Positions 1 to 64,000 of a stretch of DNA of 64,000 nucleotides are shown here, in pieces. The DNA is from Prochlorococcus sp. AG-315-B03 (GTDB lineage: Bacteria > Cyanobacteriota > Cyanobacteriia > PCC-6307 > Cyanobiaceae), in the NCBI GenBank assembly GCA_003283745.1, contig QBWA01000001.1:3605-67604 (forward strand), read 5' to 3'. The notes under the pieces were generated by a model. The model made no database searches. It was given only the letters and a program-made list of their open reading frames with translations, and had not been told where the DNA came from. A program made the translations under genes and the position numbers. How positions within the stretch are numbered: the first letter of the stretch is position 1; every line of letters begins with the position of its first letter.

Positions 1-242
1 CCAAATGGGAAATACCAGAATCACAAGAGTTCAGAGACGAGAATACTTTAGAATCTACGGCAATATATTATACGGATAAAGCTAATGACTATAGAGAAGA
101 AGATTGGATTTTAATTTCTTGTAAATCGAATACAATTTCCCTTGAGGATTCAAACAATGATCAAGAGGAATTGCGTCCTCCAAAAAATAAATCGGAGGAG
201 AGTCTAATTAAAGAAGAATGTAAAAGGCTAGGACAGAAATAG
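1..242 (+). CDS. 3' end of a hypothetical protein (partial)
   Basis: Frame 3 is open from the window edge to TAG at 240-242 (KWEIPESQEF...EECKRLGQK). Confidence 0.5.
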   Translation, partial: KWEIPESQEFRDENTLESTAIYYTDKANDYREEDWILISCKSNTISLEDSNNDQEELRPPKNKSEESLIKEECKRLGQK

Positions 243-434
243 ATTGATCTGAGATTATTTCAGCAGTTTTATATAAATTAATTTAATAATATGATTCCTA
301 TACATAAAGGATTTCATTTAAGTCTTTTCCCTCTCCCCTTTAGAAGATCCATAGAGGATAAGCAGTTAAGAATTTCTTCTAATGGCACAATCAGGTTTTA
401 TCCGTTTAGATGACCTTCCCGATGAAAATATTGA

Positions 435-1346
435 ATGAAAGGAAAACAGCCTGATATCGAAGCGACAGACCAAGACCAGTCTCAAGATGAGTTCACAGCA
501 GTCTCCAATATTTTGATTAGTAATTTCAATGAGATTGAGGATCGTTCTCGTGGAACCTCTGTTGCAGGGCTTCCTGTCAATTTCTATGACTTTGATGCAA
601 TGACTCAAGGTTTGCAGAGGGGAGATTTAATTGTTCTAGGTAGTAGACCATCCATGGGTAAAACATCTTTGGCTTTAAATATGGCCAAGAATGTTGCTCA
701 ACTTCATAGCCTTCCTGTATGCATCTTTGACTTGGAAATGAGCAAAGAGCAGCTCACCTATCGATTGATATCAAGTGAGGTAGGTATTGAAACCAGTCGA
801 TTAAGAACTGGACGTTTACAAGAAGATGAGTGGCCTGACTTGGGAGAAGGGCTTGAAAGACTTGGTCAATTACCAATCTTCATTACAGATAAAAGCAAGG
901 TCACTGTCGATGAAATGATTAGCAAATGCCAAGGAATCAAAGAGCAACACAAGACGGAATTGGGGTTGATTGTGATTGATTATCTGCAGCTCATGGATGG
1001 TCCTTTGTATGAATCAAGAGACGAAGAACTCTCCAAGGTTGTCGTTCAGTTAAAAGAGATGGCAAAAGTTCTAAACGTACCGGTCATCGTTTTATCTCAA
1101 CTTGATCGTGAAATCGAGCATCGGCCAAATAAGCGTCCGATGCTAAGTGATATCAGAGAGACACAATCACTCGAAAGCCATGCTGATGTCGTTACCATGA
1201 TTTACCGAGATGAGTACTACAACCCTGAGACAGAAGATCGTGGCATTACTGAACTCATTACTTGTAAGCACCGGAATGGTCCTCTCGGTACAGTTAAACT
1301 CCTATTTGAACCCCAGTTCACACGGTTTAGAAATTTAGCTGCTTAG
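435..1346 (+). CDS. DnaB-like helicase, C-terminal RecA-type domain only
   Basis: Walker A GSRPSMGKT, LEMS, Walker B IVIDYLQL, LSQL, KHRNGP; only 303 aa with an in-frame TGA directly before the ATG. Confidence 0.9.
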   Translation: MKGKQPDIEATDQDQSQDEFTAVSNILISNFNEIEDRSRGTSVAGLPVNFYDFDAMTQGLQRGDLIVLGSRPSMGKTSLALNMAKNVAQLHSLPVCIFDLEMSKEQLTYRLISSEVGIETSRLRTGRLQEDEWPDLGEGLERLGQLPIFITDKSKVTVDEMISKCQGIKEQHKTELGLIVIDYLQLMDGPLYESRDEELSKVVVQLKEMAKVLNVPVIVLSQLDREIEHRPNKRPMLSDIRETQSLESHADVVTMIYRDEYYNPETEDRGITELITCKHRNGPLGTVKLLFEPQFTRFRNLAA

Positions 1347-1360
1347 TTTTTGATCCCCTT

Positions 1361-2017
1361 TTATTTTCCTAGACAAAACATTTTATAGTAAGTATCTTTG
1401 ATTTCTCCTTTCGAAGATCCATAACGTAAACCTGACCTTAAAGCTAAAGCTCGATTCTCTCCTGGACCATGATGATTGAAATCGTCGTATGCTTGATCTC
1501 CAACTGAATAAGCTGCAGCAATCATTGTTTGAACTTCGTCTAAATTAAACGAAATATTATCGGTGCTGGCCAGAATTATCCCTGCGTAACAGTCAGCCTG
1601 AAGCTCAAGTCTCATTGTATTTCTTTGTGCATTTGATATTAACTTTGAGGTTGCATATTGAACATGATGTGCATATTCATGAGCAACGACAAATGATATA
1701 GCAGCCTTGCCTGCCTTCCCAAGCTCTTTCATGAACTTAGGCTCTAAGCAGATTGTTTTTGATATTGAGTTGTAGTAAGTATCTTCACACCAAGCCCATT
1801 TTATTTTTCCTGTACCGGCTACCTTGCCCATGCTATTAGCAGCTCCCTCAATCACAGTATCTACAAGCGTGTCTATGTCTCCAGTGAATTCGATGGCAGC
1901 CTTTGAAGGTAGAGCAGTAAAAGCATTTACTGCTAAAAAAGTAGATAAGGTAAATACTATTTTTGAGTAAGGAAGTCTTAATTTATGTTTGTTTAAAAGC
2001 TGTATAAATCTTCTCAT
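1361..2017 (-). CDS. Secreted neutral zinc metallopeptidase (YpfJ-like)
   Basis: Signal peptide, VVAHEYAHHVQ (HExxH), ELQADCYAG, downstream HG motif. Confidence 0.8.
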   Translation of the reverse strand: MRRFIQLLNKHKLRLPYSKIVFTLSTFLAVNAFTALPSKAAIEFTGDIDTLVDTVIEGAANSMGKVAGTGKIKWAWCEDTYYNSISKTICLEPKFMKELGKAGKAAISFVVAHEYAHHVQYATSKLISNAQRNTMRLELQADCYAGIILASTDNISFNLDEVQTMIAAAYSVGDQAYDDFNHHGPGENRALALRSGLRYGSSKGEIKDTYYKMFCLGK

Positions 2018-2144
2018 TATTAGTTTGCTTGTCTTTATTAGTTATTTTACACCTATGAAAGAAATGAATTTAGAAAACTCAGGATAGAGAAGCTTCTAGG
2101 CTATCTATTTCGATGTAGGAAGCTCTTGAGGTATATTCACTCGT

Positions 2145-2771
2145 ATGAGAGAAGATTCAGATAAATGCTCTAGATGTGGAGCACAAATAATTTGGGATAG
2201 TAAATCCTTGACAGTAGAGTGTGAATATTGTGGTAAGAAAAATTTATTTTACAATAATTTTTTAAAGATTCAGGCTATCAATTTAATTCAAAATAAAGTT
2301 AGAAGAAAATATTTATTAGGATCAATAATTTGCTTTTCATTCCTCCTGTTTTTTGTTGTATCAAGAAATAATGCCAGGGGTCCAATTGTTTCTGGAATGC
2401 GAATTATCAATAAACAAGAGCCAGATAACTATGGGATAAAAGAAAGTACTATTAGGCAAGAAAAGATTCGAGGAGAATATGGAAGGTATATATCATTTAT
2501 AGGTCGTTCTAAAAACAGATATGAAGGAACGGTGGCTGAGAATTTCTGGGGAGGTTATTCAACAATTCCTGGAGGAACTGAAGTAGGAATGTTCAAATAT
2601 ATGCTTGATTGTGAAGACAAAACATTCGATAGAAAAGGAGATAAAATCAATGCTGCTGCTCTAATAATGAAGGGATGGAGTGATGTCTCTAATGATTTAA
2701 CAGCTTCTTACGCCTCTGAATATTATTGTCCAAGGATTACAAGATTTAAGAAAAAAATTGATTTAAAATGA
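2145..2771 (+). CDS. Zn-ribbon protein with one TM segment and a soluble C-terminal domain
   Basis: CSRCGA...CEYCG at the N-terminus; hydrophobic YLLGSIICFSFLLFFVV. Confidence 0.7.
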   Translation: MREDSDKCSRCGAQIIWDSKSLTVECEYCGKKNLFYNNFLKIQAINLIQNKVRRKYLLGSIICFSFLLFFVVSRNNARGPIVSGMRIINKQEPDNYGIKESTIRQEKIRGEYGRYISFIGRSKNRYEGTVAENFWGGYSTIPGGTEVGMFKYMLDCEDKTFDRKGDKINAAALIMKGWSDVSNDLTASYASEYYCPRITRFKKKIDLK

Positions 2772-2823
2772 TTTTCAATTATCAATCAATCAATCAAATA
2801 AAAAAACCAACTGATTAGTTTAT

Positions 2824-3405
2824 ATGAATGATCTAAGTATTAAATGTTCAAATTGTGGAGCCTCATCATTCATACATGTGAATAGGAAATTAATCGAATG
2901 TGAGTATTGTGGTAAAACCCAATCAATTGGAAATTGGAGAGATGAAGAGGATGATTGGGAGAATGAGAATATTCGACAATTTAATAAAGATATTTATAGT
3001 GAGCAATTAAGTGACTTTTATACTGAGAGTGTAGAAGGATTAAGAAAAGAATTTCATTTGCTAAGGAAAGGAATAAAAAGAAAAGGAATATTCCCTATCG
3101 TTTTAGATGTTTATACCAGAGCCTTAAATAAAATCGCATACATGCTGAATAAAGATTTTTCTACGAATATTTTTAATGGACTTGGATTTGCTCAGTTGAT
3201 ATTTATTATTTATAATGTTTTTTTCATTCGTTCATTGACATTGGTATCTAGGAATTCTCATGAAATAGTTATTGGAGGTACAATAGTTAATATAATTATA
3301 TTGGTTACTCTGTTTGTAGATTTAGACATTAAATCAAAGAGGAAAAGTGAAATTCTCTTTTGGTTGGTAGTTTCAACTATTGTTGGGATCTTGCTAGGCT
3401 ATTGA
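2824..3405 (+). CDS. Zn-ribbon membrane protein, about 3 C-terminal TM segments
   Basis: CSNCGA...CEYCG; three hydrophobic segments. Confidence 0.7.
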   Translation: MNDLSIKCSNCGASSFIHVNRKLIECEYCGKTQSIGNWRDEEDDWENENIRQFNKDIYSEQLSDFYTESVEGLRKEFHLLRKGIKRKGIFPIVLDVYTRALNKIAYMLNKDFSTNIFNGLGFAQLIFIIYNVFFIRSLTLVSRNSHEIVIGGTIVNIIILVTLFVDLDIKSKRKSEILFWLVVSTIVGILLGY

Positions 3406-3486
3406 TAAATTTATTGATCATTATTAAGATAGTATATTAGAAGTTTGATAGTGAGTATTCTTCTCTATCAAAAATAATAAGGAGTT

Positions 3487-3924
3487 TTGAAATTGGTAAA
3501 CGCAAGTCTTAATTGGGCAAGTATCGTTGGGATTGTGCTTGCATCCTGTGGAGCATATTTATTCTTTCTACGTAGCTTCAAACCTCACTTAAGCAAAGAT
3601 AAGGATATTTTTTATTCAGGTATTGGATTGCTGTGTGGAGGTATTCTGTTTTTTCAAGGTTGGAGACTTGACCCAATCCTTCAATTTGGACAATTCTTAT
3701 TGGCTGCTACTACGATAAGCTTTGCTTACGACTCCGTTAGATTGAGAAAGATAGAGAATCTTTATATGAATCGAAAGTTTGATGCTAGTCCCATAAAAAG
3801 ATCATTACCTAATGAGACTAATGATGACTGGAATAATATCAACCCAGTTCCTAGAATGAAAGAGAGAACAGTTACAGGAACTAGCGTTAAATGTTCTTAT
3901 TGTGGTGCTTCTGTTGATATTTAA
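3487..3924 (+). CDS. Ycf66-family N-terminal domain fused to a short tail ending in a half Zn-knuckle; start may be TTG at 3493
   Basis: NASLNWASIVGIVLA...FFQGWRLDPILQFGQFLLA is the Ycf66 signature; ends KCSYCGASVDI; AAGGAG RBS at 3479-3484. Confidence 0.8.
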   Translation: MKLVNASLNWASIVGIVLASCGAYLFFLRSFKPHLSKDKDIFYSGIGLLCGGILFFQGWRLDPILQFGQFLLAATTISFAYDSVRLRKIENLYMNRKFDASPIKRSLPNETNDDWNNINPVPRMKERTVTGTSVKCSYCGASVDI

Positions 3925-3936
3925 TAAGTTAAACGA

Positions 3937-4608
3937 ATGAGAAATATTCCTCAGAACTGTACAAGATGTGGGGCTCCTATCAAACTTGAAAATAAGTCTA
4001 ATCAAAATGCCTGTGAATATTGTGGAGAGTTATTTAGACCAAAGATTGATAATATACCGAGGAATAATTCAAGAATTTTAGAGTATTTCCCAGAGACAAA
4101 TCTTGAGGAGTTTTCATCAAGAAAACCTATCAAAAGAAATACATTTGTAGACAAACAATATAAGGATGAGATTGAAAATGATTTTTATTTAGAAGATGAA
4201 GAGCAATTTGATTATGTAGAGGATAAAGAAGAATATTTAGATGAGGTTAATTATAGCCAAAATGAGAAGATGTACCCCTTAAAAGGAAGTGCTCTTCAAA
4301 GATTCTTCTGGTCAATTAGTTCATATCCAACGAAAGATAATGTGAGAAATAGAACCAGTGAATTGGGAAGATGGTCTCTTAAATTCTCTCTAATTAATTT
4401 TATTGGGTTCTTTATATTGATCCTCACTTCCATGAGATATCCTGACAATGAAAATCTTGTTGCTTTTATAGTTGTAATTATTTTACTGACAGGAGCTCTT
4501 GGCTTGCTTAGCGGGGTATTGGCTTTATTTCAAAATAATGGTCGTATACAAGCTTTCATTGGAACGATTTGGTCTTCAATATCTATATATCTTTTGTTCA
4601 AAACGTAA
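3937..4608 (+). CDS. Zn-ribbon membrane protein with acidic linker and about 3 TM segments
   Basis: CTRCGA...CEYCG; D/E-rich linker; hydrophobic C-terminus. Confidence 0.7.
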   Translation: MRNIPQNCTRCGAPIKLENKSNQNACEYCGELFRPKIDNIPRNNSRILEYFPETNLEEFSSRKPIKRNTFVDKQYKDEIENDFYLEDEEQFDYVEDKEEYLDEVNYSQNEKMYPLKGSALQRFFWSISSYPTKDNVRNRTSELGRWSLKFSLINFIGFFILILTSMRYPDNENLVAFIVVIILLTGALGLLSGVLALFQNNGRIQAFIGTIWSSISIYLLFKT

Positions 4609-4724
4609 TTTTGAATTACTAAAATATTGAATTAGTAGAATTTGAAAGAAAACTCTTCAGAAGAATAGTTAAAAAAGAAATATAAGCAGTCTTCAGTTTC
4701 TAATTAGATAAAAGATAGGCCATG

Positions 4725-4766
4725 TATACAGGGGGAATTATCCAACCACCTCCCTATACAGGGGGA
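4725..4766 (+). repeat. 12-bp direct repeat TATACAGGGGGA x2
   Basis: Copies at 4725-4736 and 4755-4766. Confidence 0.75.
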
Positions 4767-4870
4767 CGAGTGATTGTGATTGTGTCTAGGAATATTTCTA
4801 CCGTGAGTCAGGACGAGATACCAACTTGCGGTAGGTATGAATCATTTCCCCAGGGAAAATAAAATACACA

Positions 4871-5638
4871 ATGAACTTAGAAATAACAAAGGTCCTCACG
4901 CCAGTAAATGAAGATGGTGAGATTGATCATCGTTTTCAAGAAGATCAACAATGGATTATTGAACAAATTGATCCTGATGATATACATGCATTAAGGGACT
5001 TCAGGCAGAAGACAACTGATTTAGAAAATGAGTATGGAAGTGTTGCTATTAGGCTCTGCCATGTTTTCTTTGATCGTATTTCATATATTGATGAGAATGA
5101 AAATGAGCTGACTAATAAATGGCGATGGCGGTCTAAGAAACTTAGATCGCATTTGCAACCGATGCTTCAAGGCTTGGGATTTAAACCTGCTAATGCAAGT
5201 AAATTAATTGGAGCCACAGAGCTTGTTCATCGTCTAAAGGCAAACCTGTTTAGGGGATTAGTTGATGGAGAAAATAAGGGTGTGAGACGGAGTCTTGACT
5301 TTGTTGAGTCGTTTCCGCTCTCATCTCAATATGTCCTGAGTTGCATGAGTTCAACTGGGTTTGACTTTGCTGAAGGCGCTCGCACTTGGGCTCCATATAA
5401 CAGTGAGCCTTTTGAAAAACAGCTAACCAAAAAAGAACTAGAAGAGATTCAAAAAAATTTTCCAAAAAATACAAAATCATCTCGTACTTACAAACAGAAA
5501 AGATATGAAAAGGTATTAGAACTGAATCCTTTGATTAAAACAAACTGCCTTGAGAGTCATCACCATGATCAATTCCATCTGGGTGAATTACCTTTGCGTA
5601 CTGCTCTGAGTAGGCACAGTTCTTGCAACTCTCATTAG
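4871..5638 (+). CDS. Hypothetical protein, 3' end possibly truncated
   Basis: 255-aa ORF; last 104 nt overlap the convergent nuclease gene. Confidence 0.6.
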   Translation: MNLEITKVLTPVNEDGEIDHRFQEDQQWIIEQIDPDDIHALRDFRQKTTDLENEYGSVAIRLCHVFFDRISYIDENENELTNKWRWRSKKLRSHLQPMLQGLGFKPANASKLIGATELVHRLKANLFRGLVDGENKGVRRSLDFVESFPLSSQYVLSCMSSTGFDFAEGARTWAPYNSEPFEKQLTKKELEEIQKNFPKNTKSSRTYKQKRYEKVLELNPLIKTNCLESHHHDQFHLGELPLRTALSRHSSCNSH

Positions 5639-6395
5639 GTTCTGGGATCTGGTTCTGATTCATCAGGTAAACCATGTCATCAATCTCTTCTTCTATCCAA
5701 CTCATATTCCAGTTGTAAGGAACAAGGTATTCATCAAAACGCATGGTCTTATGGAATCCGTCTTCATCTCTTTTGGCATTGCAGACTAAGAAGTAAGCAG
5801 TCGGGTGCACATCAAAACCCATGCCTGAAAGTAGATAGGCATAGAAGTCCATTTGGATTTTGTACCCCTCATGATATGGATCATCCAAATATTCTTGCTT
5901 ATCAACTCTTCCGTTTTTTGCTTGTGATTTGTAGTCAACAACGATCAATTTGTTTGTACGTGTGTCCTGCCAAATATCGTCTACTCCACCTGTGAGGATG
6001 ATGCTTGAGTTCTTGTGTCTAAGCATCAATCCATGGTGCAGAGAGTTCCTCCAGTTATCCATTTCTGGATGATCAAAAGGCACGACATGACTTAAACCAT
6101 TAGGAGCAAACAAACGATGCGGTGTCTGTTTCTCTCTGCATTCATCGAATTCTTTTTTGAGGAGTAAATCAGTTGTTTCATTGAGAGTCCAACCGGGTGT
6201 TCCGGGTGGGTCTAAACCTTTGACACGATTGAGATAAAAGCATCTAGGGCAGGTAAGAAAATCAGAGAATTTACCTCTACTAACTTTGAAGTCTTCTAGT
6301 TGATTAGGTGTATAAATCGATGATGCTCTGGTTCTGCATCCAGTTGCTTTGACGGGTAATTTCTTGCTGTTCCGTTTGAGATCAATCATTCGCAA
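5535..6395 (-). CDS. PD-(D/E)XK nuclease (AddB/Cas4-like)
   Basis: CPRC near the N-terminus, GGVDD and VVDYKS catalytic motifs, QMDFY, C-terminal CKNC. Confidence 0.85.
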   Translation of the reverse strand: MRMIDLKRNSKKLPVKATGCRTRASSIYTPNQLEDFKVSRGKFSDFLTCPRCFYLNRVKGLDPPGTPGWTLNETTDLLLKKEFDECREKQTPHRLFAPNGLSHVVPFDHPEMDNWRNSLHHGLMLRHKNSSIILTGGVDDIWQDTRTNKLIVVDYKSQAKNGRVDKQEYLDDPYHEGYKIQMDFYAYLLSGMGFDVHPTAYFLVCNAKRDEDGFHKTMRFDEYLVPYNWNMSWIEEEIDDMVYLMNQNQIPEPNESCKNCAYSEQYAKVIHPDGIDHGDDSQGSLF

Positions 6396-7093
6396 TGCTC
6401 CTTTAATAATTTCGCAGCATCTGCATCACCTAGTTCTGCTGCTTTCTTCCAGTCTTCACAGGCACCTTTGAGATCTCCTAGTTCTTTTTTTGCATTGCCA
6501 CGGTGATGATATTTATCAGCATGTTTTGAATCTAATTCAATCGCTATATTTATATCTTCAATTGCTCCTTGATAGTCGCCTGATTCATGCTTAACAATTC
6601 CACGGGTTAAAAGGATAAATGCATTCTTTGGATTAATTTTTAGTGCCTTGGTGTAGTTATTAATTGCTTCTTGGAAATCACCTAGTTCTTCTTCCAGATC
6701 GCCACGTTCGCAATAGATATCAGAATCTATTGGGTTAATTTCTAATATCTTGGTGTAATCAGCAATTGCTCCTTGGAAATCATTTAATTCATTCTTGCTA
6801 TCACCACGTTTTTTATAAGCACTTAATAGGTTTGGATTATTCTTTAATGCTTCGTTGTAATCAGCAATCGCTTCTGGAAAATTACCTTTATTAAACGCAG
6901 TATTCCCTTGCCTAAAATAAATTTCTGCATTCTGTTTTTGTTTCTTACTTTTTCGTTTTGCAATCATTAACCCTACCCCTACCCCTACCACAGTCAATCT
7001 AATGACATCTGATTTATCAATGTTCAGCAGAGACAAACCAGCAGCAATCCCAGCACCTATTCCTAAAGCAATAGCAGTATTTCTGAGTTTCAT
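6386..7093 (-). CDS. Membrane-anchored TPR repeat protein
   Basis: Two N-terminal hydrophobic segments; about five TPR units (AIADYNEALK, AIADYTKILE, AINNYTKALK); GACEDWKKAAELG tail. Confidence 0.9.
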   Translation of the reverse strand: MKLRNTAIALGIGAGIAAGLSLLNIDKSDVIRLTVVGVGVGLMIAKRKSKKQKQNAEIYFRQGNTAFNKGNFPEAIADYNEALKNNPNLLSAYKKRGDSKNELNDFQGAIADYTKILEINPIDSDIYCERGDLEEELGDFQEAINNYTKALKINPKNAFILLTRGIVKHESGDYQGAIEDINIAIELDSKHADKYHHRGNAKKELGDLKGACEDWKKAAELGDADAAKLLKEHCE

Positions 7094-7183
7094 TCAGTGC
7101 TCTTTTATGAATGCACTCTAGGCAATCGGTTTTTTCTATCAACGGATCATTTATCAGTTGCATTAAGTCAATAGAAGTAGGCA

Positions 7184-7279
7184 CAAAAAAACCGCCCCGT
7201 TCTGAACAAGGCGGTTCTTTTGGAGATCAGACGCAAGTGTTTCCTTGTTTCCACTGCGGAGGATCCCGACTCCTCACAA
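7184..7279 (-). ncRNA. yfr2: Yfr2-family (Cyano-1 type) small RNA
   Basis: Minus strand reads UUGUGAGGAGUC, then stem GGGAUC..CGCAGU / loop GGAAACAAGGAAAC / ACUUGCG..GAUCUC, then terminator AACCGCC...GGCGGUU plus U-run. Confidence 0.85.
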
Positions 7280-7370
7280 AGTGAACTTATGGGAAAGGAC
7301 AAGGGATCTCAAGTATTAACAGATGAGTTCCTTAACTGTCACATGTGCCAATTCTTGAAAATAAGGCATT

Positions 7371-7445
7371 AAAAAAACACCCTACTTAAGCAAAGTCGAG
7401 TGCTTTTTTAAAACAGAACGATTGTGTGAGGAGTTGTTCTGTTAG
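7371..7445 (-). ncRNA. Yfr1/Yfr10-type small RNA carrying ACUCCUCACAC
   Basis: Minus strand: stem AACAGAAC / loop AACUCCUCACACAAUC / GUUCUGUU, then terminator GCACUC...GGGUGU plus U-run. Confidence 0.75.
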
Positions 7446-7499
7446 TTCATTTCTACACATGCTCGAACCTTTTGTCACTACTAAAAAGACAAACCCATT

Positions 7500-7976
7500 T
7501 CAGCAATCTGCATTAGCAATACCCATACCAAGAACAGCACCTAAAGGAACACTCCACCCATAAGCATCTTTCTTTGATAGGGCAGCAGCAAGACCACCTC
7601 CAAGTAATCCACCTGCGGTTGCACTGCTTGAACTACAACTTCCACCGCTGGATGTATAACTCCGAGAAACTAAAACTTGTCGGTGAGTTGGTCTGTAATA
7701 CCTGCGATGAGTGTGAGGGGAGTAATGAGCGTGATTATGGTGATGACGATATTTACGAACTGGTGAATTCCAACTAAGTGAAGTACAAGGGACTTCAACT
7801 TTGTCGGTATAGGACTTCACATATCCTTTAGAAAATCTATTCCCAGCAACATATTCCTCTTTATAGATTTCCTTGTAGCAAGACCTTTGGGTTATGTATC
7901 CAGGTTGATATTGATCTGCCATCGCTGCTGTTGGTGATACAAGCATTGCAGCGATAAATAGTGGTTGAAATTTCAT
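7500..7976 (-). CDS. Secreted His-rich protein with C-terminal glycine-zipper 2TM domain
   Basis: Signal peptide ending AMA; RHHHNHAH; GGLLGGGLAAALS...PLGAVLGMGIA. Confidence 0.8.
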   Translation of the reverse strand: MKFQPLFIAAMLVSPTAAMADQYQPGYITQRSCYKEIYKEEYVAGNRFSKGYVKSYTDKVEVPCTSLSWNSPVRKYRHHHNHAHYSPHTHRRYYRPTHRQVLVSRSYTSSGGSCSSSSATAGGLLGGGLAAALSKKDAYGWSVPLGAVLGMGIANADC

Positions 7977-8029
7977 AGTTCCTTTCTCTCTGCTTCTATT
8001 GTGACATCTTTTGTTGAGTCAGTAAGAAC
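7965..8029. repeat. 65-bp degenerate direct repeat, copy A (promoter, RBS and first codons of the glycine-zipper gene)
   Basis: Ungapped 52/65 identity to 10841-10905, counted by hand. Confidence 0.8.
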
Positions 8030-8065
8030 AATCAGTACAGTTCTTTTTAATTTATCAATTTAGAT

Positions 8066-8161
8066 TAATTTATTCCAATCTTGTCAGGGTAATTCTCACA
8101 TGACTCTGCAAATGAACTTAAGGGAAAGCAAATAGAAGATATAACTAATAAAGGTAGATTT
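8066..8161 (-). pseudogene. Duplicated 5' fragment of the 8160-8690 gene
   Basis: 96 bp with about 6 mismatches to 8563-8658. Confidence 0.85.
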
Positions 8162-8690
8162 ATTTTGATAAAGATCTTTTCATCTCAGACTCTAATTTCT
8201 CTGCGGCACGAATTGAATCTGAACTAACCTCAACTGAAACCTTAACTAACTCTCCAGAGACATAACAATTATCAGTCATCGTAACTCCTCTAAGAATTGA
8301 GGATGTTTGAAAATTATATGATTTAAAAGTTCTTTTTAATTTCCTATTGATTTTATTTTTATCTAATCCATTCACTCTAATTTTAAGAGGTTCAGTCTTA
8401 TCTTTCTTAGAAGCATTAGTCATCATTTTAATGAATCTAGAAATATTAACGATCGCCGCATCTTCTGCTTCTTGTGTGGCATCTAAATAAGTTTCTTGAT
8501 CATCAAATTCAACGGCAACTTCTGTTGATGAGATGATTTTGAATTTACCATTTGATTCCATATAATTTATTCCATTTTTGTCAGGGTAATTCTCACATGA
8601 TGCTGCAAATGAACTTAAGGGAAAGAAAATAGAAAATATAACTAATAAAGGTAGATTTGTTTTATTAATTATATTTTTAGTTCTGATCAT
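8160..8690 (-). CDS. Secreted protein, LPP20-like, paralog of 10075-10692
   Basis: Signal peptide; ASCENYPDKNG...KIISSTEVAVEFDD...ILRGV...CYVSGELVKVSV. Confidence 0.7.
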   Translation of the reverse strand: MIRTKNIINKTNLPLLVIFSIFFPLSSFAASCENYPDKNGINYMESNGKFKIISSTEVAVEFDDQETYLDATQEAEDAAIVNISRFIKMMTNASKKDKTEPLKIRVNGLDKNKINRKLKRTFKSYNFQTSSILRGVTMTDNCYVSGELVKVSVEVSSDSIRAAEKLESEMKRSLSK

Positions 8691-10039
8691 ATTTGTATAT
8701 ATTGAAGAGTTACTTCTTGAATACTATTCATTAATTCATTGCTTGGTTCAATTATCAAAAGCATTCTGGACTGATCATAAATACCAGGATGTCTTCTATC
8801 ATTGGATACTAAATCATTATATAATCTCCCCCTAGGCATTTGTAAATACTCAGGAGATGTAGCAGTGACATCATCTTTCAAATATGTAGTTACAGTCTTA
8901 ATACCAGCAGAGAAACCTTCTCTTCCTTCCCTAATATCTAACCCATAACATGAAGAGAAATCTTTTTGCCAAATTGATTCTTTCTTACTATTAATAAACT
9001 GCAATCTAAGTTTAGGGTAATGTTTATCACATTCATACCTTCTATAGGCAAAGATGGGAACAGATTTTTTACTTCCTGCTCTTATTCTTGCTGTGTTATA
9101 TTCCCTTGTATTAGGTATTATGTATCTAATATAACTCTTCGATTTAGTATTAATTATATTCATTACATGGTCTCTAGTTGAATTATATATAGAAGAATCA
9201 ATTCTATAGTCATATTTCCCTGATTTACTCTGTCTGTGCTCACTAATATTATCAAGAATTTTAATTGTATTTTCTAGGTAATCTTTTTTTATATCAAAAG
9301 TAATTGGTATTACTAAGGATCCTTTTACTGAGAAGTTTCTTATTTTGGCATTGGAGGTGGAGTTACTATCGTCGTGATTACATCCTCTAATTTGAGTATT
9401 TACCTTATCAAATTTACAACCAAAAGCAGATAATTCTTCTAGTCTTTGAGGCGTACCAATATTAATATCAATAACTTCTGCATTAATTAATGGATTAATT
9501 ATTTTTCCTAGCAAGTCAAGTTTATTTTCAATATTATCTTCATCAGTTTTGATACTGGAAAATAAACCCTGATTAATTTTCTTAGATTCAAATGCCAACT
9601 CTTTTATGTATGCCCTGAAATCTTCTACTCTTACATCAACTCTTGCAGTGACATTATAAATTGCACCATTTTGTTGGACATTAAGGACTTCAAAGTATTT
9701 AATTGATCCTTGTGAATAATCTCTTATATCTTTTTTAATAACCTTTGTTTTACTAATCACTCCATCTCTAATTTCTTTTTGTTTTTTAATTTGAGTCTCT
9801 GCGTCAATAAAAGAACCAACAACTTGAGTTAATGCATTCTCAGCAGCATTTTGAGCAGCAGCATCGACAGAGGTTCCATATCCACTTGCCGTCACCGTTT
9901 GAATGATCTTTTCGTCAGATACTGCTGCATTACTAATAAGGGTTGTATTTTTATTCTCTACTGCTTCTAGAGATGAAAACACCTGACCTGCATAGGAAGG
10001 AGGAAGGAGCAGGAATAAAAATAGTGCTATTAAACGCAT
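8687..10039 (-). CDS. Secreted protein with N-terminal LPP20/FlgT-N-like domain
   Basis: Signal peptide; TVTASGYGTSVDAAAQNAAENALTQVVGSFIDAET...SQGSIKYFEVL...YNVTARVDV. Confidence 0.7.
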   Translation of the reverse strand: MRLIALFLFLLLPPSYAGQVFSSLEAVENKNTTLISNAAVSDEKIIQTVTASGYGTSVDAAAQNAAENALTQVVGSFIDAETQIKKQKEIRDGVISKTKVIKKDIRDYSQGSIKYFEVLNVQQNGAIYNVTARVDVRVEDFRAYIKELAFESKKINQGLFSSIKTDEDNIENKLDLLGKIINPLINAEVIDINIGTPQRLEELSAFGCKFDKVNTQIRGCNHDDSNSTSNAKIRNFSVKGSLVIPITFDIKKDYLENTIKILDNISEHRQSKSGKYDYRIDSSIYNSTRDHVMNIINTKSKSYIRYIIPNTREYNTARIRAGSKKSVPIFAYRRYECDKHYPKLRLQFINSKKESIWQKDFSSCYGLDIREGREGFSAGIKTVTTYLKDDVTATSPEYLQMPRGRLYNDLVSNDRRHPGIYDQSRMLLIIEPSNELMNSIQEVTLQYIQI

Positions 10040-10074
10040 TTGATTGATTTATAAATTAAGAAGTTAATCTCTCT

Positions 10075-10692
10075 TTAAAAATCACTATTGTAATCTGAGT
10101 ATCCATCCATTGAATTAAATCCAGATGAATTGGATCCTGAGTTATTAGAGGAAAAACCAGACCCAGAATTATTTCTACTGTTTTTCATATTTTGATTTAG
10201 TCGACTTGCACTTACTATCGTTTCAGGTTTGATTCCAATCGTTAATTTTACAAATTTACCTGGGGTATAGCATCTTCCAACATCGACAACTCCATTTAGA
10301 ATTGCTGCTGTACTTTCAACAGTGCTACATAAAGTAGTTTTAATTTTTTCGATATTAACGTTTTTAGATTCGTTCCCAGAAGGATCCTTGCTCATTAAAG
10401 TTTTTGATAATTTGTTGGTTTTTCTTTCGCAATCTTTGGCAATTTTAGATTCCATAAAATCTGAAATTTGTGCTTTTGCTTCTGCTCTCGCTTCGGCATA
10501 TGCATCCATCACTTCGTCTGCATCATCAAAAGGAACAGAGACTTGATAAGTAGAAATTATCTTTGGACCCTTTTCCTGAGGAATAATAGTTGCTCCATTC
10601 TTGCTTGGATAGTCTTTACATGAAGAAGCAAATGCATTTAAAGGCAATAGAAAAGAAACAAATAAGGATGTTGAAGCAGCAAATATTTTCAA
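10075..10692 (-). CDS. Secreted protein, LPP20-like, with Ser/Asn/Gly-rich tail
   Basis: Signal peptide; SSCKDYPSKNG...KIISTYQVSVPFDD...ILNGV...CYTPGKFVKLTI. Confidence 0.7.
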   Translation of the reverse strand: MKIFAASTSLFVSFLLPLNAFASSCKDYPSKNGATIIPQEKGPKIISTYQVSVPFDDADEVMDAYAEARAEAKAQISDFMESKIAKDCERKTNKLSKTLMSKDPSGNESKNVNIEKIKTTLCSTVESTAAILNGVVDVGRCYTPGKFVKLTIGIKPETIVSASRLNQNMKNSRNNSGSGFSSNNSGSNSSGFNSMDGYSDYNSDF

Positions 10693-10840
10693 TTGATAAA
10701 GTTAGAAACTGATTGATTTTATACCATTACTTTTCCGTGGGTTTTTTTTTTATTTGCTCGCTTATTTTTGTATCATTTCCTCGCCTCTTTTAGAGAATTT
10801 AAAGAAGTTCTTTTAATTCAGTTAACTAAACAAGTAATAA

Positions 10841-10905
10841 TTGGAAGTTCATAGTTCCATTCTCGCTATTTTTATTTTGAGATCTTTTTGTGAATCAGCA
10901 AGAAC
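10841..10905. repeat. 65-bp degenerate direct repeat, copy B; relic gene start MNFQLLLV*
   Basis: Ungapped 52/65 identity to 7965-8029. Confidence 0.8.
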
Positions 10906-10956
10906 GAAGAGGAGAGTTATTCTTAACGTTTCAATTACCATATGATTAACGAACAC

Positions 10957-11037
10957 CATATAGAACATATTAAAATATACAAATAACTGGGTTTTATTGT
11001 TTCATTAACTTGTTCTATATGCTATTGTTTCAATAAC
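10957..11037. promoter_or_regulatory. Putative res-like recombinase binding region
   Basis: Perfect 11-bp inverted repeat CATATAGAACA (10957-10967) / TGTTCTATATG (11011-11021); direct repeat TATTGTTTCA(T/A)TAAC at 10995 and 11023; directly upstream of the resolvase. Confidence 0.5.
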
Positions 11038-11055
11038 AAGGTTTTCTAGAACACT

Positions 11056-11700
11056 TTGGGCAAATTCAAAGGATTCCAAAGGGAATCTCCGTTATTCATG
11101 GACAGACCAAAATACAAAAAGATTGGATATGCGAGGAGCAGTTCTGCAACATCCAAGTTTGGATTGGAATCACAAGTCGCTCAACTTAGAGAAGATGGAT
11201 GCGATCAAATATTTTCTGAAGTTATTTCTACGCAAGTTAAGGATTCTGATCGTCCACAACTTCAAGCAGCATTAGCAGCAATGGAAGAAGATTCAGAATT
11301 AGTTCTATGCAAATTGGACAGAGGTTTCAGGACTCAAAAAGAAACCATCAACGTCTTGCATGATTTACAAGAACAGAAGAAGCACTTACGCACACTCGAT
11401 GGACTCATATCGACTCGTGGACTTGGACAGTTTGCACCAATCCTTCTGGGTCTTTTAAGTGGATTAAATCAAGTTGAGCGTTCCATGATTGCCGAACGCA
11501 AGCAAGAAAGTTTGGACTACAGAAGATCTATTGGTGCTTCTCTAGGTGGCAGACCAAAGACGAATAAAGCAAAAGAAGGTTTAGTAGTTCGTTTAAGAGA
11601 TGAAGGTTGTTCTTATAGAAATATCAGAGATCAAACTGGACTTGCACTTGCAACCATTAGACGAATTATTGTTGAGCAAGAAGAAGCGGTGGCGGTATGA
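11056..11700 (+). CDS. Small serine recombinase (resolvase/invertase); start may be ATG at 11098
   Basis: IGYARSS catalytic motif, DRPQL, KLDRGFR, LGGRP, C-terminal HTH (GCSYRNIRDQTGLALATIRRII). Confidence 0.92.
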   Translation: MGKFKGFQRESPLFMDRPKYKKIGYARSSSATSKFGLESQVAQLREDGCDQIFSEVISTQVKDSDRPQLQAALAAMEEDSELVLCKLDRGFRTQKETINVLHDLQEQKKHLRTLDGLISTRGLGQFAPILLGLLSGLNQVERSMIAERKQESLDYRRSIGASLGGRPKTNKAKEGLVVRLRDEGCSYRNIRDQTGLALATIRRIIVEQEEAVAV

Positions 11701-11894
11701 CTAGAAAAAATATAGGGGGATTATCTGACTACATTGTTTTGAAGGAAGAGAAGGAAGTTGTCTTTTATTTGCATAATCCCTATCCAGATTGCTTAGAAAT
11801 TCCAGCAATAATGAAGGCAAGATTTCCTGAGGATTTCAAGAGCATAGTTACAAGTTCCTTAGAGGAGTTCAAAAAGTATGGAGGGAAAGCATGA
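11697..11894 (+). CDS. Hypothetical protein
   Basis: ATGA overlaps with the resolvase and with the next gene. Confidence 0.65.
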   Translation: MTRKNIGGLSDYIVLKEEKEVVFYLHNPYPDCLEIPAIMKARFPEDFKSIVTSSLEEFKKYGGKA

Positions 11895-12121
11895 AAGAAG
11901 AAATCAACTGGAGGGAAGAAATGAAGGCATATACCAGCAGTAAATATGAGTTGGGGTTGCTTGAGAACGGACCCCGTAGTTTGTCCCAATCTTGGATAAT
12001 GGGTGCATTACATCAGAAATGGAAAAAGATAAAAGGTATTCCTCCAGATCCAGCACCACCTGATTGCAGTTCAAGTTTTCAGGAGTGGAATAAGAATGTG
12101 GAGGATGCTCAAAAACCATGA
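11891..12121 (+). CDS. Hypothetical phage-like small protein
   Basis: GGAGGG RBS, translational coupling, Trp-rich 76 aa. Confidence 0.65.
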   Translation: MKEEINWREEMKAYTSSKYELGLLENGPRSLSQSWIMGALHQKWKKIKGIPPDPAPPDCSSSFQEWNKNVEDAQKP

Positions 12122-12149
12122 CACTTCGTATTAGTTCTTCTCCATGTTG

Positions 12150-12392
12150 CTAATCCTGTTTACTAGGTTCTACCCACCCAACCTTTTGCCAAGCATCACC
12201 ATATAAATGGTTGAGTCGTACAGACTCCATTTGCTCTGTCCAGTAAGTCATATCCCAACCGTTCTGCATGCAATACAAAATCCGATCCAAATAATGGTCC
12301 CTTCTCACTTCACTTTTGATTAGTTGCAATCTTTCATTCCACCATTGCCATTCTGGTGATTTCATAATTGCTGTTTTTGATTTTTTAGTCAT
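12150..12392 (-). CDS. Hypothetical protein
   Basis: TAATG coupling to the upstream ORF, GAGGAGGA RBS. Confidence 0.6.
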   Translation of the reverse strand: MTKKSKTAIMKSPEWQWWNERLQLIKSEVRRDHYLDRILYCMQNGWDMTYWTEQMESVRLNHLYGDAWQKVGWVEPSKQD

Positions 12393-12643
12393 TAGTTATC
12401 CTCCTCTAATTTTTTTATTGCTCTTTCAACCCTTCCACCCTTTTCAAAATCTTCTTTAACGGGATGAAAATCCATATAGATTTGAATAGCACTTTCAGTC
12501 ATTAAAGATAAATACTCTCTAATTTCTTTTACTGATACGTAATCCTTGTTACTCCAATTACTCTTTGTTTCGTACCAGAGGATGCCCTCATAAAGTTCAA
12601 CACCAGTGATTTGTCTGGGGCAAGTTTCCTGCTTTTTTCTCAT
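12392..12643 (-). CDS. Hypothetical protein
   Basis: 83-aa ORF with GAGGA RBS, coupled to 12150-12392. Confidence 0.6.
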   Translation of the reverse strand: MRKKQETCPRQITGVELYEGILWYETKSNWSNKDYVSVKEIREYLSLMTESAIQIYMDFHPVKEDFEKGGRVERAIKKLEEDN

Positions 12644-13059
12644 TAGTTTTCCTCAGTAGTTGTGTTTGATTGGATAGTGATAAGCAGTTCTTTTGCTTCA
12701 GTATTAGGTGGAAATAAATTCACAAGTTAAAAGACTTATTTCTTATCCTGATGCCAGTTTGGGATTGTTTTATTCATCCCGTTTGCATAGACTTATTATA
12801 GCACAAGTATACGCTAACTGTGCATTCTGCTTCACGCTTCTTAATAGTGATACCAATGGATCTTGACTTTTTGTCTTTGCTATTAATAATACAAATTAAT
12901 CAAATTAGGTTTATATTAGCAATAGATAGTGGGAAGACAGTAAATGTTGTTCTGTTATGCAAAAAAGGCAGATACTATAAACCTACAGATGCGGCAAATC
13001 GAGCATTAAATATCACTCTCTAAAAATATTCCTCCAGAAAAAATTCCCAGGCATAAGAT

Positions 13060-13392
13060 TCAACTATTTTGCTTTTCAAATTTGTACCTTTCAGCAAGAT
13101 ATGGTTTGAACATCCAAAAGAAATTCTCAAAGCAAACATTGGTCCTGCATTCAGATGATCCTCTGCGGGTGCAATGGAAATCATAGAGATACTCACAGTT
13201 CTTCTTTGGCAGAAAGGCAGCAGTCCTCTTTTTCTGATTGCTTGGTTTATTTGATGTACCCCAGCAGAAAGGACAGGCAAAGGTGTACTTCTTAGTTCTC
13301 CTCACATATTCTTGTTTTATTTCACTTGTAGGTGGAATAGAACTTTGTATGTGTGGCAAAACAAGATCAATATACTTTTGGTCTAAACTCAT
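13060..13392 (-). CDS. Stand-alone primase-type zinc-binding domain protein
   Basis: YTFACPFC...YDFHCTRRGSSEC resembles the N-terminal Zn domain of phage primases; GGAGAG RBS. Confidence 0.55.
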   Translation of the reverse strand: MSLDQKYIDLVLPHIQSSIPPTSEIKQEYVRRTKKYTFACPFCWGTSNKPSNQKKRTAAFLPKKNCEYLYDFHCTRRGSSECRTNVCFENFFWMFKPYLAERYKFEKQNS

Positions 13393-13804
13393 AAACTCTC
13401 CTAATTCTAAGATTGAAAATATTCACAACTCCCTAAATCTTTTAGTGAGTATGTTAATTATATGTCAACTATTTATATTAGTCAAATGTTAAGAATGCTT
13501 CATAATTGTAGTTAGTAAAATATCCAAATAGCATACATAGTGATGTAGACTCCTGCATAATATTACTATTAGATAACTATAGAATACTTAGAAGAGATTA
13601 GGGGCAAATAGTTAATAAAACAGAGATAGTTCACGTAAGTGAACCAATTCCGAAGGAATTGCTATTGAGTAATATCAAATAAAAGATAGGTGCACGTTGT
13701 ACCTTAGAGAGTAAGAACAAAAGATTTATAAATATTCCTAATAGAGATTAATCATTACTCTATTCAATAACTCAAAAACCTATATACCTTTTATATATAA
13801 AACT

Positions 13805-13999
13805 ATGTCTATTTGTAAACCAATTACAAGAAGAAGATGTATCAACTACAAGAAGAGAGTTGCACCTGTGATTACAAGAATGGAAGAGAAGTTGTGTGAT
13901 GAGATGGGACTAAGCATCTCTGAATTGCATATTGAAGGTATTAAAAGGATGTGGAACACACGTCAGACCTTTGAGCAATTGCAATTGGAGATGGTTTAG
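13805..13999 (+). CDS. Small protein, possible ribbon-helix-helix DNA binder
   Basis: EKLCDEMGLSISELHIEGIKRMW resembles the helix-G-x-S-x-S-helix pattern. Confidence 0.5.
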   Translation: MSICKPITRRRCINYKKRVAPVITRMEEKLCDEMGLSISELHIEGIKRMWNTRQTFEQLQLEMV

Positions 14000-14007
14000 G
14001 AATGCCC

Positions 14008-14136
14008 ATGAAAACAATAAAAGTTAACCCAGTGAGATATCAAATTCTCACTGAACTAACTAAGTCCAGCAAGTTCTCAACCATTGAAAATTATCTGGGA
14101 GATCTAATTGATTCCACCTATGCCAAGAAGAAGTAA
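14008..14136 (+). CDS. 42-aa small protein absent from the ORF track, possible ribbon-helix-helix
   Basis: MKTIKVNPVRYQILTELTKSSKFSTIENYLGDLIDSTYAKKK; AGGA RBS; TAATG coupling to the next gene. Confidence 0.55.
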   Translation: MKTIKVNPVRYQILTELTKSSKFSTIENYLGDLIDSTYAKKK

Positions 14137-14339
14137 TGGCATTAAATCCATATGAAATGAGATGGGAGATCTTGCAAAGGGCAATGGATATACAAACAGA
14201 GAGGTACAAGGACTCTGTTCAGAGATGGCATGATCGCCTTTTGCATGATCAAGATCCACAAAAATATCCTGATTACCCATCGAATGATGAAATGTATGCC
14301 TTAGCAGAAGAGATGAAAACTTTTGTCAGCACCGAATAA
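14136..14339 (+). CDS. Hypothetical phage-like small protein
   Basis: NPYEMRWEILQRA...YPSNDEMYALAEEMKTFV; coupled start. Confidence 0.65.
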   Translation: MALNPYEMRWEILQRAMDIQTERYKDSVQRWHDRLLHDQDPQKYPDYPSNDEMYALAEEMKTFVSTE

Positions 14340-14431
14340 AACGAGGACTAATCAAATGGACATTGGACAACAACAGGCAGATGCCAAACAAACAACAAGT
14401 CTGATTGGACAGACCTTCTATTTCATCGTTG

Positions 14432-14457
14432 AATCCTTCTAACTCAGGAGGATTTTT
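14432..14457 (+). terminator. Intrinsic terminator between convergent genes
   Basis: AATCCTTCT-AACTC-AGGAGGATT followed by a T-run. Confidence 0.5.
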
Positions 14458-14462
14458 GATGT

Positions 14463-14798
14463 TTAATTGCTTTTGCAGAACCCATTCCCCTTGTACTGAG
14501 TCCCAGAAGGGCAAGATGTTCCGCTAGATCCACCACCACGGAAGAATTGCTTGTAATCGTTTGATTTGCAGAACCCATTTCCTTTGTATTGACTGCCAGA
14601 GGGACAAGCAGTTCCACTGTTTCCACCACCACGGAAGAACTGTTTCCCGTCAGATGAACTGCAAAATCCATTTCCTTTGTATTGACTTCCTGATGGACAG
14701 GCAGAACCACTTGAACCACCTCCTCTAAAAACTTGAGCAGAAGCAGAAGTTCCCAAACAACTTGCGATCACGATTAAGGGAAGAAAATATTTTTTCAC
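14463..14798 (-). CDS. Secreted Gly/Cys-rich peptide with three 31-aa tandem repeats
   Basis: Signal peptide ending SASA; FRGGGxSGxxCPSGxQYKGNGFC x3 (93-bp unit). Confidence 0.85.
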   Translation of the reverse strand: MKKYFLPLIVIASCLGTSASAQVFRGGGSSGSACPSGSQYKGNGFCSSSDGKQFFRGGGNSGTACPSGSQYKGNGFCKSNDYKQFFRGGGSSGTSCPSGTQYKGNGFCKSN

Positions 14799-14851
14799 TG
14801 GATAAATTGCCTCAGACTTTGATCCAATCTAGTCCTGAGGGAAGGTTATAA

Positions 14852-14899
14852 ATTTCGGGAACTTTTGAAAATGATTTCGGGAACTTTTCGGGAACTTTT
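14852..14899. repeat. TTCGGGAACTTTT x3, putative integrase arm-type binding sites
   Basis: Copies within 14852-14866, 14874-14888 and 14887-14899, about 150 bp from the tRNA-Thr 3' end. Confidence 0.75.
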
Positions 14900-14980
14900 G
14901 GTTTTTATTTTTTAGAGTATGCTGATGGTTCCTGATTGATACTTTTCACTGAATTGCAGTGATACCAACCCATTGGTATT

Positions 14981-15006
14981 AAAAAAGAGACCATTTGAGG
15001 TCTCTT
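14981..15006 (-). terminator. Intrinsic terminator of the tRNA operon
   Basis: Minus strand AAGAGACC-TCAAAT-GGTCTCTT plus T-run. Confidence 0.7.
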
Positions 15007-15042
15007 GATTACGGTTGAATCTCTTTGATGTCCCTCCGACGA

Positions 15043-15114
<72 letters not shown>

Positions 15115-15125
15115 TTGTGGAAAGA

Positions 15126-15207
15126 TGGGCCGGGTTGGATTTGAACCAACGTAGGCAGAGCCAGCGGATTTACAGTCCGCCCCCATTAACCACTCGGGCA
15201 CCGACCC
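15126..15207 (-). tRNA. trnY: tRNA-Tyr(GTA)
   Basis: GGGTCGGTGCCCGAGTGGTTAA...GACTGTAAATC...long variable arm...GTTCAAATCCAACCCGGCCCA. Confidence 0.97.
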
Positions 15208-15315
15208 GATCCACGAAAAGACATTACCAGTCAACGGTGCCATTTTTCTTGAATTTGTTGGTCCTTTGAGCTTTGAATCGATACGATCTTTAAAGACCTT
15301 CAATTTGCAAATCAT

Positions 15316-15768
15316 ATGGATCTTTTATTGATTAATGGTCCTAATTTGAACCTTGTGGGCCAAAGGGAACCTGCTTTGTATGGATCTCAGAGTTTAACTG
15401 ATATCGAAAAAGAATTATTGGAGACGGCAAATGAACTTGAGGTGAAACTCAAATTCTTTCAAAGTAATTCGGAAGGTGAAATTATTGATTGCATTCATAA
15501 TTGTATTAATTCAATTGATGGAATATTAATAAACGCTGGAGCTTATACTCATACTTCAATTGCACTTAGAGATGCTTTATTAGGAGTTGAAATTCCCTAT
15601 GTTGAATTACATCTCAGCAATATTTATTCAAGAGAAGAATTTCGCCATAAATCATTTTTGGCTGATAGAGCGGTTGGTGTTATTTGTGGATTTGGATCAA
15701 TTAGTTATCAACTAGCTTTGAAAGGAATGGTGGCCCACATCAATGGATCTATAAAAAATCAAGGATAA
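15316..15768 (+). CDS. aroQ: Type II 3-dehydroquinate dehydratase
   Basis: [35 protein letters not shown]. Confidence 0.96.
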
Positions 15769-15772
15769 TCTG

Positions 15773-16375
15773 ATGTCAAATATTAAAAACCACCAAAAAA
15801 TTCGTTGGCTAATTAGTAAAACTAGTGATGCTTGGATACAGCAAGCAATATCTCATCCAATGGAAATACTTTTGGATCATGCTCATTGCGAGAGAAAAGC
15901 TGCTGGAGTAGCTCTTCAATTAATGTTTCGTTACGTAAGTGAACCTGGTTTGTCTGAGGTCTTGAGCCCGCTTGCGAGGGAAGAATTGGAACATTTTGAA
16001 AGGGTATTGTCCATTTTGAAAACACGAGGAGAAAAACTTAAACAATTACCTTCCCCACCTTATGGAGCTATTTTGTCAAAGAATGTTCGAAAAAAAGAAC
16101 CAGAAAGAATGCTTGATAGTTTTCTTGTTGCTGGTTTGATTGAAGCAAGGAGTCATGAAAGAATGTCATTGCTAGCTTTGTATTCTTCTGATATTGAGAT
16201 TCGTAGTTTGTATGAGGATTTATTGAAAAGTGAGGCAAGACATTTTAGTATTTATTGGAATTTGGCTGATGAACGATTTGATACGAATAATGTTGTGTCT
16301 AGATTAGAAGAATTGGCCATAATTGAATCTGATGCTCTTGTTGAGCTTCACAATGAGCCAAGAATGCATAGCTAA
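15773..16375 (+). CDS. miaE: tRNA-(ms2io6A) hydroxylase
   Basis: DHAHCERKAA, EELEHF, IEARSHER, SEARH di-iron motifs. Confidence 0.93.
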   Translation: MSNIKNHQKIRWLISKTSDAWIQQAISHPMEILLDHAHCERKAAGVALQLMFRYVSEPGLSEVLSPLAREELEHFERVLSILKTRGEKLKQLPSPPYGAILSKNVRKKEPERMLDSFLVAGLIEARSHERMSLLALYSSDIEIRSLYEDLLKSEARHFSIYWNLADERFDTNNVVSRLEELAIIESDALVELHNEPRMHS

Positions 16376-16404
16376 TTAAGTATTAATTTTAAGTTGAATA
16401 GACT

Positions 16405-17145
16405 TTGCATAAGGAAATGAATCTTTTGAAAGTTGTTGGGATAGGGCCAGGTGATCCTTCTTTGTTAACTTTGGCAGCTGTCGATGCGATTAAAAAATCG
16501 ACGGTTATTGCCTTTCCTATAGCAAAGAAAGGAGGTGAGAGCCTTGCTGAAAAAATAGTCTCTCATTGGATTACTAAAGATAAAAAAAAGTTGCCATTAT
16601 ATTTTCCAATGGTTTTTGATTCAATCTCTTTAAAAAAAGCCTGGCATTTGGCTGGAAACGAATTAATGAAGATGGTTGAGAATGGGGAAAGAGTTGTGTT
16701 TCTTTCTCTTGGAGATATTTCATTATTTTCAACAGGTTCATATGTTGTGATGGAATTAAAAAAATTTTTCCCTGAATGCTCAATTGAATTAATTCCAGGT
16801 ATTACTTCTTTTTCCGCTGCTGCGGCTAAATGTGGCTTGCCACTTGCTATTCAAAGTGAACAGTTGCTTGTATTGCCTGTGCCAGCTTCTTCTTCTTCTT
16901 TGAAGGCCCTTTTAGAGGAGGCAGTTTCTATTGGAAGGGTAATTGTTTTATTGAAATTAGGAGATAAATGGTCCTGGGTGAGACCATTGCTTGAAAACCT
17001 TGATCTTTTGGAGTGTTCTATATTTGCCGAAAATGTTGGATTATCAGATGAACAAATAATGAAAGCATCTGATGTTTTACCTTCTGATATGTCATATTTT
17101 TCTTTGTTAATTGTTCGACAGCAATGGCCTTTAATAATGCCTTGA
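16405..17145 (+). CDS. cobI: Precorrin-2 C20-methyltransferase
   Basis: VGIGPGDPSLLTLAA, LGD.SLFST, IPGITSF. Confidence 0.9.
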   Translation: MHKEMNLLKVVGIGPGDPSLLTLAAVDAIKKSTVIAFPIAKKGGESLAEKIVSHWITKDKKKLPLYFPMVFDSISLKKAWHLAGNELMKMVENGERVVFLSLGDISLFSTGSYVVMELKKFFPECSIELIPGITSFSAAAAKCGLPLAIQSEQLLVLPVPASSSSLKALLEEAVSIGRVIVLLKLGDKWSWVRPLLENLDLLECSIFAENVGLSDEQIMKASDVLPSDMSYFSLLIVRQQWPLIMP

Positions 17146-17153
17146 TTTTTTTG

Positions 17154-18146
17154 TTAATTGAATTTTAAAAGTTCTTCTTCCATTATTTTTATTGCTTCAT
17201 ATTGACTATTTGCTCTTACTAATTTTTGCCTTAACACGGAAGCTCCTTCAAAATCTCTACATGTCCAATTCATGTGTTTTCTGGCTATTAGAAGCCCGTG
17301 GTCTCCTTTTTTCAAAAGAAGTAGTTTAAGATGCTCAATGCATAAATTGATCTTCATTTTTGCATCAGGGGTTTTAAAAGGTTTTTGATATTTAATTTCT
17401 TCATAAATTTGACCCAATAGCCATGGTGCCCCCATGCTGGCTCTTCCAATCATTACTCCATCTGCTTTAGTCATTTGAAGACATTTAATTGCATCTTGAG
17501 AGTTTTTTATATCTCCATTGGCAATAACTGGTATGTCCATCGATCTTTTTATTTTGGAAATAGCTAGCCAGTCTGATTTACCTGAAAAACCTTGCCTTCT
17601 TGTTCTTCCATGAACAGTTATTAATTGGGCTCCTGCATCTTGGAGGCCCAAACTAAAGGATATGGGATCACTAGTAGCTTCACACCAGCCCAGTCTTATT
17701 TTCACAGTTACGGGTATTGATACGGCTTGAGAAACTTTTTTTACGATTTTTTGTGCAAGTTCTGGCTCTTTTAAGAGAGCACTACCTCCTCCTTTCTTTG
17801 CAATTTTTTTTACTGGGCAACCCATATTGATATCAATGAGAAAGGCCCCAGCTGATTCTGCTTTTAAAGCTGCCTCAACCATTGAATCTGGTCGATGATC
17901 AAAAAGCTGGACACCTATTGGACCATTTTCTTCTGAAAGTTCAGTTACTTTTTGTTCCCCATGCCCTAATTCAAGACTTTTTGCATTTACCATTTCTGTA
18001 AAAAGTAAAGCGTTTGGAGACCATCTACGAACAAAACTTCTAAATACTTGATCGCTTACACCTGCTAATGGTGATTGAATAATTGGACAATTAAGAGATC
18101 TCGAAATCCCATTGCCTGGTAAATAAATTGGAGTTAATATTTCCAT
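17154..18146 (-). CDS. dusB: tRNA-dihydrouridine synthase B
   Basis: IDINMGCPV, VHGRTR, NGDI, GVMIGR. Confidence 0.93.
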   Translation of the reverse strand: MEILTPIYLPGNGISRSLNCPIIQSPLAGVSDQVFRSFVRRWSPNALLFTEMVNAKSLELGHGEQKVTELSEENGPIGVQLFDHRPDSMVEAALKAESAGAFLIDINMGCPVKKIAKKGGGSALLKEPELAQKIVKKVSQAVSIPVTVKIRLGWCEATSDPISFSLGLQDAGAQLITVHGRTRRQGFSGKSDWLAISKIKRSMDIPVIANGDIKNSQDAIKCLQMTKADGVMIGRASMGAPWLLGQIYEEIKYQKPFKTPDAKMKINLCIEHLKLLLLKKGDHGLLIARKHMNWTCRDFEGASVLRQKLVRANSQYEAIKIMEEELLKFN

Positions 18147-18409
18147 CTTTTATATAGTATTAATTACTAAATACATGGAAAGCCTATGCTTTTAAGTGGT
18201 TTAATTGAAGCAATCAATTAGATATGTATTGCTAGTAATGATTTCAGATCTTTTAAATGATTGATTTTTTCTGACCTTAATCTTTTGACCGGAAATTGAC
18301 TTTGAGATCTCATGTTGGATTCCTACTCTTTGCTGATACTTGCAGTATGAAGAATTAACCTCTTATTGGACCTATAAAGGTTAAATAATCTTATGAAAGG
18401 AAGAGGGAT

Positions 18410-19780
18410 TTGGCACTTCCAGTAGTTGCCATAATTGGGAGACCAAATGTTGGTAAATCAACATTGGTAAATCGTTTGTGTCAAAGCAGAGAAGCGATTG
18501 TTCATGATGAACCTGGCGTCACAAGGGATCGAACCTATCAAGATGGTTTTTGGAGGGATAGGGATTTTAAAGTTGTTGATACTGGAGGGTTGGTTTTTGA
18601 TGACGATAGTGAGTTCCTTCCTGAAATAAGAGAACAAGCAAATCTTGCACTTGAGGAAGCTGTCGTTGCAGTAGTTATTGTTGATGGTCAACAGGGAGTT
18701 ACTGCTGCTGATGAATCAATTGCTGAATTCTTGAGGACCCATTCTTGTAAAACTTTGGTTGCAGTGAATAAATGCGAATCTCCTGAACAAGGATTAGCAA
18801 TGGCAGCGGAATTCTGGAAGCTAGGGCTTGGTGAGCCTCATCCCATCTCTGCAATTCATGGTGTAGGTACTGGTGACCTTCTTGATCAAGTCATTACTTT
18901 GTTTCCCTCAAAAGATTTGGATGAAGATAATGATGCGCCTATTCAATTGGCAATAATTGGTAGACCAAATGTAGGGAAATCTAGTCTTCTTAATTCTATT
19001 TGCGGAGAAACCAGGGCAATTGTTAGTCCTGTAAGGGGGACTACTCGAGATACTATTGATACTCGAATAGTTCGTGATGGTAAGCAATGGAAATTATTAG
19101 ACACTGCAGGAATTCGTAGACGAAGAAGTGTTAATTATGGACCTGAATTTTTTGGTATAAATCGAAGTTTTAAGGCTATAGAAAGAAGCGATGTCTGTGT
19201 TTTAGTTATAGATGCTTTAGATGGAGTAACTGAGCAGGATCAACGACTTGCTGGAAGGATTGAGCAGCAAGGTAGAGCTTGTCTGATTGTGGTTAATAAA
19301 TGGGATGCGATTGAAAAAGATAGCCATACAATGAATGCAATGGAAAAAGAGATTCGCTCAAAGTTGTATTTTCTTGATTGGGCTGAGATGCTTTTCACTT
19401 CCGCTATTACAGGACAAAGAGTAGAAGGAATTTTTGCACTAGCGATTTTGGCAGTTGAACAGAACAGAAGAAGAATAAGCACTTCGGTTGTAAATGAAGT
19501 GCTTTCTGAAGCTTTGAGATGGAGAAGTCCTCCAACTTCTCGAGGAGGACGACAGGGACGTCTTTATTACGGTACTCAAGTGGCAATTAACCCTCCAAGC
19601 TTCACCCTGTTTGTTAATGATCCAAAATTGTTTGGGGAAACATATCGACGATATATTGAAAGACAACTTAGAGAGGGAATTGGCTTTGACGGTACTCCTC
19701 TTAAATTGTTTTGGAGAGGAAAGCAGCAACGTGATGCCCAGAAAGACTTAGATCGGCAGCATAAAGAACCTTCGAAATAG
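18410..19780 (+). CDS. der: Ribosome biogenesis GTPase Der
   Basis: Two GRPNVGKS GTPase domains. Confidence 0.97.
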
Positions 19781-19789
19781 TCTTTACTT

Positions 19790-20704
19790 ATGGATTGGCT
19801 AAAAGAAATTCCTATTGGTCAATATGTTGCGGGTAAATCCAGTTGGCTTCGTTTAATTGATCCAAGAATAAAGTTTTCTTGGGTTTTAATGTTTTTAATT
19901 ACTCCCATTCTTGCTTCTTCGACATGGAGAGTTGCTATTGCAATAGCACTACTATTACTTACATTTACCAGCTCTTTACCTAAAAGAATATGGTGGCGTT
20001 CTCTTTCACTTTTGTTGGCTTTCTCACTTTTTGTTGGATTGCTTTCGATGCTTTTGCCTGCTAGTGAACCTTCTAGCCAGTTGACAATTAGAGATCATGT
20101 TGAAATCCCTAATGCATTTCTTGTTACTCCTTCTTGGGAGCTACTTAAGTTAGGTCCAATCAATCTTGGAGGAATATCTATTGGTCCTTTAGTCGTTGAT
20201 CGACGCTCTGCTGAATTAGGCATTAAAACATCTACTTTGATTTTTACTGTTATTCATAGTGTGAATCTTATGATGATTACGACGCCTCCTGAGGATCTTG
20301 TGTGGACGATGAGCTGGTTTTTGTCACCTCTGACTAAACTGGGTTTCCCTACGGAAAGAATGTCTTTCCAGCTTCTTTTAGCATTAAGATTTTTACCTTT
20401 AGTTCAAGAAGAACTGCAAAATCTTTTTCGATCTATAGGCATTAGAGCTGTTAATTTTAAAAAGTTAGGACTTAAATCTTCTATAGGTTTGTTTTTGTCT
20501 GTAGGGGAAAGGCTTTTATCAAATATTTTGTTGAGAGCCGAGCAAGGCGCTGATTCTTTGATGACAAGAAAGGGGTTATGGATTCCTTCTGAGGAGTTTA
20601 GACCTTCTTTCCTTTCTGATACGAGAAACTCTTTAATTAATTTTGGATCGATTTTTTTTCTTGTGTTGGTTATTATCTTTAGATGCAAGTATGGTACATT
20701 TTAA
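19790..20704 (+). CDS. ECF transporter T component (CbiQ family)
   Basis: GQY....S.L..IDPRIK, LALRFLPLVQEE, hydrophobic. Confidence 0.85.
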   Translation: MDWLKEIPIGQYVAGKSSWLRLIDPRIKFSWVLMFLITPILASSTWRVAIAIALLLLTFTSSLPKRIWWRSLSLLLAFSLFVGLLSMLLPASEPSSQLTIRDHVEIPNAFLVTPSWELLKLGPINLGGISIGPLVVDRRSAELGIKTSTLIFTVIHSVNLMMITTPPEDLVWTMSWFLSPLTKLGFPTERMSFQLLLALRFLPLVQEELQNLFRSIGIRAVNFKKLGLKSSIGLFLSVGERLLSNILLRAEQGADSLMTRKGLWIPSEEFRPSFLSDTRNSLINFGSIFFLVLVIIFRCKYGTF

Positions 20705-20719
20705 TTAAAAATTACAGAT

Positions 20720-20986
20720 TTGATCGCTGAGCGCTATTTAAATCATCCGACTTTTGGAATGTTATACCTCGTTTCTCCAGCAACTAATGGTAGGGATGTC
20801 TATGCGACCTTATATGCTCAAAAAATATTTTTCTTGGTTACTGCTCAACCAAGAGGGGCAACTTTTGAAGTCATTCCATATATGGATGCTAGGCATTATG
20901 CAGAAATGAATTTAAATAAAAATAGACGAGAAAAATCTGAGGATTTAATTACGTGGAAAGAATTATTTAATCAAACTTTTATTTGA
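20720..20986 (+). CDS. pipX: PII-interacting protein X
   Basis: ERYLNHPTFGMLY...TLYAQ. Confidence 0.95.
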   Translation: MIAERYLNHPTFGMLYLVSPATNGRDVYATLYAQKIFFLVTAQPRGATFEVIPYMDARHYAEMNLNKNRREKSEDLITWKELFNQTFI

Positions 20987-20991
20987 TTTAA

Positions 20992-21642
20992 TTGACTAAC
21001 TTTAGAGAAATGCAGGAAATTAAGAATCGACTGCCAGCGGGGGTAAGTTTACTTGCCGTGAGTAAAAGTCAGAATGAAGAATCTATACGAGATTTAGCAG
21101 GTTTTGGTCAAGTGGATTTTGGAGAAAGCCGCTTACAAGAGGCTATCAAAAAGAAAAAGAATCTTTATGATTTAAGTCGGCTTAAATGGCACTTTGTGGG
21201 TAAATTACAAAAAAATAAGGTTCGAGGTGTAATAAAAGAATTTGATTTTATTCATTCGGTAGATTCCATATCTTTATTAGATAGGATTTCTAAGATTGCA
21301 GAAGAAGAGAGAAAAATGCCAAAAATATTCTTACAAGTCAAATTTAGAGATGACCCATCTAAGGGAGGTTTTTTAGTGGAAGATCTTTTAGAAAGTTGGT
21401 CAAGAATAAATGCCACTAATAACATTCATTTGATAGGGCTTATGACAATACCTCCAATTTCTCTTGATTTTAATCAAAGAAAAGATTTATTTAGAGATTG
21501 CAGAAATCTTGCAAACCATTTGAAGTTAAAGGATTGTTCTATGGGTATGAGTAAGGATTGGGGAGAAGCTGTGGAGGCTGGCTCTACATGGATTCGGGTA
21601 GGTTCTCTTTTATTTGGTAAACGTCAGATTTTAAACAAATAA
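20992..21642 (+). CDS. pipY: PLP homeostasis protein (YggS family)
   Basis: LAVSK, FGESRLQE, WHFVGKLQKNK, SMGMS. Confidence 0.93.
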   Translation: MTNFREMQEIKNRLPAGVSLLAVSKSQNEESIRDLAGFGQVDFGESRLQEAIKKKKNLYDLSRLKWHFVGKLQKNKVRGVIKEFDFIHSVDSISLLDRISKIAEEERKMPKIFLQVKFRDDPSKGGFLVEDLLESWSRINATNNIHLIGLMTIPPISLDFNQRKDLFRDCRNLANHLKLKDCSMGMSKDWGEAVEAGSTWIRVGSLLFGKRQILNK

Positions 21643-21787
21643 TCAGAGTTATAAAAAAAGCAATAAAAAAGCTTGCAGGTGAACATAAGTAGCGTTATTT
21701 AAGTATATGGTCCATTTTCAAGTATTTGAAGGTGTTTCCTTTGTTGGATTATCCAACCTTGTAAAATCATCCCGAGAGGATTAACTG

Positions 21788-22363
21788 GTGTCGCTTATTT
21801 CCCGTCTTCGTGCTGTCGTTGCTGGCGACGATTTTTTAGATAGTGATTTTGATGAGCTCGATTACGAAACAGGCGACGAATTTGATAATTTTAATAGAGC
21901 TCGTAAAGAAGGTAATGGTGAGATGGCAACCTTATCTCAGTCCAATCCATTTGAAGGTGGAAATGGTTTACCTTCCTCAAATGTTATAGGTATGCCAGGA
22001 ATTTCGACTACTGCTTCAGAAGTAAGATTGATGGAGCCTCGTAGCTTTGATGAAATGCCAAGAGTAATTCAAGCTTTGCGTGAGAGGAAGACAGTTATTT
22101 TAAACCTCACAATGATGGAGCCAGATCAAGCCCAAAGAGCTGTTGATTTTGTTGCGGGGGGTACTTTTGCTATCGATGGACATCAAGAAAGAGTAGGAGA
22201 AAGTATTTTCCTTTTTGCTCCTTCTTGCGTAACAGTTACTAACTCTTTTCAAGAAGAGGCTTCCCCTTCAAACATGGTTAATAAACCATCGGATTTGATT
22301 TCTAAGGAGTCAACCCCTGCACCAGAACCTGCATGGGGAGAGACAATGGTGACAGCCCTTTAA
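21788..22363 (+). CDS. sepF: Cell division protein SepF
   Basis: EPRSFDE...[11 protein letters not shown]...IFLFAP. Confidence 0.95.
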
Positions 22364-22367
22364 AAGC

Positions 22368-23219
22368 TTGTATAGGTTGGACACATCTATTGCTATTATT
22401 GGCTTTGGACGTATGGCGAGAGCTATTATTTCACCTCTGTTAGAAAGAGGTGATTTTCTTCCAGAGCAAGTTTTTGGTGTGGTTGGTAATGCTTCAAGTA
22501 TCTCAGAAGCATTAAATGAGCTTCGTGAAGGAGTAAGAGTTGTTTCTAGTAATGATGATATAGCGGGAATGGCTTGGAACTCTCCTCTCCAGGTATTAGC
22601 TGTAAAGCCGCAGCAGCTTAAGAAAGTTAGAGAATCGGCTTCAAGATTTGAACATATTAATCAAGCTACAAAGCCTTTAATGATTTCAATTTTAGCTGGG
22701 ATAACTTTGGAAACTCTGCAGGAATCTTTCCCTGGCCATATATGTGTAAGAGCTGTTCCAAATACTCCTTCATTAGTGAGAGAAGGTCTTACTGGATTAA
22801 CTTGGGGAAATGGTATAACTTCGCAGCAGAAAGACAAGGTAAAAAGGATTTTTGAGCCAATAAGTGAAATTTTTGAATTACCTGAACATCAACTTGATTC
22901 TTTTTTGGCGTTAACATCATCTGGTCCTGCATATATAGCTTTGATGGTGGAAGCGATGGCTGACGGTGCTGTTGCCGCTGGATTACCACGTCATTTGTCA
23001 AATCAATTAGTTCATAAAACTTTCTCAGGTACGGCATCTTTATTAAGAGAAAAAGGTTTACATCCTGCAGAACTTAAAGATATGGTTGCATCCCCAGCTG
23101 GGACTACAATTAGTGCTCTTCGACACCTTGAACTTGCGGGCTTGAGATCTGCTTTGATTGAAGCAGTTGTTTTAGCAGCTGAGAAGAGTCGCCAATTGGC
23201 TGAAAAGATGACGAGTTGA
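22368..23219 (+). CDS. proC: Pyrroline-5-carboxylate reductase
   Basis: IIGFGRMA, LAVKPQ, RAVPNTP, SSGPAY, SPAGTT. Confidence 0.95.
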   Translation: MYRLDTSIAIIGFGRMARAIISPLLERGDFLPEQVFGVVGNASSISEALNELREGVRVVSSNDDIAGMAWNSPLQVLAVKPQQLKKVRESASRFEHINQATKPLMISILAGITLETLQESFPGHICVRAVPNTPSLVREGLTGLTWGNGITSQQKDKVKRIFEPISEIFELPEHQLDSFLALTSSGPAYIALMVEAMADGAVAAGLPRHLSNQLVHKTFSGTASLLREKGLHPAELKDMVASPAGTTISALRHLELAGLRSALIEAVVLAAEKSRQLAEKMTS

Positions 23220-24381
23220 ATGAATTAAGAACGTTATTGTATAAATTCTCAAGTGAGTCAATATTTTGTTGAAGTGTATATCGTTCTTCTACTCTTAATC
23301 TAGCACGTCTACCTAATTCATTTGTAAGTACTGGTTGATCTCTTAAAACTGGTAAAAGAGTTCTTAATTGTGAAGTAACTGAATCTGTGCTTAAAACAAT
23401 ACCTGCACCATCTTCAATCACTTCTCCGTCTGCTCCAGCATCAGTAGCTACACATGCTGTGGCAGTAGCCATTGCTTCAAGTAAAGCGATCGATAAGCCT
23501 TCAACTAGACTTGGAAGTAAGAAAACTTCTGCCATTTGAAGCAGAGCAACTCTTTTATTAAGGTCAGATTCATAGCCCCACCAAGTTACATTATCTTCTT
23601 TATTGAAAATTGAATTATTTTCAAGCGTAGGTCTTAAGGGACCATCTCCAACAATTACTAGTCGACAACCCTTTGTTTGAACTAACTTCCATGCACGAAG
23701 AAGTGCTTCAACATTTTTTTCAGAGGCAATTCTGCCCATATAAATAAATAACCTCTCAGATCCAAGATTCTCTCTGATTTCTTGTTGAAGATTGCTTAAT
23801 GAATCAAAGTTATGAGGCTTCCATTTCTCAATATCAATTCCATTGGGTATGACAGCAAGTCGATTTTCTTTTACTCCAAGTTTTGCAAGTACTTCTGCTT
23901 GCATATCTGAGAAAACTATTACTTTGTCAAATTTGGCTAAAGATGGTGCATAAAGTTGATAGGTCAGTTGCTGCGTATTGGCTGTGAGGTTTCTAAGTTT
24001 TGAATCAAAGGCTGGATGGAAAGTTGCAATTAAAGGCACATTTAGTTGCTGGCAAAGCTCAGGCAATCGAAAATCAAGAGGAGATAGGGTAAGACTTGCA
24101 TGGACTAAATCAGGCTTAAGCCTATAGAGAGATTCTCTCAGCTCTCTTTGTGCTCTTGGAGATGGGATTGTATAAACTTGAGATTTAATTAAATAAGGAA
24201 GGCTTACATCTGGATCATTTGCTAGCAAAGAAGTTTTGTTATTTCCCTCTCTTCGAGGGTTGTCAAAATGAATGAAACTTGTTTTATGTCCTCTTTTTCT
24301 AAGCTCTTCAGTAGTGCTTAGCCCATAACAGACATTTCCACAGAAAGGTGTTTTTTTGCCCAGCCAGGCGATATGGGCCAA
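23110..24381 (-). CDS. Glycosyltransferase family 4
   Basis: GRIASEKN, PSLVEGLSIALLEAMA. Confidence 0.9.
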   Translation of the reverse strand: MAHIAWLGKKTPFCGNVCYGLSTTEELRKRGHKTSFIHFDNPRREGNNKTSLLANDPDVSLPYLIKSQVYTIPSPRAQRELRESLYRLKPDLVHASLTLSPLDFRLPELCQQLNVPLIATFHPAFDSKLRNLTANTQQLTYQLYAPSLAKFDKVIVFSDMQAEVLAKLGVKENRLAVIPNGIDIEKWKPHNFDSLSNLQQEIRENLGSERLFIYMGRIASEKNVEALLRAWKLVQTKGCRLVIVGDGPLRPTLENNSIFNKEDNVTWWGYESDLNKRVALLQMAEVFLLPSLVEGLSIALLEAMATATACVATDAGADGEVIEDGAGIVLSTDSVTSQLRTLLPVLRDQPVLTNELGRRARLRVEERYTLQQNIDSLENLYNNVLNSFNSSSFQPIGDSSQLLKQLLQSKQISSPQVQGVEEH

Positions 24382-24735
24382 ATTTTGAAAAAAATCTGTA
24401 ATTTAAAATAGCAGCTACTCAATACTTCTTCGAGAACTATTGGTATTAGTTAAATCTTTTTTGAACTCAGGAAAATTGGTTTAAATCAATAGGAATAAAT
24501 TAAACATATCTTGAAAACTGAATTAACTTTTCTCTTTAATAAGATTTTTAGAAGTAAACTTTGTAAATTTCCCTTCTTTGACTAGAGCTTTAAATAATAA
24601 CTAGTGATAGTGAAATCTTTTAAACATTCTAATAATTAGTAACTTCACCTGGAGATTAAAAGAATTGAATAGCTTTAGATGATGGAGAGTATTTTATTGA
24701 GATATCTATTGGAAAAATTATTCTTATCTATATGT

Positions 24736-25536
24736 CTATTCTTTTATTAAATCATTGCTTGCATATACCTCTCTCATCATTTCTAAAGAACTTATTCTTT
24801 TTTGTAAATGTGTTGCTATCCACAATTCAACAACCTTTAATAGCTTAAGCCAAACATTTTTAGGCCCTAATATACTTCCATTACTGTGAAAAGGTAAATC
24901 TTCTTTTAGGAGTCTTTGAAGTAAAGCTAGTTCTGATGGATTCAATTCAACATCTGAATTAGGGATTGAACCAATAGCAAAACCTTCTTCGGGAATAAGA
25001 CTACATCGCCAAGACCATTTACCAATTGGTGGAATTAAATCTAAACCTGATCGACAGCATTTTTGAAGTGGTAAGCAATATCCACCTAATGCTAATAAGT
25101 GTATGCATGATTGAACACTTATAGCCAAAGAATGTAAGGAGTTGAATTCATTTTTATCGAGATTATCTAATCTGGTTAAATGAACTAAAACTATCTTAAG
25201 TAGTTCTTTTTGTGGATCATCATTGCCAACAAGAATCATTATTAATTCAGAAATTGCTTGTGCAGCTGAAAGTGTCTCTATATGCTTACCAAGATTTCCA
25301 TAGCTCTTAAGTATTTTTATTTGTGTTACTTTCTTTAGGCTTTTTCTTCCTACTATATGTAAATCTAGATAAGTAAATGGAGATGTTGCACCTAGTCTGC
25401 TTTTTGGTTTTCTTGCCCCTGGTATTGCAAGTTTAGATATCCCACTCTCTTCGCTAAGGACAGTTAGAAGCCTATCATTCTCTCCAAGTGGACCGACTTT
25501 CAGTGATATACCTTTAATTCTTTGGGTTGAATTCAT
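24736..25536 (-). CDS. recO: DNA repair protein RecO
   Basis: LGENDRLLTVL...GARKPKSRL. Confidence 0.92.
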   Translation of the reverse strand: MNSTQRIKGISLKVGPLGENDRLLTVLSEESGISKLAIPGARKPKSRLGATSPFTYLDLHIVGRKSLKKVTQIKILKSYGNLGKHIETLSAAQAISELIMILVGNDDPQKELLKIVLVHLTRLDNLDKNEFNSLHSLAISVQSCIHLLALGGYCLPLQKCCRSGLDLIPPIGKWSWRCSLIPEEGFAIGSIPNSDVELNPSELALLQRLLKEDLPFHSNGSILGPKNVWLKLLKVVELWIATHLQKRISSLEMMREVYASNDLIKE

Positions 25537-26219
25537 TGGGTCTTATCTTTTTGTCCTTGGACAAGCTCAAAACCAAAGCTCGTTCCTATCTGAGTAGCAC
25601 CTGCCTGAACAATTTCTCTTGCTTGATTGAATGTTTTAATTCCTCCTACTGCTTTAATTGAACATCTATTTTTAATTATTTCAGCAAGTTTTTTTATTTG
25701 AACACTTGTTGTAGGTGGACCAAATCCATTACCACTTTGGATTCCCTTAGCTCCTGCTTCTATAGAGGCATTTATTGCTATTGAAAGATTTTTTGATGCT
25801 AAGAGACTATTTGCATCAACTATTACTCTCACGGGTATACCAAGTTCACATATTAGATTTATTTCCTCGGCAAAAAGTTGATTGTTTTTATCATTTAAAG
25901 CATGAAAATTTGGAACTAAGTCTAATTCCTCTGCTCCCTCTTCAATGGCATATTCGGCTTCTTTTAGTTTGTTGTGAGTGGGGATTAAGCCGAATGGGAA
26001 TGCAATTATTGAAATTAATTTTGTGTCGTTCTTGCTCCCTAATCTTTTACGTGCAATTTTCAGATGAGAAAGGCTAGTACATAAGCCAGCAAACCCATTT
26101 TGTTTGGAAGCATCACAAATTTTATTAAGCATATCCGAATCCATATGGGGATTTAAAGCTGCTTGATGTATCAATTTGGAAATATCTTCATAATCCTCTT
26201 TAGATCGTTGTCGTCCCAT
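25533..26219 (-). CDS. deoC: Deoxyribose-phosphate aldolase-like protein
   Basis: IAFPFG, GAEELDLV, IKAVGGIKT, IGTS. Confidence 0.88.
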   Translation of the reverse strand: MGRQRSKEDYEDISKLIHQAALNPHMDSDMLNKICDASKQNGFAGLCTSLSHLKIARKRLGSKNDTKLISIIAFPFGLIPTHNKLKEAEYAIEEGAEELDLVPNFHALNDKNNQLFAEEINLICELGIPVRVIVDANSLLASKNLSIAINASIEAGAKGIQSGNGFGPPTTSVQIKKLAEIIKNRCSIKAVGGIKTFNQAREIVQAGATQIGTSFGFELVQGQKDKTQ

Positions 26220-26231
26220 TTTGATTAATAC

Positions 26232-26810
26232 TTAATTTTTCTCTTGAATTACTCCATAACCTCCATGATTACGCTTGTATATAACCCTTAACGCTAACCC
26301 GTTTTCATCTCGAAAGAGATAGAAGTCATGATCAATTAAATCTAATTGCTCCCTAGCTTTTTCTATGCTCATTGGAGTCATTTCAAAATATTTACGTCTT
26401 ACTCCAGGATCTGGTAGATGTGGCTCTTTGCCTTCTAAAAGTGATTTATCTATAGATGTTGATTCTATAGATTCTTGATCTTGGGATTGGTGTGCGGACT
26501 TGTTCTTGTGATGATGGTTGTGACGCTCTTTATACTTGCGTAGTTGTCGAGCGAGTTTATTTGCTACTAAGTCAATGCTTGCATAAAGATTTTCACTCCT
26601 TTCTTGGGCCCTTATCACTGTTCCATTTGCGAAAACTGTCACCTCTGCTATCTGTTGCGGCACTCTTGGATTACGAGCAACTGAGAGGTGGACATCTGCC
26701 TCTTTTACCATTTCATGGAAATTATGAGTTGCTTTATCAATCTTTGATTGTGTGTATTCACGAAGAGATGTGGTTAATTCAAGGTTTCGTCCATGAATAA
26801 GAAGCTTCAT
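26232..26810 (-). CDS. hpf: Ribosome hibernation promoting factor (LrtA)
   Basis: GRNLELT, LYASIDLV..KL.RQLRKYK, C-terminal DHDFYLF. Confidence 0.95.
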   Translation of the reverse strand: MKLLIHGRNLELTTSLREYTQSKIDKATHNFHEMVKEADVHLSVARNPRVPQQIAEVTVFANGTVIRAQERSENLYASIDLVANKLARQLRKYKERHNHHHKNKSAHQSQDQESIESTSIDKSLLEGKEPHLPDPGVRRKYFEMTPMSIEKAREQLDLIDHDFYLFRDENGLALRVIYKRNHGGYGVIQEKN

Positions 26811-27530
26811 TCTTTTTCTCGAGAGCCAGGGCCTGATTCCAACCTAGATCTAATCCCTCAACTTGTACAAACTTCTTCTGCTTTTCTTTTTGAGCCAGAA
26901 AGAATTGTTCCATTTGATGTGGCATTAAATTGGCAGAAAGATTTTCAGAAAACTCTGATGGATCAACCATTCTCTCCTCAAGCAGTTTGGTTCCTTCAAC
27001 ATGAATCTTGTTATACCTTGGGGCGAGGGAGTGATAAGAAAAATTTGTTATTTGATGTGAAAAATAGTCCAGAACCTCTCTATAGAATTGATAGAGGTGG
27101 AGAGGTTACTCATCATGCTCCTGGTCAAATAGTTGGATATTGTGTTCTGAATTTGAATTTGTTCAAAAAAGATTTGTTTTGGTATTTAAGAGAATTGGAA
27201 CAAGTATTGATTGATGTGCTTGGTTTGTTAGGGCTTGAGGGCCATAGAGTAAATGGGTTGACGGGCGTTTGGTGTCAAGGCTGCAAAGTTGGTTCAATAG
27301 GTATTGGGTGTAAGAGATGGGTTACTCAGCATGGATTCTCTCTGAATGTTGATTGCGATTTAATTGGCTTTGAGAGGATCATCCCTTGCGGTTTAGATAA
27401 ACAAAAAATAGGAAGATTGAATGATTTTATACCTGATATCAAAGTCTGTGACGTTCAGCCACTTGTAAGAGAATCGGTTAAAAGAAGATTTAAATTAAAA
27501 TGGGAAAATAAGAAATTAATTTCTCATTGA
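26793..27530 (+). CDS. lipB: Octanoyltransferase; true start probably downstream
   Basis: RGGEVTHHAPGQ, KVGSIG, HGFSLN, IIPCG. Confidence 0.93.
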   Translation: MNKKLHSFSREPGPDSNLDLIPQLVQTSSAFLFEPERIVPFDVALNWQKDFQKTLMDQPFSPQAVWFLQHESCYTLGRGSDKKNLLFDVKNSPEPLYRIDRGGEVTHHAPGQIVGYCVLNLNLFKKDLFWYLRELEQVLIDVLGLLGLEGHRVNGLTGVWCQGCKVGSIGIGCKRWVTQHGFSLNVDCDLIGFERIIPCGLDKQKIGRLNDFIPDIKVCDVQPLVRESVKRRFKLKWENKKLISH

Positions 27531-27574
27531 GTTAAATGGAAATTAAAAAAACTTAATTCTAGATAATTATCAAG

Positions 27575-29542
27575 ATGACTAGTTTAAAAAAGTCTTTTAA
27601 AGGTTCTTCTCAAGCACTTGCTTTTTGGGTTCCACATATAAAAGAAAAAAAAGCTTTACATAGAAACTCTAAAATTCAAGAAATTACTCGAGTTGATCAA
27701 ATATGGGAATGGCTAGGAGTTCATTTTGGCCATGTAAAAGCTGTTGACTCTCCTCATACATTGCATCCAGAAAGCTTTACATATAAGGAATTATCAGAAA
27801 ATATTTCTAAAGCTGCAGAGGGATTTATAGAAATGGGAGTAGAGCCTGGAGATGTGGTGGCTATTTTTTCTGAAAATAGTCCTAGATGGTTGATCGCTGA
27901 TCAGGGCATTATGAGGTCAGGTGCAGCAGATGCAGTTAGAGGTGCTACTGCTCCTGTGAATGAGCTTAAGTATATTCTTGAGGACTCTCATGCCGTTGGC
28001 TTGATTGTTCAAAATTCAGAGGTTTGGAGAAGAATTTCTCTTGATGAACGTCAGAAAAAGGGTTTGAAATTTGTAATTCAACTAGAGGGAGAAGCTAGCG
28101 AAGGTGTTCTTTCGTGGAATAGTTTTATGGAAAAAGTATTAGCTGATAAACAGGGAATTAAGTCTAAGAATGAAATTGATAACAAGCATATAGAAATCGC
28201 TACTATTTTATATACATCAGGGACTACAGGTAGACCTAAAGGTGTGCCTTTAACTCATTCTAATTTAATGCATCAAATTAGATCTTTAGCTTGTGTTGCA
28301 AATCCATCACCTGGATCATCAGTATTAAGTGTTTTGCCAATTTGGCATTCATATGAACGTAGTGCTGAATACTATTTTTTTTCGTGTGCGTGTACTCAAA
28401 CTTATACAACAATAAGATATCTAAAGGATGATTTACCAAGGGTTAAGCCAATAGTAATGGCTACTGTCCCAAGATTATGGGAATCAATAAAGCTAAGTTT
28501 TGATGATGCAGTTGAAAAAATGCCCTCTTTTCGAAAGCTTTTAATAAAGATGGCACTTTTAAATAGTAAGCAATATAAATTATCATTTCGGAAATTAAAT
28601 TCGTTGACACTTAATAGTGTCTCAATATGGGAGAAAGTTTTATCTTTACTTCTTGTTATTTTGTGTTTTCCAGTTCACTGGATTTCATCAACTTTTCTAT
28701 GGCATAAAGTTCTTACAAAGATTTGTGGAGGGAGATTGAAATTTCCGATAAGTGGGGGTGGTGCAATTGCACCTCATATTGATTCTTTCTTTGAAGCAAT
28801 TGGAGTGGAATTATTAGTAGGTTATGGTTTGACAGAAACTAGTCCAGTTCTTACTTGCAGAAGACCTTGGCGAAATATACGTGGCAGTGCAGGTCAACCT
28901 CTTCCTCAGACAGAAATAAAGATTGTCGATTCAGAAACATTTTCTATGAAGAATTTGAATGAAAAAGGTTTGGTAATGGCTCGAGGCCCTCAAGTGATGT
29001 CTGGTTATTTAGGTAAAAAGTTAGAGACTGAAAAGGTTTTAGATGTTAATGGTTGGTTTAACACCGGAGACTTGGGGATGTTAGTTACTGATGGATCTTT
29101 GGTATTGACAGGGAGAGAAAAGGACACGATTGTCTTAACTAGTGGAGAAAATATTGAGCCAGGACCACTTGAGGAAGCTTTAATTTCATCTCCCTTTATT
29201 GAACAGGCTTTTTTGTTAGGTCAGGACCAAAAGCATCTAGGTGCGTTACTTGTTCCTCGAACTGATTTGCTTCATGCATGGGCTTCAAAACAGGGATTAT
29301 CTTTTAACTTAAACTTGGAACTTTGTCCAGGTGATATTGAATTAAGAAAGTTGTTGAGAAGAGAGATGAACAAAGTTTTATTAGATCGCCCTGGATCAAG
29401 ACCAGAAGAGAGATTATTTGCAATCGCTTTGGTTAATCCATTTACTATTAAAAATGGCTTGCTTACTCAAACCCTTAAGCAAAGACGCCCACAAATCTTG
29501 CAAAAATACTTGAAAGTTATAAATGAAATTTATCATTCTTAA
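27575..29542 (+). CDS. aas: Long-chain acyl-ACP/CoA synthetase
   Basis: YTSGTTGRPKG, GYGLTET, TGDLG. Confidence 0.88.
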   Translation: MTSLKKSFKGSSQALAFWVPHIKEKKALHRNSKIQEITRVDQIWEWLGVHFGHVKAVDSPHTLHPESFTYKELSENISKAAEGFIEMGVEPGDVVAIFSENSPRWLIADQGIMRSGAADAVRGATAPVNELKYILEDSHAVGLIVQNSEVWRRISLDERQKKGLKFVIQLEGEASEGVLSWNSFMEKVLADKQGIKSKNEIDNKHIEIATILYTSGTTGRPKGVPLTHSNLMHQIRSLACVANPSPGSSVLSVLPIWHSYERSAEYYFFSCACTQTYTTIRYLKDDLPRVKPIVMATVPRLWESIKLSFDDAVEKMPSFRKLLIKMALLNSKQYKLSFRKLNSLTLNSVSIWEKVLSLLLVILCFPVHWISSTFLWHKVLTKICGGRLKFPISGGGAIAPHIDSFFEAIGVELLVGYGLTETSPVLTCRRPWRNIRGSAGQPLPQTEIKIVDSETFSMKNLNEKGLVMARGPQVMSGYLGKKLETEKVLDVNGWFNTGDLGMLVTDGSLVLTGREKDTIVLTSGENIEPGPLEEALISSPFIEQAFLLGQDQKHLGALLVPRTDLLHAWASKQGLSFNLNLELCPGDIELRKLLRREMNKVLLDRPGSRPEERLFAIALVNPFTIKNGLLTQTLKQRRPQILQKYLKVINEIYHS

Positions 29543-29550
29543 TTTGTTTA

Positions 29551-29573
29551 TTTGGTCAATTTAATTGACCAAA
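29551..29573. terminator. Inverted repeat after aas
   Basis: TTTGGTCAATT-T-AATTGACCAAA. Confidence 0.4.
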
Positions 29574-29620
29574 CCTTCTTTTGCTGAGAATCTTGGGATT
29601 GGTTATAAGTTCTGTTTAAA

Positions 29621-30061
29621 GTGGATTCAATCTCTATAAAACGCTCAATAACAGTTAGGGCTGTTGTAACACCTGCCTGGAAAGAGGAAGCTGAACGCGA
29701 ATTAAGTAATGCAATTTCTACAACAGATAAGCAACTTGGTGAATTGGAAAAAGAGGGGCAACAAATAGTTGATGGAGTTAGAAGTCAGAGCTCAAATCCT
29801 CTTGATCCTAGAGTGCAACAACAAGTTGCTCAAGTTCAGGAGCAAGTTTCTGCAAAAAGATCAGAGTTCGAAGAACAAAAAAGAAATCTTTTGCAACAGC
29901 AAGCTCAGGTGAGAGAATTAGAAATGGAACAAATTGTTGAACAAGGACAAATAGATAGTTTTTGCGATTTAAAAGTTGGGGATAATTTAGTTAGCAAAAT
30001 GGGACTAAGTATTCTGGTTCGAGATGGAATTGTAGAAGAAATTGAAGAGCCATCTTCTTGA
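29621..30061 (+). CDS. YlqD family protein
   Basis: IKRSITVRAVVTPAWKEE...VRDGIVEEI. Confidence 0.85.
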   Translation: MDSISIKRSITVRAVVTPAWKEEAERELSNAISTTDKQLGELEKEGQQIVDGVRSQSSNPLDPRVQQQVAQVQEQVSAKRSEFEEQKRNLLQQQAQVRELEMEQIVEQGQIDSFCDLKVGDNLVSKMGLSILVRDGIVEEIEEPSS

Positions 30062-30298
30062 ATTAAGTTTAATAAAAGAAGATGCTTTAGTTGAGGCGAT
30101 TAAGCTTCACTTGGTTGTTTAGATGTAACTAGTTCATTTATTAGTTTGTGGGCAAATCTGAGTTATAAGGTTTCAAATAGTGCCTTTGGATACTGACATG
30201 GGTAATATGTATTCATCACTCTTAACCGCCTTTCCAAGTAGGGAAAAGTTAGGGTAACGGTTAGGACAACCCACTAAAACTCAGTAAGGACAGAACAT

Positions 30299-31657
30299 AT
30301 GGCAACCCATGACATTTTTATGCCTGCTTTAAGTTCAACTATGACCGAAGGAAAGATTGTGGAGTGGCTTAAGAAGCCTGGAGACAAAGTTGGAAGAGGA
30401 GAGTCTGTTTTAGTTGTTGAGTCAGATAAAGCTGATATGGATGTGGAGTCATTTCATGATGGATTTCTTGCTTCTATTGTTATGCCAGCTGGGAGCTCTG
30501 CACCTGTTGGTGAAACTATTGGTTTGATTGTTGAGAGTGAAGACGAAATTGCTGCTGTTAAAGCCAAGTCGCCTACTCCCTCAGAGCCAGTTAGTGCAGA
30601 CTTAGAGAAGTCATCCCCACCAGTAGAAAAAAAAGTTTCTCTCTCAGACAGTTCTAATAGAAAAACATTGACAAACGAGAAAACTGTTGTGCCTCAAATA
30701 CCTATTAGTCCCCCTCAAGTTTTTAATGATGGTCGAATTGTCGCTTCCCCAAGAGCTAAAAAACTTGCTTCCCAAATGGGAGTCGACTTATCAACTGTAA
30801 GAGGAACAGGACCTCATGGTCGTATACAGGCTCAAGATGTTCAAAGTGCTAATGGACAACCAATAAGTGTTCCGTGGATTGCTGAAAGTGATTCTCCAGC
30901 TTCAATATCTACTTCTAGTTCACAAACTGAGAAATCTACAGAATCAGAAAAACCACCTCTCCCTGGTAAAAGTTTTGGATCAAGAGGAGAAACTATTGCT
31001 TTCAATACTCTCCAACAAGCAGTTAATCGCAATATGGAGGCAAGTTTAAATATTCCTTGCTTCAGAGTTGGATATTCGATTCTTACTGAGGAGTTGGACT
31101 CATTTTATAAAAAAGTTAAGCCCAATGGAGTAACGATGACGGCTCTACTTGCAAAGGCTGTTGGACTAACACTTGCTAGGCACCCTCAGGTTAATGCTGC
31201 CTTTAGCTCCGGAGGTATTGCATATCCTTCAGAAATAAATGTTGCTATTGCAGTAGCGATGGAGGATGGAGGTTTGATTACCCCTGTTCTGAAGAATGCT
31301 GACGAGACAGCTCTTGCTGATTTGTCTCGTCAATGGGCAGATCTTGTAAAACGTGCAAGAAATAAGCAATTAGAACCTCATGAATATAGTACTGGTACAT
31401 TTACTCTCTCAAATTTAGGCATGTTTGGCGTTGACCGATTTGATGCAATTCTTCCACCTGGTACAGGAGCTATTTTGGCGGTGGGAGGTTCTCTACCTAA
31501 AGTAGTTGCGTCTAAAGATGGTTCTATTTCTATAAAAAAACAGATGCAAGTTAATCTTACCGCTGATCATAGAGTTATCTATGGTGCGGATGGAGCATTG
31601 TTTTTGAAGGATTTGGCTTATCTAATAGAGAAGAATCCTCATAGCCTTTCTTCTTAA
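30299..31657 (+). CDS. pdhC: Pyruvate dehydrogenase E2 (dihydrolipoamide acetyltransferase)
   Basis: VESDKADM lipoyl domain, GTGPHGRI, DHRVIYG. Confidence 0.95.
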   Translation: MATHDIFMPALSSTMTEGKIVEWLKKPGDKVGRGESVLVVESDKADMDVESFHDGFLASIVMPAGSSAPVGETIGLIVESEDEIAAVKAKSPTPSEPVSADLEKSSPPVEKKVSLSDSSNRKTLTNEKTVVPQIPISPPQVFNDGRIVASPRAKKLASQMGVDLSTVRGTGPHGRIQAQDVQSANGQPISVPWIAESDSPASISTSSSQTEKSTESEKPPLPGKSFGSRGETIAFNTLQQAVNRNMEASLNIPCFRVGYSILTEELDSFYKKVKPNGVTMTALLAKAVGLTLARHPQVNAAFSSGGIAYPSEINVAIAVAMEDGGLITPVLKNADETALADLSRQWADLVKRARNKQLEPHEYSTGTFTLSNLGMFGVDRFDAILPPGTGAILAVGGSLPKVVASKDGSISIKKQMQVNLTADHRVIYGADGALFLKDLAYLIEKNPHSLSS

Positions 31658-31714
31658 TAATCGATTAAATGCAAGGTGTAGGAATTTATTTAACCATTAA
31701 ATATCTTTTCTGAC

Positions 31715-32812
31715 GTGTTTAACCTGCAAGATAATCTTTTAAGTTCATATAATTATGATTTGCCTCATGATTTAATTGCTCATTCACCTACTGAGCCTAG
31801 ACATGCAGCTAAATTAATGATTATAAAGAATGGAACATCTGATCCATTAAATCTTACTCATGCAAGGATATGGGATTTAAAAGATGAGTTAAAACCCGGT
31901 GATCTTTTAGTTGTTAATAACACTCGTGTTCTTAAAGCAAGATTGAGGGTTCGATTGTCAGGTGGAGGTTTGGCGGAGTTACTGTTAATGGAACCTAGAG
32001 GTGAAGGATGTTGGCTTTGTCTTGGTCGTCCTGGTAGACGTATGAGATCTGGAGATAAGTTGTGGTTGGATATTTCTTCGAAGAGTTCTTTACTTTTAAA
32101 GGTTATTGCTAAAGATGAAAGTACTGGAGGAAGAATTGTTAAATTCCCACAAGAATTTTCTAGTAGGGCACAAATGGAAAAGTTACTAGAAGGTTGTGGA
32201 GAAATTCCGTTGCCTCCTTATATAAATCAAGATTTATCCAGTAGCCATGATGAAAAATATCAGACTCGTTTTGCGCTTAAACCAGGAGCTATAGCAGCTC
32301 CTACTGCAGGTTTACATTTAAGCGACAAACTTATAGAAGGTTTAAAAAACAAAGGTATTGAATTTGCTCAAATAACCTTACATGTTGGTCTTGGGACTTT
32401 TAGGCCTTTAGAAGAGGAAGACTTATCTCAACTTCATTTACATCGTGAGTGGGTAGAAGTCAATGAAGAAGCTATAAAAGCAGTCGAAAATTGTAGAAAA
32501 AAGGGTGGCCGAGTTTTTGCTGTAGGTACTACCAGTGTAAGAGCCCTTGAGTCATCTTTTCTCTTAGGTAGAGGGGTTTTAAAGTCTTTTGAAGATCATG
32601 TTGACTTAGTGATAAAGCCGGGATTTAAATTTGGAGTAGTCGATGGGTTGCTAACAAATTTTCACTTACCCAAAAGTTCATTATTATTATTAGTCAGTGC
32701 TTTTCTTGGTCGTAAACGTATGTTGAGCCTTTATAAAAATGCAATAGAAAATAAATATCGGTTTTTTTCTTATGGTGATGCAATGCTGATATTACCTGAT
32801 TCTATTGCGTAA
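31715..32812 (+). CDS. queA: SAM:tRNA ribosyltransferase-isomerase
   Basis: [30 protein letters not shown]. Confidence 0.96.
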
Positions 32813-32820
32813 TTTTAGCT

Positions 32821-33807
32821 TTAGGCTGAATATGGTTCTTTTATGATTCCTGCGGGGACATTTTCAAACATAATTGAAGAGATATACCTTTCTGCAAGAT
32901 CAGGTAAAATGACAACTATTATTTTACCTGCAAACTCTTCTTGTTCTGCAAGCCTTACTGCTGCTGCTGCTGCTGCACCACAAGAGATACCGACTAGTAG
33001 TCCTTCTTCTTGAGCTAGGCGTAATGCCATAGCTATTGACTCATCATTAGATACTTGCTCGACTTTATCGACTACTGACAAGTCAAGGTTTTTAGGAATA
33101 AAGCCAGCTCCAATCCCTTGGATTTTATGAGGGCCAGGTTTTACTTCCTCTCCATTAAGAGTTTGAGTTATTACAGGGCTATGACTTGGCTCAACAGCAA
33201 CAGATAGTAATGATTGGTTTTTCTCTTGCTTTATATAGCGTGAAATACCTGTAATTGTTCCACCAGTTCCTACTCCAGAAACAAGAACGTCAATTTCGCC
33301 ATCTGTATCGTTCCAAATTTCAGGACCAGTAGTTTTGAAATGTATCTCTGGATTAGCAGGGTTATCAAACTGACCGGGCATAAAATATTTTTTTGGGTCA
33401 CTTTGTCGAATTTCGTTGGCTTTAGCAATCGCACCAGGCATACCTTTGGCGGCTTCAGTAAGAATCAATTCAGCCCCTAAAACAGCCATCATCCTTCTTC
33501 TCTCGATGGACATAGACTCTGGCATCGTAAGAATAAGTTTGTATCCTCTTGCGGCAGCTGTATATGCAAGGGCTATACCTGTATTACCCGAGGTAGGCTC
33601 GATAATAATCTTGTCTTTGTTTAATAAGCCTTTCTTTTCAGCATCCCAAATCATATTTGCGCCAATTCTACATTTGACGCTGTAAGCAGGATTACGTCCT
33701 TCTATTTTTGCTAGAACCGTTGCTTTAGCATTTTTAGTGATTGAATTAAGTTTAACCAATGGGGTATGACCAATAGCAAAACTATTGTCTTCATAGATTC
33801 TGGACAT
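32821..33807 (-). CDS. cysK: Cysteine synthase A
   Basis: [30 protein letters not shown]. Confidence 0.96.
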
Positions 33808-33891
33808 TTGAAGAAACTACTTTTTTAACTAATTATTTAAATCTAGAGAAAATAACTGTAATTGGTTGTTTATATAATACTTAGTAGTGAT

Positions 33892-35370
33892 TTAGTTATT
33901 ATTTTTTATTGTTGATTCGAACCTTTGCCATAATTCATCTTGATTTTCAAGTCCCACAGAAACCCTTAGTAAATGAGATGAGACTCCGCACTCTTCAGCC
34001 CATTGGAGTTCTTTATAGTGTGCCAATAAAACATAAGGACATACTAATGTAAAATTTGTACCTAAACTTGGACCTTTGCAGACCCTTAGTCCGTCATAAA
34101 CTCTTTTTGACTCTTCAAGTCCTCCTTTAAGTTCAAATGATAAGAGACATCCATATCCTCCTCCAGGCTTCAATAGAGAATTAAAATTTTCACAGTCTTT
34201 TGGATGTCTAACCCTTGAAATTTTCTTCATTGTCTCTAATTTTTCTTTCAACCGTAAGCATGCATTATTTAGTTTTTTTAGACGATAAATTATATCTCGA
34301 CTAGTTATTTCAAGCTCAATAGCATCAGAGTCAGATAATGTTGAGAGTGCAACATTTGGTATTATCTCTGCTAATTCATTTTTCCATTTTGAATAAGGAC
34401 TAATTACAACACTACCAGCAAGAATATCTCCGCGGCCGGCAAAGCTTTTTGTTAGTGAACTGAAAATTACATCTGCAAAAGGAGTTACGTCAATATTTAG
34501 AGGGGAACCAATAGTATCGTCAACTATTACTGGAATATCTTTTTCATGGGCTAATTTTGAAATGGATATTAAATCCACACATTGCAGTAAAGGGTTGCTA
34601 GGTATTTCTATTATAAGGGCGGCAGGATTTCTTTTTTCGAGCTCTTTTTTTATTTTAGTTAATGAGGTGTCAACTAAAAGATCACTACCTTGATAAATTA
34701 CTTGTGGAAGTTTTAGGACATCGACATATGGAAAACCTACTTGAAGAATCCGGCGATCCCCTCTGATTTTTCTCAGGGCATTAAGTGTCGTAGTTAGAGC
34801 TGCCATCCCTGACCGATGTAGATGAACTAAATTTCTCTCGCAATCATATAAATTCGCTAAACGATTACAAATTTCATAGCGTGCCTTCTGGCCATCATCT
34901 ATAGATGGCTTTGCCTCCTTTCCCAGAGCAATCGCTGCTTCTCGTGATGACAACCCGAGTCCTGTATGTTGCCAAAAAGCTTTTGCTGAATCAGTATTTT
35001 CTTGGTTGACGATTAAACACTTAAATCCAAGGAAATCTTTGATTTTGGTTTGGCAATCAGGATTTATTCTATGACAATGGCTTTGTGCACTTTTAGCGCT
35101 AGCGATATTGGGATAAGGCCAACTGCTTTGATTGCGTTCATTATGAAACTTAAGAGATTTACTAGCTAGCTCAGCGATTAAAGGATTAAAACCAAATCTT
35201 GGATAAATGGCTTTTAATGAACTTAGGCAGTCTGGGTCTTTGTTTTCATAGTCGACAACATCTTGCCATCGAGGTAATGCTACAGAAACTGCATGAGGGC
35301 TTTTTGGTAGAGGTTCCCCTAGGTCTTTAGAGCTCCAGCAAGGGTTCGTTTGTAAATTGCGTTGTTTCAA
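33892..35370 (-). CDS. Cystathionine gamma-synthase-like PLP enzyme
   Basis: SGMAA, EIPSNP, DDT, SLTKSFAG, GPSLG, LRVSVGLE. Confidence 0.85.
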   Translation of the reverse strand: MKQRNLQTNPCWSSKDLGEPLPKSPHAVSVALPRWQDVVDYENKDPDCLSSLKAIYPRFGFNPLIAELASKSLKFHNERNQSSWPYPNIASAKSAQSHCHRINPDCQTKIKDFLGFKCLIVNQENTDSAKAFWQHTGLGLSSREAAIALGKEAKPSIDDGQKARYEICNRLANLYDCERNLVHLHRSGMAALTTTLNALRKIRGDRRILQVGFPYVDVLKLPQVIYQGSDLLVDTSLTKIKKELEKRNPAALIIEIPSNPLLQCVDLISISKLAHEKDIPVIVDDTIGSPLNIDVTPFADVIFSSLTKSFAGRGDILAGSVVISPYSKWKNELAEIIPNVALSTLSDSDAIELEITSRDIIYRLKKLNNACLRLKEKLETMKKISRVRHPKDCENFNSLLKPGGGYGCLLSFELKGGLEESKRVYDGLRVCKGPSLGTNFTLVCPYVLLAHYKELQWAEECGVSSHLLRVSVGLENQDELWQRFESTIKNNN

Positions 35371-36536
35371 GAGATCTTTTCAAAGGCTTGATTTAAATCT
35401 GCAATTAAGTCATCAATATCTTCACAACCAACTGAAAAACGAATGAGTGAATCATTTATACCTATCTTTAATTTTGTTTCCCTTGGAACTGATGCATGTG
35501 TCATTGTCGCTGGATGGCAAACAAGACTTTCAATTCCTCCAAGACTTTCAGCCATTTTGAAGAAGTGAAGACTTTTGCAGAAGGAATAAGTTATCTTTTC
35601 ATTAGCCTTAAGACTTGCAGTGACAATTGCACCTCCAGAGACCATTTGCTTTTTTGCTAGTTTACTTTGTGGATGATCATGCCTAAACGGATATAGAACA
35701 ACATCAATTAGTGGATGAGTCGCAAGTTGGTTAGCTATCTCAGATGCATTTTTGATTTGCCTTTCTAGTCGAAGGGGAAGAGTCTTTACACCTCTTGTGA
35801 TTAACCAGCAATCAAAAGGAGAAGGATTTAGCCCAAGTGCTTTTTGCGCGAAAATGAGACGTTGATTCCATTCGGAACTTTCTGTACAAATTGCACCACC
35901 AAGAGCATCTGAGTGACCATTAATATATTTGGTAGTGCTTGTTAAAGATAAAGTCGCTCCAAGTTTGAGAGGTTGTTGTAAAATAGGCGTTGCAAAGGTA
36001 TTGTCTACTACTACTGGGATATTTATTTGATTAGCAATTGTACAGATTTTGTTTATATCAATTATTTTCAGAAGTGGATTGGTTGGACTTTCTATCCAAA
36101 TCATTGCAGGATTGAGTTCTGGAATGATTTCTTCAGGAATTGCATTGGTAAAGTCTATCCATACAGTTTTCAATCCAAAACGATTGAAGACTTGTTCGAA
36201 TAACCTTACCGTACAACCATAAAGGTTCTCTTCGCATAGGATTAAGTCACCTTTTCTTAGCGAAGAAACTATTGCTGTAATTGCAGCAACTCCAGAGCTA
36301 AATACATTTGCATATTTGCAATCTTCTAATGATGATAAAACTGATTCTAGAATGCTGAAATTGGGATTACCTGAGCGAGTGTAATCAAATCCACCATCAT
36401 TCCCATGAATAAAAGTTGAGCTTGGAAATATGGGAGGCATTATTGTTCCTGTTTCTTTTGCATAACTTTCTTTGTTATGAATAACCCTTGTATTTATTCC
36501 AGGGTTAATTATTTTTCCGTCTTTTTCTGAACTCAT
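35367..36536 (-). CDS. Cys/Met metabolism PLP enzyme (MetB/MetC family)
   Basis: YTRSGNP, ESPTNP, DNTF, STTKYINGHSD, ESLGG. Confidence 0.9.
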   Translation of the reverse strand: MSSEKDGKIINPGINTRVIHNKESYAKETGTIMPPIFPSSTFIHGNDGGFDYTRSGNPNFSILESVLSSLEDCKYANVFSSGVAAITAIVSSLRKGDLILCEENLYGCTVRLFEQVFNRFGLKTVWIDFTNAIPEEIIPELNPAMIWIESPTNPLLKIIDINKICTIANQINIPVVVDNTFATPILQQPLKLGATLSLTSTTKYINGHSDALGGAICTESSEWNQRLIFAQKALGLNPSPFDCWLITRGVKTLPLRLERQIKNASEIANQLATHPLIDVVLYPFRHDHPQSKLAKKQMVSGGAIVTASLKANEKITYSFCKSLHFFKMAESLGGIESLVCHPATMTHASVPRETKLKIGINDSLIRFSVGCEDIDDLIADLNQAFEKIS

Positions 36537-36682
36537 ATTTCTTTAGTTGATTTTCTTAAGTTTAGAGAAAAACATGATAAATCCCCAAAATAGGACGGAA
36601 TCATTTGAATTTACGAAAGCCCAGTCCGGAAAAAGGATTAAACCGTTCTTGAATAAGTATAAGCTTTCTATGACTGAGATCT

Positions 36683-36949
36683 ATGGCAGTCTTAGTGCTT
36701 TGTGCAAAGTTTGTATTGGATATTATCTACACATTCACTAATAAGTTTGAAAGTTTCAGAAGGTTTGCAAGAGAACAGATCGCTCTATTTGCATTTGGAA
36801 TAGCAGAACCTTATCTAAGACGAGTTCCTGTCGCACAGCTTATTTTGCTTTTTCCCTGGCCTAGGAAGATTTCAACTCGAAGACCTGCTCTATTAGGAAT
36901 ACAGCTGAAACTCGTTACAAATTCTTTGTTTACCCTGGATTTCGGCTGA
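36683..36949 (+). CDS. Hypothetical protein
   Basis: 88-aa ORF in the intergenic islet. Confidence 0.35.
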   Translation: MAVLVLCAKFVLDIIYTFTNKFESFRRFAREQIALFAFGIAEPYLRRVPVAQLILLFPWPRKISTRRPALLGIQLKLVTNSLFTLDFG

Positions 36950-37013
36950 TCAAGTTTATGGTTCAATTTGGACAGAATTTTGACAAGCCTCTAAGCACAA
37001 GACGTATACTGAT

Positions 37014-37027
37014 AGTATCTATGTACC
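37014..37027. promoter_or_regulatory. Putative LexA (SOS) box
   Basis: AGTAT-CTA-TGTACC, one mismatch to cyanobacterial RGTAC-N3-DGTWCB, just after TATACT (37005-37010). Confidence 0.5.
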
Positions 37028-37044
37028 ACCTGCATGCCTCTAGG

Positions 37045-37278
37045 ATGAAGAGAGACGGATGGATTAAGGAGCGAAGTGGAGTTTGGATACTTCGCTTCAG
37101 GTATGAATGGGAATCTTGGGATGAAGACCCTCGTGTGCTTGTCGAGAAAGGAAGACTCGAATTCTGTGGCGTACCTCTTCTTAAGACTAGGAAACGTATG
37201 CGTAGGAGTTCTGCCGTAATGCTATGGCGAAATCTTTTATCAACTGGCTGGGAGCAAGTTAACCCTCAATGGGAGTAG
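37045..37278 (+). CDS. DUF1651-like protein; start reassigned to the in-frame ATG at 37045
   Basis: DGWI....WILRF...PLLKTRKRM....A..LW..L...GW pattern; the promoter lies inside the longer 36958 ORF. Confidence 0.7.
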   Translation: MKRDGWIKERSGVWILRFRYEWESWDEDPRVLVEKGRLEFCGVPLLKTRKRMRRSSAVMLWRNLLSTGWEQVNPQWE

Positions 37279-37464
37279 TTTGAGGTGAAGATTGATACCT
37301 TTTGTATGTTTTTCATCATCCCAGCCCAATAGGTCTATTAGTGCTAACCCTATACGTAATTATGCCTTTAACATTTTTTCTTTTTTATAAGTTTTGATCC
37401 TAATTTTATCGGTATTTTACGAACACTGTTGGTCATTAAATAGCTTGAGAAGCTAGAAGTATCC

Positions 37465-37671
37465 CTATTCAAAGCTAGATAAGCATGATGGGATATCGTA
37501 GTAATAATCATTTAAATTCTTAGCCCATTCTTTGTGGTGCTCATCTAAATCTAGTGAGTTCGTTTGAGTGTTTGCCTCTAGCATCTGTCTTATTAATGCA
37601 ATCTTTGTATCAGTCACTTCTGGTGAATAAAACTTCAGTGGCTGTTTGGTAAGCAAGTTGTCTCCACTCAT
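37465..37671 (-). CDS. Hypothetical small protein
   Basis: 68-aa ORF. Confidence 0.5.
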   Translation of the reverse strand: MSGDNLLTKQPLKFYSPEVTDTKIALIRQMLEANTQTNSLDLDEHHKEWAKNLNDYYYDIPSCLSSFE

Positions 37672-37860
37672 AAATCACCCAACTTGAAAACTTAGAGTAA
37701 AATGTTTTTACTCTATGGGACTATAACGAAGAGATATTTTTAAGGATTTATTCCTGTTTGCTTTACAAAATAAAGAGATTGGAGATGGTGGCAATATATT
37801 CAGTAGCTTCATAATGGCATATAGATTCTTTGAGACTTAAGTCTTTACTTGGAAATTTGC

Positions 37861-38037
37861 CTACCTTTTAGATAATGAATTTCCTGAAGACCACATGCTT
37901 CTTAAACCCAGTTTGTCTTTAAGCAACATAAATGGAAGACTTGCTAAAATCGCTAACGCAATCAATGCATAAATGTCTGTTGTAAACCTTGCTATACCCC
38001 ATTCAGATGAAGCGAGTGCAAAAATTGATAGCTGCAT
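37861..38037 (-). CDS. Small single-TM protein, 58 aa, absent from the ORF track
   Basis: MQLSIFALASSEWGIARFTTDIYALIALAILASLPFMLLKDK... Confidence 0.5.
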   Translation of the reverse strand: MQLSIFALASSEWGIARFTTDIYALIALAILASLPFMLLKDKLGLRSMWSSGNSLSKR

Positions 38038-38583
38038 TAATCTATTTTATTTAGGCAAGTTTAATGTATATCTATAAAACAAGTAGATAGGATTTTCTTA
38101 TAGAAAATTATTAAAGCATAAAAAAGCCGTTTAAAGTATTCGACTTGGCTTTTAGTATATATTTAAATCAAGTTCAGGTTTTTAACTTTTCTTAGGAGTT
38201 TGAACTAATCGATTCTCTTTTCCGGACATCTGAAAAATAGAAGCTTCTCCAGTAGTAAGAAGCTTTCCAGGCCATATTGTGTAATAGGGAGTAAACATGA
38301 TCAGCAAATTAACTTTGCAAAATCTAAAGGGAATTAATGGTCAAGGTTTTCAGTGCGATTATGAATTTATTACGAATGATAGATATAATTGATAGTTTTC
38401 GAGATCTTCTGTATTTGGGTTTGGCTTAGGCCTTCTTAGCTCTTTGGTTCGGCGTTATTTCGTGGAGGCTTTATTGCTTTGTGTGGTGAGGTTATGCCTA
38501 AAATATTTGGTTTGAGCTTGATTTTTTAATTAAATACAACAATATGGTTTAACAGGTAGATTAAATAGTCGAATTCAAAACTA

Positions 38584-38841
38584 ATGACTAAAGATTGGAA
38601 ACCAGTAGATCCTCAGGTTCTAGTCGATGCTTGGGAGGAATTAAAAGACTGTGCCGAGGGGATACAAAAAGATCTCGCTTGTCCTGATGAAGAAGTTGCA
38701 AAGATTCTGAGGTCTGTTGCTGATAGTTTTCATGGAGTTGAAGAGGTTCTTGATAAAGAAGAAGTCAAAGCAGTCATACACCCTCAAAGGAATAATCAAA
38801 ACCAAAGTAACAATCAAAACCAAAACAAAGATGAATGGTAA
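38584..38841 (+). CDS. Hypothetical acidic protein with N/Q-rich tail
   Basis: 85-aa ORF ending RNNQNQSNNQNQNKDEW. Confidence 0.65.
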   Translation: MTKDWKPVDPQVLVDAWEELKDCAEGIQKDLACPDEEVAKILRSVADSFHGVEEVLDKEEVKAVIHPQRNNQNQSNNQNQNKDEW

Positions 38842-39071
38842 TTAGGAATTGAGACAGTTACTCATTTTACGAACCCAAGAGGGCAGTCATCTCAATGAAT
38901 ATTATTCAAAGTGCAAGTCTTATTTATGACTGTTTGGTGGTTTTGTCTCAAGCGAATATTCGAACATTAATGAAACATTAACTACCGTTTTCTGGATAAT
39001 TTAATCCTATTCGTCATGATATCTTTGGCTTCCCAACTAAGAAACTTAAAAAATAAATAGATATTAGATAA

Positions 39072-39245
39072 ATGATTTATAAATTAATTAGACATGATAA
39101 AGAGGATGATGATTTAACAAATGAATCCTTCGATAGTTATGATGAGGCATACGATTTATTAGAGGAAATATACGCTGATATTTGTTGCTCTGATGCTGAT
39201 TATGGAGACCGTCCCTATTATGAGATAATCGAGGTACAAGAATGA
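39072..39245 (+). CDS. Small acidic protein, 57 aa, absent from the ORF track
   Basis: MIYKLIRHDK...FDSYDEAYDLLEEIYADICCSDADYGDRPYYEIIEVQE; ATGA coupling to the next gene. Confidence 0.65.
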   Translation: MIYKLIRHDKEDDDLTNESFDSYDEAYDLLEEIYADICCSDADYGDRPYYEIIEVQE

Positions 39246-39382
39246 GAGTAATTGAAAAACACAAGCAATTCATAGCTTGGTATCAACGAAAGCTAGGCTT
39301 AAGTGATTATGGATTACTTTGGCTTGTTTTCTTTAAAGGAGTTTTAGTTGCTTTGGTTTTAGAAAGATTAATTGCTTCTTAA
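39242..39382 (+). CDS. Small membrane protein, 46 aa, absent from the ORF track
   Basis: MRVIEKHKQFIAWYQRKLGLSDYGLLWLVFFKGVLVALVLERLIAS. Confidence 0.65.
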   Translation: MRVIEKHKQFIAWYQRKLGLSDYGLLWLVFFKGVLVALVLERLIAS

Positions 39383-39833
39383 ATATATAACAAGGATGCT
39401 TTAATAGAATATATAAACTAATCTGTGCGGCTTAAAATAGTTATTCTTGGAATTGTTTTATTGGCAGTAATTTAATGTGATTTTTATAACTTATACAATT
39501 AGGAGTACTTTTAGACTAGTCATTAAAGAAAGAGAAAGATAATAAGTTATCGCTTAAAGAACATTAGTCATTTTCCCATCTTTAATACTCGGGGAAAATA
39601 TCAAGATGAATATGAGTCAATATTTTTGGTGGCAGTTATTAAAACTCTTCAATAGAACTTGTCAGGATTATTTATAGAGGAGAAAACAATGACCTTGTCG
39701 CCAATTTCTTTTGGTTTTTTCAGAATTATTGACATAAAAAAACTCTTGATAACTAGGAAAAGTGTAACAAGAGTCTGTATTAAGTTTGTATTCTTGTCGT
39801 CGAGACCTGGTAAACCCAGGCTGCGAATGAGTA

Positions 39834-40442
39834 CTATACTTTTCTTGAATAGTACTCAACAACTAACAATTCATTAATTTCAAGAGCAACCCATTCTCTG
39901 TCTGTTCTTGCTGTGATTTTGGCAGTGAGCTTGGATTTATCTAATTCAAGGTGTGGAGGAACATTAGCAAGTCCTGGGAATTCAAGGTTGGCTTGAGCTA
40001 ATTGTTGACTGCCTTTGTTGTTTCTAATAGCAATAACATCACCAGCTTTACATTGATAGCTAGCTATATCTGTGGTTTTGCCATTAACAGTTACATGACC
40101 ATGATTAACCAACTGTCTTGCACCAGGTATTGTTGGACCAAATCCAAGTCTAAAACAAACGTTATCTAGCCTGTTTTCTAGAAGCTTTAAGAGATTTGTC
40201 CCAGTGGATCCTTCCTGAGCACGAGCTTTTTTGACATAACGAACAAGCTGGCGTTCAGAGATACCATAGTTGAAACGAAGTTTTTGTTTTTCTTCGAGTC
40301 TTATGGCGTATTCAGAGCGCTTGCGACGGGCTTGGCCGTGCTGACCTGGTGGATGCGACCTTTTTGCGGCCTTCCGGGTGAGACCTGGAAGGTCTCCCAA
40401 GCGTCGCGTGATCCTCAGACGAGGTCCGCGGTATCTAGACAT
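39834..40442 (-). CDS. rpsD: 30S ribosomal protein S4
   Basis: [16 protein letters not shown]...LVVEYYSR. Confidence 0.98.
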
Positions 40443-40542
40443 AGGGGTGAAAATTTAGTAATGGTTTTTACTGGACAAGGTAACCTGAAAGATAATCCGA
40501 CTTACCCTGATTATTAACCAGTATTTTATTCTATCGTTAAAC

Positions 40543-40779
40543 ATGCTTTTAATGATCAATAAAGCGATTGCTTCTATTTTCTTAGGTTTGATTTCTTTCT
40601 ATCAAAAATGGATATCTCCTTTATCTGGTCCCAGTTGTAGGTTTATACCGAGTTGCAGTACCTATTCAATAGAGGCTATTTCCAGGCATGGACCATGGAA
40701 AGGTGGATGGCTAACGATACGAAGATTGAGTAAATGTCATCCGCTTACTCCTTGTGGATGTGATCCTGTTCCTGACTAA
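40543..40779 (+). CDS. yidD: Membrane protein insertion efficiency factor
   Basis: YQKWISP...[10 protein letters not shown]...CHP...G.DPVP. Confidence 0.93.
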
Positions 40780-41090
40780 TGAAACCAGAAGTATTGATTT
40801 TGTTCTCTCGTAAAGGCTGCTGTTTATGTGAAGCATTAGAGGAACGCTTATTAAATATTTCTTTGACAAACTTGGATCCTTCAGTTGTACTTCAAATCCT
40901 AGATATTGATACCGATGAGGTATCATTAGAAGATAAAAGACTTTATATATATGAGGTCCCAGTATTAGTTCTTGATTCTAGTAAATTAGCTAGAAGAATT
41001 GAGTTGCCAAGAGTATCTCCAAGACTTAAGAAGGATAATCTTTTTATGTGGCTTCAGAATAAGTTAAATAATTATTATCATGCATCCTGA
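40779..41090 (+). CDS. Glutaredoxin-like protein
   Basis: SRKGCCLCE, YEVPVL. Confidence 0.8.
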   Translation: MKPEVLILFSRKGCCLCEALEERLLNISLTNLDPSVVLQILDIDTDEVSLEDKRLYIYEVPVLVLDSSKLARRIELPRVSPRLKKDNLFMWLQNKLNNYYHAS

Positions 41091-41344
41091 AAATTTATGA
41101 ATTACTTGATTATTCCTTTTGATCGGTTTAATGAATTAATATTTTAAGTAGATCTTAATCTTTGATTTGCATTCATAAGTAATAAGGATAAACTAAATTG
41201 GCTTATCCTTATTTCTTATGAGTTCATTCCTGAAACATCATCTTGTTGATAGTAAGTAGAGTGATTTTATTAATTAGTCACAACATGTATTTTTATAATT
41301 CTTGTGGATATTAAGTCTACGTATTCGAATTCAGAGGTTTAGCT

Positions 41345-42862
41345 TTGTCTCGTCATCTTCATTCTTTATTGGAAGCGATTGGCCTTGAAGTTCCTTCTTA
41401 TTTGCCTAACCCAAAAATAAAAAATCTTTCATGTGATTCTCAAAACATTGAAAAAGGTGATTTGTTTTTAGGTCTAAAAGGTGAAAAAGTTGATGGAGGG
41501 GTTTATTGGGATAAAGCACTGGCATCAGGTGCATGCGCTGCGATTATAAGTAAGGATGCTTCTCTTCTGAATCCTGCATCAAAGGAAAAACCTGTTGTTG
41601 TGTTCCCAGATCCCATTGCATTGTGGATTGGGAAATTATCAGCAGATTTCTGGAGAGACCCCTCGTCAAAAATTTCTTTAATAGGTGTTACTGGTACAAA
41701 TGGTAAGACAACAACATCATATTTAATTGAGTTTCTAAGTTCTTCTCTTGGCATTCCTTCAGCATTATTGGGAACTTTGGTTAATCGTTGGCCTTCATAT
41801 GAAGAAACTTCAATTCATACAACTAGTTTTGCAGTTCCTCTCCAGGCCCAACTCGCTAGAGCTGTAAAGGCGGGTGTTGAATTGGTCGCTATGGAGGTAA
41901 GCTCTCATGCTTTATCTCAACAGCGAGTTGCAGGATGTCATTTTTCAGGAGCAATCTTTACTAATCTTTCTAGAGACCATTTGGACTATCACGATTCAAT
42001 GGAGATGTATTTCAGGGCAAAGGCTAATTTATTTAGATCTCCTCTCTTGAAAACTGGAAATGCTAGGGCAATAGTGAATGTTGATGATAAATGGGGTTCG
42101 CTATTGGCGAATGATCTAAAGAAAAAATGTTGGACATGCTCTTTAGACAAGGATTCCCATAACTCTACGAAAATAGATCTTTTTTACACTGATCTTAAAA
42201 TTAGTTCAGATGGGTGTATGGGCAAATTGCATACACCAACTGGATCAGGTAAATTCTTTTCGCCATTAGTAGGTGAATTTAATTTGATGAATACCCTGCA
42301 GGGCATAGGAATTCTTGTTCAGCAAGGATTGCCATTAAATGAACTTTTAGATGCCTTAGGGAAATTTCCAGGAGTTCCAGGCCGAATGCAACGTATTAAT
42401 ATTCCTGGTTATACATCTAAAGATGGCCATCCAATTGTGCTTGTTGATTATGCTCATACACCTGATGGATTAAAGAATGCTTTGATTGCTTCTAGGTCTT
42501 TTACTAAAGGGAAACTTATTTGTGTTTTTGGTTGCGGTGGTGATAGAGATAGAGGTAAAAGATCAAAAATGGGAGAAGTTGCTTTGAAATTTTCCGATTA
42601 TATTGTATTGACATCTGATAACCCAAGACAAGAAGACCCTCAAAGAATAATAAAAGATATTCAAGTTGGAATAGGCTGCGATATAAACTTACTCATTGAG
42701 CAGGATAGATCTATAGCAATTCAGTTCGCCATATCAAAAGCAAGAAAAGGAGACGTTGTTTTGATTGCGGGAAAGGGGCATGAAGATTATCAAATTTTAG
42801 GAGATCAGAAAATATATTTTGATGATCGTAATCAGGCAGAATTAGCATTAAGAATGAATTAG
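41345..42862 (+). CDS. murE: UDP-MurNAc-tripeptide synthetase
   Basis: GVTGTNGKTT, MEVSSH, DYAHTPD, DNPR, AGKGHE. Confidence 0.96.
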   Translation: MSRHLHSLLEAIGLEVPSYLPNPKIKNLSCDSQNIEKGDLFLGLKGEKVDGGVYWDKALASGACAAIISKDASLLNPASKEKPVVVFPDPIALWIGKLSADFWRDPSSKISLIGVTGTNGKTTTSYLIEFLSSSLGIPSALLGTLVNRWPSYEETSIHTTSFAVPLQAQLARAVKAGVELVAMEVSSHALSQQRVAGCHFSGAIFTNLSRDHLDYHDSMEMYFRAKANLFRSPLLKTGNARAIVNVDDKWGSLLANDLKKKCWTCSLDKDSHNSTKIDLFYTDLKISSDGCMGKLHTPTGSGKFFSPLVGEFNLMNTLQGIGILVQQGLPLNELLDALGKFPGVPGRMQRINIPGYTSKDGHPIVLVDYAHTPDGLKNALIASRSFTKGKLICVFGCGGDRDRGKRSKMGEVALKFSDYIVLTSDNPRQEDPQRIIKDIQVGIGCDINLLIEQDRSIAIQFAISKARKGDVVLIAGKGHEDYQILGDQKIYFDDRNQAELALRMN

Positions 42863-42880
42863 TTTTATGAGATAAAATTT

Positions 42881-44089
42881 CTAACTCATTTTTATATTTT
42901 TGATTGCACGACTGAGATTATCTAACTCGGACTTGTTAGTTGTTATGTGTACACATGCCCGAAGCCATTTAGGATCTTCAAGTACACGGAGCCATAATCT
43001 TTGCTTGCCAAGAGTATTGACGATTGCTTCGGGAGATTTGTTTATATTCATTATAAAGCTAACTATCCCTGTTGATGGAGGTTTGTTTGAAATAAGTTCT
43101 ATCTCTTCAATTTGTTTTAATTCGTTCCATAATTTTGAACTAAGACTTTTGATTTTGGTTAAACGTTCAGATTCTGTACCTTCTTTTTGCAGCATTAGTA
43201 TTGAATTTCTAAGACCGGCTAAAAGTGGTATACAAGATGTTGCAATTTCAAAACGTCTACCATCAGAATGGAAAGGTTCTTTTTTCTTGATATGAATTCC
43301 TACTTCTGCTTTTAAACTTTTCCATCCTATGAATGTTGGACTTGATTCTTTTAAAACTCTTTCAGAGAGGGCGACTCCTCCAAGACCTTCTGGTCCGCAA
43401 GCCCATTTATGACCTGTAAAAGCAAAAATATCTGCTTTATCGCAAGCATCTTTTACGGGAATATGGCAGAAACTTTGGGCTGCATCTACCAATAAATAAG
43501 GTTTAGTTTGAAGCTCATTTAGCTTCTTTGCGATAAGTTTGATTGGCATTATTTGTCCTGTATTCCATAGGACATGTGATATTACAACTAGTTTTGTATT
43601 CCTTTGAAGATGTAGATCTAAACTGCTAAGTAGTTTTTTATTTAAATCATTTTTTTTATCATAGCCTGTTCCCAAAGTTTGAACAGGGAGTACTCCAATC
43701 TTAAGTTCTTTTCTACGAGCTAGTTCTTTACAGGCGGCTACTATTCCAGGGTGTTCGCAGTCACTAATTAGTAAGTGATCACCAGCAGAAAAAGGTAATC
43801 CCCATAGAGGTATTATGCAGCCTGAACTAACATTTTCTGTTAAAGAGATTCTCTTGGGGGGTATACCGCAAATCTCGGAAATAAGATTTTTGGTGGTTAA
43901 AATTTCTTTAGTTATATAAGGCCAAACATCATTAGTAAATGGACCAAGCTCTTGGATTTTTTGCCAGCTAACTGCTATTGCTTTTATTGAGTTAGAAGGT
44001 AATGGACCCTGTCCTCCATAATTAAAATATTGCTTATTTTTCAAAGCCTGCATATTTGCCCTTAATGAGCTTTGAAATATTTTCTTCAT
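42881..44089 (-). CDS. Class V PLP aminotransferase (cysteine/cystine lyase-like)
   Basis: YFNYGGQGP, DAAQS, FTGHKWACGPEG. Confidence 0.85.
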   Translation of the reverse strand: MKKIFQSSLRANMQALKNKQYFNYGGQGPLPSNSIKAIAVSWQKIQELGPFTNDVWPYITKEILTTKNLISEICGIPPKRISLTENVSSGCIIPLWGLPFSAGDHLLISDCEHPGIVAACKELARRKELKIGVLPVQTLGTGYDKKNDLNKKLLSSLDLHLQRNTKLVVISHVLWNTGQIMPIKLIAKKLNELQTKPYLLVDAAQSFCHIPVKDACDKADIFAFTGHKWACGPEGLGGVALSERVLKESSPTFIGWKSLKAEVGIHIKKKEPFHSDGRRFEIATSCIPLLAGLRNSILMLQKEGTESERLTKIKSLSSKLWNELKQIEEIELISNKPPSTGIVSFIMNINKSPEAIVNTLGKQRLWLRVLEDPKWLRACVHITTNKSELDNLSRAIKNIKMS

Positions 44090-44794
44090 TTATTTATCAA
44101 TACTTAATAAGTCTATTAAGGGATATCTTGTGGAACTCAAATATGATTTTATCTTAATAAATTCAATCAGGATTAAATTCTTATAAGAATTCTGATAAGG
44201 ATTTTCTAATACGAGCTTGAGGTATCGCAACAATTGGTTTTAGTTCTGAATTGAATAAATAGCCGAATTAACCTTATGATATAATTTGAACTCTTATAAT
44301 TAGGGAATGGAAGATCAAAAAGAACAAAATGTTATTGCTCAAGAGTGGGTTGTAATGTTTGATGGGCAGATTAAGAGAAGTGAGAAAAAGTTTGATGGCA
44401 ATCTTCATCATATAGAAATAAATAGAAAAAATAATAAATAGGAATGATTAATCACTTTGTCAAACTAAATAATAATTTGACCTGCTAAATTTGATATAAT
44501 TTATTAAAACTCTGAAATTAGTATTTTTAGATAACTTTACCCATTTCATGCGATTTGACTGTTACGATATAAGAAATTCTTTCGACATCGATGAAAATAG
44601 ATTTTGGTCCTATAACCTTTAGCCGTATTGCAAGTATCCTTTTAATTCTAGGATTCTTTGGACTGCTCGCTTATAACTCAACTCTTTAATAGGAAATATA
44701 TTTTAGAGAAAAACCTTCCTAATATCAATATATGCTTGTGTCCGCTCTCGGATTTAGTGGAAATAGAGTATTATGTTTGAAATTTATAAATGCA

Positions 44795-44986
44795 ATGGAA
44801 GTTACAAGTGCTGATCCTACTTTGTTGGTAGTTGTTGGGGGCATAGTTGTAGTAGTTTTAGGAGCTCTTGCCTATGGGATTTATGCAACATTTGGTCCTG
44901 GTTCTAAAGAATTAAGAGATACTATTGATGAGCATGCAAAAATGCATGAGTTAGGAATAGCTCATGGTCATAGTGGTAAAAAATAA
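44795..44986 (+). CDS. PsbN-like small membrane protein with His-rich tail; start reassigned to 44795
   Basis: TM helix then YGIYATFGPGSKELRDTIDEH matches the PsbN pattern; tail HAKMHELGIAHGH. Confidence 0.7.
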   Translation: MEVTSADPTLLVVVGGIVVVVLGALAYGIYATFGPGSKELRDTIDEHAKMHELGIAHGHSGKK

Positions 44987-45221
44987 TCATTCATCAATTT
45001 ATTAATTCTTTTTTTAGTTAAATATATTTTCTTGGATTTATATTTACATAGTGTAATTTAGATTTTCTTATTTATTTTCAGATTAATTAATTGATTTGAT
45101 ATTTTATCCACCAAATAATTCAAGTACTTCCATGTAATATCATTAAGTATAAGTATCCTTTAATTATAAAGGTGGAATTGAAAATCTTTATGCTGGAAAA
45201 CTTGATGATGAAACCTAAATC

Positions 45222-45890
45222 ATGTTGATTAGTATTTTAACTGGTTTTATAGCAGGAGCTGTTCATGTTGTTAGTGGGGCAGATCATATGGTTGCGATGG
45301 CACCATCAGCTTTAATAAAGCCCAAATTAGCTTTAAAAAATGGCTTGGCATGGGGACTAGGACATTCTACAGGTGTTTTAATTCTCTCGATATGTGCGAT
45401 TTTGGCTAAAGATTTGGTCAATATTGAAAAAATGTCTTCCTTTGCAGAATTTCTTGTTGGAATTAGCCTTTTGGTTGTTGGTCTCTTAGCTATAAGGACA
45501 TCATTAAGATTAAATATTCATATGCATAAACACAGTCATAAAAATGAGAGGCCTCATAAGCATGTTCATTTTCATTCACTTGGGAAGAAGATTCATGGAA
45601 CCCACTCTCATGCTGCAACTGGATTAGGGGTATTGCATGGATTTGCAGGTGCTAGTCATTTGATAGCAGTTATTCCAGCATTGGCGCTGCCTTTAATAGG
45701 GGCTTTAATATATTTATTTGCTTATTTACTTGGATCAGTTTTTGCTATGGGATGTGTAGTCCTTGGTATATCTTTTGCTGCAAATAAAGCTAACAAAATA
45801 TTTTATCCTTTTTTAATGAGACTAACAGGAGGACTATCAATTTTAACAGGAATATTTTGGCTTCAGAAAACTTCAATTATTACTTATTGA
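45222..45890 (+). CDS. Nickel transporter (UreH/SodT type)
   Basis: HVVSGADH, WGLGHS, His-rich loop, GVLHGFAGASH. Confidence 0.85.
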   Translation: MLISILTGFIAGAVHVVSGADHMVAMAPSALIKPKLALKNGLAWGLGHSTGVLILSICAILAKDLVNIEKMSSFAEFLVGISLLVVGLLAIRTSLRLNIHMHKHSHKNERPHKHVHFHSLGKKIHGTHSHAATGLGVLHGFAGASHLIAVIPALALPLIGALIYLFAYLLGSVFAMGCVVLGISFAANKANKIFYPFLMRLTGGLSILTGIFWLQKTSIITY

Positions 45891-45901
45891 ATTCTAAATA
45901 A

Positions 45902-46033
45902 ATGAACTATACAGCTACATTTATTGCTTTAGGTTGTTTCTTCTTATGGGTTATTATTGCTACTTTTATTTGGTCTAGAAGGATGAAAAGACTATCTCTT
46001 GAATATTCAAGAAGTAAAAATATGAAGAATTAG
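45902..46033 (+). CDS. Small single-TM protein, 43 aa, absent from the ORF track
   Basis: MNYTATFIALGCFFLWVIIATFIWSRRMKR... Confidence 0.45.
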   Translation: MNYTATFIALGCFFLWVIIATFIWSRRMKRLSLEYSRSKNMKN

Positions 46034-46165
46034 ATAATGAGATTATTTCCTTAAGATGATTAAAATCTGGTTTTATTTATACTGCAAAAACTATCTTTAT
46101 ATACCTAGATCTATAAACTTGAACAAATGTTATGTATGATTATTAAAAACTGCTAAAAATAAAAA

Positions 46166-46426
46166 ATGAAAGGATTTTTATTTTTCTTGGGATCTATCTT
46201 TAGATGGCCTGTTCAAAGACCTAATCAATTCTTGACTTTACATTTATATTTTGTTGCTATATATGTCATAACTTTTTTTATTAAGAATATGGGATTTAAC
46301 TTCTCTAACCTTATCTTTACGAGCGGAATGATAGCTCCGATTGGTTATTTGATTTGCAATGGATTACCTTTGGATTGTCTTGATTATAAATCTTCTATTC
46401 AAAGAGAATTGAATACTCAAAATTAA
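46166..46426 (+). CDS. Hypothetical membrane protein
   Basis: 86 aa with two hydrophobic segments. Confidence 0.6.
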   Translation: MKGFLFFLGSIFRWPVQRPNQFLTLHLYFVAIYVITFFIKNMGFNFSNLIFTSGMIAPIGYLICNGLPLDCLDYKSSIQRELNTQN

Positions 46427-46463
46427 TTTTATATTTATAATTAACTACCAAATTAATCAGATT

Positions 46464-46709
46464 TCAGAGTACTTGAATAACTTCACTAACTTCAGGAATC
46501 ATTTCTCTAAGTTTCCTTTCTATTCCCATTTTTAGAGTCATTGTGCTGCTTGGACAACTCCCGCAGGCTCCTTGTAGTCTTACTTTTACAATAGGTCCAT
46601 CTATTTCAGCAATTTCTACATTACCTCCATCAGCCATAAGAAATGGTCTTAATTCATCTAGAACCTTCTCAACATTCTCTGTCGTTAGTGGGAGTGTTTC
46701 ATTACTCAT
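46464..46709 (-). CDS. NifU/NfuA-like Fe-S scaffold
   Basis: [20 protein letters not shown]. Confidence 0.93.
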
Positions 46710-46772
46710 TTGAGAGCGCTTGACTTTAACATCCTTAGCTTAGTGAATTATTAGATAATCTGTGTATAGATC

Positions 46773-48275
46773 TTGATAAAGATTTTGTTTAATACAAATG
46801 CCTCAAGCTCAGAAAACACATATGACGCGATATTGATTGGTGCTGGCATTATGAGCTCGACGCTTGCAATATTACTTCACGAGCTCGATCCTGATTTGCG
46901 TTTGCTGATTGTTGAGCGTCTTTCCTCTCCTGGATTGGAAAGTAGTAATGCCTTAAATAACGCTGGGACAGGTCATGCTGCTAATTGTGAGCTTAACTAC
47001 ACCCCAGTTCAAGCAGATGGAAATATTCTTACTGAGAAGGCCTTTGAAATTAATAAATCTTTTGAACAAAGCTTGGAGCTTTGGGCTTCCTTGAGCGAAA
47101 AAGGAAAGTTAGAGCCAAAGAATTTTTTAAATAAATTGCCTCATATAAGTTTGGTCTTTGGGGAAAAAGATATTTCTTTTTTAAAAAAAAGGTTTTTTGA
47201 GCTTAGTTCTCATCCTGCCTTTCAAGAAATGGAATTCACCATGGATCATGCTGAATTGAAAGACTGGATTCCATTAGTCATGGATGGTAGATCGAAAGAT
47301 GAATTGATTGGAGCAACAAGAATTAGACGTGGAACTGATATTGATTTTGGAGTTTTAACTCGCTCATATTTAGAACAAATTGAGGGAAAACAATCTGTTG
47401 AGATTAACTACTCCACGAATGTAGAAAACCTTCAACAAGATTATAAAGGTAATTGGTATTTAGATATAAAGAGTTCCTCAAAAAATAGACTTGTCAAGTC
47501 AAGTTTTGTTTTTCTGGGAGCAGGAGGAGGTGCTTTATCTCTTTTGCAAAAATCAGGAATTCCAGAGGGATTGTCTTACGGTGGCTTTCCCGTAAGTGGA
47601 AAATGGATGATTTGTGAGGAAGAGCATTTAGCCGAAAGGCATTATGCAAAGGTTTATGGGAATGCTGCGGTTGGGGCGCCACCAATGTCTGTACCTCATT
47701 TAGATACACGATGGATCGGAGGAAAAAGATCTCTCTTGTTTGGACCTTTTGCAGGGTTTAGCTCCAATTTCCTCAAGCATGGATCAAAATTGGATTTATT
47801 TAAATCAATTAAATCAACAAATATTTTGTCAATTTTACAAGCAGGAATAAAGAATATCGATTTAGGGAAATATCTAGTAAATCAACTTCTTCTGACTAAT
47901 GAAGAACGCATTGAAACGTTAAGAAGTTTTTTACCAAATCCTTCTCCAGATGATTGGAAACTTTCAGTTGCTGGACAGCGAGTTCAAATAATTAAACAAA
48001 CTTCTAAAGGGGGTGTCTTGAAAATGGGAACAGAAGTTGTATCATCTGCCGATGGATCCTTGGCTGCTTTGCTTGGAGCTTCTCCAGGTGCAAGCACTGC
48101 AGTCACAATAATGATTGAGGTGCTAAATCGATGCTGGGGAGAAAAAATGAAATCAAGTGCATGGAAAATAAGAATGAATGAGCTTTTCCCAAGCTTTGGA
48201 AAAGATATCAATTCAAATCAAGAATTACTTCTGGCAATTCGAAATAGAAATGATTTCTTACTTAATTTAAAATAG
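46773..48275 (+). CDS. mqo: Malate:quinone oxidoreductase
   Basis: GAGIMS.TL, NNAGTGHA..CELNY, PPMSVPHLDTR, GASPGAST. Confidence 0.95.
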   Translation: MIKILFNTNASSSENTYDAILIGAGIMSSTLAILLHELDPDLRLLIVERLSSPGLESSNALNNAGTGHAANCELNYTPVQADGNILTEKAFEINKSFEQSLELWASLSEKGKLEPKNFLNKLPHISLVFGEKDISFLKKRFFELSSHPAFQEMEFTMDHAELKDWIPLVMDGRSKDELIGATRIRRGTDIDFGVLTRSYLEQIEGKQSVEINYSTNVENLQQDYKGNWYLDIKSSSKNRLVKSSFVFLGAGGGALSLLQKSGIPEGLSYGGFPVSGKWMICEEEHLAERHYAKVYGNAAVGAPPMSVPHLDTRWIGGKRSLLFGPFAGFSSNFLKHGSKLDLFKSIKSTNILSILQAGIKNIDLGKYLVNQLLLTNEERIETLRSFLPNPSPDDWKLSVAGQRVQIIKQTSKGGVLKMGTEVVSSADGSLAALLGASPGASTAVTIMIEVLNRCWGEKMKSSAWKIRMNELFPSFGKDINSNQELLLAIRNRNDFLLNLK

Positions 48276-48362
48276 AGCTCTGTTTCTATTAAGCTATATA
48301 TTTGGATTTTTCATAGAGTTGTTTTTTATAGCTAGAAACTTTTCTCCTTTATTTTCTTTCGC

Positions 48363-50174
48363 ATGACTGATGTTCCCATTACTCGTCTGAGGAACTTCTG
48401 CATTATCGCTCATATTGACCATGGGAAATCAACCTTGGCAGATAGGCTTTTGCAGGATACTGGTACAGTCTCGTCGCGAGATATGCAAGATCAATTTTTG
48501 GACAATATGGATCTAGAAAGAGAAAGAGGAATAACTATTAAGTTACAGGCTGCAAGAATGAATTATAAAGCTAGTGATGGAGAGGAATATGTCTTGAATT
48601 TGATTGATACTCCTGGTCATGTTGATTTTTCTTATGAAGTAAGTCGTTCATTGCAAGCATGTGAAGGTGCATTGTTGGTCGTTGATGCCAGTCAAGGAGT
48701 TGAAGCCCAAACTTTGGCAAATGTTTATCTTGCTTTAGAAAATGATTTAGAAATAATACCTGTCCTTAATAAGGTTGATTTACCTGGTGCCGATCCCCAG
48801 AAAATCAAGGATGAAATTGAATCAATAATTGGCTTGGATACATCAAAAGCAATTACTTGTTCTGCTAAAACAGGTATTGGTATCCCTGAAATCCTACAAG
48901 CTGTAGTTGAGAGAATTCCTTCTCCAAAAGATGACATTAGTGGATCTACAAAAGCTTTGATCTTCGACTCTTATTACGACCCATATCGGGGAGTTATTGT
49001 TTATTTCCGAGTGATAAGTGGTGGTATAAGTAGAAAAGATAAGATTTTGCTTATGGCTAGTAAAAAGAGTTATGAGCTAGATGAAATAGGCGTAATGGCT
49101 CCTGATCAAGTTAAAGTTAAGTCACTTCATGCCGGTGAAGTTGGCTATTTAGCCGCATCGATAAAGGCTGTCTCTGATGCAAGAGTCGGAGATACTATAA
49201 CCTTATTAGATAAACCTGCTGAAAATCCTCTACCAGGTTATACCGAAGCTAAGCCAGTGGTCTTTTGTGGATTGTTCCCTACAGATGCTGATCAATATCC
49301 AGATCTTAGAGAATCTCTTGATAAATTGCAGCTTTCAGATGCTGCGTTGAAATATGAACCAGAAACCAGTAGTGCAATGGGTTTTGGTTTTCGTTGTGGT
49401 TTTCTTGGTCTATTGCATATGGAAATTGTTCAAGAAAGATTAGAACGTGAATATGATTTGGATTTAATTGTTACGGCACCATCAGTTATTTATAAAGTGA
49501 AAATGATAGATGGGGAGGTTTTGACAGTTGACAATCCATCTACTCTCCCAGATCCACAAAAAAGGGAAAGCATAGAAGAACCTTATGTAAGAATGGAGAT
49601 CTATGCTCCTAATGACTATAACGGTACTCTTATGGGCCTTTGTCAGGACAGAAGAGGTGATTTTGTTGATATGAAATATATAACAACTGATCGAGTAACA
49701 CTCATATATGAAATGCCTCTCGCTGAGGTCGTGACTGACTTCTTTGATCAGATGAAGAGTAGGACAAAAGGTTATGCTTCTATGGAGTATCACTTGATCG
49801 GCTATAGAAAAAATGATCTAGTAAGGTTAGATGTTTTGATTAATGCAGAGCGTGCAGATCCATTGACTACAATTGTGCATAAAGATAACTCTTATGGTGT
49901 TGGTAAAGGACTTGTCGAGAAACTAAAGGAACTTATTCCCAAGCAACAATTTAAGATACCCCTACAAGCCTCTATCGGGAGTCGAATTATTGCAAGTGAA
50001 AGTATTAGTGCTCTAAGAAAGGATGTTTTATCTAAATGCTATGGAGGAGATATATCTAGAAAGAAAAAATTACTAAAGAAACAGGCTAAGGGAAAAAAAC
50101 GAATGAAATCTATGGGAAAAGTAGATGTTCCTCAAGAGGCTTTTATGGCTGTCTTGAAATTAAATAATGACTAA
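48363..50174 (+). CDS. lepA: Elongation factor 4
   Basis: [27 protein letters not shown]. Confidence 0.98.
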
Positions 50175-50197
50175 TGGACTTTTCTTATGTTGGAAAT

Positions 50198-50362
50198 TTA
50201 TTTCTTATAGATTGTCTCAATCAATCCAGTGCTTAGTCTCATTGAAACCTCCTGATTATTCTTGTCTTTAGCCAAACTTGTCCATATGAAACCAATAATT
50301 ATTAATGTTGTAATAGCTATTGAAAGTTCACCTACGGTGAGGCCATCATTTTTTAAATTCAT
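50198..50362 (-). CDS. 54-aa protein with prepilin-like N-terminus, absent from the ORF track
   Basis: MNLKNDG|LTVGELSIAITTLIIIGFIW; Gly at -1, Glu at +5, hydrophobic helix. Confidence 0.55.
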   Translation of the reverse strand: MNLKNDGLTVGELSIAITTLIIIGFIWTSLAKDKNNQEVSMRLSTGLIETIYKK

Positions 50363-50452
50363 TTTAAATTGTATGTATGTATTTATTTAAGCAATTATTT
50401 TTTTGTTTTCTACCTATTATAGTTAAATTTAATTAGTTTTTTAAACTTTAAA

Positions 50453-51310
50453 TTGATTCTGAAAAGGTTTTTGATACCCCGAAATTTGTCTGGTCAATTA
50501 ACTATGACTGGACTTATGATTGTATCTTTATATATAGGGATAGCTATTCTTGTACCAATTTTAATATCTTTAAATGCTATTCCTAATGGAGAGTTTGGTC
50601 TGGGAAATCCAATTTTTGCTCCTCCTTCTGTTGAACATTGGTGTGGAACTGATCGCTTGGGTAGAGATGTATGTATTAGAACACTTGCAGGAAGTGGTGT
50701 AGCACTTAACGTTGTCTTTCTTGCTGTTTCTTTGGCTTTATTAGTAGGTGTTCCTTTAGGACTTCTTAGTGGATACCTTGGAGGTCTTCTGGATAGAGTT
50801 TTGGTTGTTTTAATGGATACTTTATACACAATACCTGTTCTTCTTCTTTCTGTCGTAATGGCTTTTATTTTGGGGAGAGGGATATTGAATGCTTCAATTG
50901 CGCTATGTGTCGTTTATATCCCTCAATATTTTCGCCTTGTAAGAAATCAGACATCACAGGTTAAATCAGAACTTTATATTGAAGCTGCAATTTCAATGGG
51001 AGCTTCTCCATTGTGGGTAATAAGAAAATATCTTTTAAAGAATGTTATTACGTCCGTCCCAGTCGTTCTAACACTCAATGCTGCGGATGCTGTTTTAGTT
51101 CTTGGAGGGTTAGGTTTTTTGGGCTTAGGCTTGCCAGAGTCTGTACCGGAGTGGGGCAGTGACTTAAATATGGCTTTGGTAGCTTTGCCTACAGGGATTT
51201 GGTGGACAGCTCTTTATCCAGGCTTGGCAATGTTTGTTTTGGTTCTGGGCTTATCATTTATTGGGGAGGGGCTTGAATATTTAATTAGTGGAACTGATGT
51301 AAAGGTTTAG
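50453..51310 (+). CDS. Peptide ABC transporter permease (DppC/OppC family)
   Basis: HWCGTDRLGRD, EAA motif YIEAAISMGAS, PEWG. Confidence 0.9.
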   Translation: MILKRFLIPRNLSGQLTMTGLMIVSLYIGIAILVPILISLNAIPNGEFGLGNPIFAPPSVEHWCGTDRLGRDVCIRTLAGSGVALNVVFLAVSLALLVGVPLGLLSGYLGGLLDRVLVVLMDTLYTIPVLLLSVVMAFILGRGILNASIALCVVYIPQYFRLVRNQTSQVKSELYIEAAISMGASPLWVIRKYLLKNVITSVPVVLTLNAADAVLVLGGLGFLGLGLPESVPEWGSDLNMALVALPTGIWWTALYPGLAMFVLVLGLSFIGEGLEYLISGTDVKV

Positions 51311-51382
51311 AGCTGTTTAGAAGCTAGATAATTAAATTCCTTTTTTTTTGAAATATCTTCGAAAATCTCCAACATAGTCTTG

Positions 51383-52072
51383 TTAATACTTTAACTTTAG
51401 TGTTCTAGGTAATTCTTCTGTTATTTCTCCTTTTGAATTAAGCTCAGGATATTTTCGACCTTCACTATTACACCACTTAGCAACTTCTGGGTAGGCCCAT
51501 TCGAATATTCTTTGTTTGTAGATACTTTTACTAATTCCTTCTCCTTCTTTTGGAATTATCTTCGCTGCTTGTCGTTGACGGACAGCTTCAAATAATAATG
51601 TGGAAGCTGCAACAGAGACATTTAAGGACTCAACCATTCCTCTCATTGGGATATGAATATATTCATCTACTAAACTTGATGCTTCTTCACTAATACCCCA
51701 TTTCTCTGCCCCTAATACAAATGCTGTTGGGCCTTTGAAATTACATTCTTTATAGTCAATTGATTCAGGATTTAAGTTTGTTCCATATAATTTAAATCCT
51801 TTTTCTTTAAGAACTTTTATTGCTTCTTTAGTTTCTCTGAATTGATTGATTTTGATCCATTTCTGACTTCCTTGAGCTGTACTATTAAATGTTAAAAATT
51901 TTTCTTTATTGAAAATTGCATAAGCCTCAAGAACACCAACAGCATCACAGCTTCTTATTATTGCAGAAAGATTATGTGGCTTTTCAACATTCTCAATTAA
52001 GACAGTCAGATCGGACATCCTTTTGTTTAGTACAGATTTAAGGCGTTCAAAACGTCTTGGTAATATGGGCAT
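51383..52072 (-). CDS. trmH: tRNA (Gm18) methyltransferase
   Basis: KPHNLSAIIRSCDA, GAEKWG, IPMRGMVESLNVSVA. Confidence 0.92.
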   Translation of the reverse strand: MPILPRRFERLKSVLNKRMSDLTVLIENVEKPHNLSAIIRSCDAVGVLEAYAIFNKEKFLTFNSTAQGSQKWIKINQFRETKEAIKVLKEKGFKLYGTNLNPESIDYKECNFKGPTAFVLGAEKWGISEEASSLVDEYIHIPMRGMVESLNVSVAASTLLFEAVRQRQAAKIIPKEGEGISKSIYKQRIFEWAYPEVAKWCNSEGRKYPELNSKGEITEELPRTLKLKY

Positions 52073-52192
52073 ATCTATTAATGTTTTGAATAGTTTGATA
52101 TCTTTATATAAGAATAGGACTTTTGCTTAAATAAATAAGGAAAATATTTAATGAATCATGTGAAATGGAGATATGTAAACAAATAATGATAT

Positions 52193-52224
52193 AAAAAAGC
52201 TCCTACTCAATGAGTAGGAGCTTT
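52193..52224 (-). terminator. Intrinsic terminator of the porin gene
   Basis: AAAGCTCCTACTCA-A-TGAGTAGGAGCTTT with a minus-strand T-run. Confidence 0.85.
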
Positions 52225-52258
52225 CAATTCTATTTAAGAATAGATGTTTTCTAAGAGA

Positions 52259-53278
52259 TTAGAAGCTAAAGGCAGTTTCAACAACAACACCAGCGTCATC
52301 ATCTTTACCAGCTGTTGTTTCTTCTATTGTGAAGAAGCCAGGTGAGACAGTAACGTTGTCATTAACTGCGTAGGTGTAAGAAACCTCAAATCCTGTTTGA
52401 TCTAAAGCTGAATTACCATCAACCTCAGTTGAGTTCCAAGCAGCACTTAATGTTCCAGGACCAACTTCGTAGTCAACACCGATGAACAAGTCAGTTTTAT
52501 CCTTAGCAGTTCCTTCTGGATCCTTTGAGTCATAAGCAACGCTGAATGTTGCAGGTATTGACTCAGGGCTGTAGTAGATACCAGCACCAAAAGTGTCATA
52601 ACCTGTTGTTCCGCCTTCTCCGTCGTTGGAAGCGATTACAAGACCACCGCCAAATCCGTCGCCATTATAGCCAAGGGTAACGGTTGTAACGTCATCAGCG
52701 TTGTCACCACCGATTCCTTTAGTTGAATCAGCACCACCAACAGAAATGAAGCTTGCAGAAGCAACTACGCCGTTGTCGTTAGACCAAGCAACAGCAAGTC
52801 CAGGACCTTCCTCGTCGCCTGCTTGTGAGTAAGGCATTGCACCCAACCTGAAATCATCAGAGTATGCTGATGTTGTTGCGGCTAGAACATCGTCCTGAAG
52901 AAGCTTTGGTCCAGCAGTTATTGATAGATCGCCTACAGGGAAGGTGTAGAACATAGAAGCAACATCAAGTGAGTCTCCACCTGAAATAGCGCTATCCATG
53001 TTCCCTAATGGACCACTTGCGTTACCAGCTTCGATTCCTACGTGAAGTAGGTCTTCGCCAGTGAAACTAGAATCTATGTCAAGACCATATGCATATTGCA
53101 TATACATCTCTTCTTGGTTGTCAGCTGTTCCGCCGTCGCCAACTGAACCAACAGTGAAATAAGCATCACCAGATAAAGATGTGGTTGATGTAAATGCTGC
53201 TGTATCTGCATTAACTGCAACTGGAGCCATTAGGCCCAATGCAGCTGGAGCTACCAGCAAGCGTTGAAAAAGCTTCAT
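52259..53278 (-). CDS. som: Outer-membrane porin (Som family); start at ATG 53278
   Basis: MKLFQRLLVAPAALGL signal, beta-strand pattern, C-terminal ETAFSF. Confidence 0.88.
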   Translation of the reverse strand: MKLFQRLLVAPAALGLMAPVAVNADTAAFTSTTSLSGDAYFTVGSVGDGGTADNQEEMYMQYAYGLDIDSSFTGEDLLHVGIEAGNASGPLGNMDSAISGGDSLDVASMFYTFPVGDLSITAGPKLLQDDVLAATTSAYSDDFRLGAMPYSQAGDEEGPGLAVAWSNDNGVVASASFISVGGADSTKGIGGDNADDVTTVTLGYNGDGFGGGLVIASNDGEGGTTGYDTFGAGIYYSPESIPATFSVAYDSKDPEGTAKDKTDLFIGVDYEVGPGTLSAAWNSTEVDGNSALDQTGFEVSYTYAVNDNVTVSPGFFTIEETTAGKDDDAGVVVETAFSF

Positions 53279-53282
53279 TGTG

Positions 53283-53292
53283 TCCTCACACA
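53283..53292 (-). promoter_or_regulatory. Yfr1-family sRNA target site over the porin RBS
   Basis: mRNA UGUGUGAGGA, 4 nt before the AUG. Confidence 0.75.
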
Positions 53293-53307
53293 TGAAAAGT
53301 TATTATT

Positions 53308-53349
53308 AACTTAAGTTATTAAGATTCCGCTGTAAGTATCTTATGTTAC
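53308..53349 (-). promoter_or_regulatory. NtcA-activated promoter of the porin gene
   Basis: GTA-N8-TAC at 53336-53349, 22-nt spacer, TAAGTT -10 at 53313-53308. Confidence 0.7.
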
Positions 53350-53470
53350 ACATGCTTAGCCGTCCTAGCTCTTGATTGTTCTCTTAAAGTCATTCTAATA
53401 AAAGACTTTTATCTTTATTGATCTGATTTTTATTAATGCCTTTTCTTTATAGTTAATTGAAACTAAACGG

Positions 53471-54814
53471 GTGGATTTGAGTAAGACTCCAAGACCAATT
53501 GAAGGTTTGATTTCCAGAAAAGCTGCTTGGGAAGTTATTCAAGCAGTCGGTGGTGGGGCTTTTTCTGATGTCGCATTAGATAGAATTCTAAAAAATTATT
53601 CTTTTAACTACTTAGATAGAGCTCTGATTACAGAGTTATCCTACGGAGCGATTCGTCAAAGATATTACTTGGATTGTTGGGTTGACTTTTTAGGGAAAAT
53701 ACCAGCTATTAAGCAACCACCTCTCTTGAGATGGTTATTGCATTTGGGGCTGTATCAAATTTTTAAAATGGAGAGAATACCACCAGCTGCTGCAATTAAC
53801 ACAACGGTTGAGTTGGCTAAAACAAATAAGTTGTCAAAATTAGCTCCTGTGGTCAATGGGATATTAAGATCTGCTCTACGGTGTAAAGAGAAAGGCTCTT
53901 CACTTCCTAGCTCAAACAATCCTTCTAATGAACTTGCCAAAAATGAATCGTTGCCAGTTTGGCTAGCTTCTCAGTTGATTTCATGGAAAGGTGAAAAAGC
54001 AGCTCTGAAAATTTCTAAAGCATTCAATAGTATTAGCTCTATTGATTTAAGAGTTAATATCTTAAAAACAAATTTGAAAGATTTAAAAAAAGATTTTGAT
54101 TCTTGTGGAGTTCCAACTAAACCCATTCCAGATTGTCCAAATGGATTGGAAGTCTTTTTAGGTTTTGGTGAACCTATTAGATGGCCAGGTTATGACGAAG
54201 GGAAATGGTGCGTACAAGATAGATCTTCACAGTTGATTGCACCATTTTTAAACCCTCTAAAAGGTGATCGAATTCTTGATGCATGTGCTGCACCAGGTGG
54301 CAAATCAACACACATTGCAGAATTAATAGGTAATGAAGGTGAAGTTTGGTCCATTGATCGATCATCTACAAGAGTAAACAGATTATTAGCTAATTCAGAG
54401 AGACTTGGTACTAAGTGTATACAACATTTAGTTGCTGATTCGAAGGAATTATTGTTGATTAACCCTGAATGGAAGGGCTATTTTCACCGAATTTTACTTG
54501 ATGCCCCTTGTTCTGGGTTGGGGACGTTATCTAGGCACCCTGATGCAAGGTGGAGAATGAATATCAAAAATATTGAAGAACTTGTTCTTCTCCAAAAGCA
54601 GTTGCTTATGTCATTAATACCTTTATTGAAGAATGGAGGTAGATTAGTTTATTCAACTTGTACTATTCATCCAGATGAAAACTTTCATCAAATTGAAAGT
54701 TTTATAAAGAAGTTTCCCGAATTTATATTGAAATATGAGAAACAAATTTGGCCTGGAGACTATTCTAGTGGAGATGGCTTTTATGTTGCAGTTTTAGATA
54801 AGGTCAATAAATAA
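53471..54814 (+). CDS. rsmB: 16S rRNA m5C967 methyltransferase
   Basis: NusB-like N-terminus, DACAAPGGKS, DAPCSG, YSTCT. Confidence 0.93.
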   Translation: MDLSKTPRPIEGLISRKAAWEVIQAVGGGAFSDVALDRILKNYSFNYLDRALITELSYGAIRQRYYLDCWVDFLGKIPAIKQPPLLRWLLHLGLYQIFKMERIPPAAAINTTVELAKTNKLSKLAPVVNGILRSALRCKEKGSSLPSSNNPSNELAKNESLPVWLASQLISWKGEKAALKISKAFNSISSIDLRVNILKTNLKDLKKDFDSCGVPTKPIPDCPNGLEVFLGFGEPIRWPGYDEGKWCVQDRSSQLIAPFLNPLKGDRILDACAAPGGKSTHIAELIGNEGEVWSIDRSSTRVNRLLANSERLGTKCIQHLVADSKELLLINPEWKGYFHRILLDAPCSGLGTLSRHPDARWRMNIKNIEELVLLQKQLLMSLIPLLKNGGRLVYSTCTIHPDENFHQIESFIKKFPEFILKYEKQIWPGDYSSGDGFYVAVLDKVNK

Positions 54815-54858
54815 CAGTTTTTAAGCTTAAGTAGTTAAAGCAACTATAAAAAACTGAT

Positions 54859-56670
54859 TTATTCTTTTAAGGATTTTGGCACCTTGAATTTTATTACTTT
54901 TAAGTCTTTTTCGATTTCCTGGATATATTTTTTCCATGCCCATGCAGCATTCCCGCTACTCATTGTGGTCTCTTCATTATTATCATTACCAAACCAAACC
55001 CCTGTAGTTAATTGTGGTATAGATCCTATAAACCATAAATCACGATTCCCTTCTGAAGTGCCTGTCTTCCCAGCTACTTGTCTAGTCTTTAAAGATGCAA
55101 TACTACCTGTCCCATTAAGTACGGATTGTTGAAGCATCCAATTGAGAGTATCAGCAACATCCTGAGAAAGTACTCTTTTCTCCTTTGCCTTTTGTAAGTC
55201 TTGACTCCAAATTATTTTATTATCTGGGCCTAGAATTTTTTCTATAGGGCTTGGAGTTTGATAAATACCTCTATTTGTTATGGCTGAATATGCTGACGTT
55301 ATATTCATTAAAGTTTCTTCATAAGCACCTATGGCTAAAGGATAGTATTTTCCGAGTTTTTGGCTTTTCCCAACTCCTAATGAATTAGCTATGGCAATAA
55401 CATTATCAAAACCTAGATTGTCTAATAGTTCGACGGCGATTATATTTGATGAACTTGTAAATGCTTTTGTTAGAGAAATTTCACCTAAGTAGTTGTTATT
55501 GAAATTTTCAGGGCAATAGTCTCCCCAACACTTTGGAAGATCTAAGAATAAATCTTGTGGTTTAAAGCCTTCCTCTAACGCTGTTGCGTAAATGAATAAT
55601 TTAAATGTGGACCCTGGGGATCGCAGAGCTTGGGTCGCCCTATTAAATTGACTCTTTTTAAAATCTTTACCACCAACAAGGGCTCTTACTAATCCAGTAC
55701 TTGGTTGGATTGAAACAATTGCACCCTCAATATTATTTGCGCTGTAATTTTTTATCATTTGTGTCGCTGTTGATTGCCATTTGCTGTTAAGGCTTGTAAT
55801 CACAGTGATTCCTCCTGTCTTTAGTTGATCATTTGTTAGTAACTCAGGAAGTTTTTGATACACCCAGCTTGAAAAGAAAGGAGCCGAGCTAATGAGATAC
55901 TTAGGAGTCCCAGGATTTAGATTTAGAGGTTTATTTTTACTTTTAATAAGATCATTTTGTGATATGAAATTTTCACTTCTCATTCTTTCTAGGATGATAT
56001 TACGACGTTTAATTGCTAATTTGGTATTTACAAGTGGTGAGTAATAAGAAGGGGCAGGCGCTAAGCCTGCAATTAATGCACTCTCTTCGAGGGTTAATTG
56101 GTCAGGTCTCTTGGAAAAATAAACCCAAGCAGCATCTGAAATTCCATATGCATTAGAGCCTAAATAAATATTATTTAAATAATGTTTAAGTATTTTTTTC
56201 TTTGTTAGATTACGATCTATTTTTAAGGCAATGGCTGCTTCTTTTATTTTTCGATTAAATGTTTTATTTTGATTTAAGAAAACCATACGAGCTAATTGTT
56301 GTGTAATAGTACTTGCCCCTTCATGAAATTCTCTTTTCCTAAAATTCATAATTAGTGCTCTAACTATGCCTATGAAATCTAAACCCTGGTGAGAATAAAA
56401 TCTTCTATCTTCAGCTGCTATAAATGCTTTCTCAATTTTTCCTGGTATATCATTATTCTTTAATTCATTTTCTTTTGAAGAACCAATCTTGTGAATGAAT
56501 TCTTGATTTGTTGATAATAAAGTTATAGTTCCCTTTCTGTTGAAATTTTCAATTTCATTTATATTAGGCAAAATTGACTCAATTGAACGGATCAGAAATA
56601 TTTGAAATAATGCAGTAGTACTTCCCAGAAAGATTCCAGATGCTGCAAGCAAAAATAGTTTAGATTTCAA
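54859..56670 (-). CDS. Class A penicillin-binding protein
   Basis: AEDRRF, GASTITQQL, GSTFK, SSN, GKTGT. Confidence 0.93.
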   Translation of the reverse strand: MKSKLFLLAASGIFLGSTTALFQIFLIRSIESILPNINEIENFNRKGTITLLSTNQEFIHKIGSSKENELKNNDIPGKIEKAFIAAEDRRFYSHQGLDFIGIVRALIMNFRKREFHEGASTITQQLARMVFLNQNKTFNRKIKEAAIALKIDRNLTKKKILKHYLNNIYLGSNAYGISDAAWVYFSKRPDQLTLEESALIAGLAPAPSYYSPLVNTKLAIKRRNIILERMRSENFISQNDLIKSKNKPLNLNPGTPKYLISSAPFFSSWVYQKLPELLTNDQLKTGGITVITSLNSKWQSTATQMIKNYSANNIEGAIVSIQPSTGLVRALVGGKDFKKSQFNRATQALRSPGSTFKLFIYATALEEGFKPQDLFLDLPKCWGDYCPENFNNNYLGEISLTKAFTSSSNIIAVELLDNLGFDNVIAIANSLGVGKSQKLGKYYPLAIGAYEETLMNITSAYSAITNRGIYQTPSPIEKILGPDNKIIWSQDLQKAKEKRVLSQDVADTLNWMLQQSVLNGTGSIASLKTRQVAGKTGTSEGNRDLWFIGSIPQLTTGVWFGNDNNEETTMSSGNAAWAWKKYIQEIEKDLKVIKFKVPKSLKE

Positions 56671-56681
56671 AATCTAAACTA

Positions 56682-57629
56682 TTAGATAATTAAAGAACTA
56701 TGTCCTATCGCAAGTGCTGTTACAAGCATTCCTAAAATTAGAAAAGGTTGTGCACTTGCTTGATATTTAACGTCATAAGTTAATGGATCTCTTAATAGCC
56801 AAATATCTTGAAATGTTATTTGGGGAATTATAAGTAGTACAAGAATTACAGATGCTAAATGTTGCCCTATTGCTATCAGGACAACCACCATGGCTAATTG
56901 GAAAATATCTATCATTCCTGCACTTATCCTGCTTGCATTTTTTATACCAAAAACTACAGGTAGTGAGTCAAGACCAAGACTTTTATCTCCTTCTACACTT
57001 TTAAAATCGTTTATTACGGCAATTCCTAAGCCTGACAGGCTATAAGCAAGAGTAAGTATTGCTGTAGTCCAAGTTAAATGACCAAAAAGTGCTTGTCCTG
57101 CCCACCATGGTAAAGCGATATAACTAGCGCCTAATGCATAGTTTCCAAGCCAACCATTTTGTTTAAGTTTTAAAGGTGGAGCAGAATAAATAAAACTTAC
57201 TAGGGATCCTCCCAAAGCGAGGAAAAAAACGGAAGGGATCTTGTGCTGAGCCCATATATCTAATGAATAGGCAAGTCCTAGGCCAGCTATTAATAGTATC
57301 CAGATTTGTAATTTTACTTGAAATAGAGAAATTGCTCCAGATGGAATAGGACGGTTAGGTTCATTGATGGCATCTATTTCTCTATCAAAGAAATCATTTA
57401 TTGTTTGCGTATATCCTGTGAGAAGTGGTCCACTCATGATCATGCAACTAAGTGCGGCTAGTACATTGCTTAGTTGCCAGTGGTAATTACCACTGGCCGC
57501 AGCACCGCAAATAACGCCCCAAAGCAAAGGGATCCATGTTATGGGCTTCATTAGTTGCAGTCGAAGCTTCCAGATGTTTTTAGTTTCTGAACCTCCTTTT
57601 ATTCCAAGGAGTTGTCTTGCATCACTCAT
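56682..57629 (-). CDS. chlG: Chlorophyll synthase
   Basis: LMKPITWIP, NDFFDREIDAINEP.RPIPSG, NDFKSVEGD. Confidence 0.96.
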   Translation of the reverse strand: MSDARQLLGIKGGSETKNIWKLRLQLMKPITWIPLLWGVICGAAASGNYHWQLSNVLAALSCMIMSGPLLTGYTQTINDFFDREIDAINEPNRPIPSGAISLFQVKLQIWILLIAGLGLAYSLDIWAQHKIPSVFFLALGGSLVSFIYSAPPLKLKQNGWLGNYALGASYIALPWWAGQALFGHLTWTTAILTLAYSLSGLGIAVINDFKSVEGDKSLGLDSLPVVFGIKNASRISAGMIDIFQLAMVVVLIAIGQHLASVILVLLIIPQITFQDIWLLRDPLTYDVKYQASAQPFLILGMLVTALAIGHSSLII

Positions 57630-57643
57630 TTTAAACCTCAGGT

Positions 57644-57874
57644 TTAAGAAATCTCTTCCTCAAAGAACCAATTTTTACTACCATCTTTTAGTTTAATTAC
57701 TACACCTATACCACCCCTGCCATCAGTCATTTTGTAGTCCGTGACTGTTCCTCTTGGGTCTTCTGACAGTTTCTTAATCAAACCAGGAGGAACGCGATCA
57801 CGTACACGTTCAAGATTAATCTTGACATTAGAACCTATTCTTGTGAGGGAAGTTGGCTTGGGCATGGACTGCAA
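57644..57874 (-). CDS. DUF2862 / PetP-like protein
   Basis: VRDR.P, YKMTDG.GGIG, WFFEEE; position between chlG and hisF. Confidence 0.8.
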   Translation of the reverse strand: MQSMPKPTSLTRIGSNVKINLERVRDRVPPGLIKKLSEDPRGTVTDYKMTDGRGGIGVVIKLKDGSKNWFFEEEIS

Positions 57875-57917
57875 ATGCTTAGTCTGCGCAACCTTAACAG
57901 TTCCCCTGTTTTAAATC

Positions 57918-58691
57918 ATGGTTGCTCTTAGATTGATTCCTTGCTTAGACGTCGCAAATGGACGAGTAGTTAAAGGTGTTAATTTTGTTGGCCTTAGAGA
58001 TGCTGGAGATCCAGTTGAGCTCGCCTGCAGATATAGCCAGGCGGGAGCTGATGAATTGGTCTTCCTTGACATAACAGCAACCAATGAAAAAAGATCTACA
58101 CTTGTTGATCTTGTTAGAAGAACATCTGAATCCGTAACAATTCCCTTCACCGTTGGAGGTGGAATTCGTTCTTTGGATGGAATAAATGAATTATTAAGAG
58201 CAGGTGCAGACAAAGTGAGTCTAAATTCATCTGCTGTTAATGATCCTTCCTTAATCTCTAGAGGAGCAGAGCTCTTCGGTTCACAATGCATAGTTATTGC
58301 AATTGATGCAAGAAGGAATCATGATCTATCAGAAAAGTGGGAAGTGTATGTAAATGGAGGCCGTAAAAATACAGGTTTGGACGTTATTTCATGGTCACAA
58401 AAGGTTGTTAGATTAGGTGCAGGGGAAATACTTCTCACCTCAATGGATGGAGATGGCACTCAAAATGGATATGATTTGGAATTAACTAAATCCATCTCTA
58501 AAAATGTACCAATACCTGTAATTGCTTCAGGGGGAGCAGGTTGTTTAAGACATATTAAAGAGGCATTTACTGTTGGTAAATCTTCAGCTGCTCTTTTAGC
58601 TTCTTTATTACATGATGGTGATTTAACAATTGAAGAAATTAAAAAATATTTAATTAATGAAGACTTACTAATTAGACCAATTGAGAAATGA
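57918..58691 (+). CDS. hisF: Imidazole glycerol phosphate synthase cyclase subunit
   Basis: [26 protein letters not shown]. Confidence 0.97.
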
Positions 58692-58765
58692 TTAAATCTA
58701 ATGAGGTATTTAGTAATTATATTTTACTAAATTAATCACTATGAAACCTGTTACTTTTAATTAAA

Positions 58766-59464
58766 ATGAAGCCTGGTGACTCTTTATTAATTGAAGAAAT
58801 GTTTGATTTGATTTCTTCTAGATATGATTTATTAAATGATATTTTTAGTTTTGGTATGCATAGACTTTGGAAAAGTAGTTTAATATCTTTTCTGGATCCC
58901 AAAGCAGGAGAAAAATGGATAGATCTTTGTTGCGGAACTGGAGATATGTCAATTCTTTTGGCAGAAAAGATGAATAGTTCTGATAATATTATTGGACTAG
59001 ATTCTGCACTTAATGTGTTATCAATAGCGAAGGAAAGATCCCTGAAAAAATATTCATCAATCAAATGGATTAAAGGAGATGCTCTTGAAACTAATCTGCC
59101 ATCAAATCAATTTGATGGCCTTTTGATGGCATATGGCTTAAGAAATCTTTCTAATTATTCTTTAGGTTTCAAAGAAGCTCATAGATTATTAAAACCAGGC
59201 GGAAAAGCGGGTTTTTTAGATTTTAGGTCATTTGAACGCTTATCTCTTCAATATCTTTTTCAGAAATGTTATTTGAGTTTTTATGTTGTACCTATTGCAT
59301 CACTTTTTGAATTAGGCCAAGAATATTCATATATAAAGAAAAGTTTAAAGAATTTCCCTTCAGGATTGCAACAGAAAAAACTAGCACTTGATGCGGGATT
59401 TAAAAAGGCAGAATTTAAACTCTTAGCACAGGGACAAATGGGAATGTTGATTGTTGAAGCTTAG
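58766..59464 (+). CDS. menG: UbiE/MenG-family methyltransferase
   Basis: MFD.IS.RYD.LND, DLCCGTGD, YGLRN. Confidence 0.85.
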   Translation: MKPGDSLLIEEMFDLISSRYDLLNDIFSFGMHRLWKSSLISFLDPKAGEKWIDLCCGTGDMSILLAEKMNSSDNIIGLDSALNVLSIAKERSLKKYSSIKWIKGDALETNLPSNQFDGLLMAYGLRNLSNYSLGFKEAHRLLKPGGKAGFLDFRSFERLSLQYLFQKCYLSFYVVPIASLFELGQEYSYIKKSLKNFPSGLQQKKLALDAGFKKAEFKLLAQGQMGMLIVEA

Positions 59465-59964
59465 GCGCTATCTTTTGTTTTTATATTTAATTCTTTCCTT
59501 CGGCAAAAACAACATTTACCCCATAAATTGATTTCACCATTGGGAGTTGGGGATTTACATGTTTGACAAGTTGATAGACCATGTATATCTGCTCTGCTAG
59601 GGTGTTTGCTCCATATTTCTTTTTCATCTTCTCCTTTAACTAATGCTGCCGGATAATACTGTTGAATACGAATTTCTTTTATATTATATCCATATGATTT
59701 TAATGATTCTATTAATTGGATGCGATTGTATAAAAGAGCTTGCCTCCATTGAGGGTGACTAGCTCCTACTGTTAAAACTTTATTATGAATACTCAATGGC
59801 GTGCAATTTGATGAAAGTTGTTTACCAGTAATTTTTTTCCAATCTTGAATAAGTCCTCCAACACTACCTTTATCCATCCATGAGGCTTTTATTTTTTCTA
59901 GGCATTGAGATATTGAAGCTCCACCATTTGAGATTGGCTTTTGCTTTGAGTTCTTTAAAACCAA
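59461..59964 (-). CDS. DUF721 (DciA-like) protein with C-terminal Zn motif
   Basis: W..I.G..L..NC.P, HPQWRQAL, CQTC...CCFC. Confidence 0.8.
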   Translation of the reverse strand: MVLKNSKQKPISNGGASISQCLEKIKASWMDKGSVGGLIQDWKKITGKQLSSNCTPLSIHNKVLTVGASHPQWRQALLYNRIQLIESLKSYGYNIKEIRIQQYYPAALVKGEDEKEIWSKHPSRADIHGLSTCQTCKSPTPNGEINLWGKCCFCRRKELNIKTKDSA

Positions 59965-60038
59965 TTTAAAATAATTATTTTTAGTGGAGTATTGGCTAAA
60001 TCTAGCTAATCTTTTTTGAGGTTGTATAGAATATCCTC

Positions 60039-60818
60039 ATGGGATTCTTTGATAGGTTAAGTCGATTACTTCGTGCAAATCTAAATGCTTTTATTAGCAA
60101 TGCCGAAGATCCAATAAAAATACTTGATCAATCAGTTGCTGATATGCAAGAAGATTTGGTTAAGCTTAGGCAAGCTGTTGCTATGTCTATAGCAAGTCAG
60201 AAAAGATTAGAAAATCAAGCATTGCAAGCAAAAGAACAAACTAAGAATTGGTTTTCAAAGGCTGAACTTGCTTTAAAAAAGAACGACGAAGATTTAGCTC
60301 GAGAAGCACTAAGTAGAAAAAAAACTTTTCAAGAAACTTTTGAATTTTTAACAAATCAATTTCAATCTCAAGAGGGACAGGTTGAAAAACTCAAAAAAAG
60401 TCTTCAATTACTTGAGAGGAAAATATCTGAGGCTAGAACTAAAAAAGATATGCTAAAGGCAAGAGCACAGGCAGCTAAAGCTCAGCAGCAAATACAAAGT
60501 GCTGTAGGAGATTTGAGTAGTAAGTCTGCTATGGCTGCTTTTGAAAGAATGGAAGACAAAGTGGAAGCCTTAGAAGCTTCAGGTCAGGCAGCAATAGAAT
60601 TAGCAGGAGAAGATCTTGAGAGCAAATTTTCGGCACTAGAAGGCGACGATGCTATTGAGAAGGAGTTGAATTCATTAAGAAGTCAATTGAAATCTGGAGT
60701 AGAAGTTATTGCTTTGCCTCCCTCTAATGCTCCATCTGTAAATGAAGTAAAGGCTGTAAAGATAGAAGAGGTAGATGCTGAATTAGAAGAAATGAAGAAG
60801 TTAATTGATAAACCTTGA
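60039..60818 (+). CDS. PspA/IM30 (Vipp1-like) protein
   Basis: MGFFDRLSRLLRANLN...EDP.KIL.Q...AFERMEDKV. Confidence 0.93.
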   Translation: MGFFDRLSRLLRANLNAFISNAEDPIKILDQSVADMQEDLVKLRQAVAMSIASQKRLENQALQAKEQTKNWFSKAELALKKNDEDLAREALSRKKTFQETFEFLTNQFQSQEGQVEKLKKSLQLLERKISEARTKKDMLKARAQAAKAQQQIQSAVGDLSSKSAMAAFERMEDKVEALEASGQAAIELAGEDLESKFSALEGDDAIEKELNSLRSQLKSGVEVIALPPSNAPSVNEVKAVKIEEVDAELEEMKKLIDKP

Positions 60819-60846
60819 GTTTTTAGTTAATAATTAATGGAATAAA

Positions 60847-61611
60847 ATGAAGAATAATAATGAATCTAAAGGAACTGGAAGTATTGCCTATTATCTTAAA
60901 TTAAATCACTCTAATAAATGGGGTTGGAGATTAAATTGGAAGCCAATTTGTTCTAGCACTGAAACTGATCTATCAAAGTGGATTGCTGATCAACCATTAT
61001 TGCAAAATCAACCAAGAGCACTTTTTGCTTCAAGACAAAGATTTGGGAAAGGGCAATATGGTCGTATCTGGGAATCTCCTAAAGGTGGGGTTTGGGTTAG
61101 TGCTGCAATCCCTCAAGATAGTTCATTTACTAAATCAATTGAACTATATGGATTGGCTATCGCTTTGGCATTAGCTCAAAGAATTGAGATGACTGGGATT
61201 AATGTCAAAATAAAATGGCCAAATGATCTTTTGGTTAATGGTCAGAAACTAGCGGGCTTTTTACCAAAATTATTTTACAGAGGAGGAAGACTTCGGTTGA
61301 TAAGAGTTGGGGTGGGCTTAAACGTTTCAAATAAAGTTCCTAAAACAGGAATTTCCCTAGCTAAGGTTAATGGCCATCAAAACACGAATATTAATTTTTG
61401 GTCAGCAGAGGTTTTATTTGCAATAGAAAATTCTATTGAATTATGTGGAAATGAGAAACTCTTATGCAAAGAGGTTGAACGAAGACTATGGAAAAAAATA
61501 TTTATTGATCCAAAAAATGGATATAAATGGAATATAAAAGGAATCCATTCTTCAGGAGGGTTGAGCCTCTATAGAGGCGGTGAAGAAAAAATATGGTCTC
61601 TAGCTAGATGA
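60847..61611 (+). CDS. birA: Biotin-protein ligase
   Basis: Q..GKGQYGR.W.SP, KWPNDL, GVGLN. Confidence 0.9.
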   Translation: MKNNNESKGTGSIAYYLKLNHSNKWGWRLNWKPICSSTETDLSKWIADQPLLQNQPRALFASRQRFGKGQYGRIWESPKGGVWVSAAIPQDSSFTKSIELYGLAIALALAQRIEMTGINVKIKWPNDLLVNGQKLAGFLPKLFYRGGRLRLIRVGVGLNVSNKVPKTGISLAKVNGHQNTNINFWSAEVLFAIENSIELCGNEKLLCKEVERRLWKKIFIDPKNGYKWNIKGIHSSGGLSLYRGGEEKIWSLAR

Positions 61612-61621
61612 ATTTATTATA

Positions 61622-62344
61622 TTAATTATGTGAGATTTTGATTACTTTGCCATCTTTAAATCTGGCGATTTTTTTAGCACGATCTGCAACATTATCTTCA
61701 TGAGTTACAAGCACTATTGTGATTCCTTGTTCATGCAGTTGATCAAAAAGATTTAGAACATCCTCAGTTGTTGTTGAGTCAAGTGCCCCAGTAGGTTCAT
61801 CTGCTAATAAAAGAGAGGGTTTGTTGATAATTGCTCTTGCTATGGCAACACGTTGCTGTTGCCCCCCAGAAAGTTGATTAGGCATGTTTTTCATTCGGTT
61901 TTTCAGTCCAACGCGCTCCAAAGCATTCTCAGCACGTTCCTTTCTTTCCAGAGGAGATACACATGCATAAATCATTGGGAGCATAACGTTGTCAAGTGCC
62001 GAAACTTCTTGAAGAAGATGAAACTGCTGAAAAACAAAACCAAGTTCTTTATTTCTGATATCTGCAAGTAAGTCATCATCGAGTTTCTCGACAGGGTTTC
62101 CATTTAATTCATAAGACCCTTCACTTGGGCGATCTAAGCATCCGAGAATATTCATTGCTGTACTTTTACCTGATCCGCTTGCTCCCATTACGGCAAGGTA
62201 ATCACCTTTGTTCACTTTTAAGTTAAGACCATCAAGTGCTTTTACCTCAATGGAACCTTTACCGTAAAACTTACTTACGTTAGATAAATTTGCAACAGTT
62301 TTTAGTGATTGAATTTGATTAGCCAATTGAAGTTTTAGTTGCAA
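61622..62344 (-). CDS. ABC transporter ATP-binding protein (LolD/MacB-like)
   Basis: [25 protein letters not shown]. Confidence 0.92.
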
Positions 62345-63881
62345 GAGTAATCGCTTCTTGAAGTAATGGCGTGCCGCTTACAGCACTATTGGCCAAATTG
62401 AATAGTGGATTTGAGATTATTCCACCAATGGCTGTTACTAGAACACATCCAATTAAAGCTATTCTTAATGATGTCATTCCTGAATCTGACCATTGTATTA
62501 AAGGATAAGATTTAACAACTTTGGAAGCTTCTTTTGGCTCAGTTACAACCATCATTTTAATAACAGAGATGTAGTAATAAATAGATATAACAGAAGTAAT
62601 TAATCCAACAGTTACTAATAAATATTGTTCATCTGCCCATCCTGCAAAGAAAAGATAAATCTTACCAAAAAAGCCAAGCATAGGAGGTATACCTCCCAAT
62701 GAAAGAAGGCATAAACTCAATCCTAATGTGATCAAAGGATCTTTTTGGTAAAGCCCTGCATAGTCTGCAATCTGATCACTACCAGTCCTAATAGAAAATA
62801 GAATTATGCATGCAAAAGCTCCAAGATTCATAAATAAATAAGCAGCCATATAGAGAACCATTGCAGCAAAGCCATCTTCCGTTCCGCAAACCAAACCAAT
62901 CATTACAAATCCTGCTTGTCCAATGGAGCTATAAGCAAGCATTCTTTTCATGGATTTCTGAGCAAGTGCAACTACATTGCCAAGTGTCATGCTGAGAACT
63001 GCGAGAACAGTAAAAAGTATTTTCCATTGATTATCAAAAGCACTAAAACACCCAACTAATATTCTGACTGCGAGAGCAAAACCTGCGGTTTTCGACCCTA
63101 CTGATAGAAATGCAACTACGGGAGTTGGAGAACCTTCGTAAACATCTGGTGTCCATTGATGAAATGGTACAGCGGCAATTTTGAAAGCAACTGTAGATAA
63201 CACAAATACAAGAGCTAATGCAGAGAGAGGAGTAGGAGCACTAATTAAATTTAATCCTATTTCCTTGAGACTTGTTGAACCGCTAATCCCATAAAGAAGA
63301 GAGGCTCCATAGAGAAATACTGCAGCAGCAGCTGAGCCTACTAATAAATATTTTAAGGCTGCTTCCGAGCTCCTAGCATCTCTTTTTAAATAACCAGAGA
63401 GCAAGTAGCTCGCTACTGAGAGGGTTTCTAATGAAACAAAAACACTAACTAAATCAGTCGAACCACATAAAAGCATTGCACCCAAAGTTGCAGCTAATAA
63501 AATCGCAGCAAATTCGCCAATTGGACTACCATTTTGTTCTGCATATCTCCAACTTATAAGTAATGAAATTAGTGTTGATAAAGCAATTACTCCTCTAAAG
63601 GCAATAGCAAGATTATCTGCAACAAATGCTCCTAGGAAAGATTCTTGTATCTCGCCATTCCATTGCATGGAAAGTAAAATCAAGGATGTTCCAAGCCCTA
63701 CATAACAAATAGGAGGAGACCATCGTGCTGAAGTCTTTTCCCCTGCTAGATCAACTAACAATGTAGCGAGCATTGCTATAAGGACTGCACACTCTGGCAA
63801 AACAGCCTTAGCATTCAACGAAAGATTTAAAAGCTCTACTGGAGCATTTATGAATAAAATAGAAGAAAAAAGTTCGCCCAT
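62319..63881 (-). CDS. ndhB: NAD(P)H-quinone oxidoreductase subunit 2
   Basis: [35 protein letters not shown]. Confidence 0.96.
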
Positions 63882-64000
63882 CTCTAGAATGTATTTAAGC
63901 AGTAGCTGCTTTTATGACTCTAGCGAGGTTATTAAATATGCCTTTTTTTATAATTATGTACTATGCATGATGCTCATTGGTGCGGTAGACAAGAAAGAGG

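Follow-up and report, generated by a model that had tools for sequence, protein, structure and literature searches.

Tandem Yfr10-type and Yfr2 sRNA genes in a tRNA-proximal genomic island of Prochlorococcus sp. AG-315-B03

The window (the whole stretch of DNA that was analysed, 64,000 nucleotides) carries two small RNA genes in tandem on the minus strand. They lie between a TPR gene (6386-7093; TPR_1 at 110 bits) and a gene encoding a Gly-rich membrane protein (7500-7976). Two minus-strand units, each with its own terminator, had been placed here by the first-pass annotation; folds and U7 runs bear out both at the same coordinates. Two of its labels are amended. The gap was called ORF-free: long ORFs are indeed absent, but short overlapping ORFs of 30-57 aa are present. 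The neighbouring gene was called a glycine zipper gene: this label was given by eye, and no Pfam match was found for the Gly-rich membrane protein that the gene encodes. Terminators were taken from the folds and from the U-runs in the sequence; the promoter/terminator scanner returned only plus-strand mirror images of both hairpins and no minus-strand terminators. The assembly comprises 957 kb in 61 contigs, is 56% complete and has 34.8% GC. Given ~35% GC and genomes of 1.8-2.0 Mb, the genus is presumed to be, probably, the LLI (NATL-type) clade. The features of the locus are the following.

~7490-7184, minus strand: cassette of ~300 bp containing both sRNA genes.
7478-7473 and 7455-7450, minus strand: promoter-like elements of the upstream unit (GTGACA, 17-nt spacer, TAGAAA), predicted from resemblance to the consensus only.
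7443-7371, minus strand: Yfr10-type sRNA gene, ~73 nt (RF02362 alignment and fold).
7443-7436 with 7419-7412, minus strand: 8-bp stem, AACAGAAC with GUUCUGUU (fold).
7434-7424, minus strand: motif ACUCCUCACAC in a 16-nt loop.
7403-7378, minus strand: terminator hairpin of the upstream unit, followed by U7 at 7377-7371 (fold and sequence).
7353-7334, minus strand: imperfect palindrome AATTGGCACATGTGACAGTT, before the promoter-like elements of Yfr2, candidate regulator-binding site.
7312-7307 and 7289-7284, minus strand: putative promoter-like elements of Yfr2 (TTGAGA, 17-nt spacer, TAAGTT), taken from the sequence.
7279-7185 (approximate), minus strand: Yfr2-family (Cyano-1) sRNA gene, ~95 nt (RF01701 match).
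7279-7269, minus strand: Yfr2 5' motif UUGUGAGGAGU (read from the sequence).
7252-7239, minus strand: Yfr2 loop GGAAACAAGGAAAC, with tandem GGAAAC, of the first stem-loop (read from the sequence).
7214-7192, minus strand: GC-rich terminator hairpin of Yfr2, followed by U7 at 7191-7185 (fold and sequence).

The downstream unit is a Yfr2 gene. In the covariance-model search, RF01701 (Cyano-1/Yfr2; gathering score 41 bits) matches 7283-7219 on the minus strand with 59 bits over the full model (positions 1-69). The Yfr2 assignment of the first-pass annotation, for which such a search of Rfam had been proposed, is confirmed by this score. The 5' GUGAGGAG, the tandem GGAAAC loop, the terminator and a full-length match above threshold are common to this unit and the Rfam family; nothing material differs. 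The genus has an invariant GAUCCUCC that is also able to pair with the 5' GAGGA. UUGUGAGGAGU and GGAAACAAGGAAAC are invariant across 20 aligned cassettes (see below). In the thermodynamic ensemble, the unpaired probability is 0.88-0.95 for the 5' UGUGA and 0.11-0.19 for the GAGGA part, which is mostly paired with a downstream UCCUC. Because of this pairing, access to the 5' motif may begin at the UGUGA seed only. A GAGGA:UCCUC 5' hairpin acting as a switch was considered and rejected, compensatory support being absent from the alignment of 20 cassettes.

The upstream unit is of the Yfr10 type. RF02362 (Yfr10) aligns with it end to end, with the motif in the loop, at 32.5 bits; the gathering score of 43 is not reached. 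Its paralogs in the same genome score 33.8 and 29 bits. The Rfam Yfr10 model under-calls these copies. The unit is named Yfr10-type and is not listed as an Rfam member, because its score is below the cut-off and the published family is poorly conserved outside the motif (PMC2518516, PMC6778093). Its fold has z = -3.45 and is matched in stability by 0/200 shuffles. The motif ACUCCUCACAC lies in the loop of the 8-bp stem, as had been proposed, with an unpaired probability of 0.97-1.0. On the same strand, 151 nt separate its start from the 5' end of the downstream Cyano-1 match.

The two RNAs are complementary. Positions 7434-7425 and 7278-7269 form a perfect 10-bp duplex of -17.2 kcal/mol (isolated segments), a value equalled or exceeded in stability by 12/2000 shuffles. 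In cofolding, the optimal dimer is held by exactly this motif duplex, with a gain in stability of 8.3 kcal/mol over the two monomers. The duplex noted in the first pass is thus found in the sequence, in the segment duplex and in the cofold. Duplex folding of the whole RNAs (observed -26.6, shuffle mean -28.0) is uninformative because the poly-A/poly-U terminator tails dominate. The 11-mer motif occurs 5 times in the 957-kb assembly, vs once for the reversed control and ~0.5 expected. Chance complementarity was also considered; it is ruled out by this enrichment together with the conservation of the motif.

Conservation was surveyed in 42 species-representative genomes of the genus, 39 of which hold the 132 Cyano-1 matches found. 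ACTCCTCACAC is present upstream on the same strand in 83 of these 132 loci, at a distance of 90-160 nt in 78 of the 83. At least one pair is found in 37 of the 39 genomes with a Cyano-1 match, usually two; pairs number 0 to 4 per genome and their positions vary. An alignment over ~260 nt of 20 copies, taken from 11 genomes, shows that the ~300-bp cassette is conserved. Across these copies, pairing is maintained at 99.4% in the hairpin stem (helix 1), 95.7% in the first terminator (helix 2) and 92.3% in Yfr2 helix 3. A few pairs are changed on both sides, 2 of them in Yfr2 helix 3, and the values exceed all or nearly all shuffles. The closing pair of the upstream stem is AU, CG, UA or UG depending on the cassette. 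The exact tandem pattern is found at no fewer than 118 loci in species-representative genomes; among the matches listed, all are from Prochlorococcus (two labelled Synechococcaceae), including HL strains and MIT 1012.

Other copies are present in the same assembly. A second, clearly paralogous pair with the same spacing lies on contig C13. In total, the assembly, 56% of a genome, contains three Yfr2 genes, one Yfr1 and at least four Yfr10-type units, among them two solo units on contigs C4 and C24. The solo units are given below.

L004:1501-1585, plus strand (G000:C4:33047-33131): solo Yfr10-type hairpin unit.
L151 (G000:C24), motif at 3329-3339, minus strand: solo Yfr10-type hairpin unit.

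In another genome (G037), two tandem Yfr10-type/Yfr2 pairs 419 nt apart (C13:7984-8592, minus strand) are mirrored ~33 kb away on the opposite strand (41544-42152, plus strand). Either a segment flanked by an inverted duplication or an error of assembly could account for this arrangement.

Promoter-like blocks are kept in part with the cassette. The block AGTGACAAAAGG...GTAGAAA of the upstream unit is kept in most of the 20 cassettes despite unrelated upstream flanks. For Yfr2, TTGAG(A/T) with a TAnnnT box is found in about half of the aligned cassettes. The palindrome AATTGGCACATGTGACAGTT is kept in most of the 20 cassettes and also precedes the solo Yfr2 of contig C4. A GTTA begins ~57 nt upstream of the presumed Yfr2 start site. 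This solo Yfr2 (C4:24922-24988, minus strand; L002, G000:C4:23422-26488) has in addition a perfect palindrome, GTGACAGTTGA-CAAAC-TCAACTGTCAC, upstream; paired Yfr2 copies keep only the neighbouring AATTGGCACATGTGACAGTT block. The perfect palindrome on C4 may be the GntR/PMM1637 site, CGRE1 (PMC6191309), which in the literature is found for some Yfr2 family members only.

Two other identities of the upstream unit were weighed. That it is Yfr1 itself, or a second, island-borne copy of Yfr1, is next to excluded. The exact ultraconserved Yfr1 motif ACUCCUCACAC is present, and to this extent the tie to the Yfr1 family made by the first-pass annotation stands; the assignment does not, since the unit is Yfr10-type, has its motif in a hairpin loop and gives no match to RF01116 (Yfr1) between 7100 and 7560 even at E up to 10. 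The same model recovers the true Yfr1 of this genome on contig C8 (L150:390-448, minus strand) with 62.9 bits (cut-off 38) and with the motif between two stem-loops, so that the Yfr1 reading is refuted by the covariance-model test. A motif inside a hairpin loop is the very feature that sets Yfr10 apart: in Yfr1 the motif is flanked by two stem-loops, whereas that of Yfr10 occupies the loop atop a stem (PMC6778093). Yfr1 is moreover single-copy with conserved synteny, and guaB and trxA are not the genes flanking the unit. What is shared with Yfr1 is the identical 11-nt motif and, in the published systems, overlapping targets and sequestration by Yfr2. The second identity, in which the hairpin and terminator would do no more than end the transcript of the Gly-rich membrane protein gene, as its 3' UTR and terminator, is very improbable. 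The unit does begin 57 nt past the stop codon of this gene, on the same strand, and a homolog of the gene also abuts a motif hairpin in one other genome (G003). Against this, most other cassettes have a unit with the same -35/-10-like block preceded by unrelated sequence, and a 5' end proper to Yfr10 has been mapped in MED4 (PMC2518516); 3' UTR and sRNA roles are not exclusive.

The unit is therefore treated in what follows as a Yfr10-type sRNA gene placed directly upstream of Yfr2. Its location is a genomic island. From the tRNA-Thr/Tyr genes on, the window (15035-20000) is collinear with five complete relatives at 76-82% identity; positions 1-15000 are not, which places the pair in a variable island next to these tRNA genes. 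The island location proposed in the first pass is borne out by this comparison. In 4/5 of the complete relatives, the pairs are found ~350 kb away, at 1.35-1.40 Mb; island content resembling that of the window is found at the tRNA site in one relative only (G005), in a different gene order. The pair directly abuts a 65-aa ORF on C13 of the present assembly (G000) and in G004 and G006.

Several other features of the island were recorded. The 65-aa ORF of the window (11697-11894) is separated from the pair by ~4.2 kb. The intervening stretch (7495-11667) contains the Gly-rich membrane protein gene, three secreted-protein genes for which no Pfam match was found and a serine resolvase gene (11056-11700). 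Degenerate direct repeats are present at 7956-8060 and 10832-10936, and an inverted repeat at 10952-11026. A PD-(D/E)XK / Cas4-like nuclease gene of the island (5535-6395, minus strand) has 74-75% DNA identity to a paralog whose site (~433-449 kb) is fixed across the five complete relatives; an 85% copy is present in the tRNA-proximal island of G005. The left island edge carries a DnaB_C-only helicase gene (435-1346, plus strand; 303 aa, 309 bits), whose counterparts in the five complete relatives are elsewhere (1.24-1.37 Mb) and share 68-70% DNA identity.

The first-pass annotation had proposed a mobile module. An actively mobile regulator-plus-sponge module, moving as a unit between islands or genomes by means such as the nearby serine resolvase or a phage, appears rather improbable. 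Variation in number (0-4 pairs per genome) and in position would fit it, as would the location of the window copy in the tRNA-Thr/Tyr island when four of the five complete relatives have their pairs ~350 kb away. The flanks differ among copies, the cassette of the window is mildly mosaic between cassette types, and a resolvase gene lies 3.6 kb off; it is the closest recombinase gene (11056-11700), and four genes separate it from the cassette. Opposed to these points, no direct or inverted repeats bounding the cassette (7184-7490) were found, blastn against 50,697 phage records gave no match, and the exact tandem pattern gave none in IMG/VR. A survey of single-cell genomes and phages for the tandem order had been suggested in the first pass: it returned the pair in 37/39 genomes of the genus and no phage copies. 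A pair that almost all genomes of the genus carry, that is confined to Prochlorococcus among the matches listed and that keeps the same 65-aa ORF as a neighbour on C13, in G004 and in G006 is at odds with a mobile module, and that claim is not upheld. Near-universality in the genus and confinement to Prochlorococcus fit a pair that is passed on vertically and undergoes duplication and homologous recombination inside islands. The evidence as a whole fits duplication and recombination within islands; a self-contained mobile module is not supported by it.

Pairs of this kind were described in MED4. There, genomic island 1 has Yfr10 (78 nt) and Yfr2 on one strand, Yfr10 immediately upstream, and a 270-nt precursor contains both; Yfr12-Yfr4 and Yfr18-Yfr5 are parallel pairs, the 5' ends of Yfr2-5 are able to pair with the motif of Yfr1, Yfr10, Yfr12 and Yfr18, and about half of the ncRNAs are located in islands (Steglich 2008, PMC2518516). 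Yfr2 pulls down Yfr1 and Yfr10; Yfr1 represses a PMM1121 porin reporter, and Yfr2 restores its expression; Yfr2 blocks the binding of Yfr1/Yfr10 to ppa; Yfr2 is shielded from RNase E by pairing, and free Yfr2 is cleaved (Lambrecht 2019, PMC6778093). The regulator-plus-antagonist logic put forward in the first pass thus has experimental proof in MED4. The suggestion that the arrangement was perhaps undescribed is contradicted, adjacency, island location and complementarity of Yfr10-Yfr2, Yfr12-Yfr4 and Yfr18-Yfr5 having been published (PMC2518516). The layout is ordinary, because the island tandem was published in 2008 and the sponge function shown in 2019. The Yfr1-Yfr2 trap that Brenes-Alvarez et al. 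2020 (PMC6974561) report for Nostoc sp. PCC 7120 involves both of these sRNA families in another lineage.

The pair of the window and the Yfr10-Yfr2 pair of MED4 are alike in order and strand, with a motif hairpin sRNA directly upstream of a Yfr2 homolog. In both, the 11-nt motif, carried by a hairpin loop, is complementary to the 5' end of Yfr2, each unit has a terminator, the location is a genomic island, and the genome holds several paralogous pairs. The sizes are 78 and ~90 nt in MED4 and ~73 and ~95 nt (predicted) here. Four differences are found. The lineage is not HL: with ~35% GC and genomes of 1.8-2.0 Mb, it is probably LLI. The upstream unit is divergent and below the Rfam Yfr10 cut-off. 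The 10-mer duplex is perfect, whereas pairing in MED4 needs a bulged C and a mismatch. The MED4 pair is expressed; expression of the present pair is predicted. The published statement that Yfr10 is upstream of Yfr2 names HL strains, and Fig. S7 of the same paper covers MED4, MIT9313, SS120 and WH8102, not NATL strains (PMC6778093). An explicit Yfr10-Yfr2 tandem of LLI/NATL strains was not found in the literature; 'Yfr10' in PMC7368042 and PMC5069720 refers to Yfr103-108.

The porin link made in the first pass is supported within the window itself, which contains a porin gene whose SD region is complementary to the loop. The candidate site is given below.

53292-53283, minus strand: candidate trans target UGUGUGAGGA, over the SD region of the porin gene, 5 nt from the AUG (53278).

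In a genome scan, UGUGUGAGGA was found as the perfect 10-nt complement of the loop nucleotides UCCUCACACA. The gene (52259-53278, minus strand) is som-like: Porin_4 scores 29.8 bits (cut-off 27). Its mRNA is likely to be a trans target of the Yfr1/Yfr10 loop. It would be the counterpart of PMM1119 and PMM1121, the published Yfr1 porin targets in MED4 (PMC6778093).

The cassette is very probably the known regulator and sponge pair formed by a Yfr10-type RNA and Yfr2. Its two sRNA genes, which appear to be separately promoted and terminated, would be expressed and act as in MED4. The Yfr10-type RNA would present the anti-SD-like ACUCCUCACAC in its hairpin loop, and this loop would pair with GGAG-containing mRNA sites such as the one in the porin mRNA, with a change of translation or of stability as the expected result. 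The single-stranded 5' end of Yfr2, UGUGAGGAGU, would pair with the same loop and would therefore titrate the Yfr10-type RNAs and the single Yfr1 off their targets, as a sponge or antagonist. With the two RNAs encoded side by side, read-through may yield a co-transcript of the kind found in MED4, and their pairing may be favoured.

The gain is modest: a layout stated for HL strains is extended to a Prochlorococcus genus of ~35% GC, probably LLI, and little is added beyond annotation. The regulator-plus-sponge biology was already established in MED4; the question raised is an evolutionary one, namely by what route the cassette gains copies and changes place within islands. One scenario, tentative and on balance unlikely, can be proposed. 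The ~300-bp cassette would be a copy-number-variable module shuffled between Prochlorococcus islands by recombination and, as a mosaic copy, duplicated here to a place near a serine resolvase gene in the tRNA-Thr/Tyr island; LLI would share the arrangement stated for HL. If this is true, gain and loss of pairs would tune the regulator:sponge ratio, and hence the porin and the carbon/nitrogen metabolism targets.
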